From: Calothrix brevissima NIES-22
GTDB lineage: Bacteria > Cyanobacteriota > Cyanobacteriia > Cyanobacteriales > Nostocaceae
Direction: 5' to 3'
DNA length: 40,000 bases
Assembly (NCBI GenBank): GCA_002367995.1
Contig: AP018207.1
Coordinates: 7,935,366-7,975,365 of the forward strand
The notes beneath the pieces were generated by a model. That model had not been told where the DNA came from, ran no database searches, and was given only the letters and a program-made list of their open reading frames with translations. Numbering within the stretch: position 1 is the stretch's first letter; each line of letters starts with the position of its first letter. This document shows positions 1 to 40,000 of the stretch, piece after piece. Made by a program: the position numbers and the translations under genes.

Positions 1-716
1 AAGCGGATTTCCCAAGCGCGGAAGATTTTGCAACAGGAGTTGAGGGGATATTTTATCGGCGAGGAGGAAACCGATAGGGATAAATCTGTGACACCGACTG
101 CAACAAAGTCGGAAATAGGGGAAATGTCCCTTGGGAATGGGGGAGTTAAAGCAGAAGCAGGGGAGACGGTACTTGCAGTTGCAGTGGAGGAAATGGAGAT
201 TTTTGGGGGTGAGGTAGCGCGTGATGTGCAGCAGTCTGAGTCGGTGATGAGTACGGTGACTTCTGAGGAGAAGTTAGAGGTAAAGAGAGATGATTGTTGG
301 AGCGTTGAGGCGGTGCTGTGGAGGCAAAAACTGCATCAGGTGGGGAAAGTTGCGGGAGAATTTGTGAGATCGTCCCGCTCTCCTCCTTGGTATTATCTTT
401 TCTATTTTTTTGGGTGCATTAAGTTGGGAAAAAACAGCTTCTAACTCGATAAATTCAGGAATAGCTTTGTGAGATCGTCTTAAAAAAGTAAATCCTGTAC
501 ATAAAGCTCCTGATTCGGCTTTCATCCCATACTCCTTAGTCAACAACTTGTCACATTGAGATTGATAGCTACTTTTGAGAGATAAAAGTCTATAAACCTG
601 ACTTGCTTTGAAAGAATAGTCTTGCGATCAGTGTATAAGATTTGGCATAAGGCTTTTTGTGGAGAAGAGGACGAGTCTCCGTTAAATACAATTTGAAAAA
701 GTGGAGAAGTAGTGCA

Positions 717-1172
717 ATGGCTACATTTAGTATAGATAGCGAATCTTCACCGACCTGTAAAGATTATCTTTACAAGTTTCATATTCAAAATCATACGAGT
801 TCAAGATCATTAAGTTATGATTTTTTACCGTTGCTTAAAGGCGAGTTTTATAGATTGATGGATGGCAATATACATGGTACAGTTAGCCCTGGGAGTGATG
901 CTAAAGTAAACTTTGATATTCGTAGATCCGGAGTTTTCGAGAAAGGTGATCTTACCCTAATAACAGCAGGCGGACATGACGTTCATTTTAGGTTTTGGTC
1001 GAATTCAAGTTCTTCAGAGCAATATATTAATTTGCTTCCCATAGGTGGATTTGAGGTGAAAAGAGATACAGAAAAGCTAAATGAGATAATCACAAATAAT
1101 CTCCGAATAACTGTTGATGGTGGAGGAAAAAGTAATTCCACACTCAACATTTATATCCAAGTATACGATTAA
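717..1172 (+). CDS. hypothetical protein (no recognisable family)
   Basis: ORF track 657..1172 starts at a TTG. The first ATG at 717 (MATFSIDS...) is preceded by GGAGA. No motif I recognise. An 18-bp HIP1-centred palindrome follows at 1233..1250. Confidence 0.4.
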   Translation: MATFSIDSESSPTCKDYLYKFHIQNHTSSRSLSYDFLPLLKGEFYRLMDGNIHGTVSPGSDAKVNFDIRRSGVFEKGDLTLITAGGHDVHFRFWSNSSSSEQYINLLPIGGFEVKRDTEKLNEIITNNLRITVDGGGKSNSTLNIYIQVYD

Positions 1173-1232
1173 TGCTTTACTTAGAGTAAATTTACTATAA
1201 GGCATAAAAGTTTTCCCAATCTGTTTTTTAAG

Positions 1233-1250
1233 TTAGGGCGATCGCCCTAA
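1233..1250. terminator. 18-bp perfect palindrome TTAGGGCGATCGCCCTAA (HIP1 core), possible terminator hairpin after the 717..1172 ORF
   Basis: Perfect self-complementarity read directly. No clear T-run follows, so terminator function is uncertain. Confidence 0.3.
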
Positions 1251-1848
1251 TTGTCCATCTCAAGCCATCGCTTGAGCTTCCGGAGTGCGTTCAAAGCGTA
1301 ACGCACCTTGTCAATTATCAGTTAAATGTTTACGATGCCATAAACCAGAAAGCGATCGCTCTACTTTTCCCAAAGAGCCATCGCTCATCTGTCATCAAAG
1401 CCATTTTACCAAAGAGCGATCGCACTACTTAGTCCATCAAGCGATCGGCTTTCATTCAGCAAAGCCATTTTACCAAATAGCGATCAGAATTTTCTTGCCT
1501 CAATGCTGCAAGAAATTAACGATCCTTAGCCACAACAGACTATTCGATCTAGAGGTGCAATCCCAACCTATCATACCAAGCTGTCATAGCGATCGCTTCG
1601 ATGTTGGAACCTAAGACCAGGTAAAGCAACAGGCGTAAGCGGTAACGAACGCTACCCCCAACTAAAACAGTAGCAGGCTGTCATTGAGTCTGTTTGTGTG
1701 AGAATGCGATCGCCAATCGGGAAATCGGTTATCTGCTGCAATCATGTAGAGTAAGCTAATAGTTACAATTTTCATTTATTGTTGAGTAGCCATTTCATTT
1801 ACGATGGGCTATTCTTAACACATATTTTTAATTTGATAGTAGAAGCTT

Positions 1849-2145
1849 CTAAGAATAACAGTTAAACCAACGTTCCCAATAATCTTCTTTATTAGTTAAC
1901 TTCGCTAAAACGCGGTTGTAGGTGGCAAACCAACCTTCCCAATAATCTGTAGGTTGTTTAACGCAACCATCACAAGTGGGGCAACCGGCTTGACATTGAG
2001 GTACTGTATGAATACTACCGACGCAGTTTGTGCAAAGTTCAGGGTCAATCCAGCGATTACCATCGACTATTTTGATTGCACCAGTGGGACATACAGACAG
2101 ACATAAATCACAGGAAATACATTGGCCAGTAATTTTGTAAGCCAT
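1849..2145 (-). CDS. fdxN: FdxN-type 2x[4Fe-4S] ferredoxin, copy 1
   Basis: MAYKITGQCISCDLCLSVCPTGAI...CTNCVG...CQAGCP Cys motifs, collinear with copy 2 (MVYKITRQCISC...). The track ORF extends to 2187 only by translating an STRR array. ATG at 2145 has an AAGGAG upstream. Confidence 0.85.
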   Translation of the reverse strand: MAYKITGQCISCDLCLSVCPTGAIKIVDGNRWIDPELCTNCVGSIHTVPQCQAGCPTCDGCVKQPTDYWEGWFATYNRVLAKLTNKEDYWERWFNCYS

Positions 2146-2160
2146 GACTAAGCTCCTTTT

Positions 2161-2246
2161 GGGCATGGGGCATGGGGTATGGGGCATTGGGTATAATTTT
2201 CCTAGTCTCTAGTTTCTAGCCCCTAGTCCCTAGCCCCTAGTCCCTA
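2161..2246. repeat. STRR arrays (GGGGCAT x4-5, then CCCTAGY x6) in the nifB-1/fdxN-1 spacer
   Basis: Tandem heptamers read directly. Confidence 0.9.
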
Positions 2247-3692
2247 TTTATCTAAGCCTTCGACATATTGCTCGTAATATTCCAAAGCAACTTTTTCAAT
2301 TACGTCGTAAGCTTCAACAGTCTGTATGCCAGCTTTGTGCAGTTCTTCTTTGGGACAGTTCCCAATTTTGGAGACTAAAACCGCTTTGCAATCTGCGATC
2401 GCTTTAATAATATTGTCTAGAGTGGCTTCTTCTCCAAATCCACCTTGGCAATAGTGGTCTATTTTGCGGTGACTGATAAAGCGTACTTCTTGACCATCCA
2501 CTTCGTAAACCTGGAATTCTTTGGCATGACCGAAGTGTTGGTTAACTAATCCACTACCTTTGGTTGCAACAGCAACGAGAATTTTGGGGTTGTTAGCAAA
2601 TTTCTTGCCAGCTTGCGCCTTTTCTTTGGCTGCTTTTATTTCTTGTTTAAACTTCTCAATACCTTCGTGAACTTCTTGACGTTGTTCTAGGTTATATTCC
2701 GGAGCCATTTCTAGGAATTTATCTTTAGTAAATTCTTGGCTGCGGTCTTCTCCTAATAATCCTACAGCATCGGCTCGGCATTGACGACAGTGGCGCATCA
2801 TTTTCATGTTACCAGCACACTGATCTTGAACTTCTTTGAGTTCTTTAGTACTGGGGCCGCGCTGACCGGTTAAACCGAAGTGTGTGCCGTGTTCTGGTGC
2901 AGAAATCAACGGCATGATGTTGTGCAGGAATGCGCCGTTTTCACGAATGAATTTATTTACTTCTACCAAGTGCTGGTCGTTAATTCCCGGAATCATTACC
3001 GAGTTGACTTTACACAAGATATCGGCTTCTTTGAGGGCTTGTAATCCTTCCATCTGCTTTTCTAGCAGAATTCTTGCTCCCTCAACACCTTTATAACGCT
3101 TGCGCTTGTAGTGAACCCAAGAATAAATCTGTGCGCCGATTTCCGGGTCAATTGTGTTAAGGGTAATAGTAACGTGATCTATATTGAGTTGTTTAATGCG
3201 ATCGACATATTCGGTCAGCATCAAACCATTGGTTGATAAGCACAGTTTAATATCTGGCGCTTTATCTGCAATTAGCTCAAAGGTACGGAAAGTTTTTTCT
3301 GGATTCGCCAACGGATCGCCAGGGCCAGCAATTCCCAAGACTGTCATTTGGGGAATCTTACCTGCAATCACCAATACTTTGTGCGCTGCTTCTTCTGGGG
3401 TGAGTAACTCGCTAACCACTCCAGGACGGCTTTCGTTAGCACAGTCATATTTTCGGTTGCAATAGTTGCATTGAATGTTACAGGCGGGTGCGACTGCAAC
3501 GTGCATTCTTGCGTAGTGGTGGTGTGCGTCTTCGCTATAACAGGGATGCTTGGCAATGCGTTCCTTGAGCTTTTCGTTCATTTCCACGGTGGCGTTGCTT
3601 TTGCTGTCGCATCCGCAACCACCTGATTTGGCTTGGGTAGTGGTGGGTTCCTGATTGGAGGAAGTGAGGAGTCCTGTAGACGGTGGTGTCAT
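2244..3692 (-). CDS. nifB: NifB (radical SAM FeMo-co biosynthesis protein with C-terminal NifX-like domain), copy 1
   Basis: [14 protein letters not shown] radical-SAM motif, conserved NifB core, C-terminal NifX-like domain ([21 protein letters not shown]). Start set at the ATG aligning with copy 2 ([11 protein letters not shown]). The track start at 3704 is 4 codons upstream. Confidence 0.95.
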
Positions 3693-4085
3693 TGAATTTC
3701 GCAAGGGTCGGTGGACTGGCTGCCACTGTGAGAGATGCCGTTGCTACTCTTTATGCCTGGGAATTGAAGTCGCGGCTTCTACTCGTTACTCGCAGGAACT
3801 TACTCTGTTGCGGGGTGATGCTGATGATAACATCAAATATAAGAGTAGGGCAGGCTTACAATCCTTGATTTTCGGCTGGTGTGTGTCAACGTTTGGGTCG
3901 TGGGTAGAATTTGTGCGTACTGAAAGCCGCGACTTCTATTCACAGAGGCATGGTGCTATCTCATCCCTCCACTCACTTTTCGCTTTTGTTTAGAAGCGTT
4001 AAGTGATTGGCGATATATGATTTATAGCAGCCATTTTGGCGATCGCCTGGCTGGTATCTAGGATAGAATTTATTGGATTTATTAA

Positions 4086-4400
4086 GCTTGTACTCAATTT
4101 CTGTAAGTCAGATTTTATAAGCATTTCCAGAATTCAAAAACTTTTTTTCGGGTATGGGTTCTAGTGTTTTCTCATTGGGGTACAAGTATTTCTGGAGTGG
4201 GGTACAGGATTTCTTTGTACTCAGCCAAAATCCATAACCCACAAGGCTTACAGCTTAATTTTAGATTATCTTTAGACATAATCATCTGTACTCAAACACT
4301 TCCCCAACCTCACCCAAAGCTAGTAGTGATAGGGAATTGAGGGGGAAAAACTGGAGTAGTCTACGTCGTTCTACTCCAGATACGTGCGAAATTCAATTCT
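4086..4400 (-). promoter_or_regulatory. conserved nifB-1 upstream module (three GTACTCA boxes, three 22-bp-phased GGGTAC-N3-GTATTT units, A/T tract, distal GCGAAATTCAATT box)
   Basis: Motif-by-motif collinear with 30588..30903 upstream of nifB-2, with the same spacings. Function is inferred only (candidate activator-binding array). Confidence 0.5.
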
Positions 4401-4621
4401 GTATCCAACATATCATTTTTTTTTGGGTAAAAATGTAATTCATATTGTTTTAAGATTTCATTAGAAATGATGTGCAATAAAGTTGTGAAAGCTTGCTAGA
4501 TAAGGCTTATAGAATGGTTTACCTATCTATATTAATGCATATAATTCTCAAAAACTTTACTTTTTTCTGGGAATTTTTCTTTTTCTAAAGAAGTCGAAAC
4601 AGGTATATTTACTTGATATTT

Positions 4622-4658
4622 AGTCAACAGTCAACAGTCAACAGTCAACAGTCAACAG
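4622..4658. repeat. STRR array (TCAACAG x5)
   Basis: Tandem heptamers read directly. Confidence 0.9.
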
Positions 4659-4708
4659 CCATTAAACTGTATTCATAGAGAAAAACAGGGTAGCAAGGAG
4701 GAATGGTG

Positions 4709-5653
4709 ATGAAAGCTGTTGTTATCCGCCGATATGGCTCTGCTGAGGTGTTGCAATATGAGGATGTGGAACAACCGACGATTAAACCTGACCAATTACT
4801 TGTGAAAATTCACGCTAGTAGTGTTAATCCTGTTGATTGGAAAATCCGCAAGGGAATGTTGCGATCGCTCATCTGGAAAAAATTCCCGATGATTTTGGGG
4901 TTTGATTTGGCGGGGGAAGTTGTAGAAGTTGGTTCTGCGGTTACAGGTTTTCAGCCTGGAGACGCTATCTATGGAAGTACGGCTGTACCTGGAGGCGCTT
5001 ATGCAGAATTTGCGGCGGTTCCAGCAAGTATAGTTGCTCCTAAACCGACGAATTTAAATTACGAACAAGCAGCTGTAGTTCCTTTGGCTGCGCTCACAGC
5101 TTTGCAAGCGCTACGCGATCAGGGTAATATTCAGTCAGGACAACATGTTTTGATTAATGGCGCTGCTGGTGGTGTAGGCATTTTTGCCGTACAAATTGCT
5201 AAGGCTTTAGGTACTGTGGTGACGGGAGTTTGCAGTACAAAAAACTTGGATTTTGTCAAATCTTTGGGAGCAGATAGGGTAATTGATTATACACAACAGG
5301 ACTTTACCAAAGACATAGAACCCTATGATATTATTTTCGATGTTGTGGGTAAGCGATCGCCTTCTCAATGCAAGGGAGTCCTCAAACCTAATGGGGTATA
5401 CATCACCACCCTACCCAGCGTTGAAAGTTTCGTGCAGAGTATTTTAACAACCTTCCTACCCGGACAAAAGGTCAAATTTATTTTAGAAAAACCCAACACT
5501 CAAGACTTGCTGTATTTAAAAGAGTTGATTGAAGCTGGTAAAATGCGTGTTGTGATTCACCGTACATATCCTTTACAAGAATTAGCAGCCGCCCATACAG
5601 AAAGTGAAACAGAACGTGCTATTGGCAAAATTGCCATCGCTGTTAATCAATAG
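4709..5653 (+). CDS. NAD(P)H:quinone oxidoreductase / zinc-type alcohol dehydrogenase-like (MDR superfamily) protein
   Basis: GAAGGVG dinucleotide-binding motif and MDR-like N-terminal catalytic domain. ATG at 4709 has better spacing to AAGGAGG than the track start at 4703. Confidence 0.85.
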   Translation: MKAVVIRRYGSAEVLQYEDVEQPTIKPDQLLVKIHASSVNPVDWKIRKGMLRSLIWKKFPMILGFDLAGEVVEVGSAVTGFQPGDAIYGSTAVPGGAYAEFAAVPASIVAPKPTNLNYEQAAVVPLAALTALQALRDQGNIQSGQHVLINGAAGGVGIFAVQIAKALGTVVTGVCSTKNLDFVKSLGADRVIDYTQQDFTKDIEPYDIIFDVVGKRSPSQCKGVLKPNGVYITTLPSVESFVQSILTTFLPGQKVKFILEKPNTQDLLYLKELIEAGKMRVVIHRTYPLQELAAAHTESETERAIGKIAIAVNQ

Positions 5654-5682
5654 GGTGATGTAATGAAAATATTGGCGATCGC

Positions 5683-5707
5683 GGTCATTGGTCATTTGTC
5701 ATTGGTA
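5683..5707. repeat. short STRR array (GGTCATT-type)
   Basis: Tandem heptamers read directly. Confidence 0.8.
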
Positions 5708-5733
5708 AATGTTTAAAGTTGATTGAAAAAAAT

Positions 5734-6129
5734 TCAAGTAAAAGGATTAAGTATAGTAATACCGCATCCCTCGAAATCCTTTGTATTTCTTGTAATTAAA
5801 GTAATTTTGTGGATTTCGGCGGTTGCGGCAATTATCATATCAGCTTGAGAGCGCGGTTTTCCTTGAGTTTGTAGATATCCTCTTACTTCACCCGCACGTT
5901 TAGCAACTTCTGGACTGACATCAATGATTTGACAATAAGTTACTACAAAACTATCAAACCAAGTTTGAATTCTGGGATTGGGTTTTGCTGATAAACCGTA
6001 GTAAATTTCTTCTAAAGTGATAGCGCTAATAAAAATTGATGAGATGCTTTGGCTCCAAGCAATGACACCAGGATTAGGTAATGGACGAGCTAATTCACTG
6101 ATAATGTTAGTATCGCAGAGAAAACTCAT
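5734..6129 (-). CDS. vapC: PIN-domain toxin, VapC family
   Basis: MSFLCDTNIISEL... N-terminal acidic PIN motif, about 130 aa, sits 2 nt downstream of a small antitoxin-sized ORF. Confidence 0.85.
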   Translation of the reverse strand: MSFLCDTNIISELARPLPNPGVIAWSQSISSIFISAITLEEIYYGLSAKPNPRIQTWFDSFVVTYCQIIDVSPEVAKRAGEVRGYLQTQGKPRSQADMIIAATAEIHKITLITRNTKDFEGCGITILNPFT

Positions 6130-6131
6130 AA

Positions 6132-6407
6132 TTATTCATCTGCAAATGGAATTGGGCGATCGCTAGAACGTGTAGGGGTTTCTAAAATATAATTTTCTTC
6201 CGCACAGAGTTGACGTAATTCTGTAAAAGCATCTGCGAGGGAAGAGACTTTTTGTTGTTGATGCCAAGCAAGGAACTCTTGAAACAAATGAGGTTCTACA
6301 ATTGCAGCAACTAATTTGTCTTGCTTGAATATTAATTGAGGTTCTAATGCAATAGCATCAATTACCTCTGGTAGCTTTTGTTGTGCTTCGTCCAGTTTCC
6401 AGTTCAT
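6132..6407 (-). CDS. type II antitoxin (Phd/YefM- or VapB-like) paired with VapC
   Basis: 91-aa ORF immediately upstream of and nearly abutting vapC. The family call is positional plus weak similarity. Confidence 0.65.
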   Translation of the reverse strand: MNWKLDEAQQKLPEVIDAIALEPQLIFKQDKLVAAIVEPHLFQEFLAWHQQQKVSSLADAFTELRQLCAEENYILETPTRSSDRPIPFADE

Positions 6408-6469
6408 TGATTTTACAAGAGTAAGTATTAATTGTGAATTTTGTTAGTCAAGCATTAACTTAGCGGCGA

Positions 6470-7165
6470 TTACAAATTATCTGTGTCAATGCCCTGCTGT
6501 TTGAGTTTAGCTAACAACTCTTGATAGCGATCGCGTTCTTTTTGTAATTCCTCTAAAGCTGCTTCCTTTGCTTGGCGTTCTTGTTCCCGTAGCCGATCGA
6601 GTTCTACAGGTGTTAAAAACTTTTGTCCGGCGGGAGAAATAATTTCTAGGGTTTCGGCTGTGAGTTGAAACCGAATTCCTAAACGCGGACTTACCCAATC
6701 ATTCATTTCTTCGATGACTTCAAAACTATCGCCAGAACGGAGTAAGCCATTTAAATCATTCTTAGCCGGATCGTAAATATAATATTCTTCTACGCCGTAA
6801 CGCTGGTAAAACTGCAATTTTTTGGTCATTTCTTTGAGAGTATTACCTGGCGATAGTATTTCAAATACTACCTGGGGCGGAATATTATCTTCCTCCCATT
6901 GTAAATAGGAACCTCGTTTTCCTTTGGGTCTACCAAAGACTACCATCGTATCTGGTGCTTGTTTAATATTCGGGTTTCCTTGAACTGGATACCAAAATAA
7001 ATCTCCGGCGATAAATACATCGACTTGTGATGCAAATAAGATTTCTAAATTTTCTTTAATTTTGACAATCCATGTAAATTGTTCTGTATTATCAGCCACT
7101 GGCTGTCCGTCGCTTTCTGGGTAGATGACTTCGATGGTGGTTTCTGGTGTGACTTGTTGTACCAC
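6470..7165 (-). CDS. Uma2-family (DUF820) putative endonuclease
   Basis: PESDGQP...DLFWYP...PDTMVVFG...VVFEILSPGN...YYIYDP pattern typical of cyanobacterial Uma2 proteins. Apparent GTG start. C-terminal coiled-coil tail. Confidence 0.8.
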   Translation of the reverse strand: MVQQVTPETTIEVIYPESDGQPVADNTEQFTWIVKIKENLEILFASQVDVFIAGDLFWYPVQGNPNIKQAPDTMVVFGRPKGKRGSYLQWEEDNIPPQVVFEILSPGNTLKEMTKKLQFYQRYGVEEYYIYDPAKNDLNGLLRSGDSFEVIEEMNDWVSPRLGIRFQLTAETLEIISPAGQKFLTPVELDRLREQERQAKEAALEELQKERDRYQELLAKLKQQGIDTDNL

Positions 7166-7482
7166 TGCTGCACTTCCAAGTATGGGGTTTTGCTGTTATT
7201 TCTAGTTTAGATAAGGTTGAACCTGTAAATGCATTGCTTTTCAGCAATTTTATGATTGCGTTAGTTGCACAATCCATTGTGAGGGCTGTTGACAGTTAAC
7301 AGCCCATATAAGTAGTTATGCAATTTAGACGCGCATCAGCTTAGAAGTTGGTTAGTTTTGAGCGTGCATCTGCATCTGTTAAGGTTAATTAGTGATTTTT
7401 AATACAATATTTAAAGCTTCACTTAAAGTTCAGTGATTACACTGGTGATAAAACAGACTGCGAGAGGCGAAAGTAAATTTAT

Positions 7483-7496
7483 AAGCAAGCTTGCTT
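7483..7496. promoter_or_regulatory. 14-bp perfect palindrome AAGCAAGCTTGCTT, 35 bp upstream of the small peptide ORF (possible operator)
   Basis: Perfect dyad read directly. The regulatory role is inference. Confidence 0.3.
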
Positions 7497-7530
7497 GTTT
7501 GTAAATTCACCAAAAAAAGAGTAACAATAA

Positions 7531-7695
7531 ATGCAAAGTATCAAAGCATTTTTGGGATCTAAATTTGAAATTGTGCCTGAAATGGCTGAAGGTCACATAG
7601 AATTGACCGAAGCTCAAATGGAAATGCTAAATGGTGGAGAAGAAGGTGAAGGTGGAGACGGGCCACCACCTCCTCCTCCAGAAGAAGGCACTTGA
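7531..7695 (+). CDS. 54-aa peptide: N-terminal region ending ...ELTEAQMEMLNGG, then acidic/Gly/hexaproline tail EEGEGGDGPPPPPPEEGT (candidate RiPP precursor)
   Basis: Hand translation gives MQSIKAFLGSKFEIVPEMAEGHIELTEAQMEMLNGGEEGEGGDGPPPPPPEEGT*. It is below the track's apparent length cut-off (shortest track ORF is 61 aa). Same strand as and 200 bp upstream of the ATP-grasp gene. SD is weak. Confidence 0.45.
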   Translation: MQSIKAFLGSKFEIVPEMAEGHIELTEAQMEMLNGGEEGEGGDGPPPPPPEEGT

Positions 7696-7799
7696 TAAGT
7701 AGAGGAAGACGTACTCTTTAAATAGATTACGAATTCAGTATAGGTGAATAGATTGCCTAGCAATTGAAATCTTCACTCTATTCGTTATTTTAATAGTAC

Positions 7800-7841
7800 A
7801 AAGCCAGTAGCTTACTTCTTTCAGGAGTACTGCTGGCTTTT
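7800..7841 (+). terminator. terminator/attenuator-like hairpin between peptide ORF and ATP-grasp gene
   Basis: AAAGCCAGTAG / CTGCTGGCTTT form an 11-bp stem (one G-U) followed by TTTTG. Confidence 0.4.
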
Positions 7842-7895
7842 GCTCATGTTATCTATATGTCATGCTGAAAATATAAATCAAAAGGAAAAGGAATA

Positions 7896-9731
7896 ATGCG
7901 TTCTATTGGTATCTGCTTTGTCCAGCAAAACCTTCAGCAGATTGGTTATGAAACTTACCAACTTTTCATAGAAGCAGAAAAGCACTATGAGCGCATTATC
8001 CCTATTAATAATCCTCGCTCTATTAGCTATCAATTTATTGAAGGAAATAGCAAACCTAAAGTTATTTTGGATGGACAAGACATCTCAAACCTTGATACCT
8101 TGCTTTTTCGTCAAGGAGGACAGCGTAAATTACCAGCTATTTTTTTGGCACAGACGTTAAATCAGTGTGGTTGTGACATTCTAGATTCTATAGCATGGTA
8201 TACCCCCGAACGAGGTTCTAAGTTAGGTGGAATTCTCAAATATCTAAATCAGGGTTGCGGAATTAATACATACATCGCATTTACCCGAAACAATGGCGCA
8301 GCCTTACTACAAGATTTGGCAAACAATGGGAAATTTCCGCTTATCCTCAAGCCGGTTCATGGTAGCCAAGGTAGAGGAATTCATGTAATTGAAGATCTAG
8401 AAACAGGCTTAGAACTCCTCGATGCTTTTTATGATGATGAACAAGAAAGGGATGAACCTTTCTACTTACAGGAATTTTTGAACATTGAAAAAGAATATCG
8501 AGTTGTTGTTTTAGATGGTAAAGCTATAGGAGCAGCCCAAAAAATAGCTGCTCCTGGGAAGCACACAGCGAATGCTGCACAAGGCGGAACTTTTGTTGCT
8601 GCTGATGTTCCAAATGTGACTGCTGTTACCCTTGAGAATGTAACTAGCAAAGGACTATTTGGCGTAGATGTAGCAGTCGATCAACAAGATAATATTCGGA
8701 TTATTGAGGTAAATCGCATTCCTCAATGGAAAGCATTCAGTGAGGCTACAGGAATCAATGTTGCTCAAGCTATTTTAGAGAACACCCTAGAACAAAATTC
8801 AACAAAATCGGCATTAGGTATTCTCATGCCTAGTAACAGTTATAATCTGCCTTATGAGCTAGATAATTTATATAAAGAAGCACCTAATTATTACAAAGAG
8901 ATTATTTCCATTGAAACTCTTCATTCTATAATTTATAAATTTGTTCGTGGCTCGGAAAAACCCAGCATTTTAATGGGATCAATGGATCTGTCTCTTCTTG
9001 ATACCTGCATTATTCGTGAGAGTCAAAATAGCCCCATTGCCAAAATGCTTCTCGTTCATGCACTTAACGCTTCTGGATGTAACATTATCGATCCCGTTAC
9101 CCATCATTCAGGAGGAGCGGCTTCTAAATTAGGAATCACATTGCGTTATTTCAGAACTGGTTTAGTACCTAGCAATTATGTTGTATTTAACCGCACTAAT
9201 GCCATTAATCTGCTTGAGGAATTGGTAAAAGAAGGGCAACTTCCATTAATTAGCAAAGATATTTTGGGCAGCCAAGGACAGAATGTTGACATTATTACCG
9301 ATATTAGTACCGGAATGCAGATTATTGAAGCTTTTTATCAAAGTGAGGAGGAGAAAGACTATCCTTTTTACTTGCAAACATTAATTCAGATAGAAAAAGA
9401 ATATCGAATTATGTTACTGGACGGTAAAGCAATTGGTATAGCTGAAAAAATACTGAATACCGATCGGGACAATGCAAAAACTTTTGCTGATTATCAGTTT
9501 TGTGCTATTGAAGCATTGGCGATCGCAGAAAAGGTTATTCCTTATGTTAGCCCTAAAGGATTATTGGGAGTCGATATTGCGGTTGATTTTTCGGGCGATC
9601 TCTTTATCCTTGATGTAAATCGTGAACCTGTATGGTACGCATTTGAACAAACAACAGGAGTTAACGTGGCGGCAAAAGTAATTGAGCGGGGTTTAGAACG
9701 TTTAGCTGACAAAGCGCTTCCAGTTGCTTGA
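7896..9731 (+). CDS. fused tandem RimK-type ATP-grasp protein (two modules)
   Basis: Module 1: LILKPVHGSQGRGIHVIED, EYRVVVLDGKAIGAAQK, ANAAQGG, GVDVAV...IIEVNRIPQW. Module 2 repeats the layout: LISKDILGSQGQNVDIITD, EYRIMLLDGKAIGIAEK, GVDIAV...ILDVNREPVW. ATG is preceded by AAGGAA. Confidence 0.8.
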   Translation: MRSIGICFVQQNLQQIGYETYQLFIEAEKHYERIIPINNPRSISYQFIEGNSKPKVILDGQDISNLDTLLFRQGGQRKLPAIFLAQTLNQCGCDILDSIAWYTPERGSKLGGILKYLNQGCGINTYIAFTRNNGAALLQDLANNGKFPLILKPVHGSQGRGIHVIEDLETGLELLDAFYDDEQERDEPFYLQEFLNIEKEYRVVVLDGKAIGAAQKIAAPGKHTANAAQGGTFVAADVPNVTAVTLENVTSKGLFGVDVAVDQQDNIRIIEVNRIPQWKAFSEATGINVAQAILENTLEQNSTKSALGILMPSNSYNLPYELDNLYKEAPNYYKEIISIETLHSIIYKFVRGSEKPSILMGSMDLSLLDTCIIRESQNSPIAKMLLVHALNASGCNIIDPVTHHSGGAASKLGITLRYFRTGLVPSNYVVFNRTNAINLLEELVKEGQLPLISKDILGSQGQNVDIITDISTGMQIIEAFYQSEEEKDYPFYLQTLIQIEKEYRIMLLDGKAIGIAEKILNTDRDNAKTFADYQFCAIEALAIAEKVIPYVSPKGLLGVDIAVDFSGDLFILDVNREPVWYAFEQTTGVNVAAKVIERGLERLADKALPVA

Positions 9732-10186
9732 CGATAACTAAAAGTAACCCCGAAATTTCCAATTTTATTCATAAAACCATAAATAATTATAACATTGTCC
9801 GCATCAGTATTTGTAGATGTTTTACTTACTGATAATTATTCAGTTTGGCAAGATGAAAGATTAACAGCAGAATCCCCCGTCTTCCTGCTGACCGAATTTT
9901 AGATTTTAAATAATGGAATTGAAACTTCAAAATTTTTAATTTTTGTGAGCAAAAATAGAGTTTTTTGCTCGTCTTCGTAACAAAAATAAATAATTATTGT
10001 GGCTCAGAAATCTTCCTGAAGATAGTGTTTTTGTCTGACTGCTCAGGCAATATTTACTAAGAATGGTTTTTTTGGAGAGTAATTTTCACAGTAACAAATA
10101 GCAATAAAATCCCAAAATCAATTGAATTTGAGGCAGATAGCAAATTAACTTATATTACAAAGTCTGGTGATTACAAGGAGAAAGCG

Positions 10187-10681
10187 ATGCCTGCTATAGC
10201 TCTAAATAGCCAAAATCTCCCCTACTCCGACCCCTTACACCCGATTGTTGTGCATTTCGTGATTGCAATGGTGTTTTTCTCATTATTTTGCGATGTGGTG
10301 GGTTATTTCACTCGAAATGCAGGTTTGTTGGAGGTCGGTTTTTGGAATATGTTTGTGGCAGCGATCGCAATTTTTGTCGCGATCATTTTTGGGCAGTTGG
10401 AAGCCGGTTTAGCGCAAGTGTATCCAGCAGTCCAGTCTACAATGAATTTTCACACAGTTATGGGTTGGTCGCTTGGGGCGATAATTGCGGCTATTACAGC
10501 TTGGCGTTTAATCATTCGCGATCGCAACCCCCTGAAAGTTCCTCCTGCTTACCTGGGTGTAGCAACTTTATTAATTTGTCTGGTGTTCTTGCAGGTATAT
10601 TTGGGAAGCAAATTATTTTGGGTATATGGGTTGCATGTTGAACCTGTGGTGCAAGCCATGCAGCAGGGAGTTTCGCCATGA
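10187..10681 (+). CDS. multi-TM membrane protein, DUF2231-like, first gene of the cox operon
   Basis: LHPIVVHFVIAMVF motif and four predicted TM helices. AAGGAG RBS. Stop overlaps the next start (ATGA). Confidence 0.65.
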   Translation: MPAIALNSQNLPYSDPLHPIVVHFVIAMVFFSLFCDVVGYFTRNAGLLEVGFWNMFVAAIAIFVAIIFGQLEAGLAQVYPAVQSTMNFHTVMGWSLGAIIAAITAWRLIIRDRNPLKVPPAYLGVATLLICLVFLQVYLGSKLFWVYGLHVEPVVQAMQQGVSP

Positions 10682-11283
10682 ATTCTCAACTCCTTGACTC
10701 TTTAGGATTGAGATTAGGCGCTAACGGATTACCATACGAAATTCCTCTGCATCCACAGTTAGTCCATTTCACCTTGGGTTTGTTTATCATCGGCATCTTG
10801 TTTGATATAGCAGGCGCTATTTTTCCGGTTGAAAGACCAATTTTCAAATTTTTAGCTCTTCCCGCCATCCGTTCTGGCTTCTTTAATGTCGGTTGGTACA
10901 ACCTGTTAGGAGCAGCTGTGGTGACATTTTTTACCGTCGCCTTTGGCTTTTTCGAGCTACTGCTAGCAAACCCACTATTAGATAAAAAAAGTGCTTGGGG
11001 ATTAAATGCCTCCTGGACAATGCTTTTGCATGGTTTGGGCGGTGTTTTCTTGTTGACAGTGATTGTGGCGATGACTGTCTGGAGAGGCTTACAACGCTAT
11101 CGCTGGCGCAAGAATGCTTCCAGACAAGTGCAGTGGAGTTACTTATTAGCAGGTATTGCCATTTTAGGGATTTTGTATGTTCACGGAACTTTAGGCGCAC
11201 ATTTAGGAGAGGCGTTTGGCATTCACGTAACAGCAGCTCAGTTAATCCAAGAGGGCAAAAACCCAAATTTACTAACCAAATAA
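10678..11283 (+). CDS. multi-TM membrane protein, DUF2231-like paralogue
   Basis: LHPQLVHFTLGLFI motif and TM helices. Translationally coupled to the upstream paralogue. Ends 6 nt before coxB. Confidence 0.65.
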   Translation: MNSQLLDSLGLRLGANGLPYEIPLHPQLVHFTLGLFIIGILFDIAGAIFPVERPIFKFLALPAIRSGFFNVGWYNLLGAAVVTFFTVAFGFFELLLANPLLDKKSAWGLNASWTMLLHGLGGVFLLTVIVAMTVWRGLQRYRWRKNASRQVQWSYLLAGIAILGILYVHGTLGAHLGEAFGIHVTAAQLIQEGKNPNLLTK

Positions 11284-11289
11284 AATATT

Positions 11290-12219
11290 ATGGGGAGATT
11301 TTTAGAATATATACTCATAGCTGCTTATATTGCCGTCCTGCTTGTTGTCAGTCATGGGATTGGGCAGTTAGCTTATTCTTGGATGCCTCTGGAAGCTACA
11401 GCCGAAGCGCAAAAGGTAGATAGTTTATTTAGCTTTTTAACCTCAATTGGTGCGTTCATTATTCTTGGGCTTCTAGGCATGATGCTGTACTCGGTAATTT
11501 TCTTTCGCGCACCCAAAAATGATTACAGTGAAGGACATCCATCTAGAGGCGATGTCAAACTCGAATTTTTATGGACGGCGACTCCAACCATACTGGTATT
11601 GTGGATTGCTTTCCAAGGCTTCAATATTTATCAGCAATTAGATATTCTCGGTTTGCAGCAAATCGTACATTTGCATACACCTCTAGATTCAGAACCAGCC
11701 TATGCAGCAGCTAGCGCAGACCAACTTAAACCAGCAGCTGAAACTGTTGAGGTTTTCGTCAAGCAGTGGGATTGGACTTTTCGCTATCCCAATAATATTA
11801 CTAGCAATGAATTGCATTTACCTGTAAATCTTCGGACTCGACTGAATATGCACGCTCAGGACGTACTTCATAGTTTTTATGTCCCTGAGTTCCGCTTACA
11901 ACAGTATATTGTGCCTGGACGAAACATTGACCTTGTAGTTACACCGACTCGTACAGGTGAATACAAACTCAAAGATGCATTATTTAGCGGTACTTACTTT
12001 GCTTTGATGGATGCCAATGTTCAAGTGGAATCCCTTGACCAATATAACCAGTGGCTGAGTCAAGCCCAACAAAAACCAACAACCATTAAAAATCAAGCTG
12101 TCGCTGAATATACCCAACCGCCAAAAACATTCTTTAAGAGCAACTGGTACAGTGTTGCACCTGCTCAAGAAGCGATCGCCAATGAAAGGAAAGAAAGGAA
12201 AGTAATGAATGACACATGA
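11290..12219 (+). CDS. coxB: heme-copper oxidase subunit II lacking CuA ligands (ARTO / quinol-oxidase-type CoxB)
   Basis: DVLHSFYVPEFRLQQYIVPGR is present. Where CAELCGxxHxxM is expected the sequence reads KDALFSGTYFALM, so both Cys and the second His are replaced. Confidence 0.9.
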   Translation: MGRFLEYILIAAYIAVLLVVSHGIGQLAYSWMPLEATAEAQKVDSLFSFLTSIGAFIILGLLGMMLYSVIFFRAPKNDYSEGHPSRGDVKLEFLWTATPTILVLWIAFQGFNIYQQLDILGLQQIVHLHTPLDSEPAYAAASADQLKPAAETVEVFVKQWDWTFRYPNNITSNELHLPVNLRTRLNMHAQDVLHSFYVPEFRLQQYIVPGRNIDLVVTPTRTGEYKLKDALFSGTYFALMDANVQVESLDQYNQWLSQAQQKPTTIKNQAVAEYTQPPKTFFKSNWYSVAPAQEAIANERKERKVMNDT

Positions 12220-12378
12220 ATCTCAGGAAATGATCGCCATTGAGCAAGAGTCTAGTGGTCTGTCCCATTAATTTTGAGTGGTAAAAAACGAACCGCGTTC
12301 GACGAAGTCGTTCCCGCAGGGTAGACACGAAGTACTCGAAGGAAGAGACAAGAAGAAGAAACTTACCCCACATAATTA

Positions 12379-14013
12379 ATGAGACAAAGCACTAGTAATA
12401 ACTGGCGACAATATTTTAGCTTTAGTACTGACCATAAAGTAATTGGCGTTCAGTACATGGTGACGACTTTCATATTCTTTCTGATTGGCGGACTTTTGGC
12501 GATGCTGATCCGTGCCGAACTGATTACGCCAGCATCAAATGTAGTCGATCGCTCCCTGTACAACGGCTTGTTTACTTTGCATGGGACAATCATGATTTTT
12601 TTATGGATTATCCCATTCAATGCAGGTATCTCTAACTACTTAGTACCTCTGATGATTGGCGCACGAGATATGGCGTTTCCTCTCCTCAATGCCATATCTT
12701 TCTGGATAATTCCTCCCAGTGGACTGTTATTAATATCTAGCTTCTTTTTACCCAATGGTACAGCCCAGTCTGGTTGGTGGTCTTATCCGCCAATTAGTCT
12801 GCAAGTTCCTCCCAATCAGCCAATTAACGGTGAATTTATTTGGATTGTAAGTATAGTCCTGATTGGTATCTCTTCGGTTATGGGGGCTGTCAACTTTGTG
12901 ACCACTATCTTTTGGATGCGGGCACCAGGAATGACATTTTTCCGAATGCCTGTGTTTGTTTGGTCGGTTCTCAGCGCCCAGTTGTTGCAGCTAGTGAATT
13001 TGCCTTCTTTAACTGGTGCATTAATCCTACTGTTATTTGACCTCAACTTTGGGACGAATTTTTTCAAACCTTTAGAAAATGGCGACCCCATCATTTACCA
13101 GCATTTATTCTGGTTCTACTCCCACCCTGCAGTGTATATCATGGCACTACCAGCCTTCGGGATTTTTGCGGAAATTTTACCAGCCTTTTCCCGTAATCCT
13201 TTATTTGGCTATCGCTCATTAGCGATCGCCTCTTTAGGCATTGCGGTAGTTAGCATCTTTGTCTGGGTGCATCATATGTTCACCAGTGCTACCCCTGGTT
13301 GGATGCGGATGTTATTTATGGTGACATCAATGTTAGTTGCTGTACCCACTGGTGTAAAAGCATTTGGTTGGACTGCGACAATTTGGAGAAGTAAGCTGCA
13401 TTTAGAAACACCCATGCTATTTGCAATGGGAGGTGCAGCCATGTTTCTGCTTGGTGGTGTCACTGGTGTCATGCTAGCAGCAGTACCATTTGATATTCAC
13501 GTTCATAATACCTACTTTATAGTCGGGCATTTTCACTACATTGTCTTTAACACCATCACAATGGCAATCTTTGCTGCCATTTACTTTTGGTTTCCCAAGA
13601 TAACTGGACGAATGTATGCAGAAGGCTGGGGAAAGGTACATTTTTGGTTAACCTTTATCGGTGCTAACCTAACTTTCTTCCCGATGCTTCCACTAGGTTT
13701 ACAAGGAATGGTACGCCGCATTTCCTCCTACGATCCGCGTTATCAAGGATGGAATGTTGTTGCTAGTTTGGGAGGATTTTTATTAGGAGTATCAATACTA
13801 CCTTTTATTGCCAATATGGTAGGTTCTTGTTTATACGGGCAAAAAGCCAGTAACAATCCCTGGCTCGCCACAGGGCTGGAATGGACAACTACCTCACCCC
13901 CTCCCCGAGAAAACTTTGAAGAAATACCAATTGTCAAAAGACCCCCTTATGACTATGGCGATACTAAATACTCAGTAATTGAACCTCCCGACTATCATCA
14001 GGCAAGGGAGTAG
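12379..14013 (+). CDS. coxA: heme-copper oxidase subunit I
   Basis: HLFWFYSHPAVYI, VWVHHMF and GHFHYIV metal-ligand motifs, 12 TM-type hydrophobic pattern. Confidence 0.95.
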   Translation: MRQSTSNNWRQYFSFSTDHKVIGVQYMVTTFIFFLIGGLLAMLIRAELITPASNVVDRSLYNGLFTLHGTIMIFLWIIPFNAGISNYLVPLMIGARDMAFPLLNAISFWIIPPSGLLLISSFFLPNGTAQSGWWSYPPISLQVPPNQPINGEFIWIVSIVLIGISSVMGAVNFVTTIFWMRAPGMTFFRMPVFVWSVLSAQLLQLVNLPSLTGALILLLFDLNFGTNFFKPLENGDPIIYQHLFWFYSHPAVYIMALPAFGIFAEILPAFSRNPLFGYRSLAIASLGIAVVSIFVWVHHMFTSATPGWMRMLFMVTSMLVAVPTGVKAFGWTATIWRSKLHLETPMLFAMGGAAMFLLGGVTGVMLAAVPFDIHVHNTYFIVGHFHYIVFNTITMAIFAAIYFWFPKITGRMYAEGWGKVHFWLTFIGANLTFFPMLPLGLQGMVRRISSYDPRYQGWNVVASLGGFLLGVSILPFIANMVGSCLYGQKASNNPWLATGLEWTTTSPPPRENFEEIPIVKRPPYDYGDTKYSVIEPPDYHQARE

Positions 14014-14016
14014 AGG

Positions 14017-14078
14017 GCAGGGGGACAAGGGGGACAAGGGGGACAAGGGGGACAAGGGGGACAAGGAGGACAAGGGGG
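14017..14078. repeat. tandem nonamer array (GGGGGACAA x6-7)
   Basis: Read directly in the coxA-coxC spacer. Confidence 0.9.
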
Positions 14079-14088
14079 AAAATTGTAC

Positions 14089-14108
14089 AGACGCGATTCA
14101 TCGCGTCT
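14089..14108. repeat. dispersed hairpin AGACGCGA-TTCA-TCGCGTCT (copy 1 of 2)
   Basis: Identical hairpin with the same AATTGTA-AG 5' flank at 34005..34024. Both follow nonamer arrays. Confidence 0.8.
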
Positions 14109-14115
14109 CTGATAA

Positions 14116-14802
14116 ATGACTAATGACCAAAATATGAACCGTGGCGTAATTCATGTAGATGAAAGTCCTATCCCTTTAGAACGGTTGCGGCGATACCTAC
14201 CAAATTGGCTCAAGCGTTTTTTGCCAGTGCGGGGTGGAAGTGCTGAAGATCATCATGGTAAAGGGATGTTCGGATTTACCGTGTTTCTATTATCAGAAAG
14301 CATAGTCTTTTTGAGCTTTATTTTTACCTACATTGCTCTGCGATTAACACATTCAGGAAATTGGCTACCATCTGGTGTTTCGGGGCCAGAATTGTCTACT
14401 TTTGTAATTATTAATACGGTGGTGTTACTTTGTAGCAGCTTTGTGATTCAGCCAGCAGAAAATGCTCTCAAACATGGCAGGTTAGTGAGGTTTCGTTGGC
14501 TGTGGTTGATGACAATTTGTATGGGAACCTATTTCTTAATCGGTCAAGGAATTGAGTGGAGCAACCTTAATTTTGGGTTAAGTACAGGTTTAGTTGGTGC
14601 GACATTTTATGTATTAACAGGTTTTCACGGTCTACATGTTCTCACTGGTGTCATTCTACAAATTACTATGCTTGTTCGCTCCTTCAGACAAGGGAACTAC
14701 GAAAAAAGCCACTTTGGTGTGAGTGCTAGCACTTTGTTTTGGCACTTTGTTGATCTAATGTGGATTTTTCTTTTCTCTCTTCTCTATCTTTGGCAAGCTT
14801 AA
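14116..14802 (+). CDS. coxC: heme-copper oxidase subunit III
   Basis: FYVLTGFHGLHVLTGV and FWHFVDLMWIFLF motifs. Confidence 0.9.
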   Translation: MTNDQNMNRGVIHVDESPIPLERLRRYLPNWLKRFLPVRGGSAEDHHGKGMFGFTVFLLSESIVFLSFIFTYIALRLTHSGNWLPSGVSGPELSTFVIINTVVLLCSSFVIQPAENALKHGRLVRFRWLWLMTICMGTYFLIGQGIEWSNLNFGLSTGLVGATFYVLTGFHGLHVLTGVILQITMLVRSFRQGNYEKSHFGVSASTLFWHFVDLMWIFLFSLLYLWQA

Positions 14803-14902
14803 ATATATTTTTCATGAGCATCTCCAAGATATACCACAAACTTTTTACCTGTTTTAAATGGTCTGTTGATTTCCGCCATCACGTACTAGCTAATATTTAA
14901 CC

Positions 14903-14935
14903 AAAAACTCCACCCACAAGAAGTGGAGTTTTTTA
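14903..14935. terminator. bidirectional intrinsic terminator between convergent coxC and fdxH
   Basis: AAAAACTCCAC / GTGGAGTTTTT form an 11-bp perfect stem with a 9-nt loop, an A-run on one side and a T-run on the other. Confidence 0.65.
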
Positions 14936-14946
14936 TCAGTTAACAG

Positions 14947-15246
14947 TTAAACCAAATAAGGTTCTTGGTGAGTGCGAATCGTGCAATCAGAACGGGGATA
15001 GGAGACACAAAGAACAATAAAGCCTTTAGCCATCTGATCGTCATCGAGAAATACCTGCTCAGTTTGATCTACTTGTCCTTCAACCACTTTAGCAACGCAA
15101 CTAGAACAAGAACCAGATTGACAGGAAAAGGGTAATTCTATATCTTGTTGTTCTGCCGCATCGAGAATACTGGTATTTTTATCAACAGGGATGGTGATAT
15201 CGAGCGATCGCTTTTTATTGATTAGTCTGACTTGATAAGTTGTCAT
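14947..15246 (-). CDS. fdxH: plant-type [2Fe-2S] ferredoxin, heterocyst FdxH-like
   Basis: [12 protein letters not shown]...[19 protein letters not shown]...[21 protein letters not shown]. Start set at the ATG giving about 99 aa. The track start at 15261 is 5 codons upstream. Confidence 0.9.
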
Positions 15247-15282
15247 CTTCATGTCCTCCAAAATAAAATCAGGTTTTGAGTA

Positions 15283-15654
15283 TCAGCTACAAGGTACGCC
15301 AGCAGGGCTGCAATTCCCTGCTTGGAATGATTTTCCACAGCCACAGGTATCTGTAGCGTTGGGATTGCTAAACTTAAATCCGCTTTCTAGCAAGCCATCA
15401 ATAAAATCCACAACCACACCTTCTAGTAATGGGGCACTTTGGGAATCAACATAGATGCGTAACTTACCTTGTTGCAAAACTATGTCATCGGCTTGGGGAG
15501 TATTGATTACTTTGATGGAATACTGGTAGCCACTGCAACCACCATCCTCAACAGCAACACGGATACCTTTTTGAGTAGTATTTTCATCTTTGCTTGAGGC
15601 TAAAAGGAAGGTACGCAGCCGAAATTCTGCTGCTTCCGTTAAAGTTAACGTCAT
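15283..15654 (-). CDS. hesB: HesB/IscA-type Fe-S cluster assembly protein
   Basis: A-type carrier fold with C-terminal CGCGKSF motif. Position between hesA and fdxH. Confidence 0.9.
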   Translation of the reverse strand: MTLTLTEAAEFRLRTFLLASSKDENTTQKGIRVAVEDGGCSGYQYSIKVINTPQADDIVLQQGKLRIYVDSQSAPLLEGVVVDFIDGLLESGFKFSNPNATDTCGCGKSFQAGNCSPAGVPCS

Positions 15655-15666
15655 AAAATCTACCTA

Positions 15667-15701
15667 CTGACAACTGACTATTGACTATTGACTATTGACT
15701 A
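15667..15701. repeat. STRR array (TATTGAC-type) containing the hesA stop codon
   Basis: Tandem heptamers. The HesA C-terminus ...VLVNSQ* is read from the array. Confidence 0.85.
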
Positions 15702-16482
15702 AAACGCGACTTAGCTGTTGGGGATGAGGATAATGGTGAGAATGAGTACCGCAGACTGGACAATTGCGATCGCGATATGAACGACGCTTGGCAAATGTTA
15801 GCTGGTGCAAATCCATCGTTAATAGTTGCGATAACAATGGTTGACTACATCCAGTAATTAACTTGATTGCTTCTAGCGCTGTCAAACAAGCCAGAGTTCC
15901 CGAAACCGCACCCAGCACGCCAAAGCCGCGCCGATCCCATTCAGGTTTTTCGGGAAATAAGCAAGACAAGCAAGGTGTCACGCCAGGAATAATTGTGGTT
16001 AAGTAAGCTTCCATCCCATCCATCGCCGCTTCTACCATCGGCTTACGCCAACGCACACAAGCTGCATTTAATAAATCGCGTTCGGTAAAATTGTGGGCAC
16101 AGTCAAGCGCTACATCGGCGGATTGAACCAAAAAATCTACATTATCTGGCCTAACATAATCAAATATAGCTTCGACTTCCACATCTGGGTTGATATCCGC
16201 TAGCCGTTCTTTGGCTTTAAACACGCGCGGCTTACCTACCCAATCGTCACTCATGAGAATCTGGCGATTCATGTCATCTAGCCGCAACTCACCGCCTCGA
16301 ACCAGAATCAGCCGCCCAACACCAGCTACAGCTAAGTAAAGCGCTGCTGTACCGCCCAATCCGCCCACACCTGTCACCAGCACTGTTGCTGACTTAAGTC
16401 GCTGCTGTGCTTCTTTGCCAAAACCAGGGAGCATGATTTGGCGACGGTAACGTTCTAATTCAGTAGGCGAGAGATTTACCAC
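15685..16482 (-). CDS. hesA: HesA (ThiF/MoeB-family adenylyltransferase-like)
   Basis: LERYRRQIMLPGFG, GVGGLGG nucleotide fold, CLSC and CPVC pairs. Apparent GTG start with AGGAGA 9 nt upstream. Confidence 0.9.
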   Translation of the reverse strand: MVNLSPTELERYRRQIMLPGFGKEAQQRLKSATVLVTGVGGLGGTAALYLAVAGVGRLILVRGGELRLDDMNRQILMSDDWVGKPRVFKAKERLADINPDVEVEAIFDYVRPDNVDFLVQSADVALDCAHNFTERDLLNAACVRWRKPMVEAAMDGMEAYLTTIIPGVTPCLSCLFPEKPEWDRRGFGVLGAVSGTLACLTALEAIKLITGCSQPLLSQLLTMDLHQLTFAKRRSYRDRNCPVCGTHSHHYPHPQQLSRVLVNSQ

Positions 16483-16586
16483 TGTTGATTTCTCCTGTTT
16501 TGAAGGGGCTAGGGACTAGGGGCTAGGAATAGCCCTTTCAAAGTGCATACATTTACAAGAACTTCTTCACTCTGCGTCTCTGTGAA

Positions 16587-16622
16587 CTCTGCGGTTAAAA
16601 AATAATTTATATAACCGCAGAG
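16587..16622. repeat. dispersed palindromic element CTCTGCGGTTA...TAACCGCAGAG (copy 1 of 2)
   Basis: 11-bp perfect arms. A related copy with similar flanks (GAGAACACAGAG) lies at 39534..39565. Confidence 0.8.
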
Positions 16623-16648
16623 GGCGCGGAGAACACAGAGAAAGAGAT

Positions 16649-16966
16649 TTAGCTGGTGGCGATTTCTGTCAGCATGATAATATTGTTTGGCTTCTGTTTA
16701 AACACCTTGAACAGCTTTTGTTGTAGAGGTGTGGAACTGAGGAAAACTTCGTAAGCTTGTTTGAGTGCCGTGCAGTATAAATCGAGTTTTTCTGCTTGAC
16801 TGACTGCGGAATTATTATTATCAATCTCGCGAATGTATTGAGAAAACAGCTTCAAAATATGTAAGCGATTAACATGGACAACTTGAGGATCGTAATCAAG
16901 TTTAAAAAACTCAAAGTATTCCTCCGCATCGACAATTTGATTAAACTTTTCAACATCCCATATCAT
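16649..16966 (-). CDS. nifW: NifW (nitrogenase-stabilising/protective protein)
   Basis: FNQIVDAEEYFEFFKLDYDPQVVHVNRLHILK NifW-type N-terminus, about 105 aa. ATGA overlap with the upstream ORF. Confidence 0.9.
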   Translation of the reverse strand: MIWDVEKFNQIVDAEEYFEFFKLDYDPQVVHVNRLHILKLFSQYIREIDNNNSAVSQAEKLDLYCTALKQAYEVFLSSTPLQQKLFKVFKQKPNNIIMLTEIATS

Positions 16967-17199
16967 GATTTCTGCTCCAAACTTTTTAGCTGAGATTTAA
17001 GTTCATCTAAATGACGGTAAATTTCATAAGTTTCGGCTGCTACTGCTGTCAAGTTTTGGTAATCTGTTGGCAAGCCTTCGGCTAAATCATGCAGATCCAT
17101 CTTCATTTGACCTGCCTTACTATTCAGCCGCTTAATTTGTAGTTTTAAATCTTCAATAGCTTTTTGATTTTCGCAATCTGTTTCTGCTGCTGGCACCAT
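16963..17199 (-). CDS. small conserved nif-cluster protein (DUF683-like)
   Basis: Helical 78-aa protein (...MDLHDLAEGLPTDY...YEIYRHLDELK) at the conserved position between the DUF269 gene and nifW. ATG at 17199 chosen; the track start at 17232 is a TTG. Confidence 0.7.
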   Translation of the reverse strand: MVPAAETDCENQKAIEDLKLQIKRLNSKAGQMKMDLHDLAEGLPTDYQNLTAVAAETYEIYRHLDELKSQLKSLEQKS

Positions 17200-17218
17200 A
17201 ATTTTACCCTGGGAATTA

Positions 17219-17695
17219 TTACAACTTGGCAACTTCAGTGTATTTCTCTGCTAACTCAATACCCTTTTGAGTTAGTTTTTCGCCTTCTTCTGCTAATTTT
17301 TCTAGAGAATCAAAGCCGAAACGTTGAGCATCGCGTAAGGTTCTGGCGACTAGCAATAAACGACCGGAAAACACCAGCACCCAGCCAAAACCCTCATGAC
17401 TCAAATCAATTACCACCTGGGATAATGAACCAGTTTTTTGTTCAATTTGAGCTGCGATCGCGCGATAGAATGACATAATTCTGGCTTTGGTAGCCGCTTC
17501 TACATCTCCCTCTACAGAAATTTGGCGTTTCGCTTGCTTGCTGACAATATAAGGTTTGAGAATTAATTCATCCGACCAATTGCGATAAAATCCATAGGAA
17601 TCTTGGGCGCGAATTTGTCTAACTAACTCTTGCACAAAAGGAGAATTTAACGCTTCACTGCTAGTAGTTTGGTTGACAATTTCTGTGGAACTCAT
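17219..17695 (-). CDS. NifX-associated nitrogen fixation protein (DUF269)
   Basis: About 158 aa with FVQELVRQIRAQD...SHEGFGWVLVFSGRLLLV pattern. 4-nt overlap with the nifX stop. Confidence 0.85.
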   Translation of the reverse strand: MSSTEIVNQTTSSEALNSPFVQELVRQIRAQDSYGFYRNWSDELILKPYIVSKQAKRQISVEGDVEAATKARIMSFYRAIAAQIEQKTGSLSQVVIDLSHEGFGWVLVFSGRLLLVARTLRDAQRFGFDSLEKLAEEGEKLTQKGIELAEKYTEVAKL

Positions 17696-18096
17696 ACAGT
17701 TACTTCCTCTTCTTCAAAACTGGGTAATTTTTGTTGTAAAGCTTTTCGCAACCAGGGGGGAGGGCTGCCTTTTAAAGTTTGGACTAACTGATCTAAAAGG
17801 TCAGTAATTTTATCATCCTCAGACCTAGCTTTGATTGGTGTAATGCGTTTCTTAATTAACCGAGCCGCCGCACTACCGCCAATTGCTGAGACATAAACAA
17901 TCGTGCAATCAGCTAAAGCTTCAATTTTGGGAACTAATTTATCCTCATTCCCATCTTCCTTAAGGTCGCCATCAAATTTCAAAGTATTGAGAAAGTGATA
18001 ACCCTCCGGTGAAACCTCATAAACATCTATTTTTTTCGCCCAACCAAAATGAGCATTAATATGAATTTGGTCGCTAGTTGTAAAAGCAATTTTCAT
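17692..18096 (-). CDS. nifX: NifX (FeMo-co precursor carrier)
   Basis: MKIAFTTSDQIHINAHFGWAKKIDVYEV... dinitrogenase Fe-Mo cofactor-binding fold, directly downstream of nifEN. Confidence 0.9.
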   Translation of the reverse strand: MKIAFTTSDQIHINAHFGWAKKIDVYEVSPEGYHFLNTLKFDGDLKEDGNEDKLVPKIEALADCTIVYVSAIGGSAAARLIKKRITPIKARSEDDKITDLLDQLVQTLKGSPPPWLRKALQQKLPSFEEEEVTV

Positions 18097-18122
18097 ACTT
18101 TATCCTCCACAAACTACAAGCT

Positions 18123-20993
18123 TTAAACCTTATTTTCTTCTTTGCGCCTTTGCGCCTTTGCGTGAGATAAAATACCCTCTTCTTCTGCCTCAAGAAATAA
18201 GTTGCCAATATCAAACAACATTTGAATAGTTCCCCGATAACCGACAGTACAACGCTGTCCATTACCCAAGCGGTCAAAAACAGGGAAACCGAGACGATAG
18301 TGAGGAGTATGCAGACGGCGAGTGATCGCTTTACCATGAGAATTAGCGATCGCTAGATCCGAACCTACCGCTAATCGCTCAAAATCTTCCAAATCCCCAA
18401 TAGTCACGCTTTCTACTGGCAAGTTTTCTAACAGTGGCGACTTTGTGGTTGTCACTGCGGCGTGAATTTCCGCACCCATCGATTGCAAAAACCAAGCTGT
18501 TGACCACAATAAATCAGGTTCCAGTGCTAACGACACCCGCTTACAGCCAAAGTAAAAGTGAGTATCAAGCATCGCATCTTGTAACTGACGGCGTTGATGG
18601 CAATATTTTTCTGGAACTGCATTCCCACTAATATCTACCAGTCCTTGCAAAAAGTTATCGACTGCGCCTAATCCTGTTAGTTGGGGAAACACCTCAAAAG
18701 GTATATCAAACTGAGTTTGCAAACTTTCGGCTGCACCGCGCATACTCTCGCCTAGCGCGAGGGTAAACACCGAACTACCCATTTCTCGCAGTTCTGGTAA
18801 AGTTGTTCCACCACCAGTCACCGCACTGTAAGAATCATCCAAGTGACCGTCAAGGGAAGTAGAAAGGTCGGGTACTACAATCGGTTTTAAGCCAAAAGCA
18901 GAGACAATTTCTTTAATTTCTTGGACATCCCCAGGAGTAAACGCAGAACTTACCAAAATATTGATTTGGTCTAATCTGGTTTCTCCCGGTTGCGGCAATT
19001 CCTTAACTATACTTTCCACGGCGGCGGCGAAACCATCTTGCAACGCACCTTTAAAATCAGGCGTAGAAGCAAAGACAATCGGCAAGTCATATAATTCTGG
19101 GTGACGCTTGCGAATACTTCTGAGGATTCCTTCCATGTCATCCCCTCTAGTTTCCGTGAGTCCGGTAGTTAACAAACCGATAATCTCTGGCTTGGATTTC
19201 TCTACCAGCGTCAGGATTGCTTGCTCGATATTTTCCTCGCCACCTAAAATAGTGCTAACTTCCGTCATGGCAGTGGTGGATAGGGGAATAGCTTCCCGAA
19301 AATGCCGCACTAACATAACTTTGGCGAACGCAGTACAACCCTGAGAACCATGAAACAAAGGCATTATGCCCTTCAATCCCAAAAATGCTAAAGCTGCACC
19401 TAAAGGTTGACTTTGCTTCAAAGGATTCACCGCAACCGACTTGGAAGAATTTTGGATTTTAGATTTTGGAGCCACTGCGTTGCGGTGAGGCAGTCCGTTG
19501 CGGGGGTTCCCCCCGTTGAAGGAACTGCCGAACCCGTAAGGGAGGTTCCCTCCGTTGTAGCAAGTGGCGTGATTTTGGATTGAAATTGCTTCCTCTGCTC
19601 CCCTGCTCCCTTGCTCCCCTGCTCCCTCCTCCCAGAATGCCGGCTTCCGCACCTGCGCCCATACCGGACTGTGCAAAGCTTCATCCAGTTCTCGCGCCAT
19701 TTCCACCATACCCACATATCCCGCATAGGGATGATGGCGTTCTTGATTAATATCTAAAAATGGGATACGGGCTTTGAGGGCAGTGTATTGATTGCGACCA
19801 CCAGCAATCAGCATATCCGCTTTTGTCTGGGCAATCACCCGGAGTAATTCTTGGGCGTTGCCTTTTTCCATAGCAATGCCATCTTTTCCTAGTAATTCTT
19901 TGATCCTCGCTTTATCTTCTTCAGTACTTTTTTTAGTGCTAGTGGCGACAACTTCCATGCCTAAGTCCTTAGCCGCCGATATAATCGACCAACTTTTCAC
20001 ACCCCCGGTATAAAGGACAACCCGCTTATCTTTGAGGCGATCGCGGTAACGAGCCAAAGCAATATCTAGCGCAGTAGTTTCTTCTGTAATTAAATTTTCT
20101 ACTCTTTCTTGTAAACTTTGGTCGCCTAACTTCGCGGCAATATTCCGCAAACAGCGATTCATGTCATCTACACCATAGAAAGATTCTTCAATATAAGGGA
20201 TACCATAACGCTCCTCCATCTTTCGCGCCACATTAATCAGGGCTTTGGAGCAAATCATCACATTCAGCTTGGCACGGTGAGCATAACGCACTTCATTATA
20301 CTTAGCATCACCCGTAATTTTAGCGAGAACGCGAATACCTAATTTTGCAAATAAGGGCAGAACACCCCACAATTCACCTGCAATGTTGTACTCACCAATC
20401 AAATTAATATCATAAGGGGTGGTATATTCTGGTTCAGCAGTTCCGATAACATATTCTAGTAAAGCTTCCCCACCGACGCGATTACCCAGATTTTTACTGC
20501 CAATAAAACCAGGGGAATTTACGGGGATAACAGGTATACCTGTTTTCTTAGCTGCCGCTTCACAGACTGTATCCAAATCATCGCCAATCAGCGCCGTCAC
20601 ACAAGTGGAGTAAACAAACACCGCCGCCGGGTGATAGCGTTGCTGTACTTCCAAAATTGCCTTGTAAAGCTTCTTTTCGCCACCGAAGATGATATCATTT
20701 TCACTTAAATCAGTCGTGAAACCCATTTTGTAGAGATGAGAATCAGAGGAAAGACTACCACGACCACCCCAAGAATTACCAGCGCAAGGGATCGGCCCGT
20801 GGACTAAATGAGCAGCATCGGTAATCGGGACTAGGGCGATGGATGCACCATCGAAAGCACAGCCTCCTTGAGCCGCACCGGGTTGGGCTTGTTGGTGACA
20901 AGACTTGTTTTTCTTCTGCCCATGCTTGTGGTGATTGTGTTCGCATCCTGGTTCACTCAGCAGCTCGTTAATTTTGCCTTGGGTGATTTTCAT
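18123..20993 (-). CDS. nifEN: fused NifE-NifN FeMo-co scaffold protein
   Basis: N-terminal half is NifE (MKITQGKINELLSEPGCEHN, CAFDGA, YSTCVTALIGDD). C-terminal half is NifN (VNPLKQSQPLGAALAFLG, GSQGCTAFAKV). One open frame runs through a 67-codon repeat-derived linker. ATG at 20993; the track start at 21014 is a TTG. Confidence 0.9.
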   Translation of the reverse strand: MKITQGKINELLSEPGCEHNHHKHGQKKNKSCHQQAQPGAAQGGCAFDGASIALVPITDAAHLVHGPIPCAGNSWGGRGSLSSDSHLYKMGFTTDLSENDIIFGGEKKLYKAILEVQQRYHPAAVFVYSTCVTALIGDDLDTVCEAAAKKTGIPVIPVNSPGFIGSKNLGNRVGGEALLEYVIGTAEPEYTTPYDINLIGEYNIAGELWGVLPLFAKLGIRVLAKITGDAKYNEVRYAHRAKLNVMICSKALINVARKMEERYGIPYIEESFYGVDDMNRCLRNIAAKLGDQSLQERVENLITEETTALDIALARYRDRLKDKRVVLYTGGVKSWSIISAAKDLGMEVVATSTKKSTEEDKARIKELLGKDGIAMEKGNAQELLRVIAQTKADMLIAGGRNQYTALKARIPFLDINQERHHPYAGYVGMVEMARELDEALHSPVWAQVRKPAFWEEGAGEQGSRGAEEAISIQNHATCYNGGNLPYGFGSSFNGGNPRNGLPHRNAVAPKSKIQNSSKSVAVNPLKQSQPLGAALAFLGLKGIMPLFHGSQGCTAFAKVMLVRHFREAIPLSTTAMTEVSTILGGEENIEQAILTLVEKSKPEIIGLLTTGLTETRGDDMEGILRSIRKRHPELYDLPIVFASTPDFKGALQDGFAAAVESIVKELPQPGETRLDQINILVSSAFTPGDVQEIKEIVSAFGLKPIVVPDLSTSLDGHLDDSYSAVTGGGTTLPELREMGSSVFTLALGESMRGAAESLQTQFDIPFEVFPQLTGLGAVDNFLQGLVDISGNAVPEKYCHQRRQLQDAMLDTHFYFGCKRVSLALEPDLLWSTAWFLQSMGAEIHAAVTTTKSPLLENLPVESVTIGDLEDFERLAVGSDLAIANSHGKAITRRLHTPHYRLGFPVFDRLGNGQRCTVGYRGTIQMLFDIGNLFLEAEEEGILSHAKAQRRKEENKV
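19431..19631 (-). repeat. in-frame linker of nifEN built from intergenic-type repeats (octamer/heptamer arrays plus a GC-rich double-hairpin element)
   Basis: CTGCTCCC-type array at 19594..19633, GATTTTR heptamers at about 19450..19470 and 19571..19587, and hairpins GGGGG-TT-CCCCC and GGAGG-TTC-CCTCC at about 19480..19560. Confidence 0.85.
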
Positions 20994-21055
20994 GACTTGA
21001 TGGGTGATTGGCAATCAAATTTCTGGTTTTTCTTCCTTCTCTCTTCCTTGGCGTA

Positions 21056-21076
21056 CTTGGCGTCTTGGCGGTTCAT
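21056..21076. repeat. 21-nt arm CTTGGCGTCTTGGCGGTTCAT, perfect inverted partner of 26076..26096
   Basis: Exact reverse complement of ATGAACCGCCAAGACGCCAAG at 26076..26096. Confidence 0.9.
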
Positions 21077-21136
21077 TCTAAAAAAGATTTTTTAACGCAA
21101 AGGGGCGCAAAGGTAAACGCAAAGGTACGCGGAGAA

Positions 21137-21427
21137 TTAGCAGATGTATTTGGTGATATCTTCGCCACATTCATCAGAGAGGTAGGAAAGGCTACGGAAG
21201 CGTAAAGCTACAAATTCGTCGTAGAGGGGATTTAATTTGCAGAGTGGGGGAATGTGGAAGGTGTGTCCGAGGAATTTAACGTCGCGTTCAAAAGGACAGC
21301 AACAGGGAATAACTTGGCAAATGAGATGGGCGATACGGCGATCGCATATTTGAAATCGATCCACCCATCGGCGTAACGGAGAGAGAACATCAAAAAAGCG
21401 ATCACGGCTGTGGCTGATGGTACTCAT
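21137..21427 (-). CDS. Cys-rich conserved nifK-nifE ORF (Mo-dependent-nitrogenase C-terminal-domain-like protein)
   Basis: 96 aa, CQVIPCCCPFERD motif. It occupies the nifK-nifE position typical of cyanobacterial nif clusters. The family name is from memory and was not searched. Confidence 0.65.
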   Translation of the reverse strand: MSTISHSRDRFFDVLSPLRRWVDRFQICDRRIAHLICQVIPCCCPFERDVKFLGHTFHIPPLCKLNPLYDEFVALRFRSLSYLSDECGEDITKYIC

Positions 21428-21441
21428 AGCGGCTGGTATAA

Positions 21442-21550
21442 GGGAGACAAGGAGGACAAGGGGGACAAGGAGGACAAGGAATTTTAGATTTTAGATTTGC
21501 GATTTTGGATTCTCATCTAAATCTAAAATCCAAAATCCAAAATCCAAAAT
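21442..21550. repeat. composite array: nonamers (GGRGGACAA) then an inverted arrangement of GATTTTA / AAAATCC heptamers
   Basis: Read directly in the nifK-to-ORF spacer. Confidence 0.9.
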
Positions 21551-21575
21551 TGTTTCAAAGCCCCATGCCCAGTTA

Positions 21576-23114
21576 TCATCGAATCAAGTCGTAGGAAATA
21601 TCGGTCTTGGATGGAATAATGGTGTTGCGATCCAACTCATCTAGGAGAGTGTTAACAATCCAGTTGAGTAGGTTGATTGTGCCTTGGTAGCCGTAGGTAG
21701 CGTAGCGGTGCAGGTGGTGACGATCAAAGATGGGGTAGCCAATGCGCACAAATGGGGTTTTGGTGTCACGCCAGAGATACTTACCGTAGGAATTGCCGAT
21801 GAGCAAGTCTACAGGTTCGGTAAATAGGAGCGATCGCATATGCCATAAGTCGCGTCCGCCGTGAATTGTTGCACCTTGACCAAATGGGCTAGAGTCAAGT
21901 AATGCTCGCAATTCTGCCTCAAAATGTTCGTTGCTATTGCTGACAAGGATGTGAACTGGTTCCGCACCTACTTCTAATAAGAATTGGGTTAAACCAATCA
22001 CCAAATCGGGATCGCCATACATCGCCACCAGCTTGCCGTGCAACCATGCTTGAGAATCGGTCAATGCATCTACTGCGCGTCCCCGTTCATCTTCTAATTC
22101 TTGGGGAATTGGCTTACCAGTTAACGCGGACAATTTCATCAAGAATTCATCAGTACCGCGAATGCCGACAGGACGGTTAACGTAAGTCTTTTGATGCCAT
22201 TCGTGTTCGATGTACTCGCGAGTTTTGGTAGTAGCGTAAGCTTGGAGTGCGATCGTGGCTTCAGCATTAATCGAATCAGCCGCATCTTCTAGCTTAGTTC
22301 CACCTGGATACATATTATATGTACCGTTATTCGGAGAATCCAGGTATTCAGAGTTATCTGCTAACAGGGTATAGTCAATTCCCATCACATTAGCAATCCG
22401 CTTGATTTCTCGCAGGTTGCCAATGTAGGTTTCAAACCCAGGAATAAAGTTAATTTTGCCGTTGGTTGTTTCTTTCTTCTTACCTGCTGTCAAATTCGAC
22501 AGAATCCCCTTCATCATGTTGTCGTAGCCTGTGATGTGTGACCCAACAAAGCTAGGGGTATGGGCATAAGGCACAGGAAAGTTTTCAGGAACAGACTCAT
22601 TTTCTTTGGCGGTTTTGATAAAAGCTTGCAAGTCATCCCCAATTACCTCTGCCATACAGGTAGTACAGACAGCAATCATTTTCGGCTTATACAGGTTGTA
22701 AGAAACTGCCAAACCTTCAATCAGGTTTTTCAAACCGCCGAATACGGCTGCATCTTCCGTCATCGAGGAAGATACGGCAGAAAACGGTTCTTTAAAGTGG
22801 CGGGTGAAGTGACTGCGGAAGTAAGCAACACAACCTTGAGAACCATGTACAAAAGGTAGCGTACCTTCAAAACCAACGGCAGCTAAAATTGCTCCTAGAG
22901 GTTGGCAAGCCTTCGCTGGGTTAACGGTTAACGCTTGACGGGCAAAGTTCTTTTCGCGGTATTCCCAGGTTTTTGTCCACTCAGCCATCTGGGTAACTTG
23001 TTCAGATTCATGCCCACATTCAAACTCTTTCTTGGCTTGAAATAGCTCTTGGTATTCCTGCTGTTGAAAAAGTTCGGCGTGATCTTTGATTTTGTTGATG
23101 TCGTTTTGTGCCAT
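21576..23114 (-). CDS. nifK: nitrogenase MoFe protein beta chain
   Basis: GSQGCVAYFRSHF, CTTCMAEVIGDD and HTPSFVGSH motifs, 512 aa. Confidence 0.97.
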   Translation of the reverse strand: MAQNDINKIKDHAELFQQQEYQELFQAKKEFECGHESEQVTQMAEWTKTWEYREKNFARQALTVNPAKACQPLGAILAAVGFEGTLPFVHGSQGCVAYFRSHFTRHFKEPFSAVSSSMTEDAAVFGGLKNLIEGLAVSYNLYKPKMIAVCTTCMAEVIGDDLQAFIKTAKENESVPENFPVPYAHTPSFVGSHITGYDNMMKGILSNLTAGKKKETTNGKINFIPGFETYIGNLREIKRIANVMGIDYTLLADNSEYLDSPNNGTYNMYPGGTKLEDAADSINAEATIALQAYATTKTREYIEHEWHQKTYVNRPVGIRGTDEFLMKLSALTGKPIPQELEDERGRAVDALTDSQAWLHGKLVAMYGDPDLVIGLTQFLLEVGAEPVHILVSNSNEHFEAELRALLDSSPFGQGATIHGGRDLWHMRSLLFTEPVDLLIGNSYGKYLWRDTKTPFVRIGYPIFDRHHLHRYATYGYQGTINLLNWIVNTLLDELDRNTIIPSKTDISYDLIR

Positions 23115-23184
23115 AATAGTAATTCTTCAAGCTTTGAAAGTAATCAGTTCAAGGTCTGAGAAAACAACAATTTTGATGTCTAGT

Positions 23185-23220
23185 TATGAGTTTTGAATGC
23201 TAGAAAATTCAAAACTCATA
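23185..23220 (-). promoter_or_regulatory. 14-bp perfect stem-loop immediately downstream of the nifD stop (intercistronic RNA structure)
   Basis: TATGAGTTTTGAAT, 8-nt loop, ATTCAAAACTCATA. Confidence 0.6.
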
Positions 23221-23226
23221 GCTTTT

Positions 23227-24714
23227 TCACTCACTTTTTTTCCAAGGCGCACCGATTAAGCTCCAGGTGGGGCTGTTGAGAGCGAGATCCATGTCACGGG
23301 CGAAGATGGCGAATCCGTCGTAGCCGTGGTACGGCCCAGAATAATCCCATGAGTGCATTTGGCGGAAGGGAAGCGCCATTTTCTGGAAGACGTACTTCTC
23401 TTTAATCCCGGAAGCGATTAAATCTGGCTTGAGTGCTTTGACGAAATGCTCAAATTCATAGGCAGATACGTCATCGTAAATCAATGTCCCGTTCTCGACA
23501 TAGTTAGAAGTACGTTTGTAGTCGTCATTGTGACCGAATTCATAACCTGTGCCAATCAGCTTCATACCCAGGTCTTCAAAGGCGGGAACAACGTGACGGG
23601 GACGCAAACCACCGACCATGAGCGCAACTGTTTTCCCTTCTAAGCGAGAGCGATACTTGTCAAGCACAGCCTTGGTTTGAGCTTCGTACTTGGCAATCAC
23701 TTCTTCGGCTTTCGCTTGAATTGTCTCGTCAAACTTGGCAGCAATTTCTCGCAGAGATGCCGCAATCTTGGTGGGGCCGAAGAAGTTGTATTCTAACCAG
23801 GGAATGCCATAAGCTTCTTCCATGTGGCGGGAGATGTAGTTCATGGAGCGGTAGCAGTGAACTAGGTTTAGTTTCACACTGGGGGTGAGCATCATCTCGT
23901 GTAGAGTACCGTCTCCAGACCACTGAGCCACAACTCGCAAGCCGATTTCTTCTAACAGGATGCGGCTAGACCAAGCATCACCACCGATGTTATAGTCACC
24001 GATAATTGCTACATCATAGGGGCCGGGTTCAAATCCGAGCGTACCTTCTTTCTTGGCTTTGTCAGCTTTAGGGAATACCCAATCGCGGATAGTGTCGTTG
24101 GCGATGTGGTGTCCAAGGGATTGGGATACACCCCGGAAGCCTTCGCAACGTACAGGAACAACAGTTTTACCAGTTTCTTTGGATTTCTTCTTGGCAACGG
24201 CTTCGATGTCGTCACCAATTAGACCAATTGGACATTCGGATTGTACGGAGATACCACGATTGAGGGGGAACAGTTCTTCAATCTCATCGATTAATTTAGC
24301 GAGCTTTTTGTCTCCACCAAATACGATGTCCCGTTCTTGGAAGTCTGACGTGAACTGCATGGTGCCGAATGAATCGATACCAGTAGTGCCGATATAGTAG
24401 TTGCGACGACCTGACCAAGAATAGTAACCACAACCAACGGGGCCGTGACTAATGTGAACCATGTCTTTGATGGGGCCCCAAACCACACCTTTTGAACCTG
24501 CATAGGCACAACCACGGGTGGTCATTGTACCGGGAATGGATTTGATGTTGGACTTAACGCCGCAATCAGATTTACCTTCTTCGTAAACGTTTAGGTGTTT
24601 TTCGCGCTTTTTGCGCGATTTTTCGGGGTAGGCTTCTAGAACCTCTTTTATAAGTTCTTTTTTATCAGCAACTGATGTTGGTTCTGTTAAAGTTGGGGAT
24701 TCGGTAGGTGACAT
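23227..24714 (-). CDS. nifD: nitrogenase MoFe protein alpha chain (uninterrupted)
   Basis: [17 protein letters not shown] (FeMo-co Cys) and [19 protein letters not shown] (FeMo-co His). 495 aa, continuous frame. Confidence 0.97.
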
Positions 24715-24769
24715 AATTCTATATCTGCCTCTTTAGTGGGGATGAGGGAGTTGCAATGGAAGAGACTGA

Positions 24770-24843
24770 GTAGGTTGGCTAGAAAGTAGTGAAACCCAAC
24801 ATTCTTCGGGATTTGTTGGGTTTCGTTCCTCAACCCAACCTAC
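24770..24843 (-). promoter_or_regulatory. nested / alternative stem-loops in the nifH-nifD spacer
   Basis: Outer GTAGGTTGG/CCAACCTAC (9 bp). Inner GAAACCCAACA/TGTTGGGTTTC (11 bp). Competing GTTGGGT/ACCCAAC pairing. Confidence 0.6.
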
Positions 24844-24880
24844 AAATTTTGATTTTTGACAACTGCGATCGCATCTGCAA

Positions 24881-25846
<966 letters not shown>

Positions 25847-25853
25847 TTATACC

Positions 25854-25884
25854 ATTTTGGATTTTAGATTTTAGATTTTGGATT
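25854..25884. repeat. STRR array (GATTTTR heptamers) in the nifU-nifH spacer
   Basis: Read directly. Confidence 0.85.
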
Positions 25885-26075
25885 GTGAAACATCTATTGG
25901 ATAAGCGTTTCAAATTTCTATCTGTCGCAATCATTTTTCAAATTGGTATTAGTTGTTTAGTTGCGATCGCTTGTAAGAACGTCGCTGGTGGCGCTCGCCC
26001 TAACACCTTTGGTTCGGGAATAGAGATAGATTGCATATTTTTGGTAATTCGTAATTCGTAAAGTCAATTTTTTTA

Positions 26076-26096
26076 ATGAACCGCCAAGACGCCAAG
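26076..26096. repeat. 21-nt arm ATGAACCGCCAAGACGCCAAG, perfect inverted partner of 21056..21076
   Basis: Exact reverse complement match. Lies just downstream of the nifU stop (mRNA sense). Confidence 0.9.
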
Positions 26097-26125
26097 GACG
26101 CAGAGAGAAGAAGAAATAGAAGGAA

Positions 26126-27064
26126 TCAATGCTTAACTGAACTGTATTGGAATATTGGGTCTATTGCTTCTACTCGTAAGCTTGGGCTAACACGCTCTTG
26201 CAACTTGGCTTCAACGGCAACTTTCAGGGTAGCGGTACTGCTAGGACAGGAACCACAAGCACCTTGCAATACTACCTGCACGCGATCGCCATCTACATCG
26301 TAAAGTTCAATATCTCCGCCATCAGCAATTAGCAGTGGTCTAACTTCTTCATCGAGAATTTTTTGAATCAAGGCAATTTTTTGCACTGTGGTTAGCGGTC
26401 GAGAGGATTGCTCTTGAGTAGTGGTAATATTTGCCGCAATTTGGTTACTTAATTTATAGCTAGTACCAACAGCTGATTCCTGTTTCACCGTAGCGACCAG
26501 GTCATCGATATTAGCAAGGCAAGAACCGCAGCCGCCACCAGCCTTGATATAGCTTGTTACCTGTTCCGCAGTGGTGAGGCTGTTTTCTTGAATCACCCGG
26601 CGAACCTTGGCTTCGCTGATGCCAAAGCAACTACAAACTAAAGCACCTTCATCATCGTCATGGGCAACTACAGGAATACCCCGGTATTTGAAAATTGCTG
26701 CTTCTAACGCTTCTTGTCCCATCACTGAGCAGTGCATTTTGGCTTCTGGTAATCCACCTAAGTATTCAGCAATCTCTTTATTAGTGACTTTCAGCGCTGC
26801 ATCTAAGGTGAGACCTTTGATTAACTCAGTCAAAGCCGAAGAAGATGCGATCGCACTGGTACAGCCAAAAGTTTGAAACCGAGCATCAAGAATCTTATCG
26901 CTGTCTACTTCTATTTTCAGGTGCAGTCTTAAAGCATCTCCGCAAGCAATACTGCCCACTTCTCCAAAAACCACCGCTACACCTGACTCATCACTATTTT
27001 CAATTGCACCTTGGTTTTTGGGGTTGTAAAAAAGTTCTAGTACCTTATCTGTATATTCCCACAT
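26126..27064 (-). CDS. nifU: NifU Fe-S cluster scaffold
   Basis: MWEYTDKVLELFYNPKNQG IscU-like N-terminal domain, central GGGCGSC, C-terminal GACGSCPSS Nfu domain. ATG at 27064; the track start is a TTG. Confidence 0.95.
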   Translation of the reverse strand: MWEYTDKVLELFYNPKNQGAIENSDESGVAVVFGEVGSIACGDALRLHLKIEVDSDKILDARFQTFGCTSAIASSSALTELIKGLTLDAALKVTNKEIAEYLGGLPEAKMHCSVMGQEALEAAIFKYRGIPVVAHDDDEGALVCSCFGISEAKVRRVIQENSLTTAEQVTSYIKAGGGCGSCLANIDDLVATVKQESAVGTSYKLSNQIAANITTTQEQSSRPLTTVQKIALIQKILDEEVRPLLIADGGDIELYDVDGDRVQVVLQGACGSCPSSTATLKVAVEAKLQERVSPSLRVEAIDPIFQYSSVKH

Positions 27065-27068
27065 GAGC

Positions 27069-27185
27069 AATTTTAGATTTTAGATTTTGGATTTTAGATT
27101 TTGAATTTGGGCATTGGGCATTGGGCATTGGGCATGGAGTATTATTCTCTTTGTCCTCCTTGTCCCCCTTGTCTCCCTTGTCCCA
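27069..27185. repeat. three adjacent arrays (GATTTTA heptamers, GGGCATT heptamers, CCTTGTCCC nonamers) filling the nifS-nifU spacer
   Basis: Read directly. Track ORF 27045..27272 is a translation of these repeats. Confidence 0.9.
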
Positions 27186-27186
27186 A

Positions 27187-28383
27187 TCAATGAGCCAAAG
27201 CCTCTTCCCTTCCTTGCAGCCAATCAGCTTGGTCGTTATTAAAGGGAGAAATAGCGCGTAAACGTTCGACAATTGGCGGCATTACTTCTAAAACTCGGTC
27301 TATCTCGGCTTCAGTGGTGTAACGTGAAAGACTGAAGCGAATCGAACCGTGTAAAGTGGTGTATGGTAAGCCCATTGCCCGCAAAACATGGGAGGGTTCC
27401 AAAGAACCAGAAGTACAAGCGGAGCCAGAAGACGCACAGATACCGTATTGGTTGAGGGATAATAAAATCGCTTCGCCTTCGATGTATTTGAAACCGATGC
27501 TGGTGGTGTTGGGCAATCTCTGGGTAATATCACCGTTAACTTCTGTATTAGGGATTGCAGATAGTAAACCTTTTTCTAGGCGATCGCGTAATGCTTTTTC
27601 TCGTTGTATATCTTTTAAATGTACCTGAGCTAATTCCGCAGCTTTGCCTAAACCAATAATACCGGGAACATTCTCTGTACCTGCCCTGCGTCCTCTTTCT
27701 TGATGTCCACCGATTAATAGAGGACGGAACCTCACACCGCGTCTGACGTACAACGCACCCATCCCTTTGGGAGCATGGAGTTTGTGACCGGAGAGGGTGA
27801 GCATATCAATGCTGCTGGTCTTGAGGTTGAGGGGAATCTTACCTACAGCTTGCACTGCATCTACATGGAATATAGCACCTGCATCCTTTGCCCGCAACCC
27901 TATCTGCTCAATTGGGAACACCACACCGGTTTCATTATTGGCGTACATGGTGGAAACTAAAGCTGTATTCCCAGTTAAGGCGGCTTCTAGTTCCATCAAG
28001 TCAATTTGACCGTTGCGGTCTACAGAGAGGTAGGTGACTGTATAACCTTGTTTTTCCAGTTGTTTGCAGACATTGAGAATGGCTGCGTGTTCTACTTGAG
28101 TGGTGATGATGTGGCGCTTGTCTGGTTGGGCGGCTAAAGCTGCTTTGATAGCTGCGTTATTACCTTCAGTACCGCAACTGGTGAAGATAATTTCTGAATC
28201 TTCTGCACCCAATAAAGCTGCAACTTGCGCTCTCGCTTCTCTGACTGCTTTTCCTACTTGTCCGCCAAAGCTGTGCATCGAAGAAGGATTACCGTAAAAC
28301 TCGGTGAGGTAGGGCAGCATTGCCTGTATAACTTGTTCATCTACCTTGGTTGTGGCATTATTATCTAAATAAATTACATTCAT
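27187..28383 (-). CDS. nifS: NifS cysteine desulfurase
   Basis: Class V aminotransferase with SGHKLHAPKG (PLP Lys) and SSGSACTSG (active Cys). Confidence 0.95.
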   Translation of the reverse strand: MNVIYLDNNATTKVDEQVIQAMLPYLTEFYGNPSSMHSFGGQVGKAVREARAQVAALLGAEDSEIIFTSCGTEGNNAAIKAALAAQPDKRHIITTQVEHAAILNVCKQLEKQGYTVTYLSVDRNGQIDLMELEAALTGNTALVSTMYANNETGVVFPIEQIGLRAKDAGAIFHVDAVQAVGKIPLNLKTSSIDMLTLSGHKLHAPKGMGALYVRRGVRFRPLLIGGHQERGRRAGTENVPGIIGLGKAAELAQVHLKDIQREKALRDRLEKGLLSAIPNTEVNGDITQRLPNTTSIGFKYIEGEAILLSLNQYGICASSGSACTSGSLEPSHVLRAMGLPYTTLHGSIRFSLSRYTTEAEIDRVLEVMPPIVERLRAISPFNNDQADWLQGREEALAH

Positions 28384-28739
28384 GCTTCCAGACTCACCAC
28401 ATCTTGTTTACGCTGGGAAATTTGCTCGGAGATTTTGCGGGAATACAGATTAAACCAGCGTTCCCAGTAATCTGCTTGGTAAGTTCCTTTTAACTTCGCC
28501 ACTAAACGGTCGTGAGTAGCAAACCAGGATTCCCAGTAATCAGTCAGTGCTTTTACGCAGCCATCTTGTATCGGACATTCGGCGGCACATTGGGCTACAC
28601 CATAAGCACCAACACAGTTTGTACAAAGGCTAGAGTCAATCCAGTAGCGATCGCCTGCGATAATTTTAATAGCACCAGTAGGACAAGAAGATTCACAGCG
28701 ACCACAGGAAATACATTGGCGAGTAATCTTGTAAACCAT
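28380..28739 (-). CDS. fdxN: FdxN-type 2x[4Fe-4S] ferredoxin, copy 2 (uninterrupted)
   Basis: MVYKITRQCISCGRCESSCPTGAI...CTNCVG...CAAECP. 4-nt overlap with the nifS start. Confidence 0.9.
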   Translation of the reverse strand: MVYKITRQCISCGRCESSCPTGAIKIIAGDRYWIDSSLCTNCVGAYGVAQCAAECPIQDGCVKALTDYWESWFATHDRLVAKLKGTYQADYWERWFNLYSRKISEQISQRKQDVVSLEA

Positions 28740-28758
28740 GATGATTCTCTTTTTGAGC

Positions 28759-28789
28759 GGTCAACAGTCAACGGTCAACAGTCAACAGT
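28759..28789. repeat. STRR array (TCAACRG) containing the nifB-2 stop codon
   Basis: The NifB-2 tail ...EKTVDC* and its TGA are read from the heptamer array. Confidence 0.85.
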
Positions 28790-30235
28790 TTTCTCTAACC
28801 CTTTGATATACTGGTTGTAAAATTCCAAAGCCACTTTTTCGATTACGTCGTAGGCTTCAACTGTCTGTAAACCAGCTTTCTGCAATTCTTCTTGAGGACA
28901 GTGACCAATTTTAGAAACCAGAACTGCTTTGCAATCGGAGATAGCTTGAATAATGTTGTCTAAAGTCGCTTCCTCACCATATCCACTTTGACAGTAGTGG
29001 TCAATTTTGCGATGACCGACAAATTTAGCGCTGCTACCATCCACTTCGTAAACCATAAACTCTTTCGCGTGACCGAAGTGCTGGTTAACTAAACCACCGC
29101 CTTTGGTAGCGACTGCAACTAATATTTTGGGTCTGTTCTTGAGAGTTGTTGTTTGCAACGTCTCTACAGCTTTTTCTTTGGTGGCTTTGATTTCTTGTTG
29201 CGATTTCTCTATCTGTGCATGGACTTCTTGGCGTTGCTCCAAATTATATTCTGGAGCCATTTCCATGAATTTATCTTTGGTAAATTCTTGACTGCGGTCT
29301 TCACCTAATAAACCTACCGCATCGGCGCGACATTGACGACAATGGCGCATCATTTTCATATTACCAGAACATTTATCTTGTACTGTTTTCAATTCTTTAG
29401 GATTGGGGCCGCGTTGACCAGTCAAACCAAAGTGAGTACCGTGTTCTGGGGCAGAAATCAAGGGCATAATATTATGCAAGAATGCACCCTTGGAACGAAT
29501 GACTTCGTTGACTTCTACCAAGTGTTCATCGTTAATTCCCGGAATCATTACCGAGTTAACTTTGCACAGAATATCTGCTTCTTGGAGAGCTTGCAATCCT
29601 TCCATCTGCTTTTCATGCAGAATGCGGACACCTTCAATACCTTTGTAGCGTTTGCGGTTGTAGTGAACCCAAGGATAAATTTTCGCGCCGATTTCTGGGT
29701 CTACCATATTAATAGTTATGGTGACATGATCGATATTCAGTTGCTTAATCCGATCTACATAATCGGGAAGCATTAATCCGTTGGTTGATAGGCAAAGTTT
29801 GATATCTGGTGCTTTATCGGCAATTAACTCGAAGGTGCGGAAGGTTTTTTCTGGATTCGCTAGGGGATCTCCCGGGCCTGCAATTCCCAAAACTGTCATT
29901 TGGGGAATTTTTCCAGCAATCACTAAAACTTTGTGTGCTGCTTCTTCTGGTGTGAGCAATTCGCTCACTACACCAGGACGACTTTCGTTAGCACAATCAT
30001 ATTTGCGGTTGCAATAATTACATTGAATGTTGCAAGCTGGTGCAACTGCAACGTGCATCCTTGCATAGTGGTGGTGTGCTTCTTCGCTATAGCATGGATG
30101 TTTCTCAATCCGCGCTTTCATTTTTTCATCTAAGCTAGTTGTGGTATCAGTTTTGCTACTGCAACCACAACTACTAGATTTAGTTTTAGTTTCCGTGGGA
30201 GCTGATGTTAGGAGTCCTGTAGGTGGTGGTGTCAT
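28775..30235 (-). CDS. nifB: NifB, copy 2 (head of the main nif cluster)
   Basis: [14 protein letters not shown] and the full NifB core plus NifX-like C-terminal domain. Long stretches are identical in protein to copy 1. Confidence 0.95.
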
Positions 30236-30587
30236 TGAATTTCGCTTACCTTGGGGATAAAGGACTGGCGTTATACAAGATGCTTTTGTTCGCTCTCAGT
30301 CAAAAATTAAAGTCGCGTTTTACTGTGAGAATTGCCTATTCTAGTTAGATAAACTTAGACTTTTGGCTAGTTTTTCCGCTTGGGGGACTGGGATAAATTG
30401 GGGTTTAAAGCAGCGACTTTGATTCATAGAGATGATTGCTAGAAACTTGGATAGCGATCGCTTTTAAGTTTTTAGCAATACATTTGTGTTAGTGCTTTAA
30501 GTGTTGAGTGATACATGTTTTATTTATACCAGTCACTTGGAAAGAGGAAATTGCTGGTGTTTTTTATAATTTATTAAATTTATTACC

Positions 30588-30903
30588 CTTGTACTCAAAA
30601 TCTACAACGCAGAATTAGCAAGGTTTACGTAGATTTTAAAAAAACTTTTTAGGTATAGGTACTAGTATTTATTCCCTGGGGTACGAGTATTTATAGCGAA
30701 GGGGTTCAAGTATTTTTGTACTCGCCTAAAACTCAATACTAGCTTGAGTTTGAGTGTAATTTTAAGTTTGTTTTTGCTGTTGTTCAATCTGTACTCAGAT
30801 TGCTTGCGATCGCTCTTTTGACCGCTCTTTACTTACGTTTTTTTGAGAGAAATAACTGGAGCAGTAAGCAAACACTACCCCAGTGGCTAAGCGAAATTCA
30901 ATT
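30588..30903 (-). promoter_or_regulatory. conserved nifB-2 upstream module (same architecture as 4086..4400)
   Basis: GTACTCA/GTACTCG boxes at 30591, 30717 and 30791. GGGTAC-type units at 30657, 30679 and 30702. GCGAAATTCAATT at 30891. Confidence 0.5.
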
Positions 30904-31544
30904 CCGTATCTAAAATAACACTTTTTCCCGTAAAAAAACTATCCTTAAAATAACTTTATTGAAAATTGTGTTTCCATATACAGACGAGCTATTTTCAGAC
31001 TAGCGATTTGCGATCGCGCCACATTAGTAGAATTGGTTGTAAATACACCTTAAATGAGTTTACAGTCTTGATAAATAAAGTGTTTGGCTTACAAGCGACT
31101 TAACAGCACTAGTAGTTGAGTTACTAAATTTTTGTGCTTTTTTAGCAAGTATAGCATACACTAAGCAAAAATTTTTGCAATGCAAAGTCTGAATATTTGC
31201 ACTTTCCGGCATTAATGTATATACAGATACAGAAATTTCTAGCCAGAATAGCCTAATAGAATCTCTCTAAGAGAATATCCGATTACTTTTGAGGAAATCC
31301 GTTTTAATCCAGCGAAATAAGTGATTTTTTGGAGTTTCTTAATATAAAAGGAAAGGCAAAAATTTTCCGCCAATTAACAAAAAAATACTAGATGGTAGCT
31401 GGATATACAGAAAAAAACTTTTCTATAAATAATCTCTGTAATGACAAATGAGTAGATATAAAGATATTCAAAAACTTATGACAGAGATACCTACAAAACC
31501 CGCCTGCTGTAAGGCTTTATCTGTAGTCAATAACTACTCAATTG

Positions 31545-31661
31545 ATAGCCCGAACGATACAGTACCCATAATTAGAAAATACTAGTACCCTCATGTGAAA
31601 AAAAGTTTTTTAAATTTGTAAATTCTGATGCTATCGGAATTGATAAGAATTGAGTACAAGC
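31545..31661 (+). promoter_or_regulatory. third, inverted copy of the proximal part of the nifB upstream module, facing the nifVZT side
   Basis: The reverse complement reads GCTTGTACTCAATT...AAAAAACTTTTTTTC...GGGTACTAGTATTTT...GGGTACTGTATCG. The 14 nt GCTTGTACTCAATT is identical to 4086..4099. Confidence 0.45.
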
Positions 31662-31727
31662 TAATACAGGTACTGGTGTAGTTAGAAGCACCTGATATAA
31701 GTAATATGGGCATTGGGAATTTGTTAT

Positions 31728-31760
31728 TTGTCAGTTGTCAGTTGTCAGTTGTCAGTTGTC
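31728..31760. repeat. STRR array (TTGTCAG x4-5)
   Basis: Read directly. Track ORF 31713..31916 is a translation of it. Confidence 0.85.
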
Positions 31761-32004
31761 CTCTCTTCTGTTTTGTTCTCCTTCCCTTCTGTTGCCTTGA
31801 CGATCGCTCTTTCACCCAAAATGATATCAGCATCGAGATATGTTAACTACTATTGCAAATATGCAATGGTAATTCATAATTGTTCATCAAGCTTTTTTGT
31901 ATTAGTTGATAGTTAAGAACTAATTAAAAAATGTTTCAGTTTAGCAAGATTAATTTTCCCGCTCAGAGACTGTTTCATCACCTATCCCTTGTGAGGAAAC
32001 TACG

Positions 32005-32100
32005 ATGCTGACAATATTAATAGCAGGTATAAGTTTGATAGTTATTCCGGCAATGGTAAATACTTATTTTGGCTATTTGTTGGTCAAAGCCAAAAAGTAA
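32005..32100 (+). CDS. possible 31-aa single-TM peptide MLTILIAGISLIVIPAMVNTYFGYLLVKAKK
   Basis: Hand translation. GAGGAA sits 6 nt upstream of the ATG. Hydrophobic core with a basic C-terminus. 100 bp upstream of nifV. Conservation was not tested. Confidence 0.3.
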   Translation: MLTILIAGISLIVIPAMVNTYFGYLLVKAKK

Positions 32101-32199
32101 ATTGTAGTTAATTCACTATACCAATACCCAGCAACACACCTATGATTAAACTCAGGAACTCAGCGAAAATCTAAATTGCGACTCAAGGGGTTGTGTATT

Positions 32200-33315
32200 A
32201 TGAATGCGATCGTGATTAATGACACTACACTAAGGGATGGGGAACAAGCGGCGGGTGTTGCTTTTAATATTCAAGAAAAAGTTGCGATCGCGCAATTATT
32301 AGATGCTATTGGTGTTGCTGAATTAGAAATTGGTATCCCAGCAATGGGAGAAGTAGAAACAAAAGCGATCGCTGCAATTGCTAACTTAGGTTTAAAAGCA
32401 GAATTATTAGGCTGGAATCGGGCAAATATTAGCGATATACAGGCTTCTATTAACTGTGGGTTACAGCGCGTACATATATCTGTACCTGTCTCAGAAATAC
32501 AAATTGCAGCTAAATTTCACGGACAGTGGCGTTGTATGTTAGACAAACTCAAAGATGCTATTAGCTTTGCACGCGATCGCGGTCTTTGGGTAGCAGTAGG
32601 CGGTGAAGATTCTTCCAGAGCCAATGACAGTTTTCTCTTAGAAGTCGCCTTAAATGCTCAAGAATGGGGTGCTTCTAGATTTCGCTTTTGCGACACTGTC
32701 GGCATTCTCGATCCCTTTACTACCTATACCAAAGTTAAGCAATTGGTGACGTATTTATCGATTCCCCTAGAAATGCACACCCATAATGATTTTGGATTAG
32801 CTACAGCCAACGCCTTAGCAGGATTACAAGCGGGAGCTTTAGCGGTGAATACAACCGTGAATGGCTTAGGGGAAAGAGCCGGTAACGCCGCCTTAGAAGA
32901 AGTTGTCATGGCGCTCAAACGCATTCAAGGTATTGATTTAGGGATTGATACAACCCGCTTGTTAGAACTATCTCGCATGGTAGCTACAGCATCAGGTTGT
33001 CACGTACCACCTTGGAAAGCGATTGTTGGGGAAAATACCTTCGCTCATGAATCGGGGATTCACGCTCATGGCGTGTTGCAAAACCCCGTCACTTACGAAC
33101 CCTTTGCACCAGAAGAAGTTGGTTGGGAAAGGCGCTTAGTTGTGGGTAAACATTCAGGTAGACACTTAGTAAAAAATCTACTACAGCAACAAGGTATTGA
33201 TTTAAATCCAGAACAAACCCAATCTGTCTTAGATGCAGTCAGACAGCATTCAGTAGAGAAAAAACGCAGCCTTGATATGGAAGAACTTTTGAGTTTAGTT
33301 TCATCTCAAAAGTGA
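32200..33315 (+). CDS. nifV: homocitrate synthase
   Basis: [17 protein letters not shown] and [14 protein letters not shown] motifs. ATG at 32200 preceded by AAGGGG. The track start at 32176 is a TTG. Confidence 0.9.
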
Positions 33316-33320
33316 TGATA

Positions 33321-33410
33321 GTTGACGGTTGACAGTTGACGGTTGACAGTTGACAGTTGACAGTTGACGGTTGACAGTTGACAGTTGACAGTTGACAGTT
33401 GACAGTTGAC
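33321..33410. repeat. STRR array (GTTGACR x13) in the nifV-nifZ spacer
   Basis: Read directly. Confidence 0.95.
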
Positions 33411-33480
33411 TGGTAAGAAAGTGTTTAATTTGTGCGCTGAAGAAATACTTCAATTGTTAACCTAAATAAGCTAGCTTGAT

Positions 33481-33747
33481 ATGCAATTAGATGAATTAGA
33501 ACTAGATTTACCACCAGCCTTTGAAATTGGTACTAAAGTCAAAACTCGTAAGTTAATCCGTAATGATGGCACATACCCAGGGCAAGAAATTGGGGCAACT
33601 TTAGCGAAAAAGGGAGATATTGGCTACATCATCAGTATTGGTACATTTTTACAAAACTCATATATCTATGCAGTGCATTTTATTGAAAAGGGTTTAATCG
33701 TTGGTTGTCGCAAAAAAGAATTAGAAGCTGTAGAGGAAATTAAATGA
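33481..33747 (+). CDS. nifZ: NifZ
   Basis: FEIGTKVKTRKLIRNDGTYPG...GDIGYI...YAVHF pattern typical of NifZ, 88 aa. Confidence 0.9.
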   Translation: MQLDELELDLPPAFEIGTKVKTRKLIRNDGTYPGQEIGATLAKKGDIGYIISIGTFLQNSYIYAVHFIEKGLIVGCRKKELEAVEEIK

Positions 33748-33947
33748 AAGTAATGCTGCGTCAAAATGCTACTGGACAGTTAGTAGTTTATGTTGCCAAA
33801 AAAGATTTAGAAGAAGAAGTAGTTAGTCAAACAATGGGAGATGAAGGAAAGATTTTCACCTTAGCAAATGGTTGGGAATTAGCAATTCCAGATTTAGCAG
33901 AACCCTTACGTTTACCCCAGACTATTGAGGCTAAAAGATTAGCTTGA
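33744..33947 (+). CDS. nifT: NifT/FixU
   Basis: MKVMLRQNATGQLVVYVAKKDLEE...LANGWEL pattern, 67 aa. ATGA overlap with nifZ. Confidence 0.9.
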   Translation: MKVMLRQNATGQLVVYVAKKDLEEEVVSQTMGDEGKIFTLANGWELAIPDLAEPLRLPQTIEAKRLA

Positions 33948-33967
33948 AAATAGGGGTTAGGGAAGGG

Positions 33968-34081
33968 GGACAAGGAGAACAAGGGAGACGAATGACAATT
34001 GTAGAGACGCGATTCATCGCGTCTTTGCCCTAATGCCCCATGCCCAATGCCCAATGCCCAATGCCCCATGCCCCATGCCCA
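33968..34081. repeat. composite: nonamers, dispersed hairpin AGACGCGA-TTCA-TCGCGTCT (34005..34024), then ATGCCCM heptamers
   Basis: Read directly. The hairpin is identical to 14089..14108. Confidence 0.85.
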
Positions 34082-34224
34082 CTTGCCGTGAGCGAAGTCG
34101 AAGGGATGCCCAATAAAAAATCATCTTTAGAGGTGCAAAGCTTTGCATCCCTACTCATGTATTTTAAGAATATGTCATATTTCTCAGACTATATCTGGGC
34201 ATTAATGGGGATAATTGGTGTAAA

Positions 34225-35529
34225 TTGTCAAGAAATATCTATAATTCTGGTAAGGATATCAGCATTCATCGCGATCGCCGTTTCCAAGCAAGTTTAGTAG
34301 TTATACTAACTTTTGCCTTGGTAAGCTTGTTGCATTTAGTACCACTATTACAATGCTTGCTCGTCGGATTAACGGTAGTGCTGACTATGCAAATGTTCCG
34401 AATGCTGTTGTCAAAACCAATAAATCCAGTCACGGAGGACGATACTTATCTATCATTAGTATCAATTGTAGTTCCCGCCAAAAATGAAAGTGTAGTTTTA
34501 GAGGATTTAGTTCACAGCTTATTTAATGTAGACTATCCTAGCGATCGCTTAGATATTTGGATTGTTGATGATGGTAGTACCGATGACACGCCAGCGATTT
34601 TGAGCAATTTACAAACTCAATTTCCCAATTTACAAGTTTTTAACCGCCAATCAACCAATGGGAAATCAGCAGCACTGAACGCAGTTTTTCCCTGTACCAA
34701 AGGCGAAATTCTATTAATTTGTGATGCTGATGCCCAGTTACCTATAAATATTCTCCGGCGAACAGTACCTTTATTTAAAAATAAACGTATTGGTGCAGTG
34801 CAAGTGCGAAAATCAATATTCAATGTCAATACTAATTTTTTAACTCGCTGTCAACAAATGGAAATGATTTGTGATAGTTTCCTGCAAAGTCATCGCCTTG
34901 CAGTCGGCGGAATGTCTGAGTTGCGGGGGAATGGGATGTTATTACGGCGAGAATTAATAGAAAATTGTCAGGGTTGGAATGAAGACACTGTTACTGATGA
35001 TTTAGATTTCTGTTTTAAACTGTATTTAGTAGGTAGTGAAATTGAGTTTGTCACATCTTTAGCGATTCAAGAAGAAGGAGTCATCACCTGGAAACAACTA
35101 TGGCATCAACATTGTCGTTGGGCAGAAGGTGGCTATCAGCGTTTCTTAGATTATTTTCCCCAAATTTTAACTTTAGGTTGGAAAAAAGAAATCGATTTAT
35201 TATTATTTTTTCTTTTACAATTTCTCTTACCAATAGCCTTAATCCCAGATTTACTATGGTCAATATTTTATAGCGATCGCCCCGTGCTGTGGCCACTCCA
35301 GACAATACTGAGTTTAATTTTAACGTCAGCCTTCATCTCTGGACTTTACCAGTATCAAAATTTACGCGGACTGTCCTTATTGTGGGCAACTATTCAAGGT
35401 TCGCTCTACATGGTGCATTGGATACCAGTGATGATGGTAGTTACCTTAAGAATGTGCGTGCAAAAACAGCGATCGCGCTGGATTAAAACCCAGCATAGAG
35501 GAAAAAATAATTACCATAACTTTAAGTAA
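34225..35529 (+). CDS. family-2 glycosyltransferase (processive, membrane-embedded type)
   Basis: VPAKNE, VDDGSTDDT, CDADAQ and QHCRWAEG (QxxRW) motifs flanked by TM segments. The start is uncertain (track start is a TTG). Confidence 0.8.
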   Translation: MSRNIYNSGKDISIHRDRRFQASLVVILTFALVSLLHLVPLLQCLLVGLTVVLTMQMFRMLLSKPINPVTEDDTYLSLVSIVVPAKNESVVLEDLVHSLFNVDYPSDRLDIWIVDDGSTDDTPAILSNLQTQFPNLQVFNRQSTNGKSAALNAVFPCTKGEILLICDADAQLPINILRRTVPLFKNKRIGAVQVRKSIFNVNTNFLTRCQQMEMICDSFLQSHRLAVGGMSELRGNGMLLRRELIENCQGWNEDTVTDDLDFCFKLYLVGSEIEFVTSLAIQEEGVITWKQLWHQHCRWAEGGYQRFLDYFPQILTLGWKKEIDLLLFFLLQFLLPIALIPDLLWSIFYSDRPVLWPLQTILSLILTSAFISGLYQYQNLRGLSLLWATIQGSLYMVHWIPVMMVVTLRMCVQKQRSRWIKTQHRGKNNYHNFK

Positions 35530-35882
35530 ATAGCTCTGCGTGATGGAGGTTATGAAGATGTATATAATCTAGCCTGTGTAACCTCACATAAAATTGGTAT
35601 TACGCGATCGCCAGTAAAACAAATCTACCAGCATTGTTTCACAGGATCGCAACTGAAAAAGCATTTGTTTTGGCGTTATGCGGTTGTTTGGGAAAAACAT
35701 CAACAAAAATCTTAAACTGTCGTTACTAGCTCTAGGGCTGCAATGACAGGTTAAAATCTTACTTACAAAATAATTTACTTGAGCAGTTGCAGGCAATTTT
35801 CGCCAATAATCGGCATACTTAAAGAGGGAGATCACTGTAAACAACTCTCTGCTATCTGAGGCGTGAAGGTAAACCAGCGAAA

Positions 35883-36422
35883 ATGAGACGTACAACCACT
35901 AGTAGATCGGCTAATAGTTCTCGATCATCTTCATTTCAATCTTCAATATTTAACTTCACCACCATAGCAATTTTGGGGGGTGTGTTTGTGTTGGGAATTG
36001 GAATTGGCATCGCTTTTAGCTCGACAACCACTTTATCGCCATCTAACGTGGCTTCCCGTGAATTTATTGATACCAAAGCACCAAACCCTGAAATTTGCGT
36101 ACAATACGGAGCCAGCGCAATGGTGATGGATGCAAGACTGTTTGTAACTCTTAACCCATTTAATGTCTACGTTGCTCAACCTAGTATGCGTCCTGGATGC
36201 GTTCTTCGTCAAAATAACTGGGCACTTTTAGAACAACGTAAGCTAGTAACATCAGAGCAGGTAAGAGAATGTAAGAATCGTTTGAATACTTTTGGTTTCA
36301 CAGGTAACTTAGATACTGATAAACCTGATATTAGATGTATTTATCAAAATGAAGCTGCGCAAAACTTCTTTATGTCTCAACCAGGAGCAGTTGCGCCCAC
36401 ACAAGAGACGGATAGATTTTAG
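35883..36422 (+). CDS. conserved cyanobacterial membrane-anchored protein (DUF3172-like)
   Basis: N-terminal TM anchor, then ICVQYGASAMVMDARLFVTLNPFNVYV...PGCVLRQNNW. The family name is from memory. Confidence 0.55.
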   Translation: MRRTTTSRSANSSRSSSFQSSIFNFTTIAILGGVFVLGIGIGIAFSSTTTLSPSNVASREFIDTKAPNPEICVQYGASAMVMDARLFVTLNPFNVYVAQPSMRPGCVLRQNNWALLEQRKLVTSEQVRECKNRLNTFGFTGNLDTDKPDIRCIYQNEAAQNFFMSQPGAVAPTQETDRF

Positions 36423-36458
36423 TTAAAAATTTGTTCATTCACCATGCAAATTTACGAA

Positions 36459-36487
36459 CAAAGCCTGCAAAAGCAGGCTTCGTATTT
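36459..36487. terminator. hairpin AAGCCTGC-AAAA-GCAGGCTT between convergent genes
   Basis: 8-bp perfect stem and a T-rich 3' flank on the plus strand. Confidence 0.5.
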
Positions 36488-36536
36488 ATAGCTCCACCCT
36501 TGAGGGTGAGGGCATTTTTGTTTTTTACTGTTTAAT

Positions 36537-37673
36537 CTAATTTTCTAGCCAATTATGATTAATTTCAATGCCTCTGCTCGCCATTGTTTGTATAAATAAA
36601 TCTGTCGGTAATGCTTCTTCTACGGGTGAAACACCAGGTTTTCGCAGTTTACCTTCGAGTAGTAATTGCGCAATACTACCCGTACCACAACCGGAAGCTA
36701 ATGCAGTATTTTCATAGACTAAATTTGCACAATAAATACTTGTTTTACCATCTTTTATTCCAGTAACTTCTGCGCGTACTGCTACCCCAATTCCTGTAAA
36801 AGGATTAGTAACATCAGTCATCAAATGACTGACATGAGATAGAAATTCAATCGTGCCGCGACGTTGCATTAACCATTTAGGAAAGATATGGGCAGCTATC
36901 CAAGTGAGGTGATTATAAAAATCGGGTATTGAACCAAATTTTGTAATTACAGTTTTCACTGAAGGAAAAGAATGAGGCATTGTGAAAGTTTCTGGCATAT
37001 CAAACCAATAAACTCCATTACGTCCATAGGGAGCGGGAAAATTAATAATTTCTCGGTCACTGTAGGGTTTTACTAATTGCCAATTACCATTTATCCAAGC
37101 TTCAAAATTATGTTGTAATCCTAAAAAAGTTGTGCGCATAACTGTAACGCCAGCACCGCCAGAACCAGATACTAAATAACTGAGATGAATTTTTTCTGGT
37201 TTGTCGAATTGCTCAACACATTGCCGCACCATGCTGTTAGAAATACCGGGAAAAATCCCCGTATTAATAATAGCTGTGACATTAGCAGCCGCAGCCTTTT
37301 CGTTATACTCTAAAGCCTTACTCGTATAAGAACGGTGATCGCTAACATCTAAATAGTTAACGCCTTGTTCAATACAAATTTGGAGAACATTAGTATCGCG
37401 GTAGTGAAAAGGCCCAGCACAGTGAATGACTAAATCGGAATTAGCGATCGCATCTCGCAGTCTATCAACTTCCGCCAAGTCCAACAATAAAAACTGCACC
37501 TTTGTGCCTAAATTCCAGTTATTTTTGCTACTTAGCCACTTGGCATCATCCCCCTCAGGCACAGGAGAACGCCCAGTAACTGTAATTTCTGCCTGAGTGT
37601 GGGTGGCTAGATCCTGAGCAACACTGCTACCAATCCGTCCCCTACCTCCAAGAATTAAAACGCGGTTTGTCAT
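36537..37673 (-). CDS. saccharopine dehydrogenase-like NAD(P)-binding protein
   Basis: VLILGGRGRIGSSV Rossmann motif, about 378 aa, two-domain layout. Confidence 0.75.
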   Translation of the reverse strand: MTNRVLILGGRGRIGSSVAQDLATHTQAEITVTGRSPVPEGDDAKWLSSKNNWNLGTKVQFLLLDLAEVDRLRDAIANSDLVIHCAGPFHYRDTNVLQICIEQGVNYLDVSDHRSYTSKALEYNEKAAAANVTAIINTGIFPGISNSMVRQCVEQFDKPEKIHLSYLVSGSGGAGVTVMRTTFLGLQHNFEAWINGNWQLVKPYSDREIINFPAPYGRNGVYWFDMPETFTMPHSFPSVKTVITKFGSIPDFYNHLTWIAAHIFPKWLMQRRGTIEFLSHVSHLMTDVTNPFTGIGVAVRAEVTGIKDGKTSIYCANLVYENTALASGCGTGSIAQLLLEGKLRKPGVSPVEEALPTDLFIQTMASRGIEINHNWLEN

Positions 37674-37772
37674 GAGTACTGCTGGTCAAAACTAGACTTA
37701 TTGCATCAATTTTCAGTTCTAGTTGTCATCGGCAACAAGTAAGACATTGGGTGTTAGGTGGGTAGTAGTTGA

Positions 37773-37996
37773 GGGGCTAGGGACTAGGGGCTAGGGGACA
37801 GGGGCTAGGGACTAGGGACTAGAAGGGGACAAGGGAGACAAGGGAGACAAGGAGGACAAGGGAGAAAAATTACTATTGACTATTGACTATTGACTATTGA
37901 CTATTGACTATTGACTATTGACTATTGACTATTGACTATTGACTATTGACTATTGACTATTGACTATTGACTGTTGCCCCATGCCCAATACCCCAC
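37773..37996. repeat. about 220-bp composite array: GGGGCTA/GGGACTA heptamers, GGGAGACAA nonamers, TATTGAC x about 14, ATGCCCC-type heptamers
   Basis: Read directly. Four repeat families are concatenated. Confidence 0.95.
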
Positions 37997-38086
37997 TAAA
38001 CCTTGTCTGGTTAACCGCCCCAGGATTAGACTCCCTTTATGAGAAAAAATTTTATAAAGTAAAGATAAGTAAAGAAAGTGATAAAA

Positions 38087-38761
38087 ATGGCAGCTTTAAC
38101 CTTAGAAGAAATTTCTGCTCAGTTAGAAAGTGCAAATTTACGCGATCGCATGGTAGCTTTGGCTAATCTCCGCGATGTTCCTTCTGAAGATGCCGTACCT
38201 TTAATTAAAAAGGTGTTGAATGACGACTCTCTGCAACTGCGTTCAATGGCAATTTTTGCCTTGGGAGTGAAACAAACACCAGAAAGTTACCCGCTTTTAG
38301 TCAAAATTTTAGAAACTGACCCAGATTATGGCATCAGAGCCGATGCTGCTGGTGCTTTAGGATATTTAGGCGATCCGAGAGCCTTTGAAGTGCTATCACG
38401 GGCGTTTTATGAAAATACTGATTGGCTAGTCCGCTTTAGTGCAGCAGTTTCTCTAGGCAATATTCAAGATCCCCGCGCCCATGCCATTTTAATTGAAGCG
38501 CTAGATAGTAAAGAAGTCATCATCCAACAAGCTGCGATCGCTGCTTTAGGAGAAATTAAAGACATCGAATCCGTAGATCTCATCCTCCGCTTTGCCCAAG
38601 CCGAAGATTGGCTAGTAAGGCAACGCCTTGCCGAAGCCTTAGGTAATCTGCCCACACCCAAGAGTCTCTCCGCCTTAAAATACCTCGAAAAAGATAGCCA
38701 TCCCCACGTTGCCGAAGCCGCCAGAATTTCCCTGCAACGGCTAGAAAGCACCAGCAATTAA
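38087..38761 (+). CDS. HEAT-repeat (PBS-lyase-type repeat) protein
   Basis: Reiterated ...D..VR..AA.ALG... units (e.g. DYGIRADAAGALGYLGD, DWLVRFSAAVSLGNIQD). ATG at 38087; the track start at 38078 is a GTG. Confidence 0.8.
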   Translation: MAALTLEEISAQLESANLRDRMVALANLRDVPSEDAVPLIKKVLNDDSLQLRSMAIFALGVKQTPESYPLLVKILETDPDYGIRADAAGALGYLGDPRAFEVLSRAFYENTDWLVRFSAAVSLGNIQDPRAHAILIEALDSKEVIIQQAAIAALGEIKDIESVDLILRFAQAEDWLVRQRLAEALGNLPTPKSLSALKYLEKDSHPHVAEAARISLQRLESTSN

Positions 38762-38769
38762 ATTGGGGG

Positions 38770-38860
38770 GGTCAATGGTCATTTGTCAATAGTCATTGGT
38801 CATTTGTCCTCCTTGTCCCCCTTGTCCTCCTTGTCCCCCCTATCCCCTGCCCCCTTCCCC
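38770..38860. repeat. arrays of GGTCATT-type heptamers and CCTTGTCCY nonamers
   Basis: Read directly. Confidence 0.9.
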
Positions 38861-38935
38861 TAACTTTAAGGCACACCTCCTGCTACCTTGTAATAAGTGG
38901 GATGTTCAGCATTTTGATGCAGGTGAGTTTCAGTC

Positions 38936-39502
38936 ATGAATATAGAAGAGTTTTTTGAGTTAAGCGCTGGTAAATGGTTTTCCCATCGTACCAGCCATAT
39001 TTTGGCTTCTCAGGAATCAGAAAGCGGTAAATCAAATATCATCATTGAAATGCTGACAGCAGATCTTCCAGAAGTGATTAAACTGTGTCAAATCAATGAA
39101 GTAAATCCCAGTCATGTTGGTTGTGCGATTAAAGTTACTGGCAGTAGTGCGATCGCGGGTGATAAAGAAAAACACAGTGGAACTAATATACTAGTCTCAA
39201 TCCCCGATGCCGATAACCCCAATCAAGGCAATTTTCTTTGGGACAAGGGTAATGCAGAAAAAGCTTCTGTGGCGGGACGTTATACACTCGGTAGTGACGA
39301 AGCTTTAACACTAACTATACAATCGGAAACCATTTCCACACAGGAGCGTCTCTGGTTTGCTAGCCCTAATTTGCGGATGCGGGTAAGTGTAATCAAACAC
39401 CAAGGCGGCTATAGCTTGACTTCTTTCACATCAGAAATTCGCATGGGTGGCGCTCCCGCAACTGCGAAGGCTGCACCAGCAGCTAATACCGCCTCCAGTT
39501 AA
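38936..39502 (+). CDS. phycobiliprotein chromophore lyase, CpcS/CpeS family
   Basis: [21 protein letters not shown]... and ...[13 protein letters not shown]... patterns characteristic of S-type lyases. Confidence 0.75.
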
Positions 39503-39533
39503 CTTTCTGACAGTTTGTCTCCGTGCCTTGTGC

Positions 39534-39565
39534 CTCTGCGGTTACATAATTATTAAACCGCAGAG
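39534..39565. repeat. dispersed palindromic element CTCTGCGGTT...AACCGCAGAG (copy 2 of 2)
   Basis: 10-bp arms, flank GAGAACACAGAG as in 16587..16640. Confidence 0.8.
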
Positions 39566-39617
39566 ACGCTGAGAACACAGAGTAAGGGACTTACAAAAAA
39601 TAAATTATCCATATTTC

Positions 39618-39673
39618 GTAGTGCGAGCATCTTGCTCGCTTTTGAACACCAGCGAGCAAGATGCTCGCACTAC
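39618..39673. repeat. 23-bp perfect inverted repeat (GTAGTGCGAGCATCTTGCTCGCT / loop / AGCGAGCAAGATGCTCGCACTAC)
   Basis: Perfect complementarity with a 10-nt loop, read directly. Confidence 0.9.
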
Positions 39674-39790
39674 AAATTTATTGGGTATTTAAAAAATTGG
39701 ATGTCCCTAAGTGTAATATCCACTATATTTAGATTTTGTTTTTAATATTTCTCCTGCGTATTATTACTAGCACCTAATGAATCAAAAAGC

Positions 39791-40000
39791 ATGAACCCAG
39801 AGAGATTAGCCAGACTGCGGGATTTATGCCGCGATGAAGCCGCATTTGCACAGCTACAGCAAATCCTGGGAGATGAAATTCAAACTTTACAGCAAGAAAT
39901 AAATCAAGCAAATTTTCAAATCCAGCGACAAAAAGCATTATTTCGCGTCATTACTCGCCTGCGTCAACCAATCGACTTAGAGACAATTTTTCAAGCCACA
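39791..40000 (+). CDS. 5' part of a signalling protein (coiled-coil then start of a GAF-type domain), runs off the window
   Basis: MNPERLARLRDLCRDEAAF...LFRVITRLRQPIDLETIFQAT resembles the usual N-terminal edge of GAF domains. Truncated by the window end. Confidence 0.45.
   Translation, partial: MNPERLARLRDLCRDEAAFAQLQQILGDEIQTLQQEINQANFQIQRQKALFRVITRLRQPIDLETIFQAT

Follow-up and report, generated by a model that had tools for sequence, protein, structure and literature searches.

The approximately 315-bp architecture shared by the upstream regions of the two nifB genes in a 40,000-nucleotide stretch of DNA from Calothrix brevissima NIES-22 (the window) consists, with a probability of roughly 0.8, of two adjacent functional units: a CnfR-type activating region and, distal to it, a probable small transcription unit. 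The proximal unit (4086-4294; 30588-30797) matches, at the level of sequence, the published CnfR-dependent cis-elements and is thus already known; here, the window is a further instance of a known CnfR-type promoter and holds no new principle. The distal unit (4346-4424; 30845-30920) is most likely a small, independent transcription unit on the same strand, judging from its predicted signals. What is new here is that the distal boxes resolve into a candidate anti-start-codon sRNA unit, put forward as a hypothesis with comparative support. The initial annotation had treated the whole architecture as a single activator set. This view holds for the proximal boxes, whereas the distal ‘GCGAAATTCAATTC-GTATC’ and ‘CTGGAG’ boxes suggest a separate unit.

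Both nifB genes lie on the minus strand. Consequently, GTACTCA reads TGAGTACA in gene sense, and GGGTWC..GTRTTT reads AAAYAC-N2-GWACCC. In the ORF list, nifB-1 begins at TTG 3704; its true ATG is at 3692. The encoded protein shares 99% identity with the NifB of Calothrix sp. FACHB-1219 that represents its cluster, and the organism is a relative of this strain, of Nostoc carneum NIES-2107 and of Calothrix sp. NIES-2100. Only 26 kb separate the nif1-type nifB from the entire nif2-type cluster, and the two nifB genes form a natural pair for the specificity of CnfR1 versus CnfR2. Within the 40,000-nt window there is no cnfR gene, and none of cnfR size. The positions of the individual elements are given in Table 1.

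Table 1. Elements of the nifB-1 and nifB-2 upstream regions and of the third, partial module (positions counted from the first nucleotide of the window).
Feature	Position	Strand	Remarks
nifB-1 CDS	2244..3692	-	ATG 3692..3690; homologous ATGACACCACC start in 80 loci
nifB-1 translation start region, TGCGAAATTCA-AT(G)	3691..3703	-	Exact complement of distal seed 4385..4397
nifB-1 5' leader (predicted), ~320 nt	3693..4014	-	TSS inferred from extended -10 and A. variabilis TSS at -328 (PMC4284476)
nifB-1 promoter extended -10, TGCTATAAA, without -35	4021..4029	-	66-67 bp downstream of box 1C in 63/75 loci
nifB-1 box 1C, TGAGTACA	4089..4096	-	
nifB-1 A7-G-T5 tract (AAAAAAAGTTTTT)	4136..4148	-	Conserved
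nifB-1 phased units, 22-bp period	4156..4213	-	Published motif 2A/2B region (10.1101/2025.04.01.646610)
nifB-1 unit c, AAACACTAGAACCC	4156..4169	-	
nifB-1 unit b, AAATACTTGTACCC	4178..4191	-	
nifB-1 unit a, GAAATCCTGTACCC	4200..4213	-	Degenerate (GGGTAC-AG-GATTTC on plus strand)
nifB-1 box 1B, TGAGTACA	4216..4223	-	
nifB-1 box 1A, TGAGTACA	4287..4294	-	
nifB-1 distal TTTTT after hairpin	4346..4350	-	
nifB-1 distal hairpin, CTGGAGTAG-N11-CTACTCCAG	4351..4379	-	9-bp inverted repeat; terminator-like in nifB sense
nifB-1 distal seed, ATTGAATTTCGCA	4385..4397	-	
nifB-1 distal invariant GATACAGAAT	4396..4405	-	
nifB-1 distal A-tract and extended -10-like TGATATGTT (4407..4415)	4407..4424	-	
nifB-1 distal transcript (predicted)	~4402->4346	-	Includes ACAGAAUUGAAUUUCGC...CUACUCCAG; predicted start ~4400-4404
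nifB-2 CDS, nif2 type	28775..30235	-	91% identity to A. variabilis NifB2 (ABA23843.1)
nifB-2 translation start region, TAAGCGAAATTCA-AT(G)	30234..30248	-	Exact complement of seed 30888..30902
nifB-2 promoter extended -10, TGGTATAAA	30523..30531	-	
nifB-2 activator module	30590..30797	-	Box-for-box alignment with A. variabilis nifB2 upstream region
nifB-2 box 1C	30590..30597	-	
nifB-2 A5GT7 tract	30638..30650	-	
nifB-2 units c/b/a	30657..30670, 30679..30692, 30702..30715	-	
nifB-2 box 1B, CGAGTACA	30717..30724	-	
nifB-2 box 1A	30790..30797	-	
nifB-2 distal unit	30845..30920	-	Terminator-like scan match; fold; seed match
nifB-2 distal hairpin, 12 pairs	30855..30884	-	Inverted-repeat copy 30856..30883; tail TATTTCTCTC
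nifB-2 distal seed, ATTGAATTTCGCTTA	30888..30902	-	
nifB-2 distal GATACGGAAT	30901..30910	-	
nifB-2 distal extended -10, TGTTATTTT	30912..30920	-	
Third, partial module toward nifV-nifZ	31556..31660	+	Equivalent reverse-oriented module between nifB2 and nifZ2 in A. variabilis
Third module: CAGTACCC		+	
Third module: AAATACTAGTACCC	31577..31590	+	
Third module: A7GT6 tract	31597..31611	+	
Third module: TGAGTACA	31651..31658	+	

The proximal unit would act as the upstream activating region of a minus-strand nifB promoter with an extended -10 and no -35 element. A promoter scan detected no -35/-10 pair at either nifB promoter, and the nifB-1 TSS is predicted to lie near 4014. Measured from box start to box start, the 1A-1B and 1B-1C distances are 71 and 127 bp for nifB-1 and 73 and 127 bp for nifB-2, with three AAATAC-N2-GTACCC units at a period of 22-23 bp between 1B and 1C. 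The A/T tract is probably a DNA bend. Across the window, TGAGTACA occurs seven times (0.96 expected), a count reached in 0 of 100 shuffles; five copies fall in the two nifB modules and one in the third, partial module at 31651.

The initial description, in which the motifs keep their order and spacing in front of both nifB genes, is confirmed, coordinates included, and the arrangement recurs in 75 other loci, which is well beyond chance. Some details of the first description needed revision. The positions of the three GTACTCA boxes per gene stand, but the middle box of nifB-2 (30717) is GTACTCG. The GGGTWC-N3-GTRTTT units start where they had been placed (4156/4178/4200 and 30657/30679/30702), but their inner spacer is N2, and the consensus is departed from by the degenerate unit at 4200 and by the unit at 30657, which begins AGGTAC.

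These elements have counterparts on orthologous promoters. Thiel and Pratte (2014) aligned the upstream regions of A. variabilis nifB1 and nifB2 and recognised three conserved TGAGTA(C)A motifs (PMC4284476, Figs 11-12), together with a second conserved repeated motif and an extended -10 (PMC4284476). The boxes are named 1A, 1B and 1C (TGAGTACA), and the A/C-rich motifs 2A and 2B lie between 1B and 1C; loss of 1A or 1B halves transcription of A. variabilis nifB1, mutation of the 2A/2B equivalent of L. boryana nifB abolishes CnfR activation in Synechocystis, and purified CnfR binds fragments that contain these regions (PMC8510180; 10.1101/2025.04.01.646610). Further published support for the genetics and binding of CnfR is available (10.64898/2026.01.15.699626). 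The initial annotation had proposed a multimeric activator site, probably for CnfR, without being able to confirm the published cis-elements; the three boxes correspond to 1A/1B/1C and the three units to the 2A/2B region, in support of that proposal. By analogy with the orthologous promoters, the two promoters of the window would themselves be CnfR-dependent. CnfR (PatB), which has two 4Fe-4S-binding motifs and an XRE-type DNA-binding domain, would bind the proximal elements and switch on nifB as well as the nif operon that follows it when oxygen is low and nitrogen is limiting. The proximal module is the master switch of cyanobacterial nitrogenase expression.

The CnfR (PatB) nifB/nifP promoters of A. 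variabilis ATCC 29413, Nostoc sp. PCC 7120 and L. boryana likewise have three TGAGTACA boxes, A/C-rich repeats between 1B and 1C, an extended -10 without a -35, and a leader of ~320 nt before nifB. The likeness to A. variabilis extends to the box-for-box alignment of its nifB2 upstream region with that of nifB-2. The window differs from these systems in that three repeat units are visible where two have been named, the divergent operon begins with nifV, and the closest NifB proteins are those of Calothrix sp. FACHB-1219 and Nostoc carneum NIES-2107. CnfR-dependent nifB/nifP promoters were reportedly also described by Tsujimoto in 2016 and Vernon in 2017. Proteobacterial nif promoters carry NifA/sigma-54 upstream activator sequences with the motif TGT-N10-ACA. 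They work much like the cyanobacterial arrangement: several activator sites lie upstream of the promoter at distances above 100 bp, a presumed A/T-rich bend separates the two, and oxygen and nitrogen exert control. However, the cyanobacterial promoter is a sigma-70-type extended -10 promoter, CnfR is an XRE-type protein with ferredoxin-like Fe-S motifs rather than an enhancer-binding ATPase, and TGAGTACA and AAATAC-N2-GTACCC are unrelated to the NifA motif.

For a phylogenetic footprint, one genome per species was scanned with NifB-1, giving 80 nifB loci. The conservation in related genomes on which the initial reading depended was found, with the same elements upstream of nifB in about 75 loci; overall, of 82 nifB upstream regions from cyanobacteria, about 75 show the architecture. 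The order is the distal box, 1A, 1B, three AAATAC-N2-GTACCC units, an A-tract/T-tract, 1C and the extended -10. The 1A-1B distance is 71 bp in 41 of 62 loci, the 1B-1C distance is 126-128 bp in most, and the three repeat units remain visible in the 75-sequence consensus. The 75 loci span Nostocales, Oscillatoriales, Chroococcales (Crocosphaera) and Synechococcales/Leptolyngbya-like taxa. It is therefore scarcely credible that the similarity is a functionless residue of the nifB-1/nifB-2 duplication. Such a residue might be expected between paralogs with 83% protein identity, but the surroundings have indeed diverged around the motifs, as first noticed: blocks are 59-100% identical between the paralogs, whereas spacers and flanks have fallen to 28-32%. 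The same blocks and spacings also occur in distant orders, and published box mutations alter expression (PMC8510180; 10.1101/2025.04.01.646610).

A second alternative, that the module is transcribed leader RNA and the main nifB TSS lies upstream of it, could draw on the promoter-like element upstream of the boxes at 4407-4415. It is nevertheless very unlikely. In A. variabilis, TAP-dependent 5'-RACE placed the primary nifB1 TSS at -328 relative to the start codon (PMC4284476), and in PCC 7120 primer extension and RNA-seq put the nifB TSS at -282. The mapped site agrees with the conserved extended -10 at 4021-4029, and a hairpin and T-run stand between the distal promoter and the boxes. The boxes lie ~75-280 bp upstream of the predicted start and, by homology to the mapped TSSs, are promoter DNA, not leader; the main TSS is expected downstream of them.

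The anatomy of the distal unit is conserved in the pattern expected of a small RNA gene. Over ~75 bp of the 75-locus alignment, read in nifB sense, it comprises an A-tract, TG-n-TA-nn-Y-T (the extended -10 consensus) and an invariant GATACAGAAT, followed by a conserved stretch of 12-15 nt, a variable linker, a conserved stem (CTGGAGTAG/CTACTCCAG) and a T-run. The conserved extended -10-like element TGnTAnnYT is placed 6-8 nt before GATACAGAAT, and the hairpin loop varies freely in length and sequence. What had been annotated as a ‘CTGGAG-AGT box’ is present, but as one arm of the 9-bp inverted repeat CTGGAGTAG-N11-CTACTCCAG. The pattern TGNTANNYTNNNYACRRA has two matches in the window, only at the nifB upstream regions, against 0.11 expected. 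Among the 80 loci, the distal promoter-plus-start pattern is found in one copy in 71, in two copies in three and in none in six, always in nifB sense.

The distal hairpin of nifB-2 is terminator-like by scan and folds at -20.2 kcal/mol (z = -3.1), and that of nifB-1 folds at -14.1 kcal/mol (z = -1.5). Across 41 sequences the hairpin is 93% paired. There are only five double changes; 37 single changes of the G.U type keep pairing on the nifB-sense strand only, and folding is slightly better in sense than in antisense. The T-run (U-run) is well formed in Nostocaceae and poor (ATTTCC) in many non-Nostocaceae. There is no gene upstream on this strand that would require a terminator at this site. 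Rfam returned nothing meaningful for the whole window at gathering thresholds or for 4250-4500 at E<=10. A metagenome scan with the distal promoter/5' motif gave 120 matches, mostly due to chance, with six true copies and no new seed types. A reading of the distal unit as a small ORF was rejected, as the 38-aa ORF at 4361..4477 is without a counterpart upstream of nifB-2. The sequence conservation of GATACAGAAT and the stem exceeds what a start site or terminator requires and would also suit a site bound by protein.

The conserved stretch behind GATACAGAAT is complementary to the nifB translation start region. The seed of nifB-1 is an exact 13-nt complement of its start region, and that of nifB-2 an exact 15-nt complement (Table 1). 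When the window was searched with the 14-nt distal-box core at up to two mismatches, one further match appeared (34703-34716; same sense, two mismatches). Against their own leaders, the seeds pair at -21.2 kcal/mol for nifB-1, with 6 of 300 shuffles as good, and at -27.0 kcal/mol for nifB-2, with 0 of 300. Over 61 distinct combinations, cognate seed/start duplexes average -14.4 kcal/mol versus -11.7 kcal/mol for non-cognate ones, and the cognate mean was reached in 0 of 10,000 permutations, in a test that ignores the relatedness of the sequences. For divergent seed variants, the own partner ranked 0th to 4th of 61.

Seed and start region covary, with at least six different complementary pairs in different lineages. 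Most Nostocales combine the seed ATTGAATTTCGC with the start region GCGAAATTCAAT. Elsewhere, ..TTTCGG faces CCGAAA.. (loci L047 and L064), ..CGCT faces AGCG.. (L013, L059 and nifB-2), and ..CGCAA(A) faces (T)TTGCG.. (L043 and L046). Crocosphaera, Lyngbya and Limnoraphis carry ATTGAATTCCGT with ACGGAATTCAAT. Single loci have the pairs TTGAATTCCGTGA and TCACGGAATTCAA (L061), TGAAATTCCGTGGT and ACCACGGAATTTCA (L079), GAATTCCGTGG and CCACGGAATTC (L078), and GAATGAATTCCA and TGGAATTCATTC (L068). Complementarity is weakened or lost in about ten lineages besides A. variabilis nifB2 and a lichen-Nostoc clade (GCGAAACTCA). In this clade, the best seed match has moved to a second leader site near -78 (CAGAATTGAA/TTCAATTCTG).

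RNA from the distal unit may pair with the nifB start region, and the odds that it is such an anti-start-codon RNA, a candidate sRNA of ~57 nt, fall just short of even. Transcription of the unit, the direction of the regulation and its timing are what we infer. The RNA would run from ~4402 to 4346 (~30907 to 30845 for the second copy), start near GATACAGAAT from the extended -10, and carry a 5' seed of 12-15 nt complementary to the cognate nifB mRNA from -13/-11 to +2, followed by a hairpin and a U-run. The predicted nifB-1 leader is strongly structured (-91.6 kcal/mol, z = -3.3), and the start region is unpaired in the predicted leader fold, so that seed pairing is expected to block initiation. 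By pairing over the start codon, the RNA would block the translation of low-level nifB transcripts until CnfR-driven transcripts outnumber it, thereby setting a threshold or fail-safe against leaky NifB synthesis. This gate could act under oxygen or fixed nitrogen and might be relieved by NtcA occupancy. In a variant of this mechanism, the same pairing would occur in cis on read-through transcripts from the distal promoter. Tentatively, and with a likelihood similarly a little under one half, a small RNA gene may directly precede the nifB CnfR sites in most diazotrophic cyanobacteria, with a seed that has co-evolved with the start region paralog by paralog.

A rather unlikely alternative is that the whole 315 bp is one protein-binding enhancer, in which the inverted repeat and GATACAGAAT are sites for CnfR, NtcA or another factor, and the box copy found at the start codon is a second site for the same protein, reached by DNA looping. 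The stem arms CTGGAGTAG/CTACTCCAG and GATACAGAAT are conserved in sequence across orders, as such sites would be, and in the lichen-Nostoc clade both GATACAGAAT and the -10-like element are preserved even where the seed decays. However, a protein site gives no reason to expect so many seed/start pairs that are specific to a lineage and shift in register, nor flanks that match within each paralog (CGCA/TGCG versus CGCTTA/TAAGCG), and the length and sequence of the loop vary freely.

The same alternative gains from a strong NtcA ChIP-seq peak in PCC 7120, classed as ‘upstream far’ of nifB (summit 1778735, range 1778601-1778860; PMC3898017 supplement). Its summit is an estimated ~620 bp upstream of the nifB ATG, that is, in the zone of the distal unit and 1A. 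The peak could reflect NtcA control of the distal unit, or it could mean that the block is a protein site. Against the latter, the distal element is without a GTA-N8-TAC NtcA box, its left half being TGnT. An NtcA-activated class II promoter, which would have its GTA-N8-TAC box centred near -41.5 and a -10 of the form TAN3T, was also considered and rejected: the distal element TG(A/T/C)T-N8-TACA overlaps the -10-like hexamer, and its left half-site is a misfit. In the alignment of nifB loci, no conserved hexamer occurs 22 nt downstream of the distal NtcA-like element.

The complementary sequences could also be read as inverted repeats of 12-15 bp, at the distal box and the start codon, that delimit an invertible promoter segment of ~690 bp and make it an on/off switch for nifB. 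Exact inverted repeats do bracket the whole promoter in both paralogs, and rearrangement of nif DNA is known from heterocystous cyanobacteria (PMC11249958). Yet all 75 of 75 module loci have the same ‘on’ orientation, and because of this uniformity the inversion model is rejected as highly improbable. Furthermore, no recombinase gene adjoins either copy, and the model leaves the -10-like element and the hairpin and T-run beside the repeat unexplained.

The candidate sRNA was compared with the dRNA-seq-based sRNA catalogue of Nostoc PCC 7120, which lists nothing between 1,752,847 and 1,795,979 (PMC4734099, Table S3) and covers ammonium-grown cells and cells after 8 h without nitrogen. PCC 7120 nifB, at ~1.7766-1.7781 Mb (PMC3898017), falls inside this empty interval; thus, no supported sRNA was called there under those two conditions. 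The PCC 7120 counterpart of the distal unit is estimated to occupy about 1,778,760-1,778,840 on the reverse strand. The predicted PCC 7120 sRNA 1795979r (PMC4734099, Table S3) was rejected as the distal RNA, as it lies ~17 kb from nifB by the coordinates of Picossi (2014). A full-text literature search with GCGAAATTCAAT and ATTGAATTTCGC retrieved unrelated papers only. More generally, no sRNA upstream of nifB was found in the accessible literature or in Rfam.

Base-pairing sRNAs that target translation start regions in cyanobacteria include NsrR1 and NsiR4 of Nostoc, and sRNAs that act on nif mRNAs include NfiS/NfiR of Pseudomonas stutzeri and sRNA154 of Methanosarcina mazei. The distal unit resembles such sRNAs in its predicted short transcript, with a putative promoter of its own, a single-stranded 5' seed complementary to a start-codon region, and a terminator-like hairpin. 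In contrast to those sRNAs, it is encoded directly upstream of the activator sites of its own target, is duplicated with each nifB paralog and is conserved far beyond heterocystous strains; it also has no Rfam family and is absent from the PCC 7120 catalogue (PMC4734099).

If the proposal is true, an RNA that masks the nifB start codon would represent an undescribed layer of nif control, conserved across cyanobacterial orders, and would place a post-transcriptional gate on the first gene of the nitrogenase operon. The distal unit might bear on reports that expression of nifB2 (and nifP) needs sequences from the 5' end of the gene. It would likewise be relevant to the transplanting of cyanobacterial nif clusters, in which the genes are transferred together with the region upstream of nifB.

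Upstream of the nifV-facing module, an element on the plus strand at 31213-31235 (TGTATATACAGATACAGAAA) resembles the distal unit. The likeness is one of resemblance only: there is no significant complementarity to the downstream start regions, with 48 of 300 shuffles as good. The nifV-facing module itself, partial and in reverse orientation, faces divergent nifV/nifZ genes in the window as it does in A. variabilis.

The two nitrogen-fixation regions of the window differ in type. By position, the single 963-aa reading frame of the second cluster (14947-30235) is a candidate for the fused nifEN2 described for the nif2 cluster of A. variabilis, which it would fit; the second cluster is therefore of nif2 type. 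Only 26 kb separates this nif2-type cluster from a nif1-type nifB. The genes lying between the two nifB genes are listed in the table, and the small reading frame upstream of the VapC gene may encode its antitoxin.

Coordinates of features in and around the two nif regions (window positions)
Feature	Position	Strand	Remark
fdxN-1	1849-2187		like nifB-1, not followed by nifS
AGTCAAC, five tandem heptamers	4620-4660	+	near nifB-1
quinone oxidoreductase-like gene	within 4703-14802
VapC toxin gene	5734-6129
Uma2-family endonuclease gene	within 4703-14802
RimK-type ATP-grasp gene	within 4703-14802		611 aa
DUF2231 membrane proteins	within 4703-14802		two genes
coxB-coxA-coxC	11290-14802
single 963-aa ORF	18123-21014	-	occupies the expected place of nifE and nifN in the second cluster
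third, partial CnfR-type module	31556-31660	+	directed at nifV (32200 onwards) and nifZ (33481-33747)
TTGTCAG, four tandem heptamers	31725-31760		upstream of nifV

At the other end, nifB-1 and fdxN-1 are not followed by nifS within window 1-1848. Similarity to Nostoc carneum NIES-2107 stops at about 1817, and the reading frames beyond fdxN-1 lie on the opposite strand and gave no family matches in this interval. Either a disrupted nif1 cluster or an insertion or excision element may account for this interval.

In the partial module facing nifV, two GTACCC units are accompanied by a TGAGTACA box and an A7GT6 tract, but neither box 1A nor box 1B is clearly present. An equivalent module is similarly sited in A. 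variabilis, between nifB2 and nifZ2 (locus L202). In the same A. variabilis region, comparison with the window (columns 560-660 of alignment A3, which includes L202) shows partial decay of both the distal seed, ATTGCATTTTGC, and the 3' hairpin arm, CTATTGCAG. Consequently, experiments on nifB2 of this model strain may under-report any function of the distal unit.

Sequences resembling parts of the distal unit also occur outside its usual place. On the nifV-facing strand, TGTATATACAGATACAGAAA at 31213-31235 (+) is similar to the distal promoter and 5' element TGATATGTTGGATACAGAAT; no terminator hairpin lies downstream of it, and its complementarity to the downstream start regions is not significant, as 48 of 300 shuffled controls equalled the match. 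Three related Nostocales nifB loci carry an extra distal promoter/5' element about 250 bp farther upstream (L006 at 1541, L008 at 1560 and L010 at 1531); these extra copies run into a different downstream sequence and are not complementary to the start of nifB. On a metagenomic contig (L126, 3158-3230) there is a further well-formed unit of the distal type, in which seed ATTGAATTCCGTG is combined with a hairpin and a T8 run. Downstream of this unit comes what is probably a transposase fragment, judging by its translation, and neither nifB nor a TGAGTACA box follows within 7.9 kb. This copy is either a remnant left after insertion or a free-standing unit.

The nifB-1 leader (3693-4014, -; about 320 nt) has an unusually stable predicted fold (-91.6 kcal/mol, z = -3.3). 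In the model, a long stem would pair GAAUAGAAGUCGCGGCUUU near the 5' end with AAGCCGCGACUUCAAUUC near -80, and both arms are kept in nifB-2 and A. variabilis. The CCACAGTGGCAGCCAGTCCACCGACC block immediately 5' of the nifB start codon is conserved across Nostocales. Lastly, the two heptamer arrays are similar to the short tandemly repeated repetitive (STRR) sequences that characterise heterocystous cyanobacteria.

Follow-up and report, generated by a model that had tools for sequence, protein, structure and literature searches.

To our knowledge, the ATP-grasp enzymes of RiPP pathways either form rings, as in the graspetides, or join building blocks at the N-terminus, as in pheganomycin. Related ligases act on dedicated acidic tails: RimK polyglutamylates the ribosomal protein S6 (RpsF), and LysX and ArgX load the 54-residue-long carrier LysW. 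The known C-terminal extension of scaffold peptides, that of the PEARLs, requires aminoacyl-tRNA (PMC11962472). Clusters combining double-glycine leaders with C39 exporters are widespread in cyanobacteria (PMC3140520, a paper in which the words ATP-grasp, ligase and RimK do not occur), some graspetide clusters employ two ligases, and Gly-Gly motifs as well as C39 peptidases are known for some graspetide precursors (PMC8939145). The locus described here lies in a 40,000-nucleotide stretch of the genome of Calothrix brevissima NIES-22, referred to below as the window, and consists of a gene for a small precursor peptide followed by a gene for a double ATP-grasp ligase (Table 1). Because the pair is accompanied by a leader-cleaving exporter in related cyanobacteria, it very probably specifies a secreted, modified peptide of a kind not yet described. 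The initial annotation of the locus had proposed a candidate novel RiPP-like system, and this proposal is supported by the co-occurrence of the small ORF and the fused enzyme in five lineages, with a conserved leader and a hypervariable core. No description of the system was found in open-access papers and bioRxiv preprints.

Table 1 Features of the precursor–ligase locus of C. brevissima NIES-22 (positions within the window).
Feature	Position	Strand	Remark
Cassette-homologous segment	7342..9765	+	Promoter region, precursor and double ligase only in NIES-22
Candidate promoter/regulatory block	7416..7462	+	Upstream of all five precursor genes
Perfect 14-bp palindrome AAGCAAGCTTGCTT	7483..7496	.	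Probably not functional
Precursor gene	7531..7695	+	
Precursor leader, 36 aa, MQSIKAFLGSKFEIVPEMAEGHIELTEAQMEMLNGG	7531..7638	+	19 invariant columns (four-lineage alignment)
Precursor core EEGEGGDGPPPPPPEEGT and stop codon	7639..7695	+	18 aa, acidic, hexaproline; hypervariable between lineages
Intergenic stem-loop between precursor and ligase	7800..7841	+	Candidate attenuator or mRNA-stabilising 3' end
Double ligase gene	7896..9731	+	
ATP-grasp module 1, aa 1-304	7896..8807	+	Full family motif set
ATP-grasp module 2, aa 305-611, and stop codon	8808..9731	+	Diverged duplicate

The fused enzyme is preceded by the small ORF in all five distinct lineages: NIES-22, L001, L002, L003 and L009, the last of which is Calothrix sp. 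FACHB-1219. In three of these (L001, L002 and L009), the pair is part of a full cassette that also encodes an ABC exporter with a C39 peptidase domain (PCAT) and a HlyD-type protein. The leader-cleaving exporter reported as missing from the window is thus present, together with its adaptor, in the complete form of the system. The complete cassettes are located on plasmid-like or integrase-bearing contigs, and their exporters are 94% identical and their HlyD proteins 72% identical despite a different order of genes. The C39 domains of all three exporters contain the Gln, Cys, His and Asp residues, in the motifs QHNQEDCGAAC, HW and GDP. In the L003 lineage, exporters are lacking and an in-frame nonsense codon splits the enzyme, so some copies of the pair may be decaying.

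The NIES-22 segment is 91.5% identical in nucleotide sequence to positions 9810-12255 of L009. The homology stops 34 bp past the stop codon of the ligase, directly before the start of the HlyD gene of L009, and on the other side it ends approximately 210 bp short of the start of the divergent exporter gene. The copy in the window is a truncated version of a four-gene mobile cassette, a fragment of 2.4 kb. The window lacks an exporter, as had been stated; apart from the ligase gene, its only ORF of at least 600 aa encodes a protein of the nitrogenase type, and there is no HlyD among the ORFs scanned. The neighbors of the pair in the window are toxin-antitoxin genes and Uma2 genes. A search of a plasmid database with the 2.4-kb segment gave no match, and neither the ligase nor the peptide was matched in a PADLOC search for anti-phage defence systems. 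A PADLOC match was confined to the TIR partner of one distant relative of the ligase.

The precursor gene is an ATG-initiated ORF of 54 codons, for which the coordinates and sequence given previously are exact. It had been considered unannotated; however, GenBank contains it as the hypothetical protein NIES22_63330 (BAY66220.1), and it was missing only from the ORF track used for the initial annotation. The dN/dS ratio of the leader is 0.13-0.38 between lineages, with a value of 0.16 for the comparison of NIES-22 with FACHB-1219, which indicates purifying selection. Because the ORF is kept upstream of every fused homologue and its leader has these ratios, it is more than a chance reading frame. 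The suggested double-glycine end of the leader was borne out: Leu(-12), Met(-7), Leu(-4) and Gly-Gly fit the recognition pattern of PCAT exporters, which comprises hydrophobic residues at positions -12, -7 and -4 in addition to Gly-Gly (PMC6363468). The presence of the C39 residues, the adjacent HlyD gene and the match of the leader to this pattern argue that the peptide is exported with removal of its leader. In these respects, namely the leader positions, the active-type C39 domain and the HlyD adaptor, the system resembles those of other Gly-Gly peptides served by C39 exporters of the PCAT/AMS type, such as class II bacteriocins and Nif11/NHLP peptides. What sets it apart from them is the associated modifying enzyme, a double ligase resembling RimK.

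The cores are wholly different between lineages while the enzymes are 75-96% identical. All of the cores contain 5-7 acidic residues and are devoid of Lys, Arg and His. They have in common the motif Pro-x(0-1)-Glu-Glu, positioned 0-4 residues from the C-terminus, and the rest of their sequences cannot be aligned. The residues that follow Glu-Glu vary by lineage, being GT, none, YEYP or DW. In two of the five lineages, the core is free of polyproline. The NIES-22 peptide contains no Cys and ends with Gly-Thr. The linkage of the two genes in five of five lineages, together with a leader that is conserved and a core that diverges between such similar enzymes, indicates that the peptide and the enzyme belong together. 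No Pfam or NCBIfam model, including those of Nif11 and NHLP, matched the peptide. When 5.8 billion proteins were searched with a profile for additional precursors, only three clusters emerged, and a scan of metagenome DNA yielded nothing beyond the known L003 variant.

The 611-residue-long ligase (BAY66221.1) is composed of two tandem RimK-like modules, in agreement with the initial annotation. The RimK Pfam and TIGR00768 models each match it in two stretches, and a full-length comparison of its halves gives 38% identity. With the TIGR00768 model (rimK_fam), the score is 94.8 bits for module 1 and 66.6 bits for module 2, both below the cutoff of 143.4; the whole ligase attains 157.2 only by the summing of the two stretches. 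Module 1 retains residues K109, K152, Q192, E200, R202, K216, D258, E271 and N273, and thus the Lys residues that bind ATP and the Asp/Glu/Asn triad that binds Mg. Module 2 retains the Lys, Gln, Glu, Arg, Asp and Asn positions, with Glu271 changed to Asp. The substrate loop of module 1 has the sequence HTANAAQGG, in which the RimK-type Arg is replaced, and it departs from the pattern R-S/A-N...G-G of RimK, LysX and ArgX. The corresponding loop of module 2 aligns as RDNAKTFADYQ, with the loss of Gly-Gly, and the AKTFADYQ in place of ANAAQGG is conserved among orthologues. Since the Arg of the RimK 'RSN' is replaced throughout the family of the ligase, its specificity may differ from that of every characterized relative. 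The dN/dS ratios are 0.12-0.23 for module 1 and 0.15-0.27 for module 2 (0.12 and 0.19, respectively, between NIES-22 and FACHB-1219), which indicates that both modules are under purifying selection.

The best NCBIfam matches of the ligase are rimK_fam, MptN and LysX, the last of these (TIGR02144) with 77.7 bits, where the cutoff is 275.6. By contrast, the graspetide maturase model TIGR04187 has a cutoff of 350 and gives only 27.4 bits, and module 1 alone falls under its listing threshold. The best relatives of solved structure identified by sequence are ArgX, RimK and LysX. An AF2 model of the ligase (pLDDT 85.9, pTM 0.83) retrieved ArgX, LysX and RimK in a fold search with E-values of approximately 1e-15 to 1e-13, whereas the graspetide ligases PsnB and PruB appeared only from rank 37, with E-values of approximately 1e-11 and lower TM-scores. 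The sequence matches and the predicted fold thus place the enzyme with RimK, LysX and ArgX rather than with the graspetide macrocyclases, nor does it cluster with a housekeeping ligase whose known substrate is something other than a peptide. Of the two RimK-lineage chemistries suggested at the outset, the graspetide type is the less likely. The matches to profile models, solved relatives and folds, combined with acidic Glu-Glu cores that resemble the tails of S6 and LysW, suggest a RimK/LysX-like chemistry.

The resemblance to RimK extends from membership in the same branch of the ATP-grasp superfamily, with rimK_fam as the best NCBIfam match and RimK structures among the top fold matches, to a presumed acceptor with an acidic tail containing Glu-Glu. 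However, the ligase is a fused duplicate whose modules individually score under the family cutoff and lack the RSN Arg, and its presumed substrate is a dedicated leader-bearing, exporter-linked peptide rather than a ribosomal protein. In Microcoleus, genuine rimK and rimB genes occur separately, beside single-module relatives of the ligase. With the LysW systems, the locus shares top-ranking sequence and structure matches, an acidic-tailed partner of about 54 residues encoded beside the ligase and, by analogy, a presumed amide bond to a tail carboxylate. Unlike LysW, the peptide has neither a Cys4 zinc finger nor an invariant C-terminal Glu, and it carries a Gly-Gly leader and has a dedicated exporter. 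The score for the LysX model is below its cutoff, and no LysZ/Y/J/K-type genes are nearby, the neighbors being the exporter and HlyD genes or unrelated ones. PEARLs and the tubulin ligases TTL/TTLL are functional analogues, in which acidic protein tails or peptides are extended by amino acids after ATP-dependent activation of a carboxylate (PMC11962472; PMC4431377); however, PEARL enzymes are LanB-like and dependent on aminoacyl-tRNA, the TTL/TTLL enzymes are eukaryotic, and neither group is closely related in sequence to the ligase.

The nearest relatives of the double ligase are approximately 95 uncharacterized single-module proteins. No convincing small GG/acidic ORF was found near them with a crude regular expression at 11 genome loci or by reading of the Microcoleus locus, and tblastn with the leaders detected no precursor beside them. 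The small leader ORF was found at no examined locus other than those of the fused enzyme. Since no such peptide was found beside the single-module relatives, the peptide link cannot be generalized to the wider family, and its extension to these proteins was rejected. Their gene contexts are heterogeneous. One single-module relative adjoins a homologue of the MATCAP-type C-terminal carboxypeptidase, and more distant ligase relatives are fused to PGA_cap; these associations lend weak support to the main reading of the locus given below. Distant double ATP-grasp proteins also occur elsewhere (P0140).

The candidate regulatory block upstream of the precursor gene aligns with many invariant columns in CTTCAC.TAAA.TTCAGTGATTACAC.G.TGA.AAAACAG. 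The palindrome reported between this block and the precursor gene does exist; however, it is probably of no significance, because it is neither conserved nor rarer than expected by chance. An insertion breaks it in L009, which carries the closest orthologue, it is absent from L001, L002 and L003, and the window contains six perfect 14-bp palindromes against 2.45 expected. It was therefore ruled out as an operator. The hairpin between the two genes had been called terminator-like. Its fold is stable (-24.4 kcal/mol, z = -4.6 relative to shuffled sequences), whereas a simple terminator scan made no call, because only four U follow the hairpin. Of the four other lineages, L009 and L001 have the same stem, whereas L002 and L003 have a different, weaker structure. 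A search of the intergenic region against Rfam, with E-values up to 1, gave no match. The hairpin may plausibly set a ratio of high precursor to low enzyme expression.

The reading that we consider on balance somewhat the more probable is that the two genes form the biosynthetic core for a RiPP-like secreted peptide, with the ligase adding one or more amino acids to carboxylates of the core before cleavage and export. We infer that the peptide is the substrate of the ligase. The N-terminal half of the leader, which is conserved well beyond the needs of the exporter, would recruit the enzyme. A core carboxylate, either in the Pro-x-Glu-Glu motif or the C-terminal alpha-carboxylate, would be phosphorylated at the expense of ATP, and the amino group of a free amino acid, by default guess glutamate, would then attack the acyl-phosphate. 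The product would carry one or several amide-linked additions, like those made by RimK on S6 or by LysX and ArgX on LysW. Module 1 has the complete active site of the family. Module 2, with its ATP and Mg residues kept and its different substrate loop, may perform a second, different ligation or may hold the peptide. In organisms with a complete cassette, the exporter would cleave the product after Gly-Gly and export it with the HlyD-type adaptor. Because NIES-22 has only the precursor and the ligase, the peptide would have to leave the cell through an exporter whose gene lies elsewhere, or else the pair is an orphan.

The truncation of the NIES-22 cassette would also be accounted for if the pair were an inactive relic, a cassette fragment left in the chromosome without an exporter and yielding no secreted product. 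The homology to the plasmid cassette breaks off right at the boundaries to the exporter and HlyD genes, the full cassettes reside on contigs with plasmid-like or integrase features, the pair adjoins toxin-antitoxin and Uma2 genes, and the exporter-less L003 lineage has a disrupted enzyme. However, both NIES-22 ORFs are intact, the dN/dS ratios of the leader and both modules relative to FACHB-1219 argue against it, and the locus has kept both the hairpin and the conserved block upstream of the precursor gene. Genomes of Nostocales usually encode several C39 ABC exporters, which could serve in trans. We regard a loss of function in NIES-22 as unlikely, albeit a serious alternative. It is far less credible that the peptide is functionless and that its gene is a regulatory upstream ORF, with ribosome stalling at the hexaproline and the hairpin together tuning the expression of the ligase. 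Six consecutive prolines are a strong ribosome-stalling motif, and a stable hairpin lies between the two ORFs; however, polyproline is found in only three of the five lineages, 105 nt separate the stop codon from the hairpin, the conservation is in the N-terminal 36 residues with the Gly-Gly exporter motif and not in the proline run, and in the complete cassettes the pair comes with its own C39 exporter. We regard this regulatory role as close to negligible in probability.

Graspetide-like macrocyclization, in which the modules would form esters between core Ser/Thr hydroxyls and Glu/Asp without the addition of an amino acid, agrees with the general logic of RiPP pathways: graspetides such as microviridins and plesiocin also have a leader–core precursor and an ATP-grasp partner (MdnB/MdnC, PsnB), and the two modules recall the paired ligases that make microviridins. 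No core is without a Ser or Thr, and all have many Glu/Asp, so an ester in the core is conceivable, and the fold search does detect PsnB and PruB as structural relatives of the ligase. However, the enzyme belongs to another ATP-grasp clade, with the TIGR04187 score far below its cutoff and with RimK, LysX and ArgX ahead in the fold search, with E-values lower by roughly four orders of magnitude and with higher TM-scores. The cores lack Lys and show no conserved Thr/Ser/Lys-Asp/Glu ring pattern: the positions of Ser and Thr vary, and the single hydroxyl residue of the NIES-22 core is the C-terminal Thr, two residues past Glu-Glu. Ring formation is accordingly improbable. The affinity of the ligase to ArgX and LysX raises instead the idea of a LysW- or PEARL-type carrier, to whose acidic tail an amino acid would be attached, elaborated and then released. 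The peptide equals LysW in size and has an acidic tail, and C-terminal aminoacylation of scaffold peptides exists in PEARL pathways (PMC11962472). This role is nevertheless very improbable, because none of the cassettes encodes tailoring or releasing enzymes, the conserved partners being only the exporter and the adaptor; the zinc-finger cysteines are absent; the Gly-Gly leader and the C39 peptidase indicate export of the peptide itself; and the core is hypervariable, whereas an attachment tail would be expected to be conserved.

Extension of the core by the ligase may amount to a new class of RiPP. It is possible, with somewhat less than even likelihood, that a leader-guided, tRNA-independent double ligase of the RimK/LysX type appends oligo-Glu tails or side-chain branches at the Pro-x-Glu-Glu motif. 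The fused modules would then divide the work, for example as initiator and elongator or by serving two adjacent Glu residues. We know of no obvious counterpart among the peptides of cyanobacteria for a product that is so strongly anionic and contains a rigid rod of prolines. The small size of the system makes the question directly testable in E. coli. If true, a RimK/LysX-type ligase acting on a leader-bearing exported peptide would represent a new logic, the ATP-only aminoacylation of acidic tails, and, with only two genes, would offer a compact means of extending peptides under the direction of a leader. It would provide the first substrate class for a family of approximately 95 uncharacterized RimK-like proteins, and it would constitute an exported bacterial counterpart of the code of tubulin-tail or S6-tail modifications.

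The 54-residue peptide MQSIKAFLGSKFEIVPEMAEGHIELTEAQMEMLNGG-EEGEGGDGPPPPPPEEGT and the double RimK-like ATP-grasp ligase encoded downstream of it occur together in all lineages in which the fused enzyme was found. A word-indexed search of 5.8 billion proteins and an exhaustive HMMER search both placed the fused form in only one cluster at 50% identity. Five distinct lineages were recovered: NIES-22; Calothrix sp. FACHB-1219 and its relatives (loci L009 and L010); two Logan assemblies (L001 and L002); and one metagenomic cyanobacterium represented by at least seven contigs (L003–L007 and L025). Exactly one small ORF lies directly upstream of the fused enzyme in each of the five lineages, which bears out the ORF proposed in the initial annotation, where recurrence beside homologues of the enzyme had been named as a check. 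The peptide had been called unannotated, and it is absent from the ORF track used at the time; however, GenBank lists it as the hypothetical protein NIES22_63330.

Precursor peptides of the five lineages, split at Gly-Gly
Lineage	Leader	Core
NIES-22	MQSIKAFLGSKFEIVPEMAEGHIELTEAQMEMLNGG	EEGEGGDGPPPPPPEEGT
FACHB-1219	MQTIKAFLGSKFEIVAEMAEGHMELTEAQMEMLNGG	EEGEGSGGPPPPPPEEGT
L001	MQTIKALLGSEFKIVPEIAEGQMELTDAQMEMLNGG	EAIEEVVTEFTPIEE
L002	MQTIKTLLGSQFEIVAEVAEGHIELTDTQMETLCGG	SVNTPAEEVAPAEEVAPEEYEYP
L003	MAIIKSFLGSQFEVVAETAEGHIELTDDEMALLCGG	EGGGGEVTPPPPPPEEDW

The alignment of leaders from four lineages contains 19 invariant columns, and the pairwise dN/dS of the leader is 0.13–0.38, with dS of up to 1.65. 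Therefore, the leader is translated and constrained. By contrast, the cores of the five lineages cannot be aligned with one another. Each core has 5–7 acidic residues, lacks Lys, Arg, and His, and carries a Pro-x(0-1)-Glu-Glu motif 0–4 residues from its C-terminus (PPEEGT, PIEE, APEEYEYP, PPEEDW). The modules of the ligase, each taken singly, are 75–96% identical between the lineages. Conservation of leader and enzyme combined with hypervariability of the core is the signature of a leader-guided peptide-modification system.

The final 13 residues of the leader include Leu at −12, Met at −7, Leu at −4, and Gly-Gly at −2/−1, with Gln or Glu at −8. The double-glycine leader end suggested previously thus fits the L(−12)/(−7)/(−4)/Gly-Gly-type recognition pattern, which was established for ComA and is also present in the co-crystal of LahT150 (PMC6363468). 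For the peptidase, about 13 residues at the C-terminal end of the leader are enough (PMC6363468); however, the N-terminal half of the leader, MQxIKxxLGSxFExV.E.AEG, is conserved as strongly as the C-terminal half. Therefore, something other than the peptidase must read the N-terminal half; the ligase would be the most obvious choice.

The ligase sequence is that of BAY66221.1 (100% identity). It is matched in two stretches by both the RimK Pfam domain and TIGR00768, and residues 1–304 and 305–611 share 38% identity over their whole length with one gap, which confirms the two tandem modules and indicates that an entire ATP-grasp unit has been duplicated within the protein. The AF2 model is confident (pLDDT 85.9, pTM 0.83) and has two complete ATP-grasp units. 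When scanned apart, modules 1 and 2 score 94.8 and 66.6 bits against TIGR00768, so that the whole-protein score of 157.2 bits is the sum of two units below the cutoff of 143.4. Judged by its sequence, the ligase belongs to a RimK-like family and is not RimK proper. The relationship to RimK-type enzymes held in profile searches, in which rimK_fam, MptN, and LysX are the top NCBIfam matches, whereas TIGR04187, the model for graspetide maturases, gives 27 bits where its cutoff is 350. The solved relatives identified by sequence are ArgX (3vpb), Pseudomonas RimK, E. coli RimK, and LysX. The first ranks of a Foldseek search of the PDB are occupied by ArgX-LysW, LysX/ArgX-LysW, and RimK, including RimK-RpsF (E 9e-16 to 4e-13, target TM-score 0.52–0.62); PsnB and PruB, which are graspetide ligases, come no higher than rank 37 (E ~1e-11, target TM-score 0.47–0.52). 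ArgX, LysX, and RimK share one activity: after phosphorylating a carboxylate in the acidic C-terminal tail of a small protein, they attach an amino acid to it.

The hallmark of the family is ANAAQG(G), in place of the R-S/A-N-x-x-x-G-G of RimK, LysX, and ArgX. Module 1 contains the full set of motifs (K109, K152, Q192, E200, R202, K216, D258, E271, N273, and HTANAAQGG). Module 2 retains all of these Lys, Gln, Glu, Arg, Asp, and Asn positions except for Glu271, which is replaced by Asp; its loop is AKTFADYQ instead, and the replacement is itself conserved in the orthologues (F-A/T-D-Y/C-Q/S-F). Purifying selection acts on both modules (dN/dS 0.12–0.23 for module 1 and 0.15–0.27 for module 2); therefore, module 2 is functional.

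As noted initially, the window contains no exporter: its only ORFs of at least 600 residues are the ligase and a nitrogenase-type protein, and the remaining large ORFs scanned are nif, DUF2231, toxin-antitoxin, Uma2, dehydrogenase, and glycosyltransferase genes. Two further genes flank the pair in L009/L010, L001, and L002: one for a 714-residue ABC transporter whose N-terminal Peptidase_C39 domain carries active-type motifs (QHNQEDCGAAC, HW, and GDP), and one for a 471–481-residue HlyD/AprE-type adaptor. Between L009 and L002, the exporters share 94% and the adaptors 72% identity; however, the exporter is divergent-upstream in L009 and L001 and downstream of HlyD in L002, which indicates that the four genes keep together through rearrangement. 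The full cassettes sit on mobile DNA, as L009 also carries genes for a relaxase, NikA, ParA/ParB, and Prim-Pol, and L001 those for an integrase and ParA.

The window is part of the 8.5-Mb chromosome of NIES-22, and its homology to L009, with 91.5% nucleotide identity, is confined to one segment. On the right, the segment ends 34 bp past the stop codon of the ligase and just short of where HlyD starts; the homology also falls ~210 bp short of the exporter start. Therefore, NIES-22 holds a precisely bounded fragment of two genes, which lies within the nif region with toxin-antitoxin/Uma2 genes on one side and a DUF2231-cox operon on the other. It is possible, although we consider it unlikely, that this copy is a relic; such a reading concerns NIES-22 alone and is compatible with the mechanism proposed below. 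Some copies may be decaying: contigs of the L003 lineage lack exporters nearby, and their fused ligase is interrupted by one in-frame stop, at codon 340 (Glu to stop), so that gene callers report products of 339 and 254 residues. Apart from this stop, the frame is intact, and the contigs keep the precursor with core EGGGGEVTPPPPPPEEDW.

Coordinates of features in the window and in homologous loci
Sequence	Position	Feature
Window	2244-3704(-), 18123-21014(-), 21576-24714(-), 24881-25777(-), 26126-28383(-), 28775-30235(-), 32176-33315(+)	Nitrogen-fixation ORFs
Window	5734-6407(-), 6470-7165(-)	PIN-domain gene with partner; Uma2-family gene
Window	7342..9765	Homology to L009
Window	7425-7441	17-nt motif
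Window	7483..7496	14-bp palindrome
Window	7531..7695(+)	Precursor
Window	7800..7841	Hairpin
Window	7896..9731(+)	Ligase, 611 aa
Window	10159-10175	Recurrence of 17-nt motif
Window	10187-11283(+)	Two tandem DUF2231 genes
Window	11290-14802(+)	Putative cytochrome oxidase-like ORFs
Window	~13964-14119	Short tandem repeat
L003 (also L004–L007, L025)	6001-7842	Fused ligase with in-frame stop
L012, Planktothrix paucivesiculata PCC 9631	5995-8144	Single-module relative and carboxypeptidase homologue
L018, Bacteroidales MAG	1097-9538	Operon with single-module relative
L022, Microcoleus sp. FACHB-831	4251-8720	Paralogue pair
L023, Larkinella ripae	4854-6930	TIR-domain and ATP-grasp genes

The window is a nitrogen-fixation region, in which the peptide/ligase fragment is an insertion. 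The region includes two NifB-like ORFs (radical SAM and Nitro_FeMo-Co), a 963-residue ORF with two nitrogenase component-1 stretches that looks like a NifE-NifN fusion, NifD/K-like, NifH, NifU, and NifS genes, and a homocitrate synthase gene. The left flank of the fragment, with a PIN-domain (VapC-like) gene, its 91-residue upstream partner, and an Uma2-family endonuclease gene, fits an insertion hotspot or mobile context. On the right, the DUF2231 membrane proteins are encoded directly upstream of ORFs that, on reading of their sequence, resemble cytochrome oxidase subunits, and the tandem repeat after a 544-residue ORF yields PLVPLVPLV and GDKGDKGDK in the ORF translations.

The motif AAAGTTCAGTGATTACA sits in a block conserved upstream of all the precursor genes and recurs with three mismatches just ahead of the first DUF2231 gene. 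The palindrome noted upstream of the precursor exists but is nothing special: the window contains six perfect 14-bp palindromes against 2.45 expected, and this one is broken in the closest orthologue and missing in all others. The intergenic hairpin is real and stable (−24.4 kcal/mol, z = −4.6) and is kept in three of the five lineages; however, a simple scan did not call it as a terminator, because only four U follow the stem.

The wider family of the ligase comprises about 55 representative clusters at E < 1e-30 and 95 proteins at 90% clustering; these are single modules of ~300 residues from Bacteroidota, cyanobacteria, Acidobacteriota, and others, none of them characterised. No Gly-Gly/acidic small ORF was found beside them in the loci examined, and their contexts are heterogeneous; the link to a peptide and exporter is specific to the fused Nostocales form. 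In Planktothrix, the relative is convergent with a homologue of the MATCAP/DUF1704-type carboxypeptidase and also lies beside a 921-residue AAA-TPR protein. MATCAP, formerly DUF1704, is a microtubule-associated tyrosine carboxypeptidase, and the arrangement resembles a ligase/carboxypeptidase pair for C-terminal tails. In Emticicia, the relative adjoins a Gln_deamidase_2 protein. Bacteroidales MAGs (L015, L016, L018, L020, and L021) share a conserved operon encoding a MacB-type ABC system (ATPase and two FtsX permeases), a LolA-like protein, a 302-residue radical SAM protein, the ATP-grasp protein, and DUF434/DUF5616, with an S9 prolyl-oligopeptidase gene on the opposite strand. No precursor was identified in this operon, which may represent a different peptide-modification system. 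In Microcoleus (L022, and L024 with the same arrangement), paralogues of 322 and 312 residues flank a 243-residue protein with no Pfam match and immediately adjoin genuine rimB-rimK. A TIR-domain gene overlaps the ATP-grasp start in Larkinella. Fusions occur in more distant relatives (P0019, P0152, P0067, P0110, P0131, and P0136): P0019 and P0152 are TIR fusions, and others carry PGA_cap (CapA-like) domains. These couplings suggest roles in conflict systems and polyglutamate-type chemistry in other branches of the family. One of the distant relatives, P0140, likewise has a double ATP-grasp. The links to MATCAP and PGA_cap hint weakly that the family acts on C-terminal tails or in glutamyl chemistry.

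We consider it very probable that the cassette is a leader-guided system for a modified or exported peptide. In the proposed mechanism, the precursor is translated, as the purifying selection on its leader indirectly shows, and the N-terminal half of the leader would dock on the double ligase. Family and fold affinity together with core composition suggest that a core carboxylate, of the conserved Glu-Glu or the C-terminal α-carboxylate, would be converted to an acyl-phosphate, with which the amine of a free amino acid would then react; by analogy with RimK, MptN, CofF, and ArgX, this amino acid would by default be Glu. Module 2 could be a second catalyst of different specificity, performing a second type of addition, or a peptide-binding or holding unit. 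Gene linkage, the intact C39 residues, and the leader motif suggest that the exporter would cleave after Gly36 and export the product with HlyD. The hairpin could increase the amount of precursor relative to enzyme, or it could make the precursor mRNA more stable. The full scheme, including amino-acid ligation, is only slightly favoured over its negation. The presence of at least one hydroxyl residue in every core is compatible with graspetide-type esterification; however, the HMM score and fold rank are unfavourable, the cores have no Lys, and their Ser/Thr positions are unconserved, which makes this chemistry improbable. A carrier-peptide pathway is less probable still, and a polyproline regulatory uORF is the least credible of the alternatives.

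No description of this system was found in the open-access full-text literature, although absence there is not proof. A census of graspetides names RimK only as something to be told apart from graspetide ligases (PMC8939145), and the words ATP-grasp, ligase, and RimK are all absent from a survey of double-glycine bacteriocin clusters in cyanobacteria (PMC3140520). The Gly-Gly leader, C39 ABC exporter, HlyD, and ATP-grasp fold are of known kinds; their combination, the enzyme clade with its fused architecture, and the acidic/polyproline core appear to be new. If the predicted chemistry is confirmed, the system would represent a new class of RiPPs.
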